From the NCBI GenBank assembly GCA_040830765.1, contig JBFOMH010000017.1, positions 224,001-288,000 of the forward strand: a stretch of DNA of 64,000 nt, in the 5' to 3' direction. This document shows positions 1 through 64,000 of this stretch, piece after piece. The notes under the pieces are model-generated. The model worked only from the letters and a program-made list of their open reading frames with translations. It was not told where the DNA came from and made no database searches. A program made the translations under genes and the position numbers. Every line of letters starts with the position of its first letter. Position 1 is the first letter of the stretch. The stretch comes from Puniceicoccaceae bacterium. Its GTDB lineage: Bacteria > Verrucomicrobiota > Verrucomicrobiia > Opitutales > Oceanipulchritudinaceae.

Positions 1-645
1 GTCAAGATGCCCCTCCGGCATCTTGTCAAAGAACCCGGAAACACCGCCAACCTCATGCAGGGCCGCCACAGCTGCCACGATGGTCACTGGAATCATGACC
101 AAAAGCTGGACGAAGTCGTTCGAGGAGGAGGCCCATGAACCGCCCAGCAGGGTGGAAATGATGACCACTGTCCCGGTGATGATGATAGCCCACTGGAGGG
201 GTATGCCAAAGGCAAGGGAGACGAAAATACAAAGGCCAAAGAGCCAGATCGACCCGCCAAACACCCCGAACGGGACACTGAGCCAGGTGTAGAATTGCTG
301 GCTGAACTTGTCGAAGCGCTCACGGACGGCTTCGATAGAGGTGATCACCCGTAACTGCCTCGACCGGGCAGCGAAGTAAAAGTAATTGATGGTGAATCCG
401 ATGGCGTTACCAAGGTAGATGGTCAGGACGCCCCATCCCTCACTGTAGGCGCTTGATGCCGCACCGGTGAAGGTCCAGGCACTGAACTGGATCATGAAGG
501 CCGAGGAACCGACCAGCCACCAGACCATCGTCCCGCCCCCGCGGAAGTAATCACTGGTGTTGGTGACAAATTTGGAGGTGAGGTAGCCGACTGTCAGGAG
601 AAGGCAGAAGTAGGCTGCGATGACGATGTAGTCGTAAGGGGTCAT
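1..645 (-). CDS. Sodium:solute symporter (SSS) family transporter, 5' part (runs off window start)
   Basis: Read manually, not in the ORF track. ATG at 645 gives MTPYDYIVIAAYFCLLLTVGYLTSKFVTNTSDYFRGGGTMVWWLVGSSAFMIQFSAWTFTGAASSAY, the typical SSS N-terminus (DYF.GG..M.WW..G.S...SA..F.G). Confidence 0.85.
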   Translation of the reverse strand, partial: MTPYDYIVIAAYFCLLLTVGYLTSKFVTNTSDYFRGGGTMVWWLVGSSAFMIQFSAWTFTGAASSAYSEGWGVLTIYLGNAIGFTINYFYFAARSRQLRVITSIEAVRERFDKFSQQFYTWLSVPFGVFGGSIWLFGLCIFVSLAFGIPLQWAIIITGTVVIISTLLGGSWASSSNDFVQLLVMIPVTIVAAVAALHEVGGVSGFFDKMPEGHLD

Positions 646-869
646 GATTCAGAATTTTGGATAGGATTGATTTTCATCAAGGCACTATCAGTACCGATAC
701 TCCAGTGGTGGCTTTTCATAACTGTCTGATTGGGCGATGAATCGCGAACCGAAAGTTGTGCCAGCTGCCTTGCGATTTTGAAAGAAATTGCCTTGTTGAA
801 TACTGGCAGTTAAAACGGTCGCAAAAGGGTCTGGATGACGCCAGACTGCAGTTAAACTATCTTTAGTAA

Positions 870-3092
<2,223 letters not shown>

Positions 3093-3145
3093 CGGCTCAA
3101 CACCGCCGGGTATCTTCACAGTGGTACTGGAAGGATTCGCGGGGC

Positions 3146-3403
3146 TCAGTCAACGAGCTCCGCGAATTCCGGGTGCCGCTTCAGGAAAACGTCGATAAAG
3201 GAACAGTCGGGGACGATGCTCCACCCATTTTCGCGGGCGTGTTCAAAGGCGGCGGTTGCCAGCTTCCCGGCAACGCCCTGACCGCGCAATTCAGGCGGCA
3301 CAACCGTGTGGTCAAAATGGTAGCGGCCATCCTTGACGGTGTAGCTCAGGACAGCGCCTTCCGGCGTGCGGAAACAGTTTTCACTGGGGACATGCTCGAT
3401 CAT
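3146..3403 (-). CDS. Small GNAT family N-acetyltransferase (YjdJ-like)
   Basis: From internal ATG 3403: MIEHVP...FDHTVVPPELRGQGVAGKLA...ARENGWSIVPDCSFI, with the HT.V...RGQG and P.CSF motifs. Confidence 0.85.
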   Translation of the reverse strand: MIEHVPSENCFRTPEGAVLSYTVKDGRYHFDHTVVPPELRGQGVAGKLATAAFEHARENGWSIVPDCSFIDVFLKRHPEFAELVD

Positions 3404-3416
3404 TTTCCGGCAGCAA

Positions 3417-4250
3417 TCAGATGTGGAAATTATCCCCTTCGCAGAAGACGCGGAATGGGGCCTGACAATCCTTGAAGCCAATCTTCTCATAGAGACTTTG
3501 GGCCATTTCAGTAGAATGAAGGACGCCTTTGGTGTAGCCCAGGCGCCGGGCTTCATGAAAGGCCATAACGGTCATTTTCCGGGCCAGGCCGAGTCCGCGT
3601 ACCTCCGGCTTGGTCGCCACCCCATAGATGCCGGCAACACCCGCTCCGAGGTTGAGGACAACCTTCGATACGGGAACTCCCATGTGCCAGGCAATCCAGC
3701 AGCGCAGCGGTCCCTCGGATTCACCTACCGGAAACTGATTGGTCACTTCCGGTAACAACGGCTTGATTTCCGGCGGGACTTCCCAGCGCCAGGCAATCAA
3801 TTCATATATGGCATTCAAGTCATCCTTGGTGACCGCCTCGCGGATCTGGATGCCCGGCGTGGTCTCTTCGGTGATTTCTGGGAGGTCGGCCAGTTCCATC
3901 GTCATGCCCGGACAGGACTCGGCTTCCGAAAAGCCGCGTGTTTCCAGGCGCTTGCCAAGATCGGCCGGGGTCGACGTCGGGTGGACAATCCAGAAGAAGG
4001 GCATGCCCCGGTCATGGTAATGCTTGAAGATGGCGTCAATCCGTTGTTCAGCAGTCTCCTCCCTGAGGCGGCTCCGGATGACCCCGTTATAGGGGAGGGT
4101 CCGGATGGGCGTGTCGAAGTAAGTCACTTCATCATCCTCATGCAGACTGCAGCCGTGCCCCATGCCGAACATGCGCCACATTGTCCACAGGTTCTCTTCC
4201 AGGGCGCGCAGGTTTTCTCCTCCCGAACTGCTGTCTGCAGTTTGTTCCAT
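3417..4250 (-). CDS. GNAT family N-acetyltransferase
   Basis: 277 aa. C-terminal GIYGVATKPEVRGLGLA acetyl-CoA motif and LHSTEMAQSLYEKIGF. Confidence 0.85.
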   Translation of the reverse strand: MEQTADSSSGGENLRALEENLWTMWRMFGMGHGCSLHEDDEVTYFDTPIRTLPYNGVIRSRLREETAEQRIDAIFKHYHDRGMPFFWIVHPTSTPADLGKRLETRGFSEAESCPGMTMELADLPEITEETTPGIQIREAVTKDDLNAIYELIAWRWEVPPEIKPLLPEVTNQFPVGESEGPLRCWIAWHMGVPVSKVVLNLGAGVAGIYGVATKPEVRGLGLARKMTVMAFHEARRLGYTKGVLHSTEMAQSLYEKIGFKDCQAPFRVFCEGDNFHI

Positions 4251-4351
4251 GCAACAGGAATACGATCGGGCTCATCGCGGGTCAAGTTGCATTGGAAGCT
4301 GGTGTCTTTCCCCGTTGCCATGGCTCCTGGTCTCCGCTAAGGTTGCCAGCC

Positions 4352-5374
4352 ATGAAACGTAGACACTTCCTGACAACCCTCGCCGCTGCCGCCCCCGCTG
4401 CTGCCATGGCCGATACAAATCCGGGAAAACCCGCCCTTGAAGCCTGCCGCGATTCCCTCGGGGAAGTGCTTCCCCTGAGGCCGCTGGGAAGAACCGGTGA
4501 ATCGGTCACCATGCTCGGAATCGGGGGATTCCATGTTGGATGGACCACCGAAAAGGACGCTGCCGAAGTCATCGAGGCGGCCCTGGAAGGGGGTGTCCGG
4601 TTTTTTGATTCCGCGGAGTCCTACCAGCAAGGCGAAAGTGAGCGCCGTTATGGCAAGTACCTAACCCCGAATTATCGAGACCACATATTCCTTATGACTA
4701 AAACCCAGGCCAAGGATGCCAGGACCGCCCGGGAACACCTCGAGGGATCCCTCAAGCGGATGAAGACGGATTACCTCGACCTCTGGCAGATTCATTCCTT
4801 GCGCAATCCGGACGATGTCGACGGACGGCTCCAGGAAGGTGTGCTGGATGTTGTCATGAAGGCCAAGGAGGAGGGAAAGGTCCGCTTCACCGGCTTTACC
4901 GGGCACAGTAATCCGGAGGCGCATCTGCGCATCCTTGAAAAGACCGGAAGTAGCGATCCTTTCGATACATGTCAGATGCCGGTGAATGCCATCGATCCGA
5001 GTTACCACAGTTTTATCGAGCAGGTGACACCCATCCTCCTGAAAAGAAACATCGGTTTGCTGGCCATGAAGACCCTCGCCGACGGCCGTTTCTTTGCCAT
5101 GAAGTCCAACCTGCGCCGGGGTGTCGTCTGGCGGTCGGATGACCCCGCCATCCCGAATCGACTCAGTATCCGCGATGCCATGTGTTTTGCCTGGTCCCTG
5201 CCGATCAGCACCCTTATCACCGGGGCGGAGAATGCCTCCCTGGTGCGGGAAAAGGTCGACCTTGCCCGTGCCTACAGCGGCATGACCGAAGAAGAGCGCA
5301 CGGAGCTCGTCGACAAAGTGGCCGATCTCGCCGACGGCCAGGTGGAGTACTACAAGCGGCCGGTTGAGGCCTGA
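4352..5374 (+). CDS. Tat-signal aldo/keto reductase family protein
   Basis: Start reassigned to ATG 4352 (MKRRHFLTTLAAAAPAAAMA, twin-Arg signal). AKR motifs RPLGRTG, FFDSAESY, LMTK and DYLDLWQIH. Confidence 0.9.
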   Translation: MKRRHFLTTLAAAAPAAAMADTNPGKPALEACRDSLGEVLPLRPLGRTGESVTMLGIGGFHVGWTTEKDAAEVIEAALEGGVRFFDSAESYQQGESERRYGKYLTPNYRDHIFLMTKTQAKDARTAREHLEGSLKRMKTDYLDLWQIHSLRNPDDVDGRLQEGVLDVVMKAKEEGKVRFTGFTGHSNPEAHLRILEKTGSSDPFDTCQMPVNAIDPSYHSFIEQVTPILLKRNIGLLAMKTLADGRFFAMKSNLRRGVVWRSDDPAIPNRLSIRDAMCFAWSLPISTLITGAENASLVREKVDLARAYSGMTEEERTELVDKVADLADGQVEYYKRPVEA

Positions 5375-5385
5375 ATTTTCCTTAC

Positions 5386-8300
5386 CTAGAGTTCGGCATC
5401 TTCCACGCCGGCCGCATAGTCGAGGGCTGTTGAGAGGGGCAGGGTAGCCCCCTCCTGTACCTTGGCATTGAGGTCAACCCCTTGCAGCATTGCTCCGGCT
5501 TCATCGATTGCCTGGCCGACTCTTTTGGCGTCCGCTTCCGGCAGGGGAGCACCGATCGATTGCCGGATTGCCTTGGCAGCTCCAAAGAGGCGCAGGCTGC
5601 GGTCAGGTTTCTCCAGGTTAAGGGCGTTGAAAGCGAAGGTTTCAAGGATGAAGGCGAGGGAGCGCATATTGCCCAGTTCCCGTGCTACCCGCAGGCTTTC
5701 CAGCAGGTAGGCTTCACAAGCCGCTGCATCCTTTTGGTCGAGCGCTACTTCGGCGAGAGAGTTGTAGGTGTTGGCAATTTCCCCGCGGTCACCGACCTTC
5801 TGCAGGTATTCCATCGCTTTTTCGAGGTCCTTGCGGGCTCCGGCGAGGTCGCCGAGGTAGCGTTTGGCCATCCCGAGATTGTTGTAGGAGTTCCCGATGT
5901 AAAAGGGATCATTCAATTTCAGGCGGATGGCCAGGGCCTCTTCCTGGTAGTCCAATGCCTCGTCCAGCTTTCCCTGGAAGCGAAGGATAATGCCGGTATT
6001 GCTAAGGAGGCTGGTGACGTGTTTCTCCTGGCCCAGTTTGCGGCGGATTTCAATGCTTTGGGCATAGACTTCCCGGGCCTTGTCATACTGTCCGGTCTGT
6101 GCAGCGAGGGTGCCTTCACTGTGCAGGACGTCACCCATGCCTGATTCATCACCCAACGCGGTATAGGCTTCCCGGGCCTGCTCCAGCCATTTCCCTGCCT
6201 CCTCCATGGCACCGGTCTTGCGGTGAAGGTCCCCGATATCGAGGCGGCAATTGGCGATTTCCCCCTCCATTTGCAGGGATTCCGCCAGTTGCAGGGCATC
6301 CTCGTAGGTTTGCATGGACTCCTTCCAGTCGCCCGTTACTTCCAGAACCTTTCCGAGGTTGCTCAGGACAGGAACTTTATCCGGACCGTCAAGGAGTGGT
6401 AACAAGGACCTGTAATAACCAGCAGCGGTCCCAGCGGCATAGGCCTCGCGGGCGGCATCGCCCGCCAGGAGGAAATATTTCCGCTGCTTTTCCCGGTTCG
6501 GGCTGCGGCCGAAGTGGAAGGCCAGAAGATCGAGCATCTGGGTATTCTCCTCCCGGTAATGTTTCTCCAGAAAAAGGCCGATGGCTTCGTGCAGAATTGC
6601 CCGTAACTGTTTGGTCAGGCTTTCATAAGCGACCTCATGGATGACCACGTGCTTGAAGAGATAGGCCAGCTCAGCATCCTCTTCGTCGGGCGAGGTAAAG
6701 TCATTTTCGGTCAGGGCAGACAAGGCTTTCCGAACCTCCCGCTCGCCTCCCAAGTCGGGATAGACCCCCCAGACAACAGCGGCCCGGAAAATGCGCCCGA
6801 CCACACTGGCCACCTTCATGGTGATACGGGAATTCTCATTCAGCTGGTCCATCCGGCTGAGGACGAGTGCATACAAGCTGACCGGAAGATCGGCCTTCTC
6901 GAGGTCAGAGACAGAGGTCACTTCAATCTGCTCGTGATGCAGCCAGTTCATGACCTCATCGATGAAGAACGGATTGCCTCCGGTTTTCCGGGCAATGGTC
7001 TCAACAACTGCTTCCGGCACGTTCTGGTCGGCTCCAAATAGCTGGGCGAATTTCAGGCTGATTAACTCGGCTGCTTCCGCACTGTTGAATTCCGGTAATT
7101 CCAGGGAGACAACATAATCGAGACCGGACTCTGCCTCCGAAAAGAGTTCATTATCGTTATTGGGCCGGCGGGCGATGAGCAACATTACCGGCATCCGGGC
7201 GATGGCCTGGACGAGACTCCGAAATAATTCCCCGGAAACATCGTCAATCGCATGGGCATCCTCAAGGACGATAAGTATTGGATTGTCCTCGGAGGCATGG
7301 CGCAGGCACTCCACGAGCATACTCTCCAATGAAGCACGCCTTAGTTTCGCGTCGAAGGTCCGGGTCAATTCATTGTCAGCAATCTGAAGGTCCAAAACGG
7401 CACCAAGGAGGGGAAGGCGTGGCCCCAGGCGTTCATCAATTGTCTTCAGTTGGCGGCGCAGGGACGCTTCTGCTTCTTCCACGGGAATGGCCGGGTTAAG
7501 GCCAAAGAACTCGCGCCAGATTCGCCACCACGGGGCGTAGAGCGTGCTGTTGCCGAAGGTTTGGCACTCGCCGCTGTAAATCCGGAAGCCGGCAGACCGG
7601 GCCAATTTTGCCGTCTCCGCGACAAGGCGGCTCTTGCCCATTCCGGCATCGGCCTGCAGGGAAACCACCTGGCCAAACCCTTCCCGGGTCCGGTTCAGGC
7701 AATTTTCGATGGCCGCCAATTCCTCTTTTCGCCCGACCATGGGAAATGCCGAGCCTTCTCCTCCATCTGTTGCCAGGGAGCGCTCGGACTTGCCCTCCAG
7801 GCGAAAAACAGCCACTGGCTCGGACTTTCCCTTCACCCGGATATGGGGAAGGGTCTGCAGTTGAAAAGCCCGGCGTCCCTCCTTGTATGCCGGTTCGGAG
7901 ACGAGAATTTCCCCGGGGTCCGCCTTTCCCATCAAGCGGGCGGACAAGTTGACCTGGTCGCCAAGGACCCCATAGGTCCTTCTTGAAGGCCCGCCGTAGG
8001 CTCCGGTACGGGTGGAGCCCCGGCCAATGCCGATGCGGACAGCGGAGATGAAGTCCAGGTTTGCGGTCAGTTGTTGAATCTCCAGCGCGGCGGCCATGGT
8101 CCTCAATGTATCGTCCTCGTGGGAGATGGGGGCACCGAAGGCAGCATAAAGGAAGCTGCCTTTGTCACCAACCGTCAGCTGGTGGACAACCCCTTCGTAT
8201 TCATTGACGATCACCTGTACCCAGGAGAAAAAGGCATCCAGCTTTTTGTCTGCCTGCGAGTCCCCTTCAAAGTCGATGCCCTCGAACTTGACGAACATGG

Positions 8301-9078
8301 CCGTTGCCGGCCTCAGCTCGGTGAAGAATTCGCCCAATCCGGAGGAAATACGATTGCGGATGGCTGAAATAATCCACGGGTCAACCAGACCCGGCGGAAC
8401 TTCCAGAAAGCCGAGGTTTGGCCATGGCTCCTGCTCGACCGGGTTCACCAGCGAATGGATGACCCAGGCCAAAGTTTGGCCGGTGTCATCCTGCCGTTCT
8501 TCACCCAGCTCGGCATCACCGCCCAGGTTTTCGCGGGTTTCCGGGTCGATGAGCACTTCACCACGTTCTGCCAGTCCCTCGACTACGGCCACCCGGTAGA
8601 CCGGATCGCCGGCAAGGACATCGACCTTCTGGATGGATTCATCCCCAACCGCGAAGCGTTTAACCGTGCCGCTGGTCACCGCCGCCTTCAAACCAAGACC
8701 AATCGAACCGCCTCCAGGTGAGGGAATAGCCTGGAACGCTTCCATTCCTTTCTGCATCGCCAATGCGCATCCTACGGCCCGATGGCCGTCATCCTCCTCA
8801 AACCAGCAAGTAATGGCGTCTCCGGCGAATCCGATGACACTGCCCCGCACCCGGTCCACCTCCCCGATAAGCATGGCGTAAACCTCATTGAGGACCCGGG
8901 TAAGTTCCTCACCTCCCAAGCGCGAACCCAGATGAGCCTCAAAGGCCTCCGTCAAGGGGGTGAATCCCGAAATATCGGCAAACAATACCGTCCCTGCAGA
9001 CTGCTCCGGCAGGTCACCCGCCGAGGCCAAGGCCAACAGGCGGTCGCGGGGGACGTAAGCGTTGTAAGACTCCTTCAT
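5386..9078 (-). CDS. Soluble adenylyl cyclase-like protein: two class III cyclase domains + STAND/AAA ATPase + TPR repeats
   Basis: C1: LFADISGFT...FAGDA. C2: GDKG...SHEDD...YGVLGDQVNLSARLM...VKGK. Walker A ADAGMGKS, Walker B LIVLEDAH, GGNPFF, YLFKH, then many TPRs. No TM or signal peptide seen. Confidence 0.92.
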   Translation of the reverse strand: MKESYNAYVPRDRLLALASAGDLPEQSAGTVLFADISGFTPLTEAFEAHLGSRLGGEELTRVLNEVYAMLIGEVDRVRGSVIGFAGDAITCWFEEDDGHRAVGCALAMQKGMEAFQAIPSPGGGSIGLGLKAAVTSGTVKRFAVGDESIQKVDVLAGDPVYRVAVVEGLAERGEVLIDPETRENLGGDAELGEERQDDTGQTLAWVIHSLVNPVEQEPWPNLGFLEVPPGLVDPWIISAIRNRISSGLGEFFTELRPATAMFVKFEGIDFEGDSQADKKLDAFFSWVQVIVNEYEGVVHQLTVGDKGSFLYAAFGAPISHEDDTLRTMAAALEIQQLTANLDFISAVRIGIGRGSTRTGAYGGPSRRTYGVLGDQVNLSARLMGKADPGEILVSEPAYKEGRRAFQLQTLPHIRVKGKSEPVAVFRLEGKSERSLATDGGEGSAFPMVGRKEELAAIENCLNRTREGFGQVVSLQADAGMGKSRLVAETAKLARSAGFRIYSGECQTFGNSTLYAPWWRIWREFFGLNPAIPVEEAEASLRRQLKTIDERLGPRLPLLGAVLDLQIADNELTRTFDAKLRRASLESMLVECLRHASEDNPILIVLEDAHAIDDVSGELFRSLVQAIARMPVMLLIARRPNNDNELFSEAESGLDYVVSLELPEFNSAEAAELISLKFAQLFGADQNVPEAVVETIARKTGGNPFFIDEVMNWLHHEQIEVTSVSDLEKADLPVSLYALVLSRMDQLNENSRITMKVASVVGRIFRAAVVWGVYPDLGGEREVRKALSALTENDFTSPDEEDAELAYLFKHVVIHEVAYESLTKQLRAILHEAIGLFLEKHYREENTQMLDLLAFHFGRSPNREKQRKYFLLAGDAAREAYAAGTAAGYYRSLLPLLDGPDKVPVLSNLGKVLEVTGDWKESMQTYEDALQLAESLQMEGEIANCRLDIGDLHRKTGAMEEAGKWLEQAREAYTALGDESGMGDVLHSEGTLAAQTGQYDKAREVYAQSIEIRRKLGQEKHVTSLLSNTGIILRFQGKLDEALDYQEEALAIRLKLNDPFYIGNSYNNLGMAKRYLGDLAGARKDLEKAMEYLQKVGDRGEIANTYNSLAEVALDQKDAAACEAYLLESLRVARELGNMRSLAFILETFAFNALNLEKPDRSLRLFGAAKAIRQSIGAPLPEADAKRVGQAIDEAGAMLQGVDLNAKVQEGATLPLSTALDYAAGVEDAEL

Positions 9079-9258
9079 TAGTGGGTTCGGGGCGGATGAT
9101 AGACTTCAGCGGGTAGGCGTCAAAGGACACTTTCGTAAAATTTAAAGTCTAGTCCACTTAATAGTTGCAATTAGCGTAAATCATGCCTCAAATTTCGTGC
9201 GACGCCACCCGTTCACCACTAAGGCAAATCACTCATTAAATTACGAGGACATTGTACC

Positions 9259-12200
9259 ATGCGCTCACGTCATGTTCTTTTCTGCTGCCTGAATTTCTTT
9301 TTTGGCATTATCGTTACACCGCTGCAAGCAGCTGAAATAAAAGTTGATTCCACCGCCGATCCAGGTCCCCTGCGGGACGCCATCATCGGCGCCGCGCCAG
9401 GCGACGTGGTGCTCCTGCGGGCTGAAGGAGAAGTCCTTCTCACATCCCCGTTGCCCGTTCGCCGCGGTATTCGAATTGAAGGACAAAGCGGTCCGTTGGC
9501 CCACACGCTCAAGGTGAGTGGAGATTTCCGACATTTCGATGTCAGCGGCCTTCCCGTTGACGAGACGGCGACCATTGCCCGGCTGACCCTTGAGGGAAAT
9601 CTGCCCGAAGATGCCGGGGGCGGTATCAGCAGCCGTTCCAATCTTCTTCTCGAAAGTGTCCAGGTGGTGGACAGCAGCGCAGAGCATGGCGGGGCGATTG
9701 CCCAAACGGGAGCATCCCTTGGTATTGATTTGTCCTATTTCGCCCGCAATGAATCTGAACTGGCTGGTGGATTGGAAGGCTCCGGGGGAGCTGTTTACGC
9801 TAGTGGAGCGGAGTTGACCGTTACCTCGACAGGATTTGTCAGCAACGTGGCCGGCAGTGGGGGGGCAATTGCCTTTGCGGGACCAGACTCCAGCCTTATT
9901 GTCCGCAGCAGCACATTTTCTGGAAATAGGGCTGTTATCTCAGGGGGTGCGGTATCGCTGGCCAGTGGAGATGGCCGATTCATCAACCTGACACTGGTCG
10001 ACAACAATAGTGGAGCAGATACGCTTTCCCACATAAATGCGGGTACCAATGCAATCACTGTGGGAAACTCACTGGTGGTTGGTGAGGGTGATGGGTTGCC
10101 TGGAATCCTCGGTGATCTGCAAGCAGAAGGAACGGGAACCAACCGTTCAGGCACAGACCTGTCCTTGGGTCTGGGAATGCCTGCCGGAGCCTATGGCGGT
10201 CTCCGTCCGACCTATCTCCTTCATCCTGGCAGGACGGCCCTCCCTGACGGGAGTAATTTGCTGCTTCCCGAAACCGACCGTGACCAACGCGGATTGGCCC
10301 GCTTTTCCGACGGTGATGGCGAAGGCGGGGACATTGTCGATCAGGGAGCATTTGAGGTGCAGCACTACAAGGTATCCGCCTTGCAGATCCGCGGTTCGGC
10401 CACGGGTGGCAAGGACGACGGCGGTTACGGAAATCCCTTTGATCCAAGTGATGATGCGGATTCCATCGCCTCGGCGGATGTCTTTGTCCAACTGACAAAC
10501 ACCAACAAAGCTGACATCGGGGATGCGGTGGGAGCCAATAATGCCGCTGGCGGTGGATCGGTTTCGTTTGATGAAAGAACCTGGGGAGGGCGTGTTGTTC
10601 TCAAGGGCCGGGAGCTGGAGGTTCGCCGGGATATTGCGATTTATGGACCCGGGGCGACCCGGATGTTTATTGACGGAAGTGCCAGTTCACCGGTCTTCCG
10701 GATTGGTGAAGCAGGCCAGGACGTCCTTGCCTACATGGAGGGCATCTCCATCGAGAACGGGCTCGCAGAGACCGGAGCCGGAATTGTTGTTCAGGATGGA
10801 GGGCGCGTTTCACTCAAGGAAGTACAATTAAAAGGTAATTCCGCCAGTCTGGCCGGCGGGGGGATTGCCGTCCTTTCCGGTGCGACGGATCTTTATCGGA
10901 GTTCCCTCATCGATAACCAGGCAGGTGACCAGGGTGGGGGCATCTTCGGTTCGATAGATTCCGTTATCGTCATTGATACGAGCACCCTTTCTGGAAATTC
11001 AGCAGGTTCCATGGGTGGAGCCGTGGCAAGCTCGGGTGACCTGACCATCGACTCCTCGACCATCGTGGCAAACGGAGCGAACTCCAATACCGGTCTCCTG
11101 GTTGAAGGGGCCACTGGCATTATCCAGAATACAATCCTCTCCCTCGGTACGGCCGATACCATCGATGCCGGCTCTGGGACATCGGTGAACTCAGGTGGAT
11201 ACAACCTTTCCGAGGCCAGCGAGGGCGGCTTCCTCCTTAATGCCACTGATTTGAGCGGTACTGATCCGGAATTAAACGTTCGCTCATTGAATGATGGTGA
11301 AACGCTTTCCCATGCCCCCAAGGGCACCAGTCCGGCCATTGATGCCGGGAGCAGCTATTTTCCGCTTGTCGATGGCCAGCTGGACCAGCCGGGTAATGAC
11401 CGGGTCAAGGGGGCCGCTATCGATATTGGTTCTGTTGAGCTGCAGAACGATTCTCCAACTATCGAATGTATCAGCGAACCGGATACAGAGTGTGTTTCCT
11501 CCTCCGGTGCGCTGGTTGCTGTTGACGTGCTTGTCGATGACGTCGACAAGGATGACCTGACTGTGACCTGGAGTGCGGCGGGTGTTTCTGAGACGCAGAA
11601 TGTTGCTGGGGCAGAGTTGCCGCTAGCCAGTCCATTGTCACAGGACTTGCTCCTGCCAATCGGTACGACAACTGTCACCATCACGGTTTCGGATGGATTT
11701 ACCTCAGCCAGTTGTGCGGTCATGGTCAAGGTGGCAGACACCACCGCCCCGACTGTAACCCTTTCCGGCCCAACCTCCATCAATCTGGAGTGCGGTATCG
11801 ATGCGTATGTTGAATATGGAGCGACGGCTTCCGATATCTGTGATCCGGGCCCCACTGTAGTCATTTCACCGATACTGGACAGTTACCCGGAAACCGGTAC
11901 CTATACGGTTACCTACACTGCAGCCGATGCGGCGGGCAACTCCAGCTCCGCAACCCGGACGGTCAACGTCGTGGACACGACGGATCCTGTCGTTACCCTC
12001 AACGGGAGCGCTCTCGTCACATTGCAGTGTGGGGTTGATACATTTTCGGATCCGGGTGCAACGGCCCTGGATGACTGTGAGGGAGCGTTGGACGTCGGCC
12101 TCCCGGTCCGGACGGACTTGGAGCTACTGACCGAGAACTCCGTCGAGACTTACCGGTTAACCTACAGTGTCACGGATTCCTCCGGGAACACCGGCAGTGC

Positions 12201-15200
12201 AAGCCGGGTTGTGGATGTCATCGACACTGTTGCCCCGTCCATATCCCTCAACCAGCCGGATTATGGAACGATTGTCTGTGGTGTGGACAGCTATGTGGAA
12301 TACGGTGCCAGTGCCACGGATAATTGCCAGACCTCCATTTCAGTGGGTGCCCCGATCCGGACGGACCTGCCATTGGCGAGTGTAGATTCCTTTGAAACCT
12401 ACTTGCTGACATACACGGCCACTGATGCCACCGGAAACGCTGCCTCGGTTTCCCGCACAGTTGACATCATCGACAACAGCGCCCCAACGTTTACTTCCGT
12501 TCCTGCAGACTCACAGCCCCTCACGGATGCGGGGTACTGCTTTGCCACGGTGGAGTTCGAAGCCGTTGCTACGGATACCTGTGATACCGATCTGACCATT
12601 ACCTACGACATCCTTCCCAACGAAGCTTATCCTGACGGCCTGAATGGGATCCAGTCTGGTCACCGCTTCCCGCCACTTCCCGATGGTCAGGGTGGGTGGT
12701 TGCCTCATGTTGTCCGCGTTACCGCCACCGATGATACCGGGAAATCCGTTTCCGACACCTTCGACGTGACGGTCGAAGACAAGTATAACAACTGCGCCTT
12801 CAATGTGGCCTGGCCCGCTTCCCTCGACCTGAGTTTCGAACAAAGGGATGGATTTGTTGAAGCAACCCAGCAGCAGTTGCTGGGGCTGACCGACCAGTCC
12901 CGCTGGTACAAGTTTTCGGTGACGCCAGGCAGCCGGGTGACGATTATCCTTTCCAGCCTCCCGGCCAATTATGACATCGTCGTTTACCGTGATATACGGG
13001 AAGAATTCGAACGTATCCTCGATCTTTTCCTCAATGGCACATCCGAGGAACAGGAGCTTTCCCTTCTCGGTGCGGAATTCGCCCCGGAAAGCTTCACTCC
13101 GGAAAGTTTCCTCCCCGAAAGCTTCCTCCCGGAAAGTTTCCTTCCGGAAAGCTTCCTCCCGGAGAGCTTCCTGCCTGAGAGTTTTCTCCCGGAAAGTTTT
13201 ATTGCCGAAGCCTTCTCCCCGGAAAGTTTTCTCCCGGAAAGCTTCATCCCGGAGAGCTTCCTCGTGGACAGTTATTCACCGGAAAGCTTCCTTCCGGAAA
13301 GTTTCCTTCCCGAGAGCTTCCTGCCTGAGAGTTTTCTCCCCGAAAGTTTTCTTCCAGAGAGTTTTATAGGAGAAGAGAATTTTACCCCCGAGTCGTTTAT
13401 CGCCGCCCAGCTGTCGAGCATGATTGCCTATTCCGCATTTCCGGGCGTGGCCAGTGAAGGAGTAACCATCAATACCTACACCACAAGCGGGGATTTCTAT
13501 GTTCGCGTGCGCGGAGCCAATGGTGTCTTTGACGGTATTAATCCGTTCACCTTGTCGGTCTTCATTGAGGAAGAAGTCTGTGGTGATCCCGATGGGGAAG
13601 GACCCTTGACGGGAGTCCAGGGTCCGGAGTCCTTTGCCGGAGCAGTTCCCCAGGGACTAGCTGGCGACTTCCAGACTCTCATCCTCTGGGATTCCTCCCG
13701 CACAGCTGGAAGCGATACCGACATCGCAACACTCGGCTCCATGTTGGAGACCTTCAAGCAGCGCACCGAGGTCAATGGTGAAATCATCGACCTGGCCCTT
13801 CAGGATCGCGTCGTGGAGGCAAATATCCAGGCGGATGCCTACCCAACCTGCCCATACGCCAAGAATCTCGTCGCTGAGGAAATAAAGGCTGTCATCGATG
13901 CCTGGAGGGATTCCACCACGGTCGACGGGGTTTCCTCCCTGAAGTACATCATGCTACTGGGTAATGATGATGTCATTCCGTTCTTCCGGACAACCGATCA
14001 GGCTTTCCTGGCCAACGAATCCAATTACGTCCCACCGGTGCGGGATAACAACCATTCCCAGTCCAGCTTGCGCTACGGGCAAATCCTGACCCAGGATCCT
14101 TATGGAGCAGATTGCGTGGTCAACCTTTCGACCGGTCCCTATCCCTACGGGGGACTTGCTGTGGGCCGTCTTGTGGAATCCGCTGCCGACATGATTGGCC
14201 AATTGGAAAACTACAACGCCTTGAGCGGTGGCCTGCTTCCCGTTCCGGATACCGCACTGGTTACCGGGTATGACTTCCTTGATGACCTTGCCGGTGCAGT
14301 CGAATTCGAATTGGAAGCAGCCCTTGGGAGCCAGATCGATACCTTGGTCGATGCCTCGACAACAGCCCCGGCCGATGGCTGGACAGCGACTGAGCTGGCG
14401 GACATTTTCCTCGGCTCCCATCATGACATCGTATTCCTTGCCGGTCACTTCAGCACCGGTAGCGCCCTGGCAGCCGACTACGAGACCCGTCTGACGGCAG
14501 CCCAGGTCAGGGAATCTGGTGCCGACTTGCTAAACACTTTAATCTTCAGCATCGGCTGTCACTCCGGTTACAACACCGTGGACAGCCATGCCATCAACGG
14601 GATTACCAAGCAGCCGGACTGGGCCCAGGCCTTTGCCCAGATGGGGGCCACCCTGATTGCCGGTACCGGCTACCAGTACGGTGATACCGAGTTTGTTGAG
14701 TACAGTGAACGCCTCTATCTGGAGATGGTGCGTCAGCTTCGGACCGGACCCGGCGCGGTGTCGGTTGGGGAAGCATTGGTCAATGCCAAGAAGAAGTACC
14801 TTGCCGAAACCGAATTGATGCGGGGGATTCATGAAAAATCCCTCCTGCAGGCGACGCTCTTCGGGTTCCCGATGCTGAAAATGAATGTGCCCGGTGACCG
14901 CATTACTTCTCCGTCAGGAAGTTCGGTGGTCCCTGCATCCCTTCCTGTGGTAGGCAGCAATCCAGGTCAATACCTCGGGCTTTCAGCTCATGACCTGAAC
15001 CTCGATTACAGCAGTCTGCCCCTTGTCGAGCCCAACACCTTGACCGTCTTTGATCCGGGAGCTGATCCTGGCGACAAGTCGGATGACACTGAATACACCT
15101 TGAAGTGGTATGAGGGTGGGAACGGCATTGTCAGTAATCCGATCGAGCCGGTGCGTCCATTGGACAGTTATTTCGTTTCAGTCCCCGGCAATCTGCTCCG

Positions 15201-17421
15201 CGGTGTCGGATTCCGGGGCGGTGATTATATCGATGAAAGCAATTTCCTCACTCTCACGGGTGCCCCGACTACGGAAATCCGCGGGGTCTTTGGTGAGTTC
15301 ATAACGGAAGTCTTCTATCCCGTGCAGCCATACAGCACCAACTATTTCGGCGCTATCTGTGGCGCTAACGAGGGCGAGCGGCTCAATGTCTACCGTACCC
15401 AGTACTACAACCCGGATGATGGAATCGAGGGCGGTACGCTGCGGAAGTACAGCAGCATGAACTTCCGTTTGTACTACAACAACAACCGGGAAACGTACTA
15501 CAATGCCAATGGGGATGCCATCATCCCGGCCTTGACGGCTCCACCCTCCATTTCCCGGGTTCTCTCATCAACTGATGGGTCATCGGTCGATTTCGATATC
15601 ACGGTGCTCGCTTCCCCGGCAGTCGGTGTCCAGGAAGTCTGGATTACCTACACCGGCATACCCGGCTCAGCCCTCCATGGCTCATGGCAATCCTTCGACC
15701 TGGGGCAAGGCGCTCTTCCGGACACAATGGTCTGGTCGGGGAACCTGCCTTTGCCCGAAGGCGTTCATCCCGACGAGGTCCGTTTCATGGTTCAGGCGGC
15801 ATCCGGCATAGGCCTGGTATCCCTGAAGAGCAACTTCGGCCAGTATTATCAGGTCGGTGTCGATGAACTGGCCGCGCGAATGACATCGGAGATTTCCATA
15901 ACGGAAGTTTTGCCCGCAGCGGCCGACTATGGCTACGGTGAGACCTTGACCGTCAAAGCCCTCCTGAAGGGTTACAGCGAGTCGAGCCAATCCTTTGAAG
16001 CCCTTGCCGGCAAGCGGGTGGGGATCCGGGTCGGTGCCTCGCGGGTTTCCGGGACGACCGGGGCGGACGGTATTGTCACCCTTGACCTTCCCCTTCAGGT
16101 GCGCCCTGCCACCGAGTTGCTGCAGGCCTATTTTACCGGGGACCTGCTCTTCAGCCCAAGCGCGGTTGATCAACCTATCACTATCACAAAGCAGGACACG
16201 GTTCTTGCTTTCGATGAAGGCATTCCGGTTCCACCCAATGAGATCTTCGGATCGGATGTGGTGGTTAGCCTGCGCGATGCCATTGGTACGCCCTTGAAGG
16301 AACGGACGGTCTTCTTCCTCGTCGATTACGGCTCCTTCCAGATTGGCAACTCTGTCATCACGGACATCGCCGGGCGGGCTGATTTGAGCGAAATCTTCCT
16401 GCCCTCTGGAAGTGCTACCATTACGGCCTACTTCAATGGCACTATTCCCTTGCCGGACGCCGATCCGGTGACGATTACCGATTTGCTCTACAAAGCCGCA
16501 ACCCCGGTCAGTATCGACGTTCTCCTGGATCAGCCGATCAGGGAGGATAGCCTGGGCTTCGATCCGCAACAGGTGGATATCTATTACAAGTCCAGTGGCA
16601 ACGGGAGAAACGCCATTCCTCTCTATGAGAACGCTTCCATAGCCGGTGACGTGGCTTTTAATGTACCGCTTCAGCCTGATGACTTGACAGCAGATCTTGA
16701 GAATCCGGATTACATCTCCGGCTATGTTTTTGCCACCCTGGCGGGTGAAGTTATCGTCGATGAACCGGTTACCCTGGACACGCGCGGCGACAACGGCAAT
16801 CACTGGACGACGACCAGTCAGCCCGGACAGGCAGCTGCCTACGTTGGCATTCACTGGTCGGATGCACCTCGCTTCGACAGTGCCCTGTCCGAGAGTCCAG
16901 GCCCCAGGATTTCCACTGTTTTCATCGGTAACAACTTCACTGAGTTCCGGTACGTCCCTCTACCGGGTACTGGCAGCTATACCACGACATTCCCCAATGG
17001 TGGACCAACGATCGTGGTCAAGCGGGGAGTTGTCGATCCTGAGGCCAGCGGTCTGGCGGAAGGAGAGTACGGTCTTGATGAGGGTGGTCTGGTCTTCACT
17101 GTCAAATTTGGACTGGAACCGGGAATGAGCTTCCTCACACGGGACAGTTCGAACAACAATCCGTTCCCGGATATCGAAGTGGAGGTGATTCCTGAGATTA
17201 ACTATCTCACCGAAGGCGGGCGCATGATCATCCGGCTTCAGGCGGTTCCCGGCATGCCGGAATTTCCGCCGGCATCGAATGCGGAACCCAACCTTTTCGA
17301 GTGTCGGTTTATCCTCGGGCCCGATGATGGTGTCCAGGTCCGCTCCATCGCACGGATTGGAGAAGGTCTTTACGCAATTCCCTGGACCAGTGAAGATCCC
17401 GGGCACAAACAATACCGGTGA
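9259..17421 (+). CDS. Giant secreted multidomain protein: beta-helix/choice-of-anchor-Q x2, DUF5011/HYR Ig repeats, split PPC-like domain with pentapeptide array, C25 (gingipain)-like peptidase domain, Ig-like tail
   Basis: 2720-aa ORF with GAGG RBS and signal peptide (LQA|AE). GGAI/GGGI beta-helix repeats end in DQRG..R...D.GAFE and DQPG..R....IDIGSVE. Repeats of DTT.P..TL.G..ECG.D...GATA.D.C follow. C25-like motifs IMLLGNDDVIPF, AVGRL, FLAGH, SIGCHSG and LFGFP. Confidence 0.85.
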   Translation: MRSRHVLFCCLNFFFGIIVTPLQAAEIKVDSTADPGPLRDAIIGAAPGDVVLLRAEGEVLLTSPLPVRRGIRIEGQSGPLAHTLKVSGDFRHFDVSGLPVDETATIARLTLEGNLPEDAGGGISSRSNLLLESVQVVDSSAEHGGAIAQTGASLGIDLSYFARNESELAGGLEGSGGAVYASGAELTVTSTGFVSNVAGSGGAIAFAGPDSSLIVRSSTFSGNRAVISGGAVSLASGDGRFINLTLVDNNSGADTLSHINAGTNAITVGNSLVVGEGDGLPGILGDLQAEGTGTNRSGTDLSLGLGMPAGAYGGLRPTYLLHPGRTALPDGSNLLLPETDRDQRGLARFSDGDGEGGDIVDQGAFEVQHYKVSALQIRGSATGGKDDGGYGNPFDPSDDADSIASADVFVQLTNTNKADIGDAVGANNAAGGGSVSFDERTWGGRVVLKGRELEVRRDIAIYGPGATRMFIDGSASSPVFRIGEAGQDVLAYMEGISIENGLAETGAGIVVQDGGRVSLKEVQLKGNSASLAGGGIAVLSGATDLYRSSLIDNQAGDQGGGIFGSIDSVIVIDTSTLSGNSAGSMGGAVASSGDLTIDSSTIVANGANSNTGLLVEGATGIIQNTILSLGTADTIDAGSGTSVNSGGYNLSEASEGGFLLNATDLSGTDPELNVRSLNDGETLSHAPKGTSPAIDAGSSYFPLVDGQLDQPGNDRVKGAAIDIGSVELQNDSPTIECISEPDTECVSSSGALVAVDVLVDDVDKDDLTVTWSAAGVSETQNVAGAELPLASPLSQDLLLPIGTTTVTITVSDGFTSASCAVMVKVADTTAPTVTLSGPTSINLECGIDAYVEYGATASDICDPGPTVVISPILDSYPETGTYTVTYTAADAAGNSSSATRTVNVVDTTDPVVTLNGSALVTLQCGVDTFSDPGATALDDCEGALDVGLPVRTDLELLTENSVETYRLTYSVTDSSGNTGSASRVVDVIDTVAPSISLNQPDYGTIVCGVDSYVEYGASATDNCQTSISVGAPIRTDLPLASVDSFETYLLTYTATDATGNAASVSRTVDIIDNSAPTFTSVPADSQPLTDAGYCFATVEFEAVATDTCDTDLTITYDILPNEAYPDGLNGIQSGHRFPPLPDGQGGWLPHVVRVTATDDTGKSVSDTFDVTVEDKYNNCAFNVAWPASLDLSFEQRDGFVEATQQQLLGLTDQSRWYKFSVTPGSRVTIILSSLPANYDIVVYRDIREEFERILDLFLNGTSEEQELSLLGAEFAPESFTPESFLPESFLPESFLPESFLPESFLPESFLPESFIAEAFSPESFLPESFIPESFLVDSYSPESFLPESFLPESFLPESFLPESFLPESFIGEENFTPESFIAAQLSSMIAYSAFPGVASEGVTINTYTTSGDFYVRVRGANGVFDGINPFTLSVFIEEEVCGDPDGEGPLTGVQGPESFAGAVPQGLAGDFQTLILWDSSRTAGSDTDIATLGSMLETFKQRTEVNGEIIDLALQDRVVEANIQADAYPTCPYAKNLVAEEIKAVIDAWRDSTTVDGVSSLKYIMLLGNDDVIPFFRTTDQAFLANESNYVPPVRDNNHSQSSLRYGQILTQDPYGADCVVNLSTGPYPYGGLAVGRLVESAADMIGQLENYNALSGGLLPVPDTALVTGYDFLDDLAGAVEFELEAALGSQIDTLVDASTTAPADGWTATELADIFLGSHHDIVFLAGHFSTGSALAADYETRLTAAQVRESGADLLNTLIFSIGCHSGYNTVDSHAINGITKQPDWAQAFAQMGATLIAGTGYQYGDTEFVEYSERLYLEMVRQLRTGPGAVSVGEALVNAKKKYLAETELMRGIHEKSLLQATLFGFPMLKMNVPGDRITSPSGSSVVPASLPVVGSNPGQYLGLSAHDLNLDYSSLPLVEPNTLTVFDPGADPGDKSDDTEYTLKWYEGGNGIVSNPIEPVRPLDSYFVSVPGNLLRGVGFRGGDYIDESNFLTLTGAPTTEIRGVFGEFITEVFYPVQPYSTNYFGAICGANEGERLNVYRTQYYNPDDGIEGGTLRKYSSMNFRLYYNNNRETYYNANGDAIIPALTAPPSISRVLSSTDGSSVDFDITVLASPAVGVQEVWITYTGIPGSALHGSWQSFDLGQGALPDTMVWSGNLPLPEGVHPDEVRFMVQAASGIGLVSLKSNFGQYYQVGVDELAARMTSEISITEVLPAAADYGYGETLTVKALLKGYSESSQSFEALAGKRVGIRVGASRVSGTTGADGIVTLDLPLQVRPATELLQAYFTGDLLFSPSAVDQPITITKQDTVLAFDEGIPVPPNEIFGSDVVVSLRDAIGTPLKERTVFFLVDYGSFQIGNSVITDIAGRADLSEIFLPSGSATITAYFNGTIPLPDADPVTITDLLYKAATPVSIDVLLDQPIREDSLGFDPQQVDIYYKSSGNGRNAIPLYENASIAGDVAFNVPLQPDDLTADLENPDYISGYVFATLAGEVIVDEPVTLDTRGDNGNHWTTTSQPGQAAAYVGIHWSDAPRFDSALSESPGPRISTVFIGNNFTEFRYVPLPGTGSYTTTFPNGGPTIVVKRGVVDPEASGLAEGEYGLDEGGLVFTVKFGLEPGMSFLTRDSSNNNPFPDIEVEVIPEINYLTEGGRMIIRLQAVPGMPEFPPASNAEPNLFECRFILGPDDGVQVRSIARIGEGLYAIPWTSEDPGHKQYR
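13081..13398 (+). repeat. Coding tandem repeat, 15-bp unit, (x-P-E-S-F)n
   Basis: 19 in-register 15-bp units at 13081-13365: 17 xPESF plus IAEAF and LVDSY. Then IGEENF and one more TPESF. Synonymous codon variation between units. Confidence 0.97.
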
Positions 17422-17544
17422 GGATTCCCTGCCGGTTTGGATAATTACGGGATTGACGCCTCACCATGTGCACCAAATCTTTGTCCGCATGCCCGCGCCG
17501 GTGTGTGCATATCAGAATAACCAGACTATAGTTGCATCCGTTTT

Positions 17545-17898
17545 ATGCTGACCCTTTTTGAGCAAGCCCTCGTCATGCACATCATTGGCGATTGGATCCT
17601 CCAGAACGATTGGATGGCCAACAACAAGCTGAGCCTGAAACATCCAGCTGCCTGGATACATGCCGGTATTCACGCTGTCCTCCTGGGCTTAGTCCTCGGG
17701 TGGCCAGCGGGGCTGATTATCGGGGTTTTCCACATGTTGATCGATACCCGGGTTCCTTTTCGCTGGTGGCAGCGCACGTTTCGCATGACGGAGGATGGGC
17801 CCACCGCTGTCCATGTCGCCATCTGGACGGATCAGGTGATGCACGTCCTATGTCTTGCCATCTGGGTACAATTCTTTGCAGACTTTACCCTGAATTAA
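17545..17898 (+). CDS. DUF3307 family membrane protein
   Basis: HIIGDWILQNDWMANNK, H..IH, HMLIDT and DQVMH match the DUF3307 His/Asp pattern. Confidence 0.8.
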   Translation: MLTLFEQALVMHIIGDWILQNDWMANNKLSLKHPAAWIHAGIHAVLLGLVLGWPAGLIIGVFHMLIDTRVPFRWWQRTFRMTEDGPTAVHVAIWTDQVMHVLCLAIWVQFFADFTLN

Positions 17899-17935
17899 TT
17901 CTCTCTCAGACAACCGATAACTGGATATCCTTCCC

Positions 17936-18319
17936 ATGAGTGATAAAATCAAGTTCAAGATTCTCAAGCACGCCGGCAACCTCGATGAATTCAAGCAAGG
18001 TGATACTATCTTCAAAAAGGGAGATCCCGGCGAGACGATGTTTGTCGTGGCCTCTGGAACAGTGGACATCGTTGCCGAGGGTTCGGTTGTGGACCAGTTG
18101 ACCGAAGGCGATATTTTTGGGGAAATGTCCCTTATCGACAAGCAGGTACGCAGTGCCGATGCTGTGGCCAATACCGACTGTTCCCTCGTCACTATCGACG
18201 AGAAGCGCTTCCTGTACATGACCGACCACACGCCACGATTTGCCCTGCAGGTGATGCGCCTGGTGGCCAATCGTCTGCGCGACCGCATGGCTGAGCTGGA
18301 AGAGCTGCGTAAGCAGTAG
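17936..18319 (+). CDS. Stand-alone cyclic nucleotide-binding domain protein (no HTH)
   Basis: 127 aa. IFKKGDPGETMFVVASG and phosphate-binding cassette FGEMSLIDKQVRSADA. Confidence 0.9.
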   Translation: MSDKIKFKILKHAGNLDEFKQGDTIFKKGDPGETMFVVASGTVDIVAEGSVVDQLTEGDIFGEMSLIDKQVRSADAVANTDCSLVTIDEKRFLYMTDHTPRFALQVMRLVANRLRDRMAELEELRKQ

Positions 18320-18409
18320 GGTTCCGCCAGGCTAGCGGATTGTTCGCCTGAAAATATACTCGATTGGCGAATTGGGCACAATAGATGCTCAATCCAAGGC
18401 TCATCAGCA

Positions 18410-20242
18410 ATGAGCCTTTTTACCTCCTCTCTCAACAGTATCCGGCACCTCATTGAGGAAATCCACGAGAACCACCGGCATCTCTACGAAGGTGAGATCG
18501 CGGATTACATCCCGGAACTGACTCGGGCCAACCCGGACTGGTTCGGGATCGCCATCACGACCGTTGACGGTCGGCAGTACCTCGTTGGTGACACGGCCAT
18601 CGAGTTTACTATCCAGTCCGTTTCCAAGCCCTTTATTTATGGTCTGGCACTGGATGCCATCGGGCCTGAGGCGGTTCGGCACAAGATAGATGTCGAGCCG
18701 TCGGGTGAGGCCTTCAATTCGATCAGCCTGAAGCCGACAACGGGTCAGCCGATGAATCCGATGATCAATGCCGGGGCCATTGCGGCAACGGGCATGATCC
18801 CGGCAAGCTCGGCCGAGGAGCGGTTTGCCTTTATCCTGCAAAAATTCAGCGACCTGGCCGGATGCCAACTGACCCTCGATGACTCCGTCTACCGCTCGGA
18901 AAGCGAAACAGGATTCCGCAACCGGGCCATTGGCAACCTGATGCGCAACTTTGATATCCTCGAGGGAGAGGTCGATCCCATCCTTGAGGCTTACTTCATG
19001 CAGTGTGCCATCCTTGTCGATAGCAAGTCATTGTCTGTTATGGGAGCAACCCTTGCCAATGGGGGAGTGAATCCTCTCACCGGCGAACGGGTCCTGAGCC
19101 GGGCCTCTGTGGAGAAGGTAATCAGTGTCATGAGTACCTGTGGCATGTACGACTATTCTGGCAACTGGGCCTTTGAGGTCGGGATTCCGGCCAAAAGTGG
19201 CGTGGGTGGCGGCATCATCGGGGTACTGCCGGGACAGCTCAGTGTGGCGGTCTTCTCGCCCTTGCTGGACCCGAATTTCAACAGTGTCCGGGGTATCGCC
19301 ACTTTTCGGGACTTGTCACAGAGCTTTGGACTCCACTTGTTCAACCGGCCCTCATTGACCGACTATGTCATTCGTCGCTCTTACACTTTGGCGGAATTCC
19401 AATCGAGCCACTTCCGGCCCAAGGAGGCGCATGATATCCTCCAGAGAGAGGGAGAACGGGTACGCATTTTCGAACTGCAGGGTGATCTCTATTTCGGTGC
19501 CCTGGAAAGGCTTATCCATGCATACCTGCAGAACTTCGACAATATGGAGCGGGCGGTTATCGACCTGACCCGGATTGGGAGTATTGATGAAGCAACGCGG
19601 GAAATCGTCTTCCGTTTTGCCAGGCAGGGATTTGAGAAGGGGAAGCGTATCGTCCTCGTCGATCCGGGCGGGATTTTCACAGAAGAGGAACGACGCAGCC
19701 TGGTCCCGATGGCCTTTGTTTACAATGATTGCGACGAGGCCCTTGAGGATGCCGAAGAAAACCTTCTCGCCCAATTTGGGGCCCGTACGGAGGCCACCCT
19801 GGCCGTTCCATTCGAGGCCATGGACCTTCTCCAGGATATGGAGACGGCAGCCCTGGATGAGCTCATGGCATTATGCGAACGCCGTTCCATTTCAGCGGGT
19901 TCAACGATTATCAAGCAAGGCACTCCTCCCTTGGAGATGTACTTCCTTTCGAAAGGCACGGTTGGCGTGCTCCTGCCACGGGAGAATGGTAAAGACTTCC
20001 GTCAGGTCTCCAGTTTTACCCCGGGCATGAGTTTTGGTGAACTGGGATTCCTGCAGGGCCAAATCCGGACCGCAGATGTGAAAGCGATCACGGACGTCGA
20101 GCTCTATGCATTGGACCAAAAGGCTATCGGGGCATTCCGGAAGTCACATCCGGAAGGTTACCAAACGATTCTCCACAACGCCTTGCTTTCCATGTCCGAC
20201 CGCCTGCTGCGTGCGAACAGGGAAGTGGCGGCATTGAAATAA
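18410..20242 (+). CDS. glsA: Glutaminase A fused to STAS and cNMP-binding domains
   Basis: ADYIPEL, FTIQSVSKPF (SxxK), EPSGEAFN, NPMINAGAI, CGMYDYSG and PAKSGVGGG. STAS domain LQGDLYFG...IDLTRI. C-terminal FGELGFL...RTADV. Confidence 0.93.
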   Translation: MSLFTSSLNSIRHLIEEIHENHRHLYEGEIADYIPELTRANPDWFGIAITTVDGRQYLVGDTAIEFTIQSVSKPFIYGLALDAIGPEAVRHKIDVEPSGEAFNSISLKPTTGQPMNPMINAGAIAATGMIPASSAEERFAFILQKFSDLAGCQLTLDDSVYRSESETGFRNRAIGNLMRNFDILEGEVDPILEAYFMQCAILVDSKSLSVMGATLANGGVNPLTGERVLSRASVEKVISVMSTCGMYDYSGNWAFEVGIPAKSGVGGGIIGVLPGQLSVAVFSPLLDPNFNSVRGIATFRDLSQSFGLHLFNRPSLTDYVIRRSYTLAEFQSSHFRPKEAHDILQREGERVRIFELQGDLYFGALERLIHAYLQNFDNMERAVIDLTRIGSIDEATREIVFRFARQGFEKGKRIVLVDPGGIFTEEERRSLVPMAFVYNDCDEALEDAEENLLAQFGARTEATLAVPFEAMDLLQDMETAALDELMALCERRSISAGSTIIKQGTPPLEMYFLSKGTVGVLLPRENGKDFRQVSSFTPGMSFGELGFLQGQIRTADVKAITDVELYALDQKAIGAFRKSHPEGYQTILHNALLSMSDRLLRANREVAALK

Positions 20243-20249
20243 ACCGCCC

Positions 20250-22682
20250 TCAGGGCAATGCGGTTTCAAATTGCAGAAAGAGTGGTCCCGATTGCAGGGA
20301 ATCCAGAGTCCAGGAAAATTCGACTGACTTAAACTCCGGTCCATCAGTTGGGTGATCCGTCCAGTTGACGGCATGAAGGCCGTCGGAGGCCCAGTTTTGC
20401 AAGTCCGAACCGCTGTATGGATTGAGCGCGTTTTCCATAACGGATGCCACCCTGTTGAATCGTGCCACGAGACCGGTCCCGGTTTCGACGGAGAGACTGA
20501 ACGGCTGGCCCGGATCCCCTTCGAGAGGGCTTCCTCCAAAGACGAACTCCTCGATTAAACTCCATCCGTCTCCGTCCAGGTCTGTGTCCGGGTCCTGGTT
20601 GACGACGAGGAAATACTCCCGCAGCCAGGCAACAAACGCATCGTGTTGGGTTGATAGGGAGGCAGCAGGGGTGTAGCGGAAAATGAATCCCGGCCCAACT
20701 TCTGGATCCGAGGTATCCGAGGTCAGCCCTCCGAATACACTGATTCCATAGAATGAACCCTGGTGGTAGAGGAGCCTGCGCATGGGTGTGTTGCCCTGTA
20801 GCCCGGAGGTGAATCGGTGGAAGACGGTAAAGTCCGTCCCGTCCTCCATCATGCTGAAAAGTGTTCCTGCTTCGCCCCCTGTTCCATTGCTGCCATGGGC
20901 GACCCCATAAAGTGCGCCACTTGCGTCAATTGAGATCAAGGCGCCGTTTGGTTTCGAACCCGTACCGGGGTTCAGGCCGAAATCGTGGAGAATATCCAAC
21001 TCGCCGGTGGAAGTTGAGTAGGCGAATATGTTCCCCATGCTGTTGGCGGTGAATACCTCCCCGAATGTCGTTCCGATAAACGTGTCACCACCATCCCAAT
21101 ACAAGTCGTCATAGGGGTGACCGCTCTCGCCAGCACCATCGAAGCTGTGCAACAGCTCAAACACATGACTGTCTTTGTTGATTCGGTAGAGGCTGCCGAA
21201 ATTGTCCGAGCCATGCTCAAAGAAGTCTGAGGCGGTTCCGTAGAGCCAGTCACCAACTGGCAGCAGTTGTCCAGTCGGGTGGCGGCCGGTATCGACTGTA
21301 AAGCTATGGAGCAACTCGATGGGCCCGGTCGGCAAGGGGAACTTGTAGAGGGCGCCACCAAAACCCGTGCTGCCACCATGGTAGGTTGTTCCGTAGAGGG
21401 CACCGTCCATAAGGATAGGCGCGGAGTGAGGGGCCCATCCAGTACCTGATGCCAGGGTGAATTCATGGAGGGTTTGAAAATTAGTGCCGTCCAGATCCAC
21501 CTTGAACAGTGTTCCCCGGTCATCTGATCCGCCAAACTTAGTCACTCCGTAGAGGGTGGTTCCGTCGGTGGCCAATCCGTTGAAGACCTCCCTGCCATCC
21601 ACTCCGTCAAATGCATGCAGGGTAGTCAACTTGAGGGTCGAGGGGTTGAAGCAAAAGACGGTGCCGGCATCATCGGGTCCCCCCTTGTAGGTTGAGCCGT
21701 AGAGCTTGCCTCCGGTCTCTATCAACTCACTGAAGCTACGGAATCCGTCACTGCCTTCAAACAGGTGCACCGGACTGAAATGACCATGTATTTCCGGATA
21801 TCCATTCAATTTGAATATCTGCAGGAAGGCCTCGATTTCCAGGAGGCTGAGGTGGATCACCGGTTTGTCTTCCAGTGAAAATTCCGGCAGGTACAGAAAG
21901 AATGCATGCGACTTGCCTTCCCATAGCCGTAGTTTTGCGGGATTACCCAATAAGCGTACCGCTTCCGCAAAATCCGAGGATTGGTCGGGGGGAACAACGG
22001 AGTCGGCATCACCGTGGAGTAGCAGGGCCGGCGGATCATTGCTGTCGATATGCAGTAGTGGTGAAATGGATTCAGCTAATGCAACATCCGATGGCGTCAA
22101 GCCGGGTTTAGTCATGGCCCATGAAATGGAGGTCAGAAGGGTAATCGGATTGACCAGTATGGTGGCGGCCGGGTAGGGCTGGGGTACCGGAATGCCAGAG
22201 GAGCGAGGATCCTCAATGTATCCAATGCAACCGGCAAGGTGACCCCCTGCAGATTCTCCACCAACGATGATTTTGTTCGCATCGACGCCCAGGGATTCAG
22301 CATTTTCATGAATCCAATAGAAGGCATCCCGGACATCCTCCACGCAGTCGAAGATCGTTGATGAGTCACCGGCAAGCCGGTACTCGATGGAAATGGCGGT
22401 ATACCCGAGGCGAGCAAAGTAGGCAGCATGCGGGTACAGCTGTTGGGGGTTTCCGTTCTCCCATCCCCCACCATGAATCCAGACGATGCAGCTGCGGCGG
22501 GTATTGTCCTCGGGTAATGGCTCAAAGACGTGAAGCGAGAGATCGGTGTTTCCGACTGTCTTGTAGGCGATTACCTGGTCCGGTCCCGTATCGAGCAAGG
22601 CGTCCTCAAACAGGCCCGCGACGTCCCTCGCAGTAGTGACTTGCAAGCTACAGAGGAGAACCGGTATCGCGAGCCATCGCAT
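20250..22682 (-). CDS. Secreted alpha/beta-hydrolase (esterase) fused to 7 GloVer-like beta-propeller repeats and a C-terminal DxDGDG module
   Basis: Signal peptide. HGGGW, GESAGG, HGDAD and HAFF form the catalytic triad motifs. Seven LYG.T..GG....G..F repeats, then DLDGDGWSLIEEFVFGGSP. Confidence 0.82.
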   Translation of the reverse strand: MRWLAIPVLLCSLQVTTARDVAGLFEDALLDTGPDQVIAYKTVGNTDLSLHVFEPLPEDNTRRSCIVWIHGGGWENGNPQQLYPHAAYFARLGYTAISIEYRLAGDSSTIFDCVEDVRDAFYWIHENAESLGVDANKIIVGGESAGGHLAGCIGYIEDPRSSGIPVPQPYPAATILVNPITLLTSISWAMTKPGLTPSDVALAESISPLLHIDSNDPPALLLHGDADSVVPPDQSSDFAEAVRLLGNPAKLRLWEGKSHAFFLYLPEFSLEDKPVIHLSLLEIEAFLQIFKLNGYPEIHGHFSPVHLFEGSDGFRSFSELIETGGKLYGSTYKGGPDDAGTVFCFNPSTLKLTTLHAFDGVDGREVFNGLATDGTTLYGVTKFGGSDDRGTLFKVDLDGTNFQTLHEFTLASGTGWAPHSAPILMDGALYGTTYHGGSTGFGGALYKFPLPTGPIELLHSFTVDTGRHPTGQLLPVGDWLYGTASDFFEHGSDNFGSLYRINKDSHVFELLHSFDGAGESGHPYDDLYWDGGDTFIGTTFGEVFTANSMGNIFAYSTSTGELDILHDFGLNPGTGSKPNGALISIDASGALYGVAHGSNGTGGEAGTLFSMMEDGTDFTVFHRFTSGLQGNTPMRRLLYHQGSFYGISVFGGLTSDTSDPEVGPGFIFRYTPAASLSTQHDAFVAWLREYFLVVNQDPDTDLDGDGWSLIEEFVFGGSPLEGDPGQPFSLSVETGTGLVARFNRVASVMENALNPYSGSDLQNWASDGLHAVNWTDHPTDGPEFKSVEFSWTLDSLQSGPLFLQFETALP

Positions 22683-22687
22683 TGGTA

Positions 22688-23428
22688 TTAAATCTTGTTG
22701 ATCATGTTGGCGAGGTAGGCAGCTCCGAAGCCGTTGTCGATATTGACCACACTTAGCCCGGAAGCGCAGGAGGTAAGCATTCCCAGCAAGGCCGCTACTC
22801 CGCCAAAACTGGCCCCGTAACCGACACTGGTTGGAACGGCAATGACCGGAACGCTGACAAGGCCACCAACAACGCTGGGCAGAGCCCCTTCCATACCGGC
22901 CACCGCGATAACCACCTTGGCCTTGCGCAATGTCTCAAGGTCGGCAACCAACCGGTGCAACCCGGCAACCCCGGCATCATAGATGGTGTTGACCGTGTTG
23001 CCGTAAAACTCGGCGGTTATGCGAGCTTCCTCTGCCACTGGCAGGTCGGAAGTACCAGCACAGACTATGCTGATGAAGGATTCTGTTCCCGTTGTGGGGG
23101 AATTTTTAAGGACCACCGTCCGGGCGGTTTCTGAATGCTCCGCCTTGGGAAAAGTCGCTGTTAAGACTTCCGCTTTCTCCGGAGCCACGCGTGTGATGAG
23201 AACATCCTGGTCCCTTTGCAGGAGGCTGTTGGTGATATCGACCAGTTGTTGGGGTGTCTTGCCCTCGCCAAAAATGACTTCGGCAGCCCCGTTCCGTTCG
23301 AGTCGATCGTGATCCACCCGCGAGTGGCCAATGTCTTCATAGAGGCTGGAGCGCAGCTTTTCGACAGCGGCATCCACTTCCATCTGGCCGCTTTCCACGG
23401 CCTCAAGTATTTTTCTAAGATGCGACAT
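22688..23428 (-). CDS. larB: Nickel-pincer cofactor biosynthesis carboxylase/hydrolase
   Basis: DHDR..R.G..EVIFGEGKT, CAGTSDLPVAEEA, AGMEGALPSVVGGL, PTSVGYG and CASGLSVVNIDNGFGAA. Confidence 0.95.
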   Translation of the reverse strand: MSHLRKILEAVESGQMEVDAAVEKLRSSLYEDIGHSRVDHDRLERNGAAEVIFGEGKTPQQLVDITNSLLQRDQDVLITRVAPEKAEVLTATFPKAEHSETARTVVLKNSPTTGTESFISIVCAGTSDLPVAEEARITAEFYGNTVNTIYDAGVAGLHRLVADLETLRKAKVVIAVAGMEGALPSVVGGLVSVPVIAVPTSVGYGASFGGVAALLGMLTSCASGLSVVNIDNGFGAAYLANMINKI

Positions 23429-23429
23429 G

Positions 23430-24587
23430 CTAATCCTTCAATTTTTCTTCAACTTCCCTGAGTGAAAGGTTGTTTTCCCGGGCAATGCGACTGAGGTCAT
23501 CAAACTCCACTTTCGAGCGGATAAGCCTACCATCCAGGAATGCGGACTTTACCCGGACCTTGCCGAGTGGGGTTTCTTTTTCCGAGATCTCCCGGTCCAG
23601 GATGGTCCGGTTCCATGAACGCCAGCGCACCCCGAGGGTCGTGCTGTGTTCCAGCAGAATCGTCGTGATGCTTTCCCGATCACCTGGCTGTATCAGGATC
23701 GACAATACACAACCCATGCGGCCTTTCTTGAAGGTGGCTGGTGTTTGCCAGACGTCGAGGGCTCCGGCTTTCAATAATTCCTCAACCAGGAAGGCGACAT
23801 GTTCCGGGGACATGTCATCGAGATTGGTGGCCAGTTCGATAACCTCACCCGAAGGGGCTGTTGCCTCGCTCGTTTCCTCGATCAGGGAGACATAGACGAC
23901 ATTGGCCGCCGCAGGATCGTCCCGCTGGCCGATACCGATGCCCGTGGCGAGTGTTTTCCCAGTAATGGCCTCGCCGAAATGGCACTCTTTTCCCACAAGG
24001 AGGGCGGCACCCGTCGGGGTGGTGGCTTCACCGGAGGTACCGCCGAACGAGACCGGAAGATCTTTCACCAGCTTGGCTGTTGCCGGGGCGGGTACAGGCA
24101 TGCGGCCATGGGCACACTGGACGGTTCCACTACCCAGCTCCACGGTGGAGGCGGCAACCCGGTCAATCCCCAAAAGTTTCCAGCAGATGGCGGCGCCCGT
24201 TATATCGATGATGGAATCGATGGCTCCGACCTCATGGAAATGGATGGCTTCGGGTGGCTTGCCATGAACGGCACCTTCCGCTTCCGCCAATGCCCGGAAG
24301 ACCGCAATCGCATCCCGTTGCACATCCGAATCAAGCGCCGAGTTCTCAATGATATCCTTGATATCAGCAAACGTGCGGTGGTGATGGGAGTCCTCGTGCG
24401 TGACATCACAGCGCGTCCCGGCGATTCCCTTCCGCTTGTCCTTTTCAAACCGCAGGGACCATCCCTCAAGATGGAGCTTTTGTAATTCCTCAACAATGGC
24501 ATCCGGCTCAACACCAAGGTCGACCATGGCTCCAAGGTTCATGTCTCCGCAGAGGCCGGCTGGACAGTTGTAGAATAAGGTCTTCAT
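23430..24587 (-). CDS. larC: Nickel insertase (LarC1+LarC2 in a single frame)
   Basis: GLCGDMNLGA, His patch HEDSHHHR, HFHEVGAIDSIIDI, AHGRMPVPAPAT, TPTGAA, TNLDD, KKGR and TTLGVR. Confidence 0.95.
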   Translation of the reverse strand: MKTLFYNCPAGLCGDMNLGAMVDLGVEPDAIVEELQKLHLEGWSLRFEKDKRKGIAGTRCDVTHEDSHHHRTFADIKDIIENSALDSDVQRDAIAVFRALAEAEGAVHGKPPEAIHFHEVGAIDSIIDITGAAICWKLLGIDRVAASTVELGSGTVQCAHGRMPVPAPATAKLVKDLPVSFGGTSGEATTPTGAALLVGKECHFGEAITGKTLATGIGIGQRDDPAAANVVYVSLIEETSEATAPSGEVIELATNLDDMSPEHVAFLVEELLKAGALDVWQTPATFKKGRMGCVLSILIQPGDRESITTILLEHSTTLGVRWRSWNRTILDREISEKETPLGKVRVKSAFLDGRLIRSKVEFDDLSRIARENNLSLREVEEKLKD

Positions 24588-25304
24588 TTAAAATCCAAGA
24601 TGAATAGCGGTTCCACACAGTAGAATGATGAGGCCGGCCATGACATGGCCATAACGGCTGAAGCGCCGGAAAGGAATCCATTCCATGCCGCGTTGCATGA
24701 GATAGACCACACCCATCATGGTGCCGATAGTCGATGCGGCAAACAGGAGGGTCGTCATCCCCGCCAACCACCAGTCGTGTTGCACAGCCGGGAAGAAGAG
24801 GATGGGAATAAATGCCTCACAGGGGCCGAAAATGAAAATGACGAACAGGCTCCATGCGGTGACGGTGTGACGTTGATTGGCTAAATGGGGATGAGCGTGT
24901 TCTCCCTTGTGGGTATGCGGATGGCGGTGGATGGTTCCGTCTGCATGGACATGGGTGTGGCTGTGCTCCTTCTTGCGCCCCAGTCCCTTGATGGCCCAGG
25001 CCAGGTATATTGCTCCCATGCCAGTCAGTAACCAGGCAGCGATGGTTCCCCGCGCGGATTCAATCCACTCCAGGCTTCCAAGACTCCAGCCCGCGAGGAC
25101 ACCGATGGCTCCGAGCGCAATCGAACCAAGGACGTGACCAAGGCCGCAAATACCCGTCAGGAGCAGGGTTTTCCGGGCGGACCATTTTCGGGCTTTGGCC
25201 AGGGCGACAAAGGGCAGGTAATGGTCCGGTCCCAGCAAGGTGTGTGTCACACCGACGACCATGGCCGTCAAGAGGAGAGCGCCTGAACTGGAATCAATGA
25301 GCAT
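24588..25304 (-). CDS. His-rich nickel transporter-like membrane protein (UreH/NicO/DsbD_2-like)
   Basis: About 6 TM segments. HTLLGPDH, GHVLGS, His loop HSHTHVHADGTIHRHPHTHKGEHAHPH and GPCE. Directly abuts larC. Confidence 0.8.
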   Translation of the reverse strand: MLIDSSSGALLLTAMVVGVTHTLLGPDHYLPFVALAKARKWSARKTLLLTGICGLGHVLGSIALGAIGVLAGWSLGSLEWIESARGTIAAWLLTGMGAIYLAWAIKGLGRKKEHSHTHVHADGTIHRHPHTHKGEHAHPHLANQRHTVTAWSLFVIFIFGPCEAFIPILFFPAVQHDWWLAGMTTLLFAASTIGTMMGVVYLMQRGMEWIPFRRFSRYGHVMAGLIILLCGTAIHLGF

Positions 25305-25410
25305 ACCGCTAGAACGCTAACTGCAGTCGGCCGCTTCGCAAATCAAATTCCCATTTCCCATTGTCCAGCTTCATTTGACAAGCTGCAGCATCGTGGCATC
25401 ATGGTTATTC

Positions 25411-26235
25411 ATGTCCAATGACCTCCCCATTGATGACTGTCTTGCCCGCCTGTCCGGGTGGTTTGCCGATGCGCCCGGTGTTCTGGTGGCATTTTCCGGA
25501 GGCGTGGACAGCTCCCTGGTGGCGTTTCTGGCACATCACTATTTAGGCGATGAGCGTTCACTGGCCGTGATATCCGCGTCACCCAGCCTGAAGATGTCCG
25601 AACTGGACGGGGCACGGGCCTTTGCCCGACGGCACAAGATACCGCTGGAGGTCATTACTACCCGGGAGATGGAGAATCCCAATTACACCAGCAATCCGGC
25701 CAATCGCTGTTATTTTTGTAAGCATACGCTCTATACCGAGCTGGCGGAGATGCGGGAAAAGTACCCTGATTGGTGGGTCCTGAACGGGCAAAACACGGAT
25801 GACCTTGGTGATTATCGTCCGGGCCTGCAGGCAGCGCGGGAGTTTGAAGTCCGGGCTCCTCTCGGTGAATGCGGCATCGACAAGGAAACGGTACGGCGGC
25901 TCGCGGCCCATTTCGGTCTGGAGTGCTGGGACAAGCCTGCCAGTCCCTGTCTATCCTCCCGCGTGCCCTACGGGCAGGAAGTAACCTTTGAGAAGCTGCG
26001 CCAGATTGAGAGTGCTGAACAGTTCCTCAACGAATCAGGATTTCCGGTATGCCGGGTTCGCCATTACGGTGATACCGCGCGCATTGAATTGCCCGCGGAG
26101 AAGATAGCCGCCATACAGGCAATGCAGGAGATTGTCCGGGAGAAATTCCAGGAAATTGGTTTTCAGCATGCGGAAATTGATCCCGAAGGATTTGTCTCCG
26201 GAAAACTGAACCGCGTGCTGGGCACAGCGAACTAG
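25411..26235 (+). CDS. larE: NPN cofactor sulfur transferase
   Basis: ATG 25411. PP-loop AFSGGVDS, NRCYFCK, G.N.DDLGDYRPG, WDKPASPCLSSRVPYG, RVRH and GFVSGKLN. Confidence 0.94.
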   Translation: MSNDLPIDDCLARLSGWFADAPGVLVAFSGGVDSSLVAFLAHHYLGDERSLAVISASPSLKMSELDGARAFARRHKIPLEVITTREMENPNYTSNPANRCYFCKHTLYTELAEMREKYPDWWVLNGQNTDDLGDYRPGLQAAREFEVRAPLGECGIDKETVRRLAAHFGLECWDKPASPCLSSRVPYGQEVTFEKLRQIESAEQFLNESGFPVCRVRHYGDTARIELPAEKIAAIQAMQEIVREKFQEIGFQHAEIDPEGFVSGKLNRVLGTAN

Positions 26236-26238
26236 TCC

Positions 26239-27453
26239 TTAAGCAAAGTAGCGTTCCGAGCGCCGGGCGATTTCCGGGTAATCCACGTTATAGTGGCAAT
26301 CATCGCGCAGGCGGGATAGATCCAGTCCGCTGTGCTGACGTTCGCTGGCGTTGAGGCTGGCAAAGTAGTTGCGCGCCTCGATTTCCCCGTCCCGTTCATA
26401 ATAAGTGACATAGCGGGAAATGTCCTGGAAGGCATATTCGGTCTTGTTGGCCCAGTCGTTGCAACTGGGGCATCCCGGGCACATGGGGGCCTTGGTCATG
26501 TAGGCGATTTCCCCGAGGGTGTCACGAATCTGCTGGTCCACCGGCTTGGAGTAGGCCAGGGCGGCGCCGACGTTTTCCTCGATTTGTTCCACGTTCTTCA
26601 TGGAAGAGCAGATGGAAGCGATACGGGTGTCGCTCCAGACGGAGTGGAGCAGAGCCTGCTGGGTCGTCAAGCCGGTTCCCTCAAGATTGGGGTGTGTCTT
26701 TGGCGACTCGGCAAAGGGTTGCATCTCCTTCATGGCAATCAGTCCGATGCCCGCCTTGTGGAGGGCATCAAGAGCCTGGTCCAGTTCGTCCCCTGGTTGC
26801 ATCAGGGGATTGTACTTCAACATGATGGCATCGCAGAATCCGCCTTCCGCAGCGGCGTTGAGGTACTCAATGAGCTTGGCATCATGGCAGGAGAAACCGC
26901 AGTACTTGACCTTGCCGCTGGCCTTCAATTCATCAAAGACATTCTTCAGGCGCTCGCTCTTGGGCCATTCCAGGGACTCCTTGCCGTACTGGCGTGTCCC
27001 GATGCCGTGAATGAAAAAGAGGTCCATGTACTCCATGCCCATGTTTTCAAGGCGCTTGTCGACCATGGTCAGCAGTTCCTCGGGTCCCTTGGTCGGATGG
27101 TCCTTGGTGACAATGAAGACGTCCTTGCGACGCTCCGGGTAACGCCGGCACCAGGCACCGACATTCTTTTCCGATTGTCCCTTCATGTAGCAGTCTGCTG
27201 TATCGAAATAGCGGATACCCATGTTCCAGGCAATGTCGAGGTACTGCGGGCTGTGGGCATTCATCATGCCCCCGATGTTAAGCATTGTTACCATGGGCCC
27301 GTTTTTTCCGAGCTGACGCATGGGAAGGGCCTTGGCGGATTCGGACTTTCCCTCGGCGGCAGCTGCAGTTGCGGGAATGGCGGCAACGGCAGCCGGGATG
27401 GCGACGGAGGACTTGAGAAAGTTTCGGCGGGAAGTGGATGGATTCTTTTTCAT
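26239..27453 (-). CDS. Tat-signal aldo/keto reductase with Cys-containing (Fe-S-like) C-terminal extension
   Basis: SRRNFLK Tat motif. YFDTADCY, IVTK, MDLFFIH and IAMK. Tail CPGCPSC...DDC. Confidence 0.9.
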   Translation of the reverse strand: MKKNPSTSRRNFLKSSVAIPAAVAAIPATAAAAEGKSESAKALPMRQLGKNGPMVTMLNIGGMMNAHSPQYLDIAWNMGIRYFDTADCYMKGQSEKNVGAWCRRYPERRKDVFIVTKDHPTKGPEELLTMVDKRLENMGMEYMDLFFIHGIGTRQYGKESLEWPKSERLKNVFDELKASGKVKYCGFSCHDAKLIEYLNAAAEGGFCDAIMLKYNPLMQPGDELDQALDALHKAGIGLIAMKEMQPFAESPKTHPNLEGTGLTTQQALLHSVWSDTRIASICSSMKNVEQIEENVGAALAYSKPVDQQIRDTLGEIAYMTKAPMCPGCPSCNDWANKTEYAFQDISRYVTYYERDGEIEARNYFASLNASERQHSGLDLSRLRDDCHYNVDYPEIARRSERYFA

Positions 27454-27467
27454 AACTTTGGGATGGT

Positions 27468-27671
27468 TTACTTGATTTTCCTTTCGAGGCTTTGGATCCG
27501 TTTCCCCATGCGGGTCAGGATCTTGCGATAGTGGGATGGAAGCTCAGCGCACAACTCGCAATGGAACCGGGTCGCCGTGCTGTTTTTCTCGGGGTAAGTG
27601 TACTTTTCGCCACAGGCCCCGCAGGTCTTTTCGCGGGTTGCCGGTTGCAGCTTTAATTCCTTAACGGGCAT
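27468..27671 (-). CDS. Small two-CxxC (putative zinc-binding) protein
   Basis: 67 aa with CGAC...CELC. AGGA RBS. Fills the gap between co-oriented genes. Confidence 0.7.
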   Translation of the reverse strand: MPVKELKLQPATREKTCGACGEKYTYPEKNSTATRFHCELCAELPSHYRKILTRMGKRIQSLERKIK

Positions 27672-27680
27672 AAATGATTC

Positions 27681-29423
27681 CTAACGCTTTTTCTTCACCA
27701 GGTCGAGCAAACTGGAGGGATCACCGCCATCCATGAGGAGGCGTCGGTCGGTGGAACGGGTTTCCCCGATGGCCGTAACCCGGATGGCAGCATGGTCCTT
27801 GACCGGGCATTCGTGTTCACAAATGCCGCAGCCGATGCAGAGGGAAGGATCAACATAGGGACGCCGGACGGTCATGGAGCCGCCGTCGCGTTTCCGGATG
27901 GTGACCTCATGCGAATAAATGGCCTTGGGTGATGTTGGGCACACTTCCTCGCAGACCACACAGGGGGTTTCCATGGCCCAGGGAAGGCAGCGACCGTGGT
28001 CGTAGAAGGCGGTTCCGATCTTGACCGGACCCTGTTCGGCAAACTGGCCACGGCCGTTTTTCTCCTCGATGGAGATTCGCTGGATGGCACCGGTCGGGCA
28101 GACCTGTCCACAAAGGGTGCAGTTGAGCTCACAATAACCCACCTTCATGTTGAGGATGGGCGTCCAGAATCCTTCCAGACCGGCTTCCATGACGGTTGGC
28201 TGGAGGACATTGGTCGGACAGACGCGGATGCACTGGTCGCACTTGATGCAGCGTTCGAGGAAACCTTCCTCGGCCACGGAACCTGGCGGACGGATGACCT
28301 TCTTGTTGAAGTTGGCGTCGCTGTCCCCGGAAGCCCGGGCGACCGCGTAGCCGGCTACACCCAGCAGGGAGGCGAGGGCGGCCCGTCTTCCCGGAAGGGG
28401 CGGGCCAGCGACCTCATGTTCCTTGTTGGGCATGAAGCTGAAGGAGATGGCATCGACCGGGCAGTCATCGATGCATTCAAAGCAGACAAAGCACTCGCTC
28501 TTGCGCAACTGGGTGTGGGGATCGCTGGCTCCCTGGCAGTTCTTGAGGCAGGCATCACAATCGATGCACTTGTTGGGATCGCGCTCGATACGGATGACGG
28601 AAAACCGTGAAAGAACCCCGAGAAAGGCCCCCAAGGGGCAGACCGCGCGGCAGAAAAAGCGCGGGATGATGACGTTCATCCCGACAAAGAAGAGAAGGAT
28701 ACCCCCGATCAACCAAGCCCCGACATGAAAGTACTGTTCAACGTAGAAGGTGTCCGGGAAGATCAGGTTGATCCCCGGGAGGATGGCCGTGGCCATGGAG
28801 CGGTGGAAGAGACAGATTGGGTCGAGGAGGCCTATCTGCAAGGAGCCGAACAAGGCGGCGACGATCATCGCCAGCCAGATAACATACTTCAGTTGCTGCA
28901 GGTTGGAGAAGCGGTTCGACTCGATGCGCTGCTGTTCATCCCGGCTGCCGAAAAGGAAATTGGTCAGTTGGTGGAGCGTCCCGTAGGGACAGATCCAGTT
29001 GCAGAAAAAGCGGCCCAGGAGAAGGGTGGGGATAAGCAGGATGAGCCCGAGAATGAGGGCTTTGTAGACAGTGCCGGTGGTTATCGCGGTGGCCACGCCG
29101 ACCAGTGGATCAACTTCAAGGAAGAGGGAGACCGGATAGCCCTTGAGGTAGCGCAGGTCGGTGATGACGACAAAAAACAGGAAAAGGATGAAGAAGAAGG
29201 CCTGGGAAATGATCCGCACCCGGGTGATGCGCATGTCGGCCATGATGGTGCTGAAAAACCAGCCTATGGCCCGGGCGAAGGCATTCCGCGGGTCCGGTAC
29301 GCTTCCGCGGGAATTATTCTTGGCGGACTTGATATAATCGGTGACCGGAGATTCCGGGCGTGTTTCCTGTTCCGGTTGATGGCCCTTGCCGCCACATCCA
29401 CAGTTGCCGCTGCCACAGCTCAT
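27681..29423 (-). CDS. Polytopic membrane polyferredoxin (NapH/YccM-like fused to NapG/MauM-like)
   Basis: TMs with [10 protein letters not shown] and [10 protein letters not shown], two 4Fe-4S motifs, then IRPPGS...[16 protein letters not shown] and three more Cys clusters. Confidence 0.9.
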
Positions 29424-30427
29424 ACGCGAACCTCCTTCCAGATGGTTTGCTGCCAGTTCATGTTGCCGAGGCCCCGCTCGTGGGCCTTGTGGAGGTAATC
29501 CAAGCCCGCGATGTCGCGCTCGAGAAGATTCGTGTAGCCATAGCTGTCGACGGCGACCATGTCAGTCCCGGCCACGACGGTGCCCATCTCCTTGACGTCC
29601 GAAAGCCGACCGCCGGTTGGCCCGTTGCTGATGAGCACGCTCATGCCGTCAAGGACGACCAGTGAGGGCTTAACCATCAGCGCAAAATCGGAAATGATGC
29701 TGTGAATGTGCTGGTGAAACTGGTTGCGACGTCCGCCGAGGAGCCCGTACCAGTTCTTCATGGTCATGGAGGCGCTGCAGAGGTTGTGGTCCTTGCAGGG
29801 GGCAATCCCGATGACCTTGTCAGCCTTTTCGAAGGGACGGTAGAAAAGGGGCCAATGGCGGAGGATTTCCCCTTCCAGCTCAAGGTTGGTAAAGGCGCTT
29901 TGCTCGGGATACATGAGCTCGAGGTCCAGCTCCCCGGCCACGGCCTGGAGGCCGCTCTTGAGGAAGCATCCCGCCGGGCTGTTGATCGGATTGTCCGCGA
30001 CAATGATCTTTTTTGCTCCGGCCTCGAGGACCAGTTGGGCAATCACTCGCAGGCTGTCCGGATGGGTTGTTGCTGCCAGGGCCGGCGGCCGGTCAAAGGC
30101 CACGTTCGGTTTCAGCAAGACCACATCTCCCTTACTAATAAATCGTTGAATGCCCCCGAGGGCATCAATGGCCGCCCGTGTCACGGCAAAGCGATCGGAG
30201 CCATGGGCAATTCCCAGATCTGCCTGGGAAGCGGTTTTTTCTGCAACAAAGCTAGGGAGGGTAATGCCTGACTGTTCCTGAAAACCGGGGACAAAATGCT
30301 CCCGCTGCCAGAGGTAGAATCCGGCTGCCATCGCCCCTGCCGATGCTGTCCCCGTCAAGGCCATGTGCCGCAGGAATTGGCGGCGGTTCATGCCTTTGGG
30401 ATCGGGTTCGACGGGTGGACGGGGCAT
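29420..30427 (-). CDS. Tat-signal DUF362 family protein
   Basis: ATG 30427 with AAGGAA RBS. NRRQFL Tat motif. [38 protein letters not shown] and DMVAVD. Confidence 0.88.
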
Positions 30428-30440
30428 TTTTCGGTTCCTT

Positions 30441-31556
30441 TTAAAAGATGTATTCCTCCTCGGATTCGGCTTCAGCAGTCCCAAAATGGGTTTGCAGGAA
30501 ATTAACGGCAAGGTCCCGGTCGTTTGCGTTGACGACCCCCGCGACGGTTTGTCCGGAGGTCAGGATGATGTTCCATTGGCCAAAGCTCTCAGCGACAAAG
30601 ACCTCAGCATCTCCGATTGCCGGAGCTTCCTCGAGCGAGCCAAATTTTCCATAGAAGTCACGAACCGCCTCCCATGTGCCGCTGGCTTCTTCCGCGGTGG
30701 GGGCGTTCATGCCAAAGAGCGTCAATTCCTGTCCGCCGGATTCGTATTTGGCTTCAAAGATACCGGAAAGGGCGCTTTGTCCGTAGGCATCTTCGCTGAT
30801 ATACGTTAGGCTGCCAGGGATTTGTCCCTCCGCCGGGAGAAGGAATCGGCCCTCAAGGCCGGCATTGTTTTCGGGAAGACTGGCCGCCAACTCCTTCGAC
30901 AAGGACTCCGCCAGTGTCATGATTGCCGGATCGCTGGAGGAGGTGATGACTTGCACGTAGGTTGTCCCCTGGCGCATGAAATAACCCATCCCGCTGCGAT
31001 ATCCATCGGCGATGAAATCCAAGGTGGCACCAGCCTCACTGCGCTCGATTGAGAATATTCCGAAGGCGTTGATCGGGGAATCCATCCGGAAGAGGTAGGC
31101 ATCGATGAAGTCACCGGCGGTGCCCTCAACGAGGAAGGAACGGGAGATCAGTTCCTGGAAATTGAATTGGAAATAAGCAGGGGCCCGGCCGTTGATTTTT
31201 TCGAAGAGGGTTGCCTCATTGTAAATTTCTGTCGGCCCGAGGGGACTCAATCCGGCCACGGCGGTGGCAAGTTCCTTGCCGGTGGTGGTTGTAACGGATT
31301 GCCCGGATCCTGCCATCTCGTAGGCGCGCAGGTCGCCGGCTCCGCGCACGGTGGCGGCTTTGCCTTCAACCGCGACACGGGTCGACTCGAGTGCTTCGGG
31401 GTCCCCCGTATAGAGGGTGGCGTCGTAGGAACGGCCCTTGTACACCAGTCCGATGCCGAGAATCACGAGGATAAGGAGGATGCCCCCACCAATGGATTTC
31501 TCCAACAAACTTATGTCGGTGCGGTAGAAATCCCTTTTGTTAACGCTTTGCGGCAC
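30441..31556 (-). CDS. Membrane-anchored periplasmic protein (DUF6599-like)
   Basis: Single N-terminal TM. LFEKINGRA..Y..F.F and FRMDSPINAFGIFS pattern. First gene of the Tat/Fe-S operon. Confidence 0.7.
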   Translation of the reverse strand: MPQSVNKRDFYRTDISLLEKSIGGGILLILVILGIGLVYKGRSYDATLYTGDPEALESTRVAVEGKAATVRGAGDLRAYEMAGSGQSVTTTTGKELATAVAGLSPLGPTEIYNEATLFEKINGRAPAYFQFNFQELISRSFLVEGTAGDFIDAYLFRMDSPINAFGIFSIERSEAGATLDFIADGYRSGMGYFMRQGTTYVQVITSSSDPAIMTLAESLSKELAASLPENNAGLEGRFLLPAEGQIPGSLTYISEDAYGQSALSGIFEAKYESGGQELTLFGMNAPTAEEASGTWEAVRDFYGKFGSLEEAPAIGDAEVFVAESFGQWNIILTSGQTVAGVVNANDRDLAVNFLQTHFGTAEAESEEEYIF

Positions 31557-31626
31557 AGGTTAAGGAAAAATATAATTTCCGCCGCTAGGCAATGACGAAT
31601 TCAGTGGGGCTGTTTTGAGGTCATAT

Positions 31627-31669
31627 AAAATGAAGCCCCCGGCGAGGCATAAAGCACTCCACCGGGGGC
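31627..31669 (-). terminator. Probable intrinsic terminator after the fasciclin gene
   Basis: Imperfect GCCCCCGG...CCGGGGGC stem followed by TTCATTTT on the minus strand. Confidence 0.55.
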
Positions 31670-31713
31670 GGCTTAGGAGGGAAAGGAACCCGTTAAGTTA
31701 GATAAAGAAGCAC

Positions 31714-33024
31714 TTACTCACCGGCGGGCGGGAGGATAACTGCATCGAGGACATGGATGACCCCATTCGAGGCGGCCACGTCAGTGGCAATGATATTGGC
31801 ATCATTGATCTTGAGGGTGCCTGCTTCGGTGACGGACAGGGTGGCCATGTCTCCATTTGCCATCGTCGGATCGCCTGGGCTCACTTCACTGGAGTAGACC
31901 TGGGCTTCGATGACGTGGTAGAGAAGGATGTCGGCCAATGCCTCAGGGGACAGGGCGGCTACCAGGTCCGGGCCAGTATTTCCTTCACCAAGGACGGCAG
32001 CGGCAGCTGCATCAAACGCATCGTTAGTCGGCGCGAAGACGGTGAAAGGTCCCGGGCTCATCAGAGTGTCGACCAGATTTGCCTTCGTAGCCGCAGCGGC
32101 GAGGTAGCTAAAACCAGCATCCACAGCTACACCAACAATGTCCTTCGGCGGGAGGAGAACGCTGTCAATCACGTGGATTACGCCGTTACTGGCCTCGATG
32201 TCGGCCCAGGTCACCATGGTCGTGGTGTTGAGCATGATTCCGAAAGGCGTCACGTCGACCTTGAGGTCAGCGCCATTGACGGTTTCCACATAACCACTGA
32301 TGTACTCACCCTTGAGGATGGCTCCCAAGTCGAGTCCCAAGGTTCCGGACATGACGCGACCCGGGACTACGTGGTAGGTGAGAATGCCGGTCAGGGTTTC
32401 CTTGTCGAGGGCACCCAGCAATTCTACAGCTGTATTGCCTTCTCCGAGGATGCCAGCGGCAGCATTGTCGAATGCCTCGTTAGTCGGCGCGAAGACGGTG
32501 AAGGGTCCTTCAGAAGACAAGGTGCCGGCCAATTCAGCCTGCAGCACAGCGGCGACGAGGGAAGAAAAGTCGTCAGTGGCGACGGCGATGTCGACAATCG
32601 TATCTGTGGTGCTCTTGGACAGGAATACCTTATCGGCAGTTCCAAGATTTACAAAGACACGCGGTGTGCCAGCCGGTCCTTCCACACCGGATACAAAATA
32701 GAGGAAGGTCAGTGGGCGGACATAAAAATAGGGGAACCATGACTTGTTGGTGTAGATCCAGCCATTGAAACTCTCGCCCAGGGCATCAACGTTCGGGTCG
32801 TAAATCCAGAGTCCGTTGCCGAAAGCAGAGATATAGAGGCGACCATGCTCGGTATGGTTGATCCAACCGCGGTCCTCCAACATCCCAGCTTCGGGCGTGT
32901 AGGTGCCGAACCAGTTTGTGTAGGAACCGTCATCGTTCATGACAGCATCATCAAGAGCCGGTGCCAAAGCCCAAAGGCCAGTGGCAGCAGCGAGGAAGAG
33001 ACATGTGTTGAGTATCTTTTTCAT
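31714..33024 (-). CDS. Secreted protein with Trp/Tyr-rich N-domain and two fasciclin (FAS1) domains
   Basis: ATG 33024 (MKKILN..., signal peptide) with GGAGG upstream. Two copies of GPFTVFAPTN.AF, ILxYHV and ASNGVIHV.D.V.LP. Confidence 0.92.
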   Translation of the reverse strand: MKKILNTCLFLAAATGLWALAPALDDAVMNDDGSYTNWFGTYTPEAGMLEDRGWINHTEHGRLYISAFGNGLWIYDPNVDALGESFNGWIYTNKSWFPYFYVRPLTFLYFVSGVEGPAGTPRVFVNLGTADKVFLSKSTTDTIVDIAVATDDFSSLVAAVLQAELAGTLSSEGPFTVFAPTNEAFDNAAAGILGEGNTAVELLGALDKETLTGILTYHVVPGRVMSGTLGLDLGAILKGEYISGYVETVNGADLKVDVTPFGIMLNTTTMVTWADIEASNGVIHVIDSVLLPPKDIVGVAVDAGFSYLAAAATKANLVDTLMSPGPFTVFAPTNDAFDAAAAAVLGEGNTGPDLVAALSPEALADILLYHVIEAQVYSSEVSPGDPTMANGDMATLSVTEAGTLKINDANIIATDVAASNGVIHVLDAVILPPAGE

Positions 33025-33404
33025 AACGTCGATATAATACCTCCTAAATCCGTCCATATTCGCAGTTTGTGAGGAATGGTTGAAAATTCCGTTTGATGGG
33101 TGTCCCGAGGGTTGAGTGGTTCGGTCCGAATAGGTCGCTTTTTGGCTAATATTTATGGACTTTCGTGCTCATGCTTGGTGTATTTACAATAATTTCTCCT
33201 GAATTTAAATTGTTTCGTTTGTGGAATGCAGTTTCTAAGCCCTTGATACCAATAGGGTTATTCAAAGTGCGCGCCCGTGGGGCATGCTCAGATTTGCTTC
33301 CGGTGGGTTTATTTCAGAAAACTAAGAAAAATGTCTTGCAAAAGTAGGGTAAATCACCCACATTGGTTGGGTCTTAAAATATAAACCTTAGTACAGGAAC
33401 TGTT

Positions 33405-34124
33405 ATGAACATCAACAAACTGGTCTCTCTATTCGCTGCCTTAGGGGTCTTTACCGCCGGGACGGCTCACGCGCAAATCGTCGGATTTGAAACCGACTAT
33501 AGCTTCCTTGTTGGGGGTTACATAAATACCGATCCCGATACTTTTGCAGATCTCAATGCGCTGGTTGAAGTCGATTTTCTCTATGCGACTCCTTCCGAAT
33601 TACTTTTAACTGGTATTGACGTCAGGGTCACAAATTATGGCCCGGCTGAATCAGCCATCACTGGTTTCTGGCTGCAGAGTCCAGCGGGTGGAACGGTTGA
33701 CACATTGGCACCCGGATCACCTTATATAGGCTCTACCGACGAATGGACCCTGGATACAGCACTTCCGAATTCCATGAATGGGCCCGTAGACCAATTGGGT
33801 GACCCAGACAACAGTCTGTATTTCGGCGCCAGTTCCGGCGAGCGGCTAGATTTTCCGACACCGGATCCTGTCGGTTACTTCTCATTTGATATTAATCCGG
33901 ATTTACTCCCGTTCGATGAGGTTGCATGGGCTGCCCAAGGCGATGCCACTAACCCGCTACTCTTTGTTCGTTGGCAGGAAGTTTTCGGAACGGAAAGTGG
34001 CAAGGGTGCCGGTGGTCCTGGCTTTGAGCCGGGTGTCCCCGAGCCGAGCGAAGTCGCTGCCCTTGCAGTCCTTGGACTGGGTGGCATTCTCTTCGTCCGC
34101 CGCCGCTTCACCAAGAAGAAGTAA
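33405..34124 (+). CDS. PEP-CTERM sorting-signal surface protein
   Basis: Signal peptide (AHA|Q). C-terminus VPEPSEVAALAVLGLGGILFVRRRFTKKK. Confidence 0.92.
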   Translation: MNINKLVSLFAALGVFTAGTAHAQIVGFETDYSFLVGGYINTDPDTFADLNALVEVDFLYATPSELLLTGIDVRVTNYGPAESAITGFWLQSPAGGTVDTLAPGSPYIGSTDEWTLDTALPNSMNGPVDQLGDPDNSLYFGASSGERLDFPTPDPVGYFSFDINPDLLPFDEVAWAAQGDATNPLLFVRWQEVFGTESGKGAGGPGFEPGVPEPSEVAALAVLGLGGILFVRRRFTKKK

Positions 34125-34151
34125 ACAAACACTTTAAAGCAGTTCCTTTTC

Positions 34152-34183
34152 ACCTCCGGGCCCAAAAGCCCGGAGGTTTTTTT
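34152..34183 (+). terminator. Intrinsic terminator
   Basis: ACCTCCGGGC-ccaaaa-GCCCGGAGGT perfect stem followed by a T-run. Confidence 0.9.
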
Positions 34184-34281
34184 ATTGGGGGGGAAGACAG
34201 TGGCGATGATAGGAGGCGCTGCCCGAAAACAGGTACGGATTGCAGTGGACAACAACCCGGAGCTTCTTTTCGTTGTCGAGC

Positions 34282-34644
34282 ATGGCCTATGAACTAAATG
34301 GAACGATCAAGAAGATTTTCGACCAGCAGGACTTCCCGAGCGGATTCTACAAGCAGGAGTTTGTGGTGACGACGGATGAGCGCTTTCCCCAGGACATCAA
34401 GTTGGATTGCCTGAAGGAGAAAGTGGAGATGCTGAAGGATTTCCAGGAAGGGTCCGCGGTAAAGGTGTCCTTCGACATCCGCGGACGGGAATGGAACGAC
34501 CGTTATTTTGTCGACCTGTCGGCATGGAAGATTGAGCCGGCCGAGGAAGGTAGCTCCGAAGCGCCTCCGGTCATGGAGCAATCCCAGCCGGCCGAGGACC
34601 CTGCCCAATACGGCATTGAGGAGGATGACGAGGTCCCCTTTTGA
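34282..34644 (+). CDS. DUF3127 family OB-fold-like protein
   Basis: ATG 34282. F.SGF.KQEFV, FPQDI, VSFDIRGREW..RYF..L.AWKI and acidic tail DDEVPF. Confidence 0.85.
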   Translation: MAYELNGTIKKIFDQQDFPSGFYKQEFVVTTDERFPQDIKLDCLKEKVEMLKDFQEGSAVKVSFDIRGREWNDRYFVDLSAWKIEPAEEGSSEAPPVMEQSQPAEDPAQYGIEEDDEVPF

Positions 34645-35792
34645 AGCCGTCTGACACCATTGGATGCGTAGCGACCTGCCGGCCCGGGCTGGAAGGGGTC
34701 CTTGCTGCGGAGATCCAGTTGCACGGGGGCGCGGCCGTCCGCAAAGGCAAGCGCTCGGTCCACTTCAATACGGACCAGGCCGGGTTGTACCGCATGAACA
34801 TGGCCCTGCGGACGGCCATTCAGGTGCTGGTGCCCGTGCGGACCTTCAATGCCCGGGATTACAAGTTGCTTTACTTCCAGGCCCGACGAACCAACTGGCA
34901 TCAGTATTTCCATGCCGGGAAGTCCCTGCGGATCGATGTCAACGGGCGCTCGCCAAACCTCCGCAATACCCAGTATGTCGTCCATCGGGTGAAGGACGGG
35001 ATCGTCGATACCTTCCGGAAACTGAGCGGTGGCATCCGGCCCTCGATCGACAAGGCGGAGCCGGAAATCCATGTCGTGGTGCACCTTGATGGAAACAAGG
35101 TCACGCTCTGCCTCGACAGCTCGGGCATACCCCTGTTCAAGCGGGGATACCGTCTGGAGCATGGCGGGGCACCCCTTAAGGAGGATCTGGCGGCGGGCAT
35201 TCTTCTACTGGGAGGATTGAAGCCCGGCGTGGGCCTGGTGGATCCGGTCTGTGGTTCGGGGACCTTTCTTTTTGAAGGCTGGATGATCCAGAACAAGGTA
35301 GCGCCTAACCTGAACCGGGGATTCGCCTTCCAGCACTGGGAGGACTTTGATGAAGCTCTTTACCTGCAGGAGAAGCAGAAATTGCAGGATGCTGAGCTGA
35401 AGAACGGCCAGGCGATCGTCCTTGGCAGTGACATTGACGGGGAGATTGTCCGCCTGGCTACTGGGATCCGGGATGACTCTTTTAGGGACAGCGGTATAGA
35501 GATCCGGCATTCAAGTTTCCAGGACTTGGAGGCAACGGTCGAAGACGGCCTGATGGTGGCCAATCCTCCCTATGGCGAGCGCATTGGCAGCGATGAAGAC
35601 CTTGGCCCGCTCTACAAGGATCTGGGATATGCCGCAAAGCGCGTGGTACCCGGAGGGCAATTGGCCGTTTTCACGACCAACCGGAAGGCGGCCCGGCAGA
35701 TCCGGCTTAAGGTGGACCAGGCCCTGACTTTATTCAATGGGGCCCTGGAAGGCTTGCTTTACCGCTACAGCTTGAAGAAGCTGGGGGAGTGA
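34641..35792 (+). CDS. THUMP-domain rRNA m2G methyltransferase (RlmL-like)
   Basis: GLEGVL, LDSSG..LFKRGYR, APLKEDLAA, DPVCGSGT and NPPYGER. Confidence 0.9.
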   Translation: MKPSDTIGCVATCRPGLEGVLAAEIQLHGGAAVRKGKRSVHFNTDQAGLYRMNMALRTAIQVLVPVRTFNARDYKLLYFQARRTNWHQYFHAGKSLRIDVNGRSPNLRNTQYVVHRVKDGIVDTFRKLSGGIRPSIDKAEPEIHVVVHLDGNKVTLCLDSSGIPLFKRGYRLEHGGAPLKEDLAAGILLLGGLKPGVGLVDPVCGSGTFLFEGWMIQNKVAPNLNRGFAFQHWEDFDEALYLQEKQKLQDAELKNGQAIVLGSDIDGEIVRLATGIRDDSFRDSGIEIRHSSFQDLEATVEDGLMVANPPYGERIGSDEDLGPLYKDLGYAAKRVVPGGQLAVFTTNRKAARQIRLKVDQALTLFNGALEGLLYRYSLKKLGE

Positions 35793-36751
35793 AACCCTTC
35801 CTCGACATCCGGAACGTTACCAAGTCATTTGGTTCGCTGAAGGCAGTCGACGATGTCAGTCTGCAGGTCTATCCAGGAGAGATATTTGCCCTTCTGGGGC
35901 CCAATGGGGCTGGCAAAACAACCTTGATTGGCTGCATCAGCGGGTTGATTCAACGCTTCAGTGGCTCCATCACGGTGGACGGATTTGATGTCCGCCGGGA
36001 CTATCCGGTCGTGCGACAATTAATTGGCTTGGTGCCTCAGGAGCTCAATTTCGACGGCTTTTTCAAGACCCGCCATGTGCTTGAGTACCAAGGGGGATTT
36101 TTTGGGAACCGCAAATACCGGCAACGCTCAAACGAACTCCTGAAGACCTTCACCCTGTCCGACAAGGCGGAATCCAACAGTCGCTGGCTCTCCGGTGGGA
36201 TGAAACGCCGCCTGATGATCTGCAAGGCCCTGACGCACCGACCAGCCCTGCTGTTTCTCGACGAACCGACGGCCGGGGTGGATGTCGAATTGCGGGATGA
36301 GCTTTGGAGCTACGTCCGTCAGCTGCGGGAGGCCGGAACGACTATTGTCCTGACAACCCATTACCTTGAGGAGGCCGAGGAGCTGGCAGATCGCATTGGT
36401 GTCATCAACCATGGTAAGCTCGTCCTGCTGGAGCGACGCGATGATTTGCTCAACACCTATGGCGAGCGCTGGCTGGATGTCCGGCTCGACAAGCCGGCCC
36501 GGGAGGAGTGGTTTGCCGGCATGGGCTGTAGCCGCATCGAAGTTCTCGGTGAAAACCACTTTCGCTTCTCCTTTCAGGATTCAACCTTGGCGGAATTGGA
36601 TGAACATTCCGTCCCTGCACAATTGTTCCGTATATTCATTGAGAAGGGATTGACGCCCCTCCGGATCGATGGCGGGCGCAGCCGGCTGGAGGACATTTTC
36701 CGCAAGGTGGTGGGACAGGATAATTCACCCGGGAGTGAGGTGTCATCATGA
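35789..36751 (+). CDS. ABC-2 transporter ATP-binding protein (YadG-like)
   Basis: GPNGAGKTT, LSGGMKRR, LDEPTAGVD and TTHYLEEAE. Confidence 0.93.
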   Translation: MKPFLDIRNVTKSFGSLKAVDDVSLQVYPGEIFALLGPNGAGKTTLIGCISGLIQRFSGSITVDGFDVRRDYPVVRQLIGLVPQELNFDGFFKTRHVLEYQGGFFGNRKYRQRSNELLKTFTLSDKAESNSRWLSGGMKRRLMICKALTHRPALLFLDEPTAGVDVELRDELWSYVRQLREAGTTIVLTTHYLEEAEELADRIGVINHGKLVLLERRDDLLNTYGERWLDVRLDKPAREEWFAGMGCSRIEVLGENHFRFSFQDSTLAELDEHSVPAQLFRIFIEKGLTPLRIDGGRSRLEDIFRKVVGQDNSPGSEVSS

Positions 36752-37626
36752 ATTCTCAGGATGAAAGTTCAGGCAGGAATCCAGTCTACCCCGAGCTCAA
36801 ACCGCAATGGGTTGAATCCGCCCAGCAACATATTTCCGCAGTGCGTTCCCGGGGTCAGGCGGAATCCGGTTTTTGGGGAACCTGGACCTTGTTCAAGAAG
36901 GAGATGCACCGTTTCCTCTCCATTGCCGGGCAAACGGTCGTCAGTCCCGTGCTGACCACGATGCTCTGGTATCTGGTTTTTGGATACTCCCTGGGCGACC
37001 GTCTGGATGAGATCAACGGCATTCCCTACACCGATTTCCTTGTCCCGGGCCTGGTTATGATGGCCATCATTACCAATGCCTTTCTCAACAGCGCCTTTTC
37101 CTTTTTCATCGGCAAGGTCCACGGCACGGTCGTTGATCTGCTGGTATCACCACTGCGCCCCTGGCAGATCGCCATGGCCTACACATCGGCCAGTGTCGTC
37201 CGGGCGGTATCCGTGGGCTCCGTAATTTGGATTGTCGCGGCCGCGATGGGAGCAGGAACGACTTTCCATGTGGGGTGGACGCTCCTCTTCATGCTCCTGA
37301 CCAGTTTTGCCTTTGCTCTTTTGGGACTGGCCACGGGCATCCTCGCCAAGGACTTTGACCACATAAACTTCATCCCGAATTTCCTGCTCCTTCCCCTGAC
37401 CTTCCTGGGCGGTGTCTTTTACTCCATTCGCCTGCTGCCATCCCCGTGGGACAGCGTTTCGCTTTTCAATCCGATCATTTATATGGTCAACGGGCTACGC
37501 TATGGCATGACCGGAGTAACCGATGTGCCGATCCTGCCGGGTGTGGCCATCTCCGCCGGAAGTGTCCTTGCCGGATTGGTGATCGTCCTCTGGCTTATTT
37601 CCACCGGACGCGGACTCAAGCCTTGA
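36748..37626 (+). CDS. ABC-2 transporter permease (YadH-like)
   Basis: Y..FLVPGLVMM, PLTFLGGVFYS and NPIIYMVNGLRYG. About 6 TM segments. Confidence 0.92.
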   Translation: MNSQDESSGRNPVYPELKPQWVESAQQHISAVRSRGQAESGFWGTWTLFKKEMHRFLSIAGQTVVSPVLTTMLWYLVFGYSLGDRLDEINGIPYTDFLVPGLVMMAIITNAFLNSAFSFFIGKVHGTVVDLLVSPLRPWQIAMAYTSASVVRAVSVGSVIWIVAAAMGAGTTFHVGWTLLFMLLTSFAFALLGLATGILAKDFDHINFIPNFLLLPLTFLGGVFYSIRLLPSPWDSVSLFNPIIYMVNGLRYGMTGVTDVPILPGVAISAGSVLAGLVIVLWLISTGRGLKP

Positions 37627-37643
37627 TGGCAGTGGGATAGAAC

Positions 37644-39650
<2,007 letters not shown>

Positions 39651-39694
39651 GGTGATCTACAAAAGCGTTAAATGAATGCGGCCGCTACTATCCC

Positions 39695-40471
39695 TTAAAA
39701 CCGGGAAACGGATGTGGCTGAGCTCCACCAGCGGTGGTGAACTCCCTCGAGTTCCTCTTCGCCAGGGAAGGGATAAAAGAGGAAATCCTCCTGGTCCCCG
39801 ACATAAAAGCCCCGCTCAACTACCGGATACAGCAGAGCCTTGTTGAAGTCCCGGTGGACGATTTTCGTCATTTTGTCGGACTTGTACTTCAGGGAAGTCA
39901 GGCACTCCCTGAGGTGATTCATATCGTTGTAGGGCAAGTTGGAAGCGGAGCTCTTTTCCGGGTCTGTCGCCATGCCGTCCAGGCGCAGATCGCAGAAAAC
40001 CATCCTCGGGAGGCAGACCGGGTTGTCCGGATTGGTGACGTATCGGGCAAAGGCTTTTGGAGAGAGTGGGCTCGCTACCTTTGGAAAAACGGGACAAATC
40101 TCCTGATAGAGGTGAAAGCCTTGTCGGGCGGGCGGCTCTTCCTCGGTAGGGGACAATTCCAGAGTTATACCATCCTTTGTCGTGAGGTAGAGTTTCCCCA
40201 GTGCAGAGACAGGAATGTTGGCGAGTACGTTGTAGACGGAAATGTAGGTTGAGCGCCTCGGTGAACCGTCCGGATGAGGAGCAACTTTCTTACGGGCTTC
40301 CTCAAGCTTGAACGCATCGGAGGAAAATGCCGGGTCGAGGGCGAAGAAGATTGCCGGGCCCCGGGTTAGCTTCTTGTCACCGATGGCAAGGTATTTGCCA
40401 AACCGGTCCGGAGGTAGTTGCGAATAAATGAGGGCTTCAGGAATGAGGGATAGATATAGATAAGTTTCCAT
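39695..40471 (-). CDS. Hypothetical cytoplasmic protein with apparent internal two-fold repeat
   Basis: 258-aa ORF co-oriented 44 bp upstream of hppA. No family recognised. Confidence 0.75.
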   Translation of the reverse strand: METYLYLSLIPEALIYSQLPPDRFGKYLAIGDKKLTRGPAIFFALDPAFSSDAFKLEEARKKVAPHPDGSPRRSTYISVYNVLANIPVSALGKLYLTTKDGITLELSPTEEEPPARQGFHLYQEICPVFPKVASPLSPKAFARYVTNPDNPVCLPRMVFCDLRLDGMATDPEKSSASNLPYNDMNHLRECLTSLKYKSDKMTKIVHRDFNKALLYPVVERGFYVGDQEDFLFYPFPGEEELEGVHHRWWSSATSVSRF

Positions 40472-40628
40472 AATGTAAGGAGTGAGGTATGAGGGAGAAT
40501 GACCAAAAACGGGGGAAAATCAAGCGCTGTGGAAAGTTATGGGAATTGCCTTTCGGAGTTCCATCCAGTGGCCAATTGAAGGTCTTTTCCCTTGCCCACA
40601 TTCGGGCCCTGAAAAAGATGGGCAGGTT

Positions 40629-42437
40629 GTGAGTGAGGCCAACCTAGGAGAGATCAGCCAATCCGGTCGCAGGACCCTTCCGGAATACTTGCGTCACCAC
40701 TTCACGGACACTCAGCGCTATCTCATCATCTGGATTGTTACGGGCCTGGCCTGTGGACTGGTGGCCGTGGCCTTTCACAAGTCCATCGAACTGGTGTTTG
40801 AAATGGTCTCTCATGTGGCTCTCTGGCTGGGCGGTGGTGACAGTGGGAAGGCCCTTCTCTTTATTGGTATCGCCCCGGTTGTCGGGGGTCTCCTGAGCGG
40901 ACTCATCCTCACCTACGGGAATCCAAATGCCGCTGGTTCGGGCATACCGCGGACAAAGGCCCAGTACTACCGCCAATTCGGTGTGATACCGTTGCGGGAG
41001 GCTGTCTACCGGTTCATCGTGGGGACGATTTCTGTTGGATTCGGCATGAGCCTGGGACGGGAAGGCCCGACGGTGCATATCTGTTCGGCAATGGCATCAA
41101 AAATCGGCCAGTGGTTCGGTCTGGCCAAGAAGCGGGTCCAGGCCATGGTCCCATTGGGCATGGGGGCAGGAATTTCAGCAGCCTTCAACACACCCATGGC
41201 AGCGGTCTTCTTCGTCTTTGAAGAACTGCTGGGTGACTTCAGCAGTAAGTCCTTCTTCGGCATATTCATCTCGGTCGTTATTGCGGCAGCGGTTCAGCGG
41301 ATCCTGGTCGGGGAGCACCCCGCCTTCGATATTGAGCTGGGTCTCCTGACAACCAATTGGTGGATGCTGCTGGCTATTCCCCTGGGGCTTTTTTCCGCTC
41401 TCTTTGGACGCGCCTTTGTCGAGGGAATCCTTCAGGCCCGGCGATACTTCGGGAGCAGGATGCCCTTGCCCGATTGGGTAAAGCCCGGGATCGGCGGACT
41501 CGGGGTGGGTATCATCGGTGTTACTGTGGCCTGGCTATCCTCGGGAAACATGGGCATCTTCGGCATCGGATATACGGATCTCGATTCCGCCCTGAACGGC
41601 CGGATGACCATCCTGTCCGTAGTGGCCCTGCTATTTTTCGGAAAGATCATCGCCACCATCCTCGCCTATGGCAGCGGAGGCAGTGGCGGCCTTTTTGCCC
41701 CGACATTATTCATCGGGGGAATGCTGGGAGCCTTGGTGGGTCTGCTGGCCCAGCCGTTGTTCGGGTTCAGCAATGAGATTGTCGGCGCCCTGGCCCTGCT
41801 GGGCATGGGAGCATTCTTTGCCGCGGTGATCCGCTGTCCGATGACCTCCATCGTCATCATCTGGGAGATGACCGGACAGTACGCACTCATCCTACCCCTG
41901 ATGGTGGGTAATATGTTGGCCTGGCTGATTTCGAGTAAACTTCAACCAGTTCCGCTCTATGATGCCTTGCTCCTGCAGGATAAGATTAACCTGAAAAAGA
42001 TGCCCCATTACCGGGGCGATCAGGATTGGAGGAACTTGCCCGTCAGCACCATCATGACCTTCGATCCGGTGGTCATTTCATCTGCCGATACAGTCGCCAC
42101 GGCCTTGGAAGCTATCCACAAGGATAATGCCAGGCACCATGCCTATCCGGTTGTCGGGAAGTCAGGCTCCCTTGAGGGAATGATCACCCATCATGAACTC
42201 GAAGAAAGCGCCCGCGAGGATCCGGAGAAGGTGGTTTCCGGACTGATAGAGGATCAGAAACTGGTCACCATTCATCCGGAAGCATCGATCCGCGATGTTG
42301 CCCAGGAACTGGTGATCAAGGATGTCCTGCAAGCGCCCGTCGTCAGTACAAAGGACGAACACAAGGTTATGGGTATCATTACCTTGCACGACATCGCCCG
42401 GCAGCAAAATGCCATCGATGACTCGATCGGCCGGTGA
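40629..42437 (+). CDS. ClC family chloride/proton antiporter with C-terminal CBS pair
   Basis: GSGIP, GREGPT (gating Glu), AAFNTP, FVFEEL (proton Glu), GGLFAP and CBS domains. Start uncertain (GTG 40629 or ATG 40539). Confidence 0.92.
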   Translation: MSEANLGEISQSGRRTLPEYLRHHFTDTQRYLIIWIVTGLACGLVAVAFHKSIELVFEMVSHVALWLGGGDSGKALLFIGIAPVVGGLLSGLILTYGNPNAAGSGIPRTKAQYYRQFGVIPLREAVYRFIVGTISVGFGMSLGREGPTVHICSAMASKIGQWFGLAKKRVQAMVPLGMGAGISAAFNTPMAAVFFVFEELLGDFSSKSFFGIFISVVIAAAVQRILVGEHPAFDIELGLLTTNWWMLLAIPLGLFSALFGRAFVEGILQARRYFGSRMPLPDWVKPGIGGLGVGIIGVTVAWLSSGNMGIFGIGYTDLDSALNGRMTILSVVALLFFGKIIATILAYGSGGSGGLFAPTLFIGGMLGALVGLLAQPLFGFSNEIVGALALLGMGAFFAAVIRCPMTSIVIIWEMTGQYALILPLMVGNMLAWLISSKLQPVPLYDALLLQDKINLKKMPHYRGDQDWRNLPVSTIMTFDPVVISSADTVATALEAIHKDNARHHAYPVVGKSGSLEGMITHHELEESAREDPEKVVSGLIEDQKLVTIHPEASIRDVAQELVIKDVLQAPVVSTKDEHKVMGIITLHDIARQQNAIDDSIGR

Positions 42438-42443
42438 ATGCTG

Positions 42444-43700
42444 TTACTCGGAGTCTTCCGGCAGAGGCTGCTCCTCTTGCAAGGCGGGATCCATAGGATT
42501 CAGGGCCGCAAATAAGCCAATTGGAATGGCCACTGCGGTGAGGGCCGCCTGGGTCTTGTAGGAGGTGGGTTGACGACCCATGACCCGATAGGCGTCCTCT
42601 TCCAGGTAGGAGACCCCGGACTGGGGACCGGTGAAAGCCTTCATGAAGGAAATCAGCGACTCCATGACAGGCATGAGCTGCTCCGACTGTTGCAGATCGG
42701 CCATGGCGTTGTCGATTTGCAAGGCACCGAGCGTTCCATCGTCGTACCAGAGGGACAAGCCGGAATCCGGGAATCCTTTGAGGGCAGCCTGTAATGCGGC
42801 TGATTCGCCGATGCCGGTTGTGCTATTGAGGAACCAATCCCGGGAAGCGTTCGAGGTCGTGAGCAAAAGGTCATTGGAGTCTGGCAGGGATTCCAGACGA
42901 ACCTCGATTGGCAACTCGGGTGCTGGCGAGCTGAAGGTCCAGGCACTTCCATCTTCGGTCGGAACGAACCCAGCTCCTTGCAGAAGGGGGCCGACCGATG
43001 CCAGGAGGTCGCCGACAGAGGTCAGCCGGATGGCGATGTTGCCTTTCAACAGGACCATTGCGGGATGAATTTCCGTCCCGTCGGCAGCGGCGGGCTTCAT
43101 GGCAGCCAGAACCCGCGTATTCAGGCGGTTGACGATATCGAGCGCTGTCAGCCCATCCGGAGTGATTGGCTGGGAAAGCTGGGCATCGATAATTCCCTGT
43201 CCCATGGGGCCCATCAAATCGATGGCGACGTTGCGGACAATTTCGAGGAGAGCGGTGCCTTCCAGTCCGATTTCAGCGATCGCGGCGGCGTCGGCCGGGG
43301 CCGAGGAAAGGATGGTAAAGGGTTGATTGCTGCTGCCGGTGAGGAGGAAGGCTCCCTCCGGGGCACCGTCAAAGAGGAAAATGCTCTTGTTCAGGAAGAC
43401 GCCTTCAGCCTCCCTTTCGGAAGTAAGGGTGGCGGCCCGGAGGTTCAGCAGACCGAGGCGCTGAAAGAGCATTTCATAATCAACGGGTACGGGGGGCATC
43501 TCGGGTGAACTGGCCTGATACTCGAGATAGACCTTGGTCAGGAATTCGCCCAGTACGGCAAAGTCTTGCTCAAGATTGGCATGCAGGACCATCTCGGGAT
43601 CTTCCGCAGCCAAGCGCTCCATGGACTCCTGGTAAGTTCCAGCTGCAGCGGACAGCGAGACAAGAAACGACGATAGAAGGATCAGGATTCGGTTTTTCAT
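42444..43700 (-). CDS. Hypothetical exported protein
   Basis: 418 aa with signal peptide MKNRILILLSSFLVSLSAAA. Confidence 0.7.
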   Translation of the reverse strand: MKNRILILLSSFLVSLSAAAGTYQESMERLAAEDPEMVLHANLEQDFAVLGEFLTKVYLEYQASSPEMPPVPVDYEMLFQRLGLLNLRAATLTSEREAEGVFLNKSIFLFDGAPEGAFLLTGSSNQPFTILSSAPADAAAIAEIGLEGTALLEIVRNVAIDLMGPMGQGIIDAQLSQPITPDGLTALDIVNRLNTRVLAAMKPAAADGTEIHPAMVLLKGNIAIRLTSVGDLLASVGPLLQGAGFVPTEDGSAWTFSSPAPELPIEVRLESLPDSNDLLLTTSNASRDWFLNSTTGIGESAALQAALKGFPDSGLSLWYDDGTLGALQIDNAMADLQQSEQLMPVMESLISFMKAFTGPQSGVSYLEEDAYRVMGRQPTSYKTQAALTAVAIPIGLFAALNPMDPALQEEQPLPEDSE

Positions 43701-43796
43701 ATTTAATACTATTCGTTGATTTAGCGATAGGTGGTTACAGAGAAATTAGCCAACGGAGGCACTTGCAGAAATCAGATAGGCAGATAGCTTACAATA

Positions 43797-45041
43797 ATGG
43801 CAACGCCAAAGACACTCCCTGCTACTGATATCGAGCGGATTCGTGCTGAATTTCCGATCCTTTCGCGGGAAGTCAACGGGAAGCCACTGGTCTATCTCGA
43901 CAATGCGGCTACGGCACAGAAGCCGCGGGTGATGCTGGAACGCCTGGAGCAGTTTTATGCCGAGGAGAATGCCAATATCCACCGGGGCGTTCATGCCCTG
44001 TCCCAGCGGGCAACCGAGTCTTATGAGGACGCCCGGGGAAGCGTGGCCCGTTTCATCGGGGCGGCGGCAAAGGAGGAAATTGTCTTTACCCGGAACGCGA
44101 CGGAATCGGTCAACCTTCTGGCCACTTCCTTGAGCCATAGTGTATTAGGCAAGGATGACACCGTCCTCATAACGACTATGGAGCACCATGCGAACATAGT
44201 CCCGTGGCAACTTCTGAGGGACCGGATCGGAATCCGGCTCGCCACTGTGGAGGTAGATGAGGACGGTCACCTGGACATTGAGGATTATCACAAAAAGCTG
44301 GTCGACCTCAAGCCCGCCCTGGTCTCCATGGTCCACGTTTCCAACTCGCTCGGCTGGATCAATCCCGCCAGGGAGATGATTGCCGCGGCCCACCGCGAGA
44401 ATATCCCGGTTTTGCTCGATGCCGCCCAATCGATCCCGCACTTTCAGGTGGATGTCCAGGCGCTCGATTGTGACTGGATGGTTTTCAGCGGCCACAAGGT
44501 ATTCGGGCCAAGCGGAACCGGGGTCCTCTTCGGGAAGTCCGAACGACTCGGGGACCTTCCGCCCTACCAGGGTGGGGGGGACATGATTGAATCCGTCAGT
44601 TTTGACAAAACAATCTACAAGGGAATTCCAGAGCGCTTTGAGGCCGGAACGCCCAATATAGCCGGGGCCATTGCCCTCGCCTCGACGCTCGATTACCTGT
44701 CCTCCCTCGACCGGGTGCGGCTCATAGAGCATGAGGACGCCCTGCGGGATGCGGCCACGGAAGGTCTCAAGCAAATTCCCGGACTGCGCATTGTCGGTGA
44801 CGGACCGGACAAGGCCTCGGTAGTTTCCTTCGTCCTTGAGGCAGCCCATCCGCACGACATTGCTTCTTTCCTTGATGCGGACGGGATCGCCATTCGTTCC
44901 GGCCACCACTGTACACAGCCGCTGATGAGCCGACTGGGACTCACGGGTACAGCCCGGGCCAGCTTCGCCTTTTATAACACGCAGGAGGAAGTGGATGCCC
45001 TCGTCAATGGAGTGGCCAAGATCCGTGACTTCTTTGCCTGA
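43797..45041 (+). CDS. sufS: Cysteine desulfurase, group II
   Basis: YLDNAATAQKP, MEHHANIVPW, FSGHK, FEAGTP and RSGHHCTQP. Confidence 0.93.
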   Translation: MATPKTLPATDIERIRAEFPILSREVNGKPLVYLDNAATAQKPRVMLERLEQFYAEENANIHRGVHALSQRATESYEDARGSVARFIGAAAKEEIVFTRNATESVNLLATSLSHSVLGKDDTVLITTMEHHANIVPWQLLRDRIGIRLATVEVDEDGHLDIEDYHKKLVDLKPALVSMVHVSNSLGWINPAREMIAAAHRENIPVLLDAAQSIPHFQVDVQALDCDWMVFSGHKVFGPSGTGVLFGKSERLGDLPPYQGGGDMIESVSFDKTIYKGIPERFEAGTPNIAGAIALASTLDYLSSLDRVRLIEHEDALRDAATEGLKQIPGLRIVGDGPDKASVVSFVLEAAHPHDIASFLDADGIAIRSGHHCTQPLMSRLGLTGTARASFAFYNTQEEVDALVNGVAKIRDFFA

Positions 45042-45047
45042 GAAGGG

Positions 45048-46247
45048 TCAGCCCTTCAGGCATTCGGCAATAGCCGAGCAGAGCCGCTGGATGTTGTTGT
45101 CATTGATACCAGCAACATTGATCCGGCCGCTCTTGACGAGGTAAATGCTGTACTCCTCCCTCAGGCGCTGAACGTGTTCAGGCGTGAGGCCGGAGAAGGA
45201 AAACATACCTTTCTGGTCGGCGATAAAGGCAAAATCCCCGGCCCCGGCCTTTGCCAACGCTTCCACGAACTGGGCCCGGACGGAATTGATCCGCAGCCGC
45301 ATGCCCTTGAGCTCTTCTTCCCATTGCAGGCGCAGCTCCAAATCATTGAGGATGGTTGAGACGATCCCGCTGCCGTGGGCAGGTGGATTGGAGTAGTTTG
45401 TCCGGACGAGGATCTTGAGCTGGCTCAGAACCCGGTCGGCTTCCTGCTTGTTCTTGGCCACGACATGCAAGGCACCCACACGGTCCTGATAGAGGCCAAA
45501 ATTCTTGGAGAATGAGGAGCAGACGAGAAACTCCATTCCATATTCGGAAAGCGCTCGAATGGCCACTGCATCATCAACCCAGCCCGTGGCGAAGCCTTGG
45601 TAGGCAAAGTCGACGATCGGCAGCAGGCGCCTTTCCTTGCAGACCTTGGCGATGGTTTCCCATTCCTCTGCGGAGGGGTCTACACCTGTCGGGTTGTGGC
45701 AGCAGGCATGAAAGAGGACAACGTCGTTTTCCGGAATGTCCTCGAGGACCGTGATCATCCCGGCAATATTGAGGCCATGGCTTTCCGGGTCATAATAGGG
45801 ATAGGTAGCTATCTCGAGGTCGGACTTCTGGAAGATTCCCTGGTGGTTGGCCCAGGTTGGGTTGCTGACCCAGATGGTACGCTTGCCAAGGCAGTGGCGG
45901 ACAAAGTCACCGGCCAGTCTCAGGCCGCCGGTACCACCCGGGGTGTGGACGGAAGCGATGCTGCCGGTTTCGATCATTTCATTGCCTTCCCCGAAGACCA
46001 GTTTCTGGGCGTGCCCGAGATAGTCAGGGTGCCCGTTGATGGGGAGGTAACTCTTGCTGTTGGAAGCTGAAGCCAGTCGCTTTTCGGCTTCCCGGACAGA
46101 ATCGAGGACCGGTGAAACGCCGGTGGCATCCTGATAAACCCCAACGGTGAGGTTGATCTTTTCAGGATTGGGATCATTGCGGAAGGACTCCGACAGCCCA
46201 AGAATGGGATCGGGAGGGGCAGCACTAACCTGTTCGAATAGATTCAT
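45048..46247 (-). CDS. aspC: Aspartate/aromatic amino acid aminotransferase (AspC/TyrB family)
   Basis: PPDPILGL, INLTVGVY, TPGGTGGL, HACCHNPTG, DFAYQGF, SFSKNFGLY and GRINVAG. Confidence 0.88.
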   Translation of the reverse strand: MNLFEQVSAAPPDPILGLSESFRNDPNPEKINLTVGVYQDATGVSPVLDSVREAEKRLASASNSKSYLPINGHPDYLGHAQKLVFGEGNEMIETGSIASVHTPGGTGGLRLAGDFVRHCLGKRTIWVSNPTWANHQGIFQKSDLEIATYPYYDPESHGLNIAGMITVLEDIPENDVVLFHACCHNPTGVDPSAEEWETIAKVCKERRLLPIVDFAYQGFATGWVDDAVAIRALSEYGMEFLVCSSFSKNFGLYQDRVGALHVVAKNKQEADRVLSQLKILVRTNYSNPPAHGSGIVSTILNDLELRLQWEEELKGMRLRINSVRAQFVEALAKAGAGDFAFIADQKGMFSFSGLTPEHVQRLREEYSIYLVKSGRINVAGINDNNIQRLCSAIAECLKG

Positions 46248-46352
46248 CCCCGCCTATGAAGTGCATGGTCCCCCGAACATCAAGGAAGGATTTTACCGAA
46301 AGAGGATTTTTTTTGATTTCGCCATTGATTTTGGGGACCGCAGGAGCACCTT

Positions 46353-47348
46353 TTGAACTGGATCATGAAGTTGCAGCGTATTTTCCTCCTCATTGTTTTG
46401 GGACCCTGTCTGGGGATGGCTATCCTGCACGGAAACCAACCCGCCGACCGCATTGAGACAGCGGATGGGGCCATCCTTACCGGACGGATTGAGGACATTT
46501 CGGAAACCCATATCCAGATCTCCACAACCTATGCCGGAACGCTTGTCGTCGATCGGGCAGAGGTTTTGCGCTATCATCAGGCTGGACATGAAGCCCTTCC
46601 CGACGAGGCCAAGACTGTCCAAAAGGAGAAACAGAAGTCTGTTCCGGTTGCGCGGGCTCCCAAGAAACCGAAGCCGGTTCCAGAGGACCCACGCCTTTGG
46701 AAATTTGAGGCCGGGCTGAACTTTATCGGCAACCAGGGCAATACGGACAAGCTCGACCTGACGATCACCGCGGATGCCGAGATGGATCGTGACTACGACC
46801 GGCTGGACATTTATGGCCGTTATTCCTACGGCGAGAACAAGGGAAAGCTTTCCGCAAATGAAATTGTCCTTGGAAGCCAGTACACGAATTTCTTCCGGGA
46901 AGATGTCGGGTTCTTCCTCCGGGGTGAATTGGAGCATGATGACCGGGAGGGGATTCTCATTCGTAGCACCTCCGCCTCCGGTATCTCCTGGAAGGTAAAG
47001 GATGAAAAGGACCTCACCGTCGAAACCCGATCCGGAATCAGCTACCGTTTTGAGGATTTCAAGGACGATGGGTCAGCGGACTATCCCGGAATGGACTTCG
47101 GCCTTGATCTGAACTGGCGCTTCGTCGAGTGGGCACGTCTCAAGGCCTCCTACACCTATCTGCCCTCAGTGGCTGACTTTGGCGATTACATCATCCGGCA
47201 GGATACAGGCTTCAATCTGCCCCTTGACTATTCCGAGCTCTGGGAATTGCGCCTGGGCGTGGTTAGTAAATACAACAACCAGCCCGATGAAGGCCGCGAA
47301 AGGCTCGATCACCGCTACTATGCGCGCCTGATTGCTTCCTGGGAATGA
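46353..47348 (+). CDS. DUF481-type outer-membrane beta-barrel protein
   Basis: Signal peptide, GNT motif, amphipathic strands and aromatic C-terminus. Start at TTG 46353 or ATG 46365. Confidence 0.75.
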   Translation: MNWIMKLQRIFLLIVLGPCLGMAILHGNQPADRIETADGAILTGRIEDISETHIQISTTYAGTLVVDRAEVLRYHQAGHEALPDEAKTVQKEKQKSVPVARAPKKPKPVPEDPRLWKFEAGLNFIGNQGNTDKLDLTITADAEMDRDYDRLDIYGRYSYGENKGKLSANEIVLGSQYTNFFREDVGFFLRGELEHDDREGILIRSTSASGISWKVKDEKDLTVETRSGISYRFEDFKDDGSADYPGMDFGLDLNWRFVEWARLKASYTYLPSVADFGDYIIRQDTGFNLPLDYSELWELRLGVVSKYNNQPDEGRERLDHRYYARLIASWE

Positions 47349-47429
47349 GGTATTGCCAGGTTGGGCTTCCCGATGCTTCTGGCGCAGAGGCATTTATAAT
47401 TCCCGTCAGCCTTGACCATGGATTGATAT

Positions 47430-49094
47430 GTGCTCAGTTTTAAACTGAAACAAGTTATGAAGGAAGAGGGCTTTATTCTGGATGCCGGGTATGATGCGTT
47501 AAATCAATCACCGGAGTTGGAGCAACATTTGGCTGCCTTGCTGGTCAAGTCACTGAGCAAGTCCCCGTTCCACAAGCACTTTGTCGATCTCACCGCCGAG
47601 CGGAAGGAAATGACCAGCGGCATGATGCTTGCCGTTGCCCTGACCATGTCCCGCCGCTGGAAGGAAACGATTCCCGATGAGCGGGTAGGGGTGGTATTTC
47701 CTTCCGGCCTTGGAGGCGTGCTGACCAACCTTGCCCTGGTCCTCATCGGGAAGATCCCGGTCAATTTGAACTTTAGTGCCGGAACCAGTTCCATCGAACA
47801 GGCGATGGAAATCGGCGAGGTCCGCACGATCATTTCGGCCAGTCCCATTCGCAAGAAATTCCCCGATTTCCCTTGGCCGGAAAATACCATCGACCTCATT
47901 CGCGAGCGGGCCCATTTCAAGAAGAAGGACATTCTCTTCAATCTGCTCCGGGTCATTCTTTATCCCTCAAGTATGCTCATCAAGCGTTTTGGGATTCCCA
48001 CGCAAGGAGGTGACAAGGAATGCGGCCTTCTTTTTTCCAGTGGTAGCACGGGTGTCCCGAAGGGGATCCCCCTGACACACCGAAACATCATCGCCAACTG
48101 CATGCAGATCAGCAGCTGCCACTTGCTGGACAAAACACAGAAACTTTTGGCCTGCCTGCCCATCTTCCACAGTTTTGGATTCACTGGAACAATGTGGTAC
48201 CCGCTCCTTTCCGGTTTGCCATGCGTGACCTTACCATCCCCTCTGGAAACAAGGAAGATTGCTGAAACCATTCATGCGGAAAAGGCAACCGTCCTGATGG
48301 GAACACCGACTTTCTTCCGCCCCTATTTCAAGCGGGCCACGAAAGAGCAGTTGGCTTCCCTGAATTACGTCGTTGCAGGCGCCGAAAAGACACCTCCCGG
48401 GTTTGGTGAACGATGGGAGGAGGAATTTGGCAGTATTTATCTTCAGGGATATGGACTGACTGAGACAACTCCGGTTGCCAGTGCCAACCTGCCCGGTTAC
48501 AAGAATGTCCCCCCACAAATAAAGGCTGGTTCAGTGGGCCGCTTGATGAAGGGAATGAAGGCGCGGATCGTCGACCCGTCCACTGGAGCGGTCCTGCCCC
48601 AGAACAAGCAGGGCATTCTCGATTTGAAGGGTGCAAATGTCTTTGGTGGTTACCTGAAGAATCCCGAAGCCAATGAAGCGGCATTTGCCGATGGTTGGTT
48701 CCGCACCGGGGACCTTGCCCGGATCGACCTGGAGAATTACCTTTTCATCGAAGGGCGGCTCAGTCGATTTTCCAAACTGGGTGGGGAGATGGTTCCTCAT
48801 GGCCGGGTGGAGCAGGTTATTGCCGAAAGTTTCCAACTGGATGATTCCGAGGAGCCGCTGGTCGCGGTGACCGGTATTTCCGATGAGGTAAAAGGGGAGG
48901 CCCTTGTGCTCCTGACGGCCGTGGATATCAAGTCAGACGACTTGCGTAAGCGTCTCCTTGAGGCTGGCATTCCCAACCTGTGGATTCCGCGGATCATTCT
49001 CCGGGTGGACGACATTCCCCACCTCGCTTCCGGCAAACTCGACTTGCAGGGGCTCAATACGTTGGCCCTGAAGAAGTTTCAGGAATCCTCCTGA
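47430..49094 (+). CDS. AMP-dependent acyl-ACP synthetase (Aas C-terminal domain-like)
   Basis: LFSSGSTGVPKG, LPIFHSFG, GYGLTET, TGD, GRLSRFSKLGGEMV and SGKLD. Confidence 0.88.
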   Translation: MLSFKLKQVMKEEGFILDAGYDALNQSPELEQHLAALLVKSLSKSPFHKHFVDLTAERKEMTSGMMLAVALTMSRRWKETIPDERVGVVFPSGLGGVLTNLALVLIGKIPVNLNFSAGTSSIEQAMEIGEVRTIISASPIRKKFPDFPWPENTIDLIRERAHFKKKDILFNLLRVILYPSSMLIKRFGIPTQGGDKECGLLFSSGSTGVPKGIPLTHRNIIANCMQISSCHLLDKTQKLLACLPIFHSFGFTGTMWYPLLSGLPCVTLPSPLETRKIAETIHAEKATVLMGTPTFFRPYFKRATKEQLASLNYVVAGAEKTPPGFGERWEEEFGSIYLQGYGLTETTPVASANLPGYKNVPPQIKAGSVGRLMKGMKARIVDPSTGAVLPQNKQGILDLKGANVFGGYLKNPEANEAAFADGWFRTGDLARIDLENYLFIEGRLSRFSKLGGEMVPHGRVEQVIAESFQLDDSEEPLVAVTGISDEVKGEALVLLTAVDIKSDDLRKRLLEAGIPNLWIPRIILRVDDIPHLASGKLDLQGLNTLALKKFQESS

Positions 49095-49885
49095 CTTCTC
49101 TGGCGAACCGCCTCAAACAGGGCGACTGCGGTTGCCGCGGCCACATTCAAGCTGTCGGTTACGCCCGCCATGGGCAACTTGTAGGTTGTATTCCCTTTTA
49201 GCCAGTCCTCGCTGAGTCCGTCATCCTCAGTTCCGAGGACAATGGCTACCGGCTTATGGAGAGGGGCGTCCCAGAGGAGGGCGTCTCCGGAAGGTGAAGT
49301 CGGCACCGGACGGATGTTCCTTTCCTCGAGAAACAGGGTCAGGCTGGTGTTGTCGGTCGTGCAAAACGGAACCTGGAAAAAGGCTCCCTGCGAGGCGCGG
49401 ATGGTGTTCGGATTGCACGGATCCGTCACCGCCTCGGTCAGGATAATGGCCTCCGCACCGGCAGCATTGGCTGTCCGGAAGATGGCACCCAGGTTGCCAG
49501 GCTTCTCCAGCCCTTCGAGAACAATAAGGAGGGGGTTGTCCGACAGTTGAAGCTCTTCCAGCTTCCAGGACTTTTGGTGGGCTACAGCCAACAAGCCATC
49601 CGGTCCCTGACGGAAGGCGGCTTTTGTGAACGGGCCCTCCGCCAACTGCACGATTTCGGTGCCTGACTCCTCAGCTTTGTGGAGCAAGTCAAATGAATCC
49701 GGATGCTTGAAAAGGGCGTCGCAGAAGAAAATCGTCTCCAAGGGCCAGTCGCAGCTCATGGCCCGTTCGATCTCCCGGTAGCCTTCCACGAGGAATCGCT
49801 GCTGGCGGCGGCGATGGCTGCCGTCACGCAGGCGGACAAGGTTTTTTACCCGGGGATTCTGGGCGCTGGTTATCTGCTCCGGCAT
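49079..49885 (-). CDS. TrmH/SpoU family RNA 2'-O-methyltransferase
   Basis: ITSAQNPRVK, EKPGNLGAIFRTA, GTEDDGL and SLNVAAA. Confidence 0.92.
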   Translation of the reverse strand: MPEQITSAQNPRVKNLVRLRDGSHRRRQQRFLVEGYREIERAMSCDWPLETIFFCDALFKHPDSFDLLHKAEESGTEIVQLAEGPFTKAAFRQGPDGLLAVAHQKSWKLEELQLSDNPLLIVLEGLEKPGNLGAIFRTANAAGAEAIILTEAVTDPCNPNTIRASQGAFFQVPFCTTDNTSLTLFLEERNIRPVPTSPSGDALLWDAPLHKPVAIVLGTEDDGLSEDWLKGNTTYKLPMAGVTDSLNVAAATAVALFEAVRQRSQEDS

Positions 49886-49983
49886 GGCTTGATGATGGTA
49901 AGTTCGGGGATTCACGAAGGCATGACGAGCAAATTTGCGGCTTGTACCAGCGGCCTAGCTCTTCTTCCTATGGGACTGAGTGC

Positions 49984-51204
49984 ATGAAGAAGCCACCGAG
50001 AAACTTTAATCCGGAACCCTTTGCCTACCACGAGGAGGTTGAGGTGACCATTGAGGACCTGACAAACCTCGGGCAGGGCGTCGGGCGGATTGACGGCTGG
50101 GTTGTGTTCATTCCCTTTGCTTTGCCGGGCGAGCGTGTCAGGGCGCGGATCTGGCGCAACAAGAAGGCCTACTCCGAAGCCGACCTGATCGAGGTGCTGA
50201 GCCCCTCGGAGGACCGTGTCGATCCGGTTTGCCCGCTATTCCGGACCTGTGGGGGCTGCCAGTATCAGCATTATGCCTACACGGCACAACTGGAGTGGAA
50301 GCGGCGCCAGATTGAAGACCTGTTGAAAAAAATGGCCGGCCTCAGTCATGCCGTGAATCCCACCCTCGGCTGCACGGACCACACGTATCACTATAGATCC
50401 AAGATTACCCCGCACTTCCGTAGACCGCCGACGGAACCCGATACCCCCATCGGATTCCAGAAAGCGGACAGCCGGGCTGTTGTCGATGTGCCTTCCTGCC
50501 CGATCGCCAGCCTATCCATCAATCAGCGATTGGCATCGGCGCGGGAAGAGCTCCGAGCAGGCAAGGTTACCTACAAGAAAGGAGGGACTCTCCTCCTGCG
50601 GGATTCCTGTGAGGGTGTGATTACCGATATGAAGGCTCTGGCGGAGGAGAAAGTGGGGCCCTATGCCTTTCAATTTGTCGCCGGGGAATTCTTCCAGAAT
50701 AATCCCCACGTCTTGCCAAGGATGGTTGACTACGCCCTTGACCGGGCAGCTGCCCCTGGGATTGAGAATCTCGTCGATGCCTATTGTGGGGTAGGGGTCT
50801 TTGGCATTTGCGGGCATGACCGCTTCGAGGCAGTTGCCGGCATTGAAGTGAGCGAGAGGGCCGTCGAGCTGGCCCGCGGCAATGCAGCCAGGAACAAGGT
50901 CGGGAATGTCCGTTTCATGCTCGGCAAAGCCGATGCCATTTTCGATGGACTCTCCTTTCCGCCCGGGAAAACGACCGTCTTGATGGACCCGCCACGCAAG
51001 GGGAGCGATCCCGCCTTTCTTCAGCAGCTACTTCAGTTTGGACCAGCCCGGGTGGTATATGTCAGTTGCGGACCGGATACACAGGCACGGGACATCACGG
51101 CCTTGCTCGATGGACCTTACAAGGTGGTTGATATTCAGCCGGTGGATCTGTTCCCCCAGACGCGCCACATTGAGAACATCATCACCCTCGAACGAAAAGA
51201 GTGA
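49984..51204 (+). CDS. RlmD/TrmA family RNA (uracil-5)-methyltransferase with TRAM domain
   Basis: CPLFRTCGGCQYQH, FFQNN, DAYCGVG, DPPRKG, YVSC and DLFPQTRHIE. Confidence 0.92.
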   Translation: MKKPPRNFNPEPFAYHEEVEVTIEDLTNLGQGVGRIDGWVVFIPFALPGERVRARIWRNKKAYSEADLIEVLSPSEDRVDPVCPLFRTCGGCQYQHYAYTAQLEWKRRQIEDLLKKMAGLSHAVNPTLGCTDHTYHYRSKITPHFRRPPTEPDTPIGFQKADSRAVVDVPSCPIASLSINQRLASAREELRAGKVTYKKGGTLLLRDSCEGVITDMKALAEEKVGPYAFQFVAGEFFQNNPHVLPRMVDYALDRAAAPGIENLVDAYCGVGVFGICGHDRFEAVAGIEVSERAVELARGNAARNKVGNVRFMLGKADAIFDGLSFPPGKTTVLMDPPRKGSDPAFLQQLLQFGPARVVYVSCGPDTQARDITALLDGPYKVVDIQPVDLFPQTRHIENIITLERKE

Positions 51205-51205
51205 C

Positions 51206-51919
51206 TCAGCGGCGCTCGTTCCACTCCCTTGAGGCAAAGCGCTCTTGCTCTCTTTGAATGATTTCCCCGGGAAGTGAACCACCGGATTGCACCGGTTCCA
51301 GATCGAGCCACTTGGCGAGGAATCGTTCGAAGTCGGCCATGAAGGATTCAGCGGAAATGGCACCGAGCCTGTCCTTGTCGAGGCTTCCCTGGACCAGGAT
51401 CCCGGATTGGCTGCGTTTCATCGCAGCCCCTGCTATCTTGCTGCCTGTGCCGGCTTGAATCACATCGTAAGGCTCTGCGGAAGGAAAGCAGAAGGAATTG
51501 GCCGATTGGGCCGACTCCTCCCCGCAGGCACGCCCACAGGGGGCCAATTCAGCCGCGATACCCCTGTTTATGAGGATTTCGGCGATGCCCTGATGCAGCT
51601 CCCGGTAAATCTCCAGCGCTTGCTTCCTGTAGAATCCGTGGTCCGGTGGCAGCGTGAGGGCGTAAGTCAGATCATTCCTGTGATCCACAATACCTCCACC
51701 CGTCAAGCGCCTGACGAGGGAACCCTTGAATCCCTGAACCATGGCTTGGACATCACGCCACTTCTGGCTGTAGCCAAAAGTCATGGAATCTTCCTTCCAT
51801 CCATAGAATCGCCACCAGACCTGGTGGTTCTTTCGTCCGAATTCCAGCATGGCAGCATCCATGGCCATGTTGTCCGCTGCAGCCGCTTCAAGATAATCGA
51901 TGTGGCAGATTTGTATCAC
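51206..51919 (-). CDS. Lipoate-protein ligase A family protein
   Basis: NMAMD, RFYGW, VRRLTGGGIVDH and KIAGAA. Confidence 0.85.
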   Translation of the reverse strand: MIQICHIDYLEAAAADNMAMDAAMLEFGRKNHQVWWRFYGWKEDSMTFGYSQKWRDVQAMVQGFKGSLVRRLTGGGIVDHRNDLTYALTLPPDHGFYRKQALEIYRELHQGIAEILINRGIAAELAPCGRACGEESAQSANSFCFPSAEPYDVIQAGTGSKIAGAAMKRSQSGILVQGSLDKDRLGAISAESFMADFERFLAKWLDLEPVQSGGSLPGEIIQREQERFASREWNERR

Positions 51920-51968
51920 CCGGTGTTGATATTCGCTTGGAATTCATTAAACCGACAACCTTTAATTA

Positions 51969-53060
51969 ATGAAGTATTCCGACCTGACGCGTCAGCAGAT
52001 CCTGTCCCTTCCTGTCTATCAACCCGGCAAGCCGATTGAATTGGTGGCCCGGGAAATGGGACTGCCGCTGGACTCCATCATCAAGCTTGCATCCAACGAA
52101 AACCCACTTGGCTCGCCGGCTTGTGCGGTCGAGGCGGTTCGCACTGCTGCGGAAAACATGGCCCTGTACCCGGATAACTCTGGGTATGCCCTGGTCGATG
52201 CCCTTGCGGATAAACACGGGTTTTCTCCCGGGCAGATAACGCTCGGGGCTGGATCCAATGAGATTTTTTATCTCCTCTGTGATGTCTTTGCAGGACCGGG
52301 CACAGAGGTGCTTGTTGGTGAGTACGCGTTCATTTCCTATCGCATTTCCGCATTACTGACCGGAGCCAAGGTCGTTGCTGCCCCCATGCCGGGGCTTTGT
52401 CATGACCTGGACGCCATGCGGGACGCCGTCACGGACAAAACACGGTTGGTCTTTCTGCCCAATCCCAACAATCCCACTGGAACCGGGTTGCCGGTCAAGG
52501 AGGTGGAGGCGTTTGCCCGGTCCCTGCCGGAGTGGGTCATTTTTTGCTATGATGAAGCCTATGCCGAATACGAAGATGAGCGCCTCGATGTGCAGGGCCT
52601 AATCGACGACGGGATCAAGGTTATCGGAACCCGCACTTTCTCCAAGATTTACGGCCTGGCCGGTCTCCGGATCGGGTATGGATTTTCCCATCCGGACCTT
52701 GCCGAACTCTTGAACCGCGTGCGGCCACCGTTCAATACAGGCACGCTTTCGCAAGTTGCGGCGGTCGCCGCACTCGGAGACGACGCATGGGTCGAGAGAA
52801 GTCGCGCCTCTAATGAACAAGGTCGCACGCAGCTGACAGAAGGACTCCGGGATTTGGGAGTGGAAACTGCTGGCGACCGGGGCAATTTTATCCTCTTTGC
52901 GTTGGAGAACGCCGGGGCGGCTACCCACAAATTCCAGGAATTGGGCGTTATCGTCCGGCCCCTTGCCGGTTACGGCTTGCCGCGGCATCTGCGGGTGACC
53001 ATCGGCACAGAGGAGGAGAATCAACAATTCCTGGAGGCATTACAGAAAGTGGTTTCCTGA
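51969..53060 (+). CDS. hisC: Histidinol-phosphate aminotransferase
   Basis: YQPGKP, KLASNENP, NPNNPTG, DEAY and RTFSKIYGLAGLRIGY. Confidence 0.95.
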   Translation: MKYSDLTRQQILSLPVYQPGKPIELVAREMGLPLDSIIKLASNENPLGSPACAVEAVRTAAENMALYPDNSGYALVDALADKHGFSPGQITLGAGSNEIFYLLCDVFAGPGTEVLVGEYAFISYRISALLTGAKVVAAPMPGLCHDLDAMRDAVTDKTRLVFLPNPNNPTGTGLPVKEVEAFARSLPEWVIFCYDEAYAEYEDERLDVQGLIDDGIKVIGTRTFSKIYGLAGLRIGYGFSHPDLAELLNRVRPPFNTGTLSQVAAVAALGDDAWVERSRASNEQGRTQLTEGLRDLGVETAGDRGNFILFALENAGAATHKFQELGVIVRPLAGYGLPRHLRVTIGTEEENQQFLEALQKVVS

Positions 53061-53090
53061 ACCGGAAACGAGTGTCATATTGATTAAGCG

Positions 53091-54419
53091 GTGAGCAATT
53101 TACTTTCACAATTTCCCTATCACTTTATTGGCATTGGCCTGACCCTGCTCTGCAACGCCCTGCTTGTTGCCTGCGAATTCAGCCTGATCAAGATCCGGTT
53201 CAGCCACTTCAACACGGAGTTGCGGGAACGTGTCGACCGCCACAAGCGATTGGCCCGCCTCATTGCATCCGGAGATCGGACGATTCGTGTCATCCGGCTT
53301 GGGCTGACCGCCTGCCTGCTCCTTTACGCCTTGTTAGTGTTTCCTTTCCTGATGGCCCTCTTTGGGCTCCTTGAATGGAACTTGTATGGTTTCGGGACAC
53401 CTCTGGCTGCGGCATTGGCCTTTGTCGTCGCCCTTACCCTGCACCATGCCGTTGGGGAGTTGCTTCCCAGGGCTATCGGGCTGGCCTATCCCTTCCAAAG
53501 TCTCCGCTACGGTGCGTTCCTGATTATTCCTCTTGGATGGCTGACCCGTCCCATCCGCATTGTCGTGTTGGGCTTTACCCGGTCGATTTGGCGCATTTGG
53601 CGCAAGGAAGACATGCCGGATCTAAACTCTCTCGATCTGGAGACCCAAATCGAGTTGCTGCGCAAGGAGTCTCCGGAGATGTCCATGGTCGCCCAGTTAA
53701 TCCTCAAGAACACCCTGCTGATGCGGGAGCTTGAAGTTTCGGATGTCCTCCTGCCGCGGAACCAGGTAAAGTTTTTCGATCTCAACCTGCCCCTGGAAGA
53801 GAACCTTGCCATGGCCAAGGAGTCCGGCCACACCCGGTTTCCCCTCTGTTACGGCGATTTGGACCGCTGCCTGGGCCTGGTTCATATCAAGGACCTCTTT
53901 CGTCAGGCGGGCAGCCTTGACGGTCTCGATCTCCGCCGAATCAAGCGCAATATGATTCGGATTGATATCGACGAACCCCTCGAATCTGCCTTGACGAAGC
54001 TATTGGCCCACAGGATGCACATGGCGCTCGTCATTGACGAGTTCCGGGGCACTGAAGGCGTATTGACCCTGGAGAGGATCCTGGAACAAATTGTCGGCGA
54101 AATCCGGGACGAATTTGATGCTGACGAGGAAGTGCTGATCCGGGCAGATGAGAAAACCGATGAGGCGGTCGTTTCCGGCCTGACGCCAATCCATGAGATT
54201 GAGGCCAACTTCGGGGTGGAAATTGAGACCGAGGAAGTATCCACGATCGGGGGCCTCATTACCAGTGAGCTGGGCCGGATCCCGGAAACTGGGGAAAAGG
54301 TCACCGTGGAGGGCCTGCAATTGGAAATCACTGACAGTGATGATACCCGGGTTGTTGAGGTCCGTGTGCGCCAGACCGAAGATTCACCGGACGAAGCAGC
54401 GCCGGATCCTGGGAAGTAG
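53091..54419 (+). CDS. CNNM/HlyC-CorC family membrane protein (DUF21-CBS-CorC)
   Basis: ACEFSL, GELLPR, GHTRFP, VIDEF.G..G.LTLE.ILEQIVGEIRDEFD and TIGG. Confidence 0.92.
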   Translation: MSNLLSQFPYHFIGIGLTLLCNALLVACEFSLIKIRFSHFNTELRERVDRHKRLARLIASGDRTIRVIRLGLTACLLLYALLVFPFLMALFGLLEWNLYGFGTPLAAALAFVVALTLHHAVGELLPRAIGLAYPFQSLRYGAFLIIPLGWLTRPIRIVVLGFTRSIWRIWRKEDMPDLNSLDLETQIELLRKESPEMSMVAQLILKNTLLMRELEVSDVLLPRNQVKFFDLNLPLEENLAMAKESGHTRFPLCYGDLDRCLGLVHIKDLFRQAGSLDGLDLRRIKRNMIRIDIDEPLESALTKLLAHRMHMALVIDEFRGTEGVLTLERILEQIVGEIRDEFDADEEVLIRADEKTDEAVVSGLTPIHEIEANFGVEIETEEVSTIGGLITSELGRIPETGEKVTVEGLQLEITDSDDTRVVEVRVRQTEDSPDEAAPDPGK

Positions 54420-54445
54420 GGGGCTTCCTTATTCGTCAACCGGTC

Positions 54446-56128
54446 CTATCCGGCCGTTCGGCGTTTCCAGATATCCCAGTCCATCTCGGGCTTTTCGGAG
54501 ACAATTGCTTCAAGGCTTTCAAGCAGACCGGTCCGGTTTTCGGTGTACAGGAAGCGGTCACTCTGCAAGCGGCTTTGGATGCTCTCGATGAGAGCGTAAT
54601 CCGGGCGCCTGAGCTCGAAAAGCGCATTCAGGTGTTCCGTGAGGGAGAAAAACACGCCCAGATCCATCTCCAGATCAATCAGAGTGGCCAGGATCTGTTC
54701 ATTCTTGGGATCCCTCAGATAAGCCTCCTGCAGGATCATCCGGGCCTGTTCTGTTAAACCGTTTTCCCGAAACCGACGGGCTGCCGAGAAAAGTTGGGTC
54801 GGATTGGCTCGTTTGGAGTCGATGAAATTGCGCAGGTAAAGATTTCCCAGTTCTTCGTCCCCATAGCCGTAGTAGGCCAGCGACCGGATAGCATTGAAGG
54901 TGCTCTCCGAGTTCAGCATCCAGGTCGGATCTTCACGAATCAGCTCATTGCACAGGTCGATGGCCTCCTCATATTCGCCATTCTGAATCTGTGCCTCGGC
55001 CAGGGTAAGGCTGAACAACCCGAGGCTGTAGCCATTCTCAAGGGCTATCTCGTACAGCCGGGTCGCTGCTTCGACATTGCCATATTCTGCCGCAAGCCTG
55101 GCCAGGGCTGTCATCGCCTGCTCATCATTCCGGTGTTCCTTGATGAGGGCCGCTATTTCCCGGTCTCTCCGCTCATACATTTCAGAGGCCGACAAGACAT
55201 CAATCAAGGCTACCCGCGGCCGCCATTCAAGCGGCTTCCGGATGACAAGTTCCAGGGCAACCTCACGGGCCTGTTCGTACATCTCCCGCTTCTGGAACAG
55301 GGTCCGCAGCCGGTTGATCAGGGGGTCCGCGTTTTCCCGGGGCATGGAATTTATGGCAGACATCAATACGCTGATGGCCAAGTCGATGCGGTCGGTCCGT
55401 TCATACACTTCCACCCCCAGCATGAGTCCGTCGTATGTGTTCTCCAGGTCTGTCTCCTCGATCACCTCCCGGACGATATCAAATTTGCCGTTCAGCATGG
55501 CCGAGCGGAGCCGGCTGACCGCCAGGATTCGCTCGACATCCTCAGCCGGTTCTTCCGCCATGAGGGTTTCCGTCATTTCAAGAACCTGGTCATCCTGCTT
55601 TTGCGCCAGCAGGAGCCGGAGCATCAGGCTGATGTATCTTGGATCTTCTTTTCCGTACTCGATTCCCTCGACAAGTAGTTCGGAGGCCAGTTCCGGCCGC
55701 CAACCGGCATAAATCTGGGCCAACAACATGCGGCCTTCCAGATTGGCTGATGAGCGCGCAACCCCTTCACGAAGAAGCGCGTATGCCCGGCGGTAATCTT
55801 CCCTTTCCAGGGCCGCCTTGGCTTGCTCGATCTGGTAATCCCCCTGCTGGACCCGTACATTGGTGCGGTTCAGCGGGAACAATACCATGTCAGTGAAGGC
55901 GACATCCTCGAATCCACGGACGTTCTTGAAGAAGATGTAGAGCGCCCATGACTTCGCAAACCAGCCCAACAGGCCCAATACCATCAGAAAAATGGCCACC
56001 CGGCCCCATCTTACACGGATGCGAACCGAGTTGCGCGACGTGATTTCACGGGTGGCAAAGCCGAACCATGTGGAATAGCTGCGTTGGTTTGCGGGCGTCT
56101 TTTCGGGGTTCTGGGGAGTTTCACTCAT
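54446..56128 (-). CDS. Membrane-anchored TPR-like helical repeat protein
   Basis: Single TM near the N-terminus followed by alpha-helical TPR-like repeats. Confidence 0.7.
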   Translation of the reverse strand: MSETPQNPEKTPANQRSYSTWFGFATREITSRNSVRIRVRWGRVAIFLMVLGLLGWFAKSWALYIFFKNVRGFEDVAFTDMVLFPLNRTNVRVQQGDYQIEQAKAALEREDYRRAYALLREGVARSSANLEGRMLLAQIYAGWRPELASELLVEGIEYGKEDPRYISLMLRLLLAQKQDDQVLEMTETLMAEEPAEDVERILAVSRLRSAMLNGKFDIVREVIEETDLENTYDGLMLGVEVYERTDRIDLAISVLMSAINSMPRENADPLINRLRTLFQKREMYEQAREVALELVIRKPLEWRPRVALIDVLSASEMYERRDREIAALIKEHRNDEQAMTALARLAAEYGNVEAATRLYEIALENGYSLGLFSLTLAEAQIQNGEYEEAIDLCNELIREDPTWMLNSESTFNAIRSLAYYGYGDEELGNLYLRNFIDSKRANPTQLFSAARRFRENGLTEQARMILQEAYLRDPKNEQILATLIDLEMDLGVFFSLTEHLNALFELRRPDYALIESIQSRLQSDRFLYTENRTGLLESLEAIVSEKPEMDWDIWKRRTAG

Positions 56129-56290
56129 TTTTGGCCTTTTTTAACGACTTCTATGGGATGGGAAATTCTTGTCTTGTCAATGGTTTCAACCTTCCACAAC
56201 ATGACGACTTGCATTATCAGAATCTATTGCTCATAAAAGTTTCTGTAAATTCTTATCATCACAATATCGTCGCTTGATCAAAATTCACCT

Positions 56291-57430
56291 ATGAAAACTC
56301 AATTAAGACTCCTCTCCCTTGCCGCAATTATTGCCACAGCGGGCGCCACGGCCAGTGCTGCCCCCTTGCATCAGTTTGAGGACGGCTCCATCCATTTTAT
56401 CGGCCAGCTCGGCTTGGTGCATGACGATAACATCCTCCGCACCTCGATTCTTAAGGAGGATGATGTCCGTCTCGAATTTGCGCCCGGCCTGGAATTCAAG
56501 ATTTCTCCGGATGCTGCTGCTTCCACCACTTTTTCCTACCTCTACCGCTGGGTGATTTGGGAGGAGAATGGTCATCTGGATGACGAATTCTCGGAATTTG
56601 ATTTCAAGACTTCCTACGATTCCGGAGTCGTTCTTGCCAATGCCTATGCCTCTTATAAGGAAGGTTACTCAACATCCTACGAGATCGACGACACTTCCGA
56701 CATCTTCGGTGTTCTCGTCCTTCGGGATGTCACCAAATTCGGTGGTAGTGCAAAGAAGGACATTTCCGAACTGTCTGCCATCAAGGTAGGTTTGGATTAC
56801 GCCGACACGGAGTATAAGAATACCAACTTCACCGGTCATACCTCCATGACCGTTCCTGTGACCTATTTCTACAATGTCCGTCCCAATGTTGATATGACCG
56901 CTGGCGTGCGTTATCGCCACACGGATACGGATACAGACGTCGAATATAATGACTGGTATGCCTTTGTTGGTGCCGTAGGCGAGCTCTTCAGCCCGGTCAT
57001 CTACGCCGATGTCAACGTTGGGTATCAGCGCCGCAATGCAAAGAACAGCAATGCTGACGCATCGTCCCCTTCCTACAAGTTGAGCCTCATCTACACCGGC
57101 AATGCCAAGGCCAACTACTACGCCACGATCTCCCGGGATTACCGGACCAGTTCCCAGAGCGCCAGGGCTTATGCCTACACGACCGCTTCGTTGGGAGCCA
57201 ACTACAGCCTCTCCAATTCCTTCGGCCTGAATGCTGCGGTACTCCTCGGGGAGAGCGAGTATGAGGAAAGCATCCGTCAGGAAGACATTCTCATGTTCCG
57301 TTTGGGCGCATCCTACAATCCGAATGATTTTGTATCCTTCAGGGCTTCCTATTCCTACCGGGATGTGGATGGAAATGTAGCCAACTACAAGTCCAACGAG
57401 CTTCGTGTATTTGCCTCCCTGAGGTACTGA
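56291..57430 (+). CDS. Outer-membrane beta-barrel associated with polysaccharide export
   Basis: Signal peptide, HDDNI motif, Tyr-rich amphipathic strands and terminal ASLRY. Directly upstream of OPX/Wzc genes. Confidence 0.8.
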   Translation: MKTQLRLLSLAAIIATAGATASAAPLHQFEDGSIHFIGQLGLVHDDNILRTSILKEDDVRLEFAPGLEFKISPDAAASTTFSYLYRWVIWEENGHLDDEFSEFDFKTSYDSGVVLANAYASYKEGYSTSYEIDDTSDIFGVLVLRDVTKFGGSAKKDISELSAIKVGLDYADTEYKNTNFTGHTSMTVPVTYFYNVRPNVDMTAGVRYRHTDTDTDVEYNDWYAFVGAVGELFSPVIYADVNVGYQRRNAKNSNADASSPSYKLSLIYTGNAKANYYATISRDYRTSSQSARAYAYTTASLGANYSLSNSFGLNAAVLLGESEYEESIRQEDILMFRLGASYNPNDFVSFRASYSYRDVDGNVANYKSNELRVFASLRY

Positions 57431-57459
57431 TTACAGGAAATACTTGAACGCCGTCTTTT

Positions 57460-57494
57460 GGAAGAGGTCAATTTATGTTGACCTCTTCCTTTTT
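57460..57494 (+). terminator. Intrinsic terminator between the barrel gene and the OPX gene
   Basis: GGAAGAGGTCAA-tttatg-TTGACCTCTTCC 12-bp stem followed by TTTTT. Confidence 0.8.
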
Positions 57495-57521
57495 GCAGGA
57501 TTCGCCTTTTCTTCCCAATTC

Positions 57522-58139
57522 ATGAAGATTTCACGCTTTTTCCGATATTTTCGCCTGTGTGCCTTGTGCACTTTCGCCCTGTTTGTGCATGCTGGAGAAG
57601 CTCAGGAAGGTTCCGCTGTTGGCAGTGGCGCTTCCAGTTCCTATGTCATCTCCCCCCTGGACTACCTGAGAGTGTCCCTCTTTGTGGCGGATGAGCTACA
57701 GTTCACGACTGAGCTGCGGGTTTCGCAGGATGGAACAATAACCCTTCCGCACCTTGGAACCCTCTTGATTGGCGGGAAAGCAATCGATGATGCCCGCGAG
57801 TTTCTCTACGAACCCTACAACCGGGACTATTACGTTAATCCGCATATTGATATTGTCGTTCTGGAGTACGCCATGCGGAGCGTGACGGTCATCGGGAAGG
57901 TCAATCGCCAAGGCTTGATTCCATTCCCCAGTGAAGAGGGTTTGTCGCTGCTGGAGGCCATTGCTGCTGCCGGCGGCTGGAGTAATGACCGACTGGCTGA
58001 TAAAAGCAGCGTCACCATAACACGCTCGGACGAGAATGGGGAAAAGTTTGTCATCGAGGTTGATGCCCGGAAGTTGACAACCAAGGATTATCCTCTTCAG
58101 GAGGGCGATTTAATCAATGTACCAGAGCGTCTCTGGTAA
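57522..58139 (+). CDS. Short polysaccharide export protein (OPX/Wza family; PES + one SLBB domain)
   Basis: ATG 57522. YVISPLD, VSQDGTITLPHLG, VIGKVNRQG, LLEAIAAAGG and LQEGDLINVPER. Confidence 0.88.
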   Translation: MKISRFFRYFRLCALCTFALFVHAGEAQEGSAVGSGASSSYVISPLDYLRVSLFVADELQFTTELRVSQDGTITLPHLGTLLIGGKAIDDAREFLYEPYNRDYYVNPHIDIVVLEYAMRSVTVIGKVNRQGLIPFPSEEGLSLLEAIAAAGGWSNDRLADKSSVTITRSDENGEKFVIEVDARKLTTKDYPLQEGDLINVPERLW

Positions 58140-58170
58140 GGAAATTCGCTGCTTAAACTGTTTTTGATCA

Positions 58171-60435
58171 ATGAGTAACAATTATTACACAGGTGGAGGC
58201 GGAGGCTATTCCGGCGGATATTACTACGGTGATGGCTACGCTGGTTATGCTGAAGGTGGTAGTGCTCCCTCACGAACCATAGCCGATTACCTTCTTATCC
58301 TTCGGGAGCGTATCTGGTGGCTCATCGTCTCCGTGTTTGTTGTCTTTCTTGGCTTTGCTCTCTACACTTTCAACGCCCCCAAGCTATACCGTTCGGTTTC
58401 CTCGGTGGAAATTCTCCGGGAAAAGGACCAAGTCTTCCAAATCGAGGACATTGTCCGCCAGGAGGTGGTGAATGCTGAAGACTTCAACACCCAGATAAAG
58501 ATCCTGGAGAGCTTGAATATCATTCAGGCTGTTGATGACCGGATTAAGGGAAATCTTCGCACCCGTTTCATGGCCCCTTACGAGAAGGGCCTGGATGTCA
58601 CGCTACGGGGTGTCCGCTCAGTCCCTGAGATATTAATGGCCAATCGGGCCATCTCCCCTGTGCGGCTTTCGTTGGTGGTCAATATCCTCTATTCTCATCC
58701 GGATCCCGAGATTTCTGCAATCGTGGCCAATTACTTTGCCGAGGAGTTCATCGACTTTAACCGGAACAAGCAGATTGAGGGCTCCCTGCGGGCAGTGGAT
58801 GATCTGAGAAGTCAGGCGGACCAGCAGTTAGCCAAGATTAAAGAGATGGAGATTCGGTTGGCCGACTTTAAGGAGAAATATGACACCCTTTCGGTAGAGC
58901 GATCTCAAGATATTGATATTCAGCAGCTTATAACGATTAATGCCCGTCTTGAGGAGGACAAGCGCCTGCTCGATGATGCCACGGTGCTGGTAAGTCAGAT
59001 TGACCAGGCACGGGAAGTTGGAAAGCCACTTTGGGAGCTGAGTTTCATCGCATCCTATGCCCAGGTTCCGGATCTTCTGAGCCGCCTGACCCAAAACAAA
59101 ATTGAGATCGCTATCCTTGCCAAGAAGTACCGCTCGCTGCACCCAATCATGATTGCTGCCGAGGAGCAGCTCAAGGAGACCCAGAGTGAGTTGGAAGTCG
59201 CCGTCAATGCAGCGGCGGCAACATTCCGCAATGAGTTTGCGCGCTACAAGGCAAATCACGAGAATTCCAAACTGCGGCTCGCCCAAAAGCAGAAGGATAT
59301 GATCGAAATCGACCGTATCCGGCCGGAATATGATGCCCTGCTGCGTGACCTGGAGGTCAATCGGGAACTCTACAATCACTATTACAGCCGATTACAGCAG
59401 GCGGCAGTTAAGGTTACGACCGAAGGCCAGACAGCACGGATCATCGACCGGGCCATTGAACCGCTTCGACCGTACAAGCCGAATATTGCCCTCAATCTTG
59501 TCATTGGTCTCGTTCTCGGTCTTGGCGTCGGCCTGGGACTCGTTTTCCTGCTTGCTTTCCTCGATGACAAGGTGAAATCAGCCTATGACATCGAATCGAC
59601 GCTTGGAATCCCCTTGATCGGGATTGTGCCGCATATCTTTAGTATTGATGCTCAGGAAAAGGCCAGAATCACGGCCGACGAGCATGACCGGCATGCAGTT
59701 GAGGCCTTCAGGTCCATCCACTCCACGCTCAAGCTCAGTGAGGAAAGCCGCAATGCCAAGGTTATACTTTCAACGAGTACGATTCCCAGTGAGGGGAAGA
59801 CCTTCGTCAGCACCAATTGCGCCATTACCTTTGCCAACCACGGCGAACGGACCATCGTCGTCGACGCTGATTTGCGCATGCCGAATGTCGCCAAGGGGCT
59901 CGATATCGCCGACAGACGAGGCGTTATCCAATACCTCAACGACTCAAATGTCGATTTGGATGAGGTTATCCAGAAGGATTACCTGCCGAACCTCGATGTT
60001 CTCCCAGCCGGGGGAAACACCAAGAGCCCGACCCAACTCCTCAGCAGCGACAGGTTCACGAATCTTGTCCACGAGTTGAGGTTGCGTTACGACCGGGTGA
60101 TTATTGACACACCTCCCGTTGCCACCGTGAGTGACGCCTTGAACATTCTCCCACTGGTGGACGGAGTTCTGTTGGTTATCCGCTTCAATATGGTCAAACG
60201 CAAGACGGCGGCCGTGAACCTCAAGCGGCTGCGTGATTCGAATGTTCCGGTTTTCGGGGCCATTCTCAATAATCTGAACACCCACGTGGCTGGCTATTAC
60301 TATTCCCACTACTACGACAAGTCGTACAAGTCCTATAAGCATTACTATTCGGGCCAAAAGGGGATTCCACCCGCAGAGGAGGGTGAGCTGGTGGAAGCCG
60401 GACAGCCTCCTTCCAAGGAAAATTTGCACTCCTGA
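58171..60435 (+). CDS. wzc: Polysaccharide co-polymerase / BY-kinase (Wzc family)
   Basis: Two TMs and a coiled coil. EAFR, PSEGKT, VDADLRMP, IIDTPP and a C-terminal Tyr cluster. Confidence 0.92.
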   Translation: MSNNYYTGGGGGYSGGYYYGDGYAGYAEGGSAPSRTIADYLLILRERIWWLIVSVFVVFLGFALYTFNAPKLYRSVSSVEILREKDQVFQIEDIVRQEVVNAEDFNTQIKILESLNIIQAVDDRIKGNLRTRFMAPYEKGLDVTLRGVRSVPEILMANRAISPVRLSLVVNILYSHPDPEISAIVANYFAEEFIDFNRNKQIEGSLRAVDDLRSQADQQLAKIKEMEIRLADFKEKYDTLSVERSQDIDIQQLITINARLEEDKRLLDDATVLVSQIDQAREVGKPLWELSFIASYAQVPDLLSRLTQNKIEIAILAKKYRSLHPIMIAAEEQLKETQSELEVAVNAAAATFRNEFARYKANHENSKLRLAQKQKDMIEIDRIRPEYDALLRDLEVNRELYNHYYSRLQQAAVKVTTEGQTARIIDRAIEPLRPYKPNIALNLVIGLVLGLGVGLGLVFLLAFLDDKVKSAYDIESTLGIPLIGIVPHIFSIDAQEKARITADEHDRHAVEAFRSIHSTLKLSEESRNAKVILSTSTIPSEGKTFVSTNCAITFANHGERTIVVDADLRMPNVAKGLDIADRRGVIQYLNDSNVDLDEVIQKDYLPNLDVLPAGGNTKSPTQLLSSDRFTNLVHELRLRYDRVIIDTPPVATVSDALNILPLVDGVLLVIRFNMVKRKTAAVNLKRLRDSNVPVFGAILNNLNTHVAGYYYSHYYDKSYKSYKHYYSGQKGIPPAEEGELVEAGQPPSKENLHS

Positions 60436-60437
60436 TG

Positions 60438-60465
60438 AAAAAGCCGGTTGCTGACCGGCTTTTTT
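60438..60465. terminator. Intrinsic (potentially bidirectional) terminator
   Basis: AAAAAGCCGGT-tgctg-ACCGGCTTTTTT. Confidence 0.88.
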
Positions 60466-60518
60466 ATTTTATTTAGACAAAAAGCTGACTTGGTGACGCT
60501 AAAGGAGTGAACAATTGC

Positions 60519-61016
60519 ATGGAAAAGAATCTGAATGGGGAAAACTGGCGTGAATGGTTTAATGAATGGGGTGACCGCTTTCTCCTTTTTGCCAGGCAAC
60601 AATCGGGTTCCTACCAGGAGGCCGAGGATATCCTGCAGGAGGTCTTCGTCCACATCTGGACGCGCCGGGAGGCTTTCCCACGGATCGAGCCGGGCTTGGT
60701 TTTCACCCATATCCGGCGCAAGGCGATTGACTCTGCCAGGAGCCGCAAACGCCGGCAATTGCGGGAACAGGCATTTGCCGAGGAAACCGAACCCCCCCTT
60801 TTTACCGATACAGCCGGGATGGATGGCAATGTCATGCAGGAGGCCCTGCAGCAACTTCCCCGGGAGCAAAGGGAAGTGTTGGTCCTCAAGGTCTGGGGGG
60901 ACCAGACCTTCGAATCCATCGGAACAACTTTGGACATATCCCCGAACACGGCGGCATCCCGATACCGCTATGGTCTTGAACAAATGCGCCGCTTGATGAA
61001 AGGAGGGACGGCATGA
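60519..61016 (+). CDS. ECF sigma-70 factor
   Basis: AEDILQEVF..W, RRKAID..R, LQQLPREQREVLVLK...TFESI and TAASRYRYG. AAGGAG RBS. Confidence 0.92.
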   Translation: MEKNLNGENWREWFNEWGDRFLLFARQQSGSYQEAEDILQEVFVHIWTRREAFPRIEPGLVFTHIRRKAIDSARSRKRRQLREQAFAEETEPPLFTDTAGMDGNVMQEALQQLPREQREVLVLKVWGDQTFESIGTTLDISPNTAASRYRYGLEQMRRLMKGGTA

Positions 61017-61519
61017 GCCTGGAAAAGGATAAGCAGTTCGAGAAGCAACTACGGGAGTCCCGGCCAATGGCCGCGTCCGCCGAGCTCCGTGACCGTATTG
61101 GCCAGGCAATCGCCGCCAGGGAGCGGAAGCAGAATCTGGCCCGATGGAGGGTTATTAGCGGGTGGGGAGGTCTCGCCGTTGCGGCAGCCGCCCTCATCAC
61201 TTTCGGGATACTGCTCTTCAACGGGAGACTTGAAGTTGCCACGCAATCGCAACCGGAAGCGGAGGATGCATCGCCGCCCCTGACCGTCAGCAATACGCCT
61301 TCAGCCGATCCGGATGCCTTTGAGCCCGTCCTGGCCGAAAACAATCTCAAGGGACGCATCGATGAAGGCATCGTCTTTCTGGACAATGGACTGACTGCCC
61401 GCAGGTATCGCTATGAATTTGTCGACCGGGTTGTCTGGCGCAATCCCGCTGACGGGGCCGTCGTTGAAATGGAAATTCCGCGGGACGAAGTCGTCCTCAT
61501 CCCGGTCCAGACTTTTTGA
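61013..61519 (+). CDS. Putative single-TM anti-sigma factor
   Basis: ATGA overlap with the sigma gene. Short cytoplasmic N-domain, one TM and a periplasmic tail. Confidence 0.7.
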   Translation: MSLEKDKQFEKQLRESRPMAASAELRDRIGQAIAARERKQNLARWRVISGWGGLAVAAAALITFGILLFNGRLEVATQSQPEAEDASPPLTVSNTPSADPDAFEPVLAENNLKGRIDEGIVFLDNGLTARRYRYEFVDRVVWRNPADGAVVEMEIPRDEVVLIPVQTF

Positions 61520-61558
61520 ATTTGTCGCTGTAAAAACCACCAAAACGAGGAAAAACGA

Positions 61559-62620
61559 ATGAAATCCATCAAATTACCCACCGTTGTCTCCATGCTCATG
61601 GGAAGCTGTGCGGTCCTCTTGCTCCCATTGGTATCGCTCGCCGCTGAAGAAGAGGAAGTCATCCGCAAGGAGGACATTAACCAGATAGTTGCTGAAGCGA
61701 CCGAAACTGCCAGGGAATGGGCTTACCGTTTGCGGGAGTACCAAGGTGGCAAGGCTGAATCATCCACCTACATGGGCATCGTCATTGAACCCGTCCCAAG
61801 TGTATTGCGGGATTATGTGGACCTTCCCAAGGGAGTTGGCCTTTTGCTGCCCAAGATCGCCAAGGACGGTCCAGCCGACAAGGCTGGCCTGAAGGACAAT
61901 GACATCATTGTCAGCTTCGATGACCAGCTGGTTATCAACATCAGCCAGTTATCGACCCTGATTGACATGAAAGGTCCCGGGGCCACAGTGCCTGTCAAGG
62001 TCTTGCGCAAAGGCGAGGAATTGACGCTTGAGGTAACCCTTGAGGAGCGCATGCGCAAGGGAGGCCACTTCTTTATCCCAGAGGCCCCTGATGCTCCCGA
62101 TGCCCCGGAAATACCCGACATGGAGGATCTGGGAATGATTATGGAGAAGGTCGAGGAATGGATCCCCGGATCGGTGAGGATTTATGTCGACCAGAACGAG
62201 CAGGTCCACGTCGACCTTGAGGACCTGCGCGAAGACATCAATGAGCTTCGGGATAAGTTCACGCAGATTCATGTCATTAAAGGGGATGATCCCGACATCG
62301 TTACTCACCATGGCGACCATGGCGCGCGGACAACAATGATCCGCGTTGCCCAAAAGGATGTCAGTTACGAGAGTGACGAGGGGAAGGTCGTCCTCGATTC
62401 AACCGAGGCCGGACGCCAGGCAATGGTCTGGGACGCGGAGGGCAACCTCATTTATGAGGGGGCCCTGCCCGAAAACTATGCTGAAGAGCTGCCACCGGCA
62501 GCTGTTCGGTTGATCGATTCCTTGAATGACCTCGAACTGGATACAGAGGGCTACCAATTTGAGATCCGCCTCAACACAGAAGATATCGATCCAGTGACTT
62601 TCCATACTCCTGGTGAGTGA
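61559..62620 (+). CDS. Exported PDZ-domain protein
   Basis: Signal peptide. YMGI...GPADKAGLKDNDII...VKVLRKG (HtrA-type PDZ). No protease motif seen. Confidence 0.82.
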   Translation: MKSIKLPTVVSMLMGSCAVLLLPLVSLAAEEEEVIRKEDINQIVAEATETAREWAYRLREYQGGKAESSTYMGIVIEPVPSVLRDYVDLPKGVGLLLPKIAKDGPADKAGLKDNDIIVSFDDQLVINISQLSTLIDMKGPGATVPVKVLRKGEELTLEVTLEERMRKGGHFFIPEAPDAPDAPEIPDMEDLGMIMEKVEEWIPGSVRIYVDQNEQVHVDLEDLREDINELRDKFTQIHVIKGDDPDIVTHHGDHGARTTMIRVAQKDVSYESDEGKVVLDSTEAGRQAMVWDAEGNLIYEGALPENYAEELPPAAVRLIDSLNDLELDTEGYQFEIRLNTEDIDPVTFHTPGE

Positions 62621-62690
62621 ATCTCCGGGTAACGGAGTGGCGACTTTCACTTTGACTCGGTCCGGCTGCTTTGAAAGGCTAGCACCGAGC

Positions 62691-63086
62691 ATGATGGAAA
62701 CGCCTGAGCAACCTCCCGAGGACCTTCTGGATCCCGAGCAGATACAGATGCTGCTCGAAACCGGCGCTGATGACTCGATGGATCTCTTCAATGAGATCCT
62801 TGCCCTTTTTGAAGAGGAAAGCAGTGCCAAGTTTGACGAGATGAAGGCCACGCGTGAAAAGGGAGACTATGAAGGCTTTAGTCGCGCAGCTCATGCCCTG
62901 GCGGGCAGCAGCGCAAATATTGGTGGGCGTGCCGTCTGGTTGATGGCCCGTGACATGGAGAATCTCTGCAAAGGCGGTCAGCCTGAGAAGGCAATCGTCA
63001 TGCTTCCCGAGTTGGAGCGGTTGTACAACAGGACCCTCCTCGAGATGAAGGACTTCGCCAAGCAGGCGCAGTCGGGAGAAGCCTGA
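62691..63086 (+). CDS. Stand-alone Hpt phosphotransfer protein
   Basis: AAHALAGSSANIG phospho-His motif. Confidence 0.85.
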   Translation: MMETPEQPPEDLLDPEQIQMLLETGADDSMDLFNEILALFEEESSAKFDEMKATREKGDYEGFSRAAHALAGSSANIGGRAVWLMARDMENLCKGGQPEKAIVMLPELERLYNRTLLEMKDFAKQAQSGEA

Positions 63087-63104
63087 GGCCGGGATGCGGG
63101 CATG

Positions 63105-63135
63105 AAAAAGCCGGAGGGTGTTGCTCCATCCGGCT
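63105..63135 (-). terminator. Probable intrinsic terminator (minus strand)
   Basis: AGCCGGA...TCCGGCT stem preceded by AAAAA on the plus strand. Confidence 0.65.
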
Positions 63136-63161
63136 GTAAATCACTTGTTGAGCGGGAGTGC

Positions 63162-63320
63162 TTACTCTTCAGGCTTCGTCTTGACCAGACCGGTCACCCG
63201 ATCGCCCGGCTTCCAGTCACCCCGCTTGCGCAGGAGTGCCACACGTTCGAACCGCTTGAGGACATTGCGACGCTTTTTTCCCGCGCCACTTCCGACTTTG
63301 AAACTTGGATGCTGTGACAT
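63162..63320 (-). CDS. PVC-superphylum small basic protein
   Basis: MSQHPSFK...RNVLKRFERVALLRKRGDWKPGDRVTGLVKTK matches the Chlamydiae/Verrucomicrobia/Planctomycetes signature protein pattern. Confidence 0.85.
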   Translation of the reverse strand: MSQHPSFKVGSGAGKKRRNVLKRFERVALLRKRGDWKPGDRVTGLVKTKPEE

Positions 63321-63394
63321 TTTGAAATTCCTTTCGATTGAAAAAGGAGGAAGCAAGTGAATTTCTGCAGGAGTGCAAGGATATTCCCCGAAAA

Positions 63395-63709
63395 TCACAC
63401 CTCCCGGGCCCATTTTGTATAGTCGGAATTCGCGGATTCGGCGCTCCAGAGGAGGATTTCGGGCACTTCATAGGGATGTCGGGCCTTGATCCAGTCCACC
63501 AGGGCCTCCTTTCCCTCCGGCGTGGTTTTGAGCAGAATTCGCCACTCCTCACTCTCCTCAAGAGCGTTTTGCCAAATGTAGAGGGACTGGATGCTGGGAT
63601 CAATTTGGGCGCAGGCAGCCCGTCTTGACTCGACAGCTGATCGGGCCAGCGTCTTCGCTTCCTCCTCCGAAGCGACAGTCGTACTGAGAATCCACAGGCA
63701 ATCGGCCAT
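63395..63709 (-). CDS. cutA: Divalent-cation tolerance protein CutA
   Basis: AACAQI, SLYIWQ, E..ILLKT and HPYEVPEI. Confidence 0.92.
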   Translation of the reverse strand: MADCLWILSTTVASEEEAKTLARSAVESRRAACAQIDPSIQSLYIWQNALEESEEWRILLKTTPEGKEALVDWIKARHPYEVPEILLWSAESANSDYTKWAREV

Positions 63710-63798
63710 TCTGCAATTTGATGCCGGGCCGGATAATTTGTCAGCATCTTTCTATTCAGGCTTGCCGTCGACATTGACCTGCAAATAATCGCCTTCGT

Positions 63799-64000
63799 AT
63801 GGCTAAACCGAATTCTGCCCTCGTCGCCGACGACGAAAACCATATCCGTTCTTATGTTCGGATTATCCTGAACCATCTTGGAATAGAAACTGTCTACGAA
63901 GCCAAATCCGGTGTGGAGGCAGTCGAGTCCTTCCAGGAAAACCGTCCGGATGTTGTCTTTCTTGACATCAACATGCCGGGATTGACCGGACTTGAGGCCT
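63799..64000 (+). CDS. Response regulator receiver domain (partial, runs off window end)
   Basis: Manual translation: MAKPNSALVADDENHIR...RPDVVFLDINMPGLTGLEA. Confidence 0.88.
   Translation, partial: MAKPNSALVADDENHIRSYVRIILNHLGIETVYEAKSGVEAVESFQENRPDVVFLDINMPGLTGLEA

Follow-up and report, generated by a model that had tools for sequence, protein, structure and literature searches.

The window, i.e., the whole 64,000-nucleotide stretch analyzed here, contains an open reading frame at 9259..17421 whose translation is a giant secreted multidomain protein of 2720 residues carrying a pentapeptide array (all features lie on the forward strand and are given in window positions). A probable signal peptide spans residues 1–24 (9259..9330), assigned from the hydrophobic N-terminus with a presumed cleavage site; the N-terminus is signal-like in 187 of 247 relatives, and a C-terminal anchor signal is absent from 246 of the 247. 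The protein also carries a Choice-of-anchor Q domain at residues 669–729 (11263..11445; NCBIfam NF041518, 60.7 bits), as well as HYR and bacterial surface Ig-like domains at residues 837–987 (11767..12219; Pfam PF16403 with 100 bits, PF02494 and PF23237). The array-bearing gene occurs once in its genome; a search of 200 other genomes from the same phylum did not detect it (E ≤ 1e-20). Its neighbors are unrelated to it, encoding a peroxidase, an acetyltransferase, a cyclase/ATPase, a glutaminase and Lar genes, and no modifying or export genes were found adjoining it in the gene neighborhood. Horizontal transfer of the gene was considered and rejected, its GC content being the same as that of its surroundings. 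Contigs from RNA libraries covered the stretch in part.

Translation and a register count place 20 consecutive in-register five-residue units at 13066..13365. The first half of the array reads LGAEF, APESF, TPESF, LPESF x6 and IAEAF, and the second half SPESF, LPESF, IPESF, LVDSY, SPESF and LPESF x6. PESF is present in 17 of the 20 units, starting at residues 1276–1311 (8 copies), 1321–1331 (3 copies) and 1341–1366 (6 copies), all in one strict 5-residue register. The 20 units are followed by an out-of-register end at 13366..13398, composed of IGEENF and TPESF, so that the whole region extends over 13066–13398; where the window array ends with IGEENF, relatives have IGENF or IGQDF. The sequence-only reading had counted 18 PESF copies on a strict five-residue period. 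Seventeen of these do keep the register, and the 18th, starting at residue 1377, is displaced by one residue because the unit preceding it, IGEENF, is six residues long. The same reading was right that IAEAF and LVDSY preserve the register, both being counted among the 20 units. A 19th, isolated PESF lies beyond the array at residues 1456–1459 (13624..13635), in the linker that joins the PPC-like domain to the C25-like one, and was found only in the window's close clade.

The array is inserted into a predicted PPC-like β-sandwich. In an AlphaFold2 model built with 41 aligned sequences, the N-terminal half (residues 1201–1244, 12859..12990), which also gives a partial Pfam PPC match, forms strands 1–4 (E2–7, E15–22, E27–33 and E39–45, pLDDT 83–92). 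Two helices at residues 1246–1273 (12994..13077; H47–60 and H63–74) lead from the sandwich into the array, whose L-x-A-E-F entry is conserved across the family. A return helix at residues 1377–1387 (13387..13419; H178–188) is followed by the C-terminal half (residues 1388–1437, 13420..13569), forming strands 5–8 (E189–193, E201–206, E212–220 and E231–238, pLDDT 81–91). Residues 1277–1375 were modeled with pLDDT 31–38 and no secondary structure, a low confidence that is not in itself proof of disorder.

Both flanks fold in the model as one PPC-type β-sandwich (pLDDT 80–92), and VIA-align superposed it on solved structures, with Tk-SP ranking highest (Z 12.7, rmsd 1.9 over 94 residues), followed by the collagen-binding domains (CBD) of ColH (Z 10.8) and ColG (10.6), the B. 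anthracis collagenase PPC domain 5sv5 (10.3) and KP-43 (10.2). The alignments covered 90–95 residues across both halves at rmsd 1.9–2.4, with matches spanning model residues 1..239. Foldseek alone returned no match for the model at E ≤ 0.001, and Pfam PPC (PF04151) scored 18.4 bits on the window protein, below its cut-off of 25.9 and over profile positions 1–32 of 70; an insert-free distant relative, P0330, passes the same model with 43.3 bits. The predicted flanks share the β-jelly-roll fold of solved PPC and collagen-binding domains, and the proposal that the array splits a PPC-like domain holds up in the model. Compared with the jelly rolls of ColG/ColH, Tk-SP and KP-43 (PF04151), on which the two flanks superpose together, the window domain differs in being interrupted by about 145 inserted residues, which comprise the helices and the array, and in preceding the peptidase domain rather than following it.

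Downstream of the PPC-like half, residues 1467–1915 (13657..15003) form a C25-like (gingipain-type, clan CD) peptidase-like domain, in agreement with the protease-like domain suspected there from the sequence. The assignment comes from BLASTP, which matched the window domain to the PF01364-matched stretch of the relative P0326 (E 2e-44, 32% identity). PF01364 gave no match on the window protein itself; it scored above cut-off in P0202 (42.3 bits) and P0160 (29.6 bits) among 24 relatives scanned, and also in P0326 (51.1 bits) and P0359 (38.1 bits). In the Protein Atlas, the neighbors of the domain are C25 clusters. A C25 profile searched against solved structures ranked gingipain R first, weakly at E 0.67, and the relative P0202 had no match among solved structures.

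Conservation of the putative catalytic residues was counted from an HMM alignment of 247 relatives. His1730 (14446..14448) is His in 246 and Cys1767 (14557..14559) is Cys in all 247, as is His1768 directly after it. The surrounding motifs, ..IVFLAGH.. and ..LIFSIGCH.., each place the catalytic residue at the end of a hydrophobic strand. Judged by this His/Cys pair, the C25-like domain is predicted to be catalytically intact. Cys1441 (13579..13581) and Cys1531 (13849–13851, Cys in 247/247) correspond to the invariant alignment columns C252 and C342, and a disulfide between them is possible.

The module belongs to a large family. At E ≤ 1e-30 it comprises 992 clusters, and a minimum of 568 loci were counted in species genomes, which come from at least six phyla, Chloroflexota, Verrucomicrobiota and Actinomycetota among them. 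In the first set of relatives, 242 of 247 carry a period-5 array of the form [S/A/L]-P-[D/E/S]-x-[F/Y/W] at the same site; the other five are three fragments beginning downstream of the array and two proteins with degenerate arrays. The array is accordingly not specific to this gene, homologues bearing same-site arrays almost without exception. The sequence-only reading had named homologues without any repeat, together with a neutral deletion, as the finding that would speak against it, and since homologues carry the repeat, that objection falls. The insert between the flank anchors has a median length of 101 residues (interquartile range 100–107). Exactly 20 units, the modal number, were counted in 105 of 234 proteins, and 17–22 units in 194. 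As many as 71 different dominant units occur across proteins, with free variation from one protein to another and hardly any within one array. Position 5 is always aromatic in the main clade (F 86%, Y 13%, W 1%), the residue two positions before Phe is D in 48%, E in 20%, S in 17% and A in 9% of cases (Glu in the window), and Lys plus Arg account for 40 of 22,157 array residues. Among 59 arrays of exactly 20 units, the first two units alone deviate systematically; special internal units were thereby ruled out.

In distant branches the same loop holds other repeats, such as GQLSNI x11, GGQLSAI x6, PFQRS x16 and AYRNG x8, which accompany a different sequence after the catalytic His. The Hexapep model did not match the hexapeptide arrays of distant relatives (E ≤ 0.01). 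In still more distant C25 proteins, the PPC domain is intact and has no insert. Neither Pfam nor NCBIfam has a model for the array module. The Protein Atlas neighbors of the array all score at most 0.83, the array profile matched only the DotG/IcmE repeats among solved structures (E 0.74), and the profile of the family alignment (A1) matched only an Ig-like domain. Literature searches on tandem pentapeptide strings and on CSLREA/choice-of-anchor proteins found no paper on the family, and the terms CSLREA, choice-of-anchor Q, Peptidase_C25 and Chloroflexi were never found together, even two at once. Within this large protein family, the array is an old feature, maintained by selection and so far undescribed.

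At the DNA level, the array is far less regular than its peptide. Tandem Repeats Finder reported periods of 15, 30 and 45 with 70–73% matches, and 11 of the 12 LPESF units are encoded by distinct DNA sequences. The synonymous codon variety noticed earlier was borne out by the counts for PESF: CCG 11, CCC 3, CCT 2 and CCA 1 for Pro, GAA 12 and GAG 6 for Glu, AGT 10 and AGC 8 for Ser, and TTC 12 and TTT 6 for Phe. An exact 29-nt recurrence (13162–13190 and 13312–13340) had been taken as a sign of a 10-unit duplication. The recurrence is real; an exact repeat of at least 29 nt also arose in 81 of 1000 arrays whose codons had been shuffled among synonymous positions, and a 10-unit duplication is therefore not shown. 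The self-identity of the array is 0.785 at a shift of 150 and 0.80 at a shift of 195, i.e., no higher at 150. Contigs from a second, independent study span 13063–13429 with zero differences, so the array is not an assembly artefact, an explanation that had already been considered unlikely.

Compared with an orthologue of 82% identity, array codons were unchanged, synonymous and non-synonymous in 52, 45 and 18 cases, respectively. This split resembles those of the folded flanks (32/23/10 and 26/21/7) and of the C25-like domain (220/174/76). Across 72 loci, interior units differ from one another at a median of 6.9% of residues, and the third positions of codons for the same residue differ at 50%; these two measures replaced the Nei–Gojobori pN/pS between units because the six-fold Ser codons confound the latter. 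Purifying selection acts on every unit. The earlier view that selection on the peptide, not recent slippage, maintains the repeat is upheld, as the units are alike as peptides and diverged synonymously as DNA.

Scanning many alignment columns for association with the unit sequence revealed that position 3 of the unit co-varies with Arg1744 (14488..14490), a residue 14 positions after the catalytic His. In the set of 286 proteins, Arg occupies this column in 130 of 134 proteins with D at position 3, 50 of 52 with E (180 of 186 for D/E arrays together), none of 59 with S and 6 of 20 with A. Of 1072 columns, column 1744 ranks first in mutual information with position 3 (1.09 bits, z 4.9). The switch from D/E to Ser together with the change at residue 1744 recurs on independent branches: among 18 phylogenetically independent pairs, 13 changed in the same direction, 2 in the opposite one and 3 were unchanged (p 0.007). 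Restricting the comparison to well-supported branches left 9 pairs (median p 0.016); in the first data set, the same restriction left 5 pairs and was not significant (p about 0.125). In about 7,800 column-by-property tests on 15 pairs, the position 3/1744 association was one of the two best and not unique. The rule held in 46 proteins added later (Arg with D in 26/26, with E in 2/2 and with S in 0/11) and in 69 genome loci (D 25/25, E 15/15, S 0/18).

The second-highest mutual information was that of column 1457, which lies in the isolated PESF; we rejected it as shared ancestry because the linker PESF exists only in the window's clade. Columns 1934 and 1700, in variable regions, showed weaker associations with position 3. 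The net charge of the C25-like domain is alike in proteins with acidic and neutral arrays (−22.6 vs. −21.3), and general charge balance is therefore not the link.

We hypothesize that the array is a tethered, multi-copy substrate-like loop recognized by the neighboring peptidase, and give this reading a probability of about 45%. A probably flexible loop of some twenty five-residue units with a helical base would project from between PPC-type strands 4 and 5, and each identical unit could occupy a binding site on the adjacent peptidase domain, so that the loop would serve as a built-in bait or pro-segment. It might occupy the enzyme, providing latency or competition with outside substrates, or it might be cut in cis during maturation. 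All units of an array change residue in concert with the enzyme, which fits interchangeable copies of a ligand better than one static contact; the physical contact between unit and peptidase, and any cleavage or inhibition, would follow from this reading. Arg/Lys specificity is unlikely, as basic residues are nearly absent from the array. Of the three functions suggested from sequence alone, a solenoid or self-assembly motif, a regulatory bait and a source of released identical peptides, the bait gains the most from the co-variation. Against the substrate-like loop stand the position of residue 1744, which does not coincide with that of the S1 residues named for RgpB, and the arrays with Ala at position 3, which often keep Arg1744 (6 of 20); a stacked solenoid, too, would be consistent with the narrow length range and with such uniform units.

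There is a precedent among gingipains. An excerpt of PMC4357240 describes the RgpB zymogen as latent through its N-terminal prodomain, whose inhibitory loop puts a substrate-like Arg into the S1 pocket, and in excerpted text from PMC3482391 internal caspase-like domains of large surface proteins are proposed to be autoprocessing peptidases. The window protein resembles the gingipain zymogens in having a β-sandwich-type domain directly N-terminal to a C25-type domain, a long projecting loop and a conserved catalytic His/Cys pair. It differs in that its loop is a tandem array of about 20 units, whereas the gingipain loop presents a single inhibitory residue, in that a PPC-type jelly roll carries the loop, and in the position of the module in the midst of a giant protein. 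Propeptide_C25 (PF08126) was not among the Pfam matches of the window protein. If its units are recognized by the adjacent peptidase, the protein would be a natural case of an enzyme to which its own recognition motif is tethered some twenty times, with motif and enzyme residue having changed together many times. Unit sequences paired with enzyme variants would then amount to a specificity map of an uncharacterized branch of clan CD peptidases, and the arrangement would be a new way to control or mature giant secreted proteins. Whatever its mechanism, the array clearly exemplifies a tandem repeat without hypervariability: its copy number is held near 20, and its units stay nearly identical as peptides with about 50% difference at third positions of the DNA, which bears on how annotators and assemblers should handle such repeats.

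An ordered repeat, i.e., a four-sided β-helix of five turns or another solenoid that serves as a rigid arm or docking surface and that AlphaFold2 fails to build, is an unlikely alternative. The sharp mode at 20 units and the uniformity within arrays are what stacking would demand, although no peaks appear at 16 or 24 units. In canonical pentapeptide repeats, A(D/N)LXX, a central Leu or Phe is preceded two positions earlier by a small residue. The window array is likewise a tandem of five-residue units in which Phe keeps a fixed place, and about 20 units would give five turns; it differs in its Pro-bearing units, in having D/E where the canonical unit has a small inward residue, and in being a fixed-length loop insert rather than a free-standing domain. 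On reasoning alone, L-P-E-S-F could place Leu and Ser inside the helix; in a Phe-centered register, however, the inward-facing position would be D/E in 68% of units. SGAAF/W units, present in a minority of relatives, do fit an A(D/N)LXX-type motif, and the Pro-less variants SGAAF/W and SGQAF read A-A-F-S-G, close to the canonical A(D/N)LSG. Pentapeptide_4 gave sub-threshold matches in P0130, P0151, P0194 and P0214, 2 of 14 arrays were sub-threshold with Pfam pentapeptide models, and the PFQRS array of the distant relative P0374 passes Pentapeptide_3 (30.3 bits vs. a cut-off of 27).

The window array itself was matched by no Pfam pentapeptide model (E ≤ 10). Without a match to PF00805, PF13599 or PF13576, and with units that do not conform to A(D/N)LXX, it lies by sequence outside that family, as proposed earlier. 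In a six-frame search of the genome, PF00805 matched 15 times, always on two other contigs and never at the array; aligned by hhalign with one of the true pentapeptide-repeat proteins encoded in that genome, the array reached a probability of 0.03. The AlphaFold2 model likewise lends no support to the solenoid or self-assembly proposed earlier, with no strands over the array (pLDDT 31–38). An excerpt of PMC11795689 reports that AlphaFold2 built confident β-solenoids for 32 of 78 random perfect repeats, i.e., it over-predicts them for such sequences, yet it builds none here. In a static helix, moreover, just one or two units could contact residue 1744, which would leave the switching of all units unexplained.

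Rather improbable is a passive flexible element, such as an entropic spring, a hidden-length reserve that would allow the PPC halves to part under load and close again, or a steric brush. The array is predicted to be unstructured, both of its ends are clamped on one small domain between the N-terminal adhesin-like and the C-terminal parts, Pro at position 2 followed by D/S/G suits serial β-turns, and Lys and Arg are almost absent; unit length and composition differ in distant branches, as if only bulk properties mattered. Elastin VPGVG and flagelliform silk GPGGX are elastomeric β-turn pentapeptide arrays, with which the window array shares the period of five and a Pro at position 2 followed by a turn-favoring residue. 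With the bait region that α-2-macroglobulin offers to proteases, it would share flexibility (as predicted), exposure and reach by a protease. It differs from both in being acidic and aromatic, in its fixed copy number, in its anchorage at both ends in one small domain and in the presence of the protease in the same chain. A spacer needs no letter-perfect units, yet the units are near-identical with synonymous sites about half changed, and positions that differ freely between proteins are nearly constant inside any single array. Nor does a passive element account for the specific co-variation with residue 1744.

More speculative still is the idea that the C25-like domain is an enzyme with a cassette of its own recognition sites, used for sortase-like ligation or for lineage-specific release or cyclization of pentapeptides. 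In the ligation version, the N-terminal adhesin part would be joined to the cell envelope, as by a sortase, and anchor-less giant proteins would gain an in-cis sorting signal with an adjustable stalk length. If so, the unit sequence would report the specificity of each enzyme variant across about a thousand protein clusters.

That the array is consumed as a precursor or donor is a long shot. The C25-like domain would cut at each unit and set free some 20 identical pentapeptides, perhaps cyclized, or, like the sortase-like PorU of the C25 family, it would take one unit as the acyl donor and join the N-terminal part of the protein to a cell-surface amine. This would account for the uniformity of units, their diversity between lineages and the co-variation of enzyme and unit, and it suits the near-universal lack of an anchor signal (246 of 247 relatives); excerpted text from PMC4560394 provides a C25-family precedent in PG0026/PorU, proposed there to be a transpeptidase. 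Twenty pentapeptides per protein of 1,500–3,000 residues would, however, be a very poor yield, there is no obvious reason for a product array to stay at 20 copies, and no modifying or export genes adjoin the gene. The idea also overlaps with the substrate-like loop, differing from it only in the purpose of cutting.

Finally, it is very improbable that the periodic aromatics form a multivalent binding strip for a polysaccharide or hydrophobic surface, or promote cell–cell cohesion: position 5 is aromatic throughout the main clade and the protein is secreted with adhesin-type domains, but no carbohydrate-binding family was matched, the link to residue 1744 would stay unexplained, and the wider family carries aromatic-free arrays at the same site (LSPDE x15, LPSGS x23 and the GQLSNI x11 array).

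The array lies in an ORF of 2720 residues on the forward strand (window 9259..17421), where 20 consecutive in-register units, LGAEF, IAEAF and LVDSY included, occupy nucleotides 13066-13365 (+). The sequence-only reading had counted 18 PESF copies on a strict five-residue period. Seventeen of these do share a single strict register, with starts within residues 1276-1366, but the 18th, at residue 1377, is displaced by one residue because the preceding unit, IGEENF, is six residues long. A 19th copy of this array core stands isolated outside the array, at residue 1456 (window 13624-13635), where a linker joins the PPC-like domain to the C25-like one; linkers containing ESF are confined to the window's close clade (proteins P0001, P0002 and P0005), and this copy could mark a site of maturation or be a unit left behind. 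Two ORFs crossing the array in other frames, of 132 aa (window 12971-13369, +) and 87 aa (12984-13247, -), are by-products of the repeat (e.g., KLSGR repeats) and not genes.

The synonymous codon variety noticed earlier was confirmed: 11 of the 12 LPESF units are distinct at the DNA level, and divergence among the units falls mainly at third codon positions. Tandem Repeats Finder reported periods of 15, 30 and 45 with 70-73% matches. Serine at unit position 4 is always encoded by AGY, which serves 38% of serines in the rest of the gene, and leucine in the units is always CTN. Units of the same peptide have a mean identity of 0.80, against 0.72 expected under a free codon draw; they are therefore of common origin, but old. 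The exact 29-nt recurrence, previously taken to suggest a 10-unit duplication, is real, yet an exact repeat at least as long arose in 81 of 1000 arrays whose synonymous codons had been shuffled, and it is therefore not evidence for such an event. As had been anticipated, an assembly artefact can be dismissed: contigs from a second study span 13063-13429 with zero differences from the window, and the best-matching DNA set, which may itself be the source sample, is not counted as independent support for the assembly of the array.

AlphaFold2 modeling of residues 1200-1445, based on 41 aligned sequences, yielded eight strands with pLDDT 80-92, four on either side of the insert, together with two outbound helices (residues 1246-1273) and one returning helix (1377-1387). 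The insert itself, residues 1277-1375, was predicted at pLDDT 31-38 without secondary structure. With the array trimmed away, the model superposed on PPC-type jelly rolls, namely the Tk-SP C-terminal domain (Z 12.7), the collagen-binding domains of ColH and ColG (Z 10.5-10.8), the PPC domain of B. anthracis collagenase (Z 10.3) and KP-43 (Z 10.2), which bears out the split PPC-like domain proposed from sequence. Foldseek alone gave no match to the model at E<=0.001, and the Pfam PPC profile detected only the first half in the window protein, below its cut-off.

Downstream of the PPC-like domain lies an invariant Cys1441, with Cys1531 as its candidate partner, followed by a domain of ~450 residues. 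The protease-like assignment of this domain held up and can be specified as C25-like. Two of the 24 relatives scanned, P0202 and P0160, passed Pfam Peptidase_C25, as did the relatives P0326 and P0359; the window's domain aligned at E 2e-44 with the part of P0326 that PF01364 matches, and its Atlas neighbours are C25 clusters. Among relatives, the putative catalytic His1730 is conserved in 246/247 and Cys1767 in 247/247, as is the adjacent His1768 (247/247). Signal-like N-termini were found in 187 of the 247 proteins, and a C-terminal anchor was absent in 246. Their N-terminal parts vary, comprising beta-helix, HYR, Ig-like, cadherin-like and choice-of-anchor Q domains.

To the question raised by the sequence-only reading, whether homologues carry other pentapeptide arrays at the same site, the family gives a clear answer. 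A word-indexed search with residues 1190-1950 retrieved 848 proteins at E<=0.001, with a period-5 array in 120/120 among the matches listed, and 1.84 billion cluster representatives searched exhaustively with HMMER yielded 3356 clusters at E<=0.001, of which 992 reached E<=1e-30. An array was flagged in 242 of the 247 relatives examined; of the other five, three are fragments starting just past the array and two have degenerate arrays. The array is thus a feature of the family and not an oddity of the window gene. In the 234 proteins with both flanks anchored, the insert had a median length of 101 residues (interquartile range 100-107, 5th-95th percentile 76-118, extremes 40-337), and the in-register span was exactly 20 units in 105 proteins and 17-22 units in 194. 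The unit consensus was S(73%)-P(90%)-[D 48, E 20, S 17, A 9]-[A 60%]-[F 86, Y 13, W 1], with 71 different dominant units. Special units are limited to the first two (L-x-A-E-F and A-P-x-x-F), and the interior of the array is uniform. Lysine and arginine together account for 40 of 22,157 array residues and are wholly missing from 214 of the 234 arrays; the median net charge of the arrays is -18.

Relatives are encoded at no fewer than 568 loci in species-representative genomes, the majority in Chloroflexota and the others in Verrucomicrobiota, Actinomycetota, Pseudomonadota, Myxococcota and one Acidobacteriota-labelled bin. The window's genome carries one copy of the gene, as do four of five other genomes checked, and no copy turned up in 200 further genomes sampled from the window's phylum. 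A quick FastTree analysis of the C25-like domain grouped the window with two Opitutales/Puniceicoccaceae sequences (support 100), nested in a mainly Chloroflexota set and away from other Verrucomicrobiota. This placement suggests that old transfers between phyla may have occurred, to the extent that genome bins and paralogues allow; GC content did not differ between the gene and its surroundings. Several metagenome contigs (loci L027, L035, L042, L048, L049 and L060) and proteins (P0242, P0243 and P0245) start directly after the array; evidently, short-read assemblies often break within it, and the very short and very long database arrays (7 to 66 units) may partly be assembly effects. The outlier protein P0017 carries ~66 SPDAF units with periodic SEDEA interruptions (residues about 190-520), and also matches the NCBIfam 'pentapeptide MXKDX repeat protein' model at 99.7 bits.

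Across 72 loci, residue differences among the interior units of one array had a median of 6.9% (interquartile range 0-11.7%), against a median of 50% (43-56%) for third-position differences between codons of the same residue, and recent DNA homogenisation was seen at a single locus. Notably, positions that are free to differ between proteins stay uniform inside each array even where synonymous sites have long since drifted. In comparison with an 82%-identical orthologue (L005), the 115 aligned array codons comprised 52 unchanged, 45 synonymous and 18 non-synonymous, a split much like that of the folded flanks (32/23/10 and 26/21/7) and the C25-like domain (220/174/76). A two-unit indel separates the two arrays. 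Close relatives have their odd units at shared positions, so the array is stable and not a contingency repeat.

The dominant unit of each protein was compared with the conserved module, column by column over the alignment. Of 1072 columns, the one at Arg1744 shared the highest mutual information with unit position 3 (1.09 of 2.18 bits, z 4.9), and the other unit positions had no comparable partner column. Arg1744 is the last residue of the otherwise invariant motif A-A-D-[Y/F]-x-T-R, 14 residues past the catalytic His. Among the first 234 proteins, arginine was present in 104/108 with D-type arrays, 48/49 with E-type, 0/44 with S-type and 5/16 with A-type, and 35 of the 44 S-type proteins had Ser or Thr instead. 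The pattern recurred in 69 genome loci (D 25/25, E 15/15, S 0/18) and in 46 proteins fetched later with a different query (D 26/26, E 2/2, S 0/11); pooled over 286 proteins, it amounted to D 130/134, E 50/52, S 0/59 and A 6/20. Outlying members with LSPDE/A arrays had the arginine, and those with LPSGS, LPASY, LPSGY, SPSQW, SPSVW and APSTF arrays lacked it.

Relatedness was controlled with phylogenetically independent pairs on quick FastTree trees. In the first set, 10 of 15 pairs changed in the same direction, none in the opposite one and 5 were unchanged (p 0.002, for a column found by scanning that was one of the two best among ~7,800 column-by-property tests on 15 pairs). The pooled set gave 13/2/3 of 18 pairs (p 0.007), and S against D/E only gave 9/1/1 of 11 (p 0.02). 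A stricter treekit test limited to well-supported branches yielded 5 pairs and p about 0.125 on the first data, and 9 pairs with a median p of 0.016 (range 0.004-0.18) on the pooled data. Both array classes have C25-like domains of equal net charge, and the link with 1744 is therefore specific rather than a general charge balance. Two further columns (P0001 numbering) may represent second-site associations with unit position 3: arginine at 1700 accompanies 76/108 D-type, 9/49 E-type and 4/44 S-type arrays, and an acidic residue at 1934 is commoner where the array is not acidic.

Beyond the large main clade, which is marked by the 20 x [S]P[D/E/S]x[F] form, the same loop holds other repeats. 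A distant paralogue in a Chloroflexota genome (E 2e-84) keeps the PPC-loop-C25 layout with a hexapeptide array, GQLSNI x11. This protein (L088:2381-6547) carries N-terminal PD40-type beta-propeller repeats. Its unit fits the [LIV]-G-x-x-[STAV]-x pattern of hexapeptide repeats in left-handed beta-helices, but Pfam Hexapep gave no match on the array. Its relatives (153 hits) bear GLMGNI, GGQLSAI x6, a 12-residue unit x5, PFQRS x16, AYRNG x8, PFEST/PFEDT x5 and SPVPN x5 in this loop, and some have semi-repetitive or plain inserts. Aromatic periodicity and proline are thus not essential to the role of the loop in the family at large, and the sequence past the catalytic His differs in members with these other repeats. 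Still more distant C25 proteins (P0330) contain an intact, Pfam-recognised PPC domain and CARDB without an insert, and the insert is therefore derived; it became repetitive more than once, or diversified.

We hypothesize, with a probability of roughly 0.45, that the array serves as a flexible, tethered loop with many substrate-like copies, which the neighbouring C25-like peptidase recognises, presumably through contact with its active site. As a built-in bait or pro-segment, it would either occupy the enzyme or be cut by it in cis. This reading is favoured because the array is strictly associated with an intact peptidase and each unit is under selection, because units are uniform within an array yet diverse between lineages, because all units have switched repeatedly together with one enzyme residue, and because the array has no predicted structure and different repeats occur where the enzymes differ. 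By itself, it leaves unexplained why the count is held at 20. The inhibitory loop of the RgpB prodomain is one precedent (PMC4357240), and the autoprocessing role proposed for internal caspase-like domains of large surface proteins is a second (PMC3482391).

The main rival, an ordered solenoid, accounts well for the fixed length and the uniformity of units and draws some support from SGAAF/W variants and the array of the relative P0374. It is nevertheless unlikely: the AlphaFold2 check once suggested for it speaks against it, a notable result because this method is reported to be biased towards solenoids for perfect repeats (PMC11795689), and every pentapeptide model fails on the window's array. 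A passive spring or spacer seems rather improbable, and a consumed precursor or sortase-type donor, conceivable by analogy with PorU (PMC4560394), is quite doubtful. An outward-facing binding strip is very improbable.

Neither the array nor the module is modelled in Pfam or NCBIfam, and no description of such an array was found in the literature searched. The split-domain fold, the prediction that the array is unstructured and the co-variation of array and enzyme are new here, as is the wider series that leads from an intact PPC domain to other kinds of repeat. Should the substrate-like loop prove true, the array would be an intramolecular pro- or inhibitory segment of a clan CD peptidase in tandem-array form.

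Upstream of the giant gene and divergent from it lies the gene for a 1230-aa protein (window 5386-9078, -) in which an adenylate/guanylate cyclase domain is joined to an AAA_16 ATPase and numerous TPR repeats, and a glutaminase fused with a cyclic-nucleotide-binding domain is encoded at 18410-20242 (+). Neighbouring genes at window 22688-26235 match AIR carboxylase (LarB-like), a nickel insertion protein (LarC, PF01969) and an NAD-synthase/PP-loop protein (LarE-like), which together look like a cluster for nickel-pincer cofactor synthesis.
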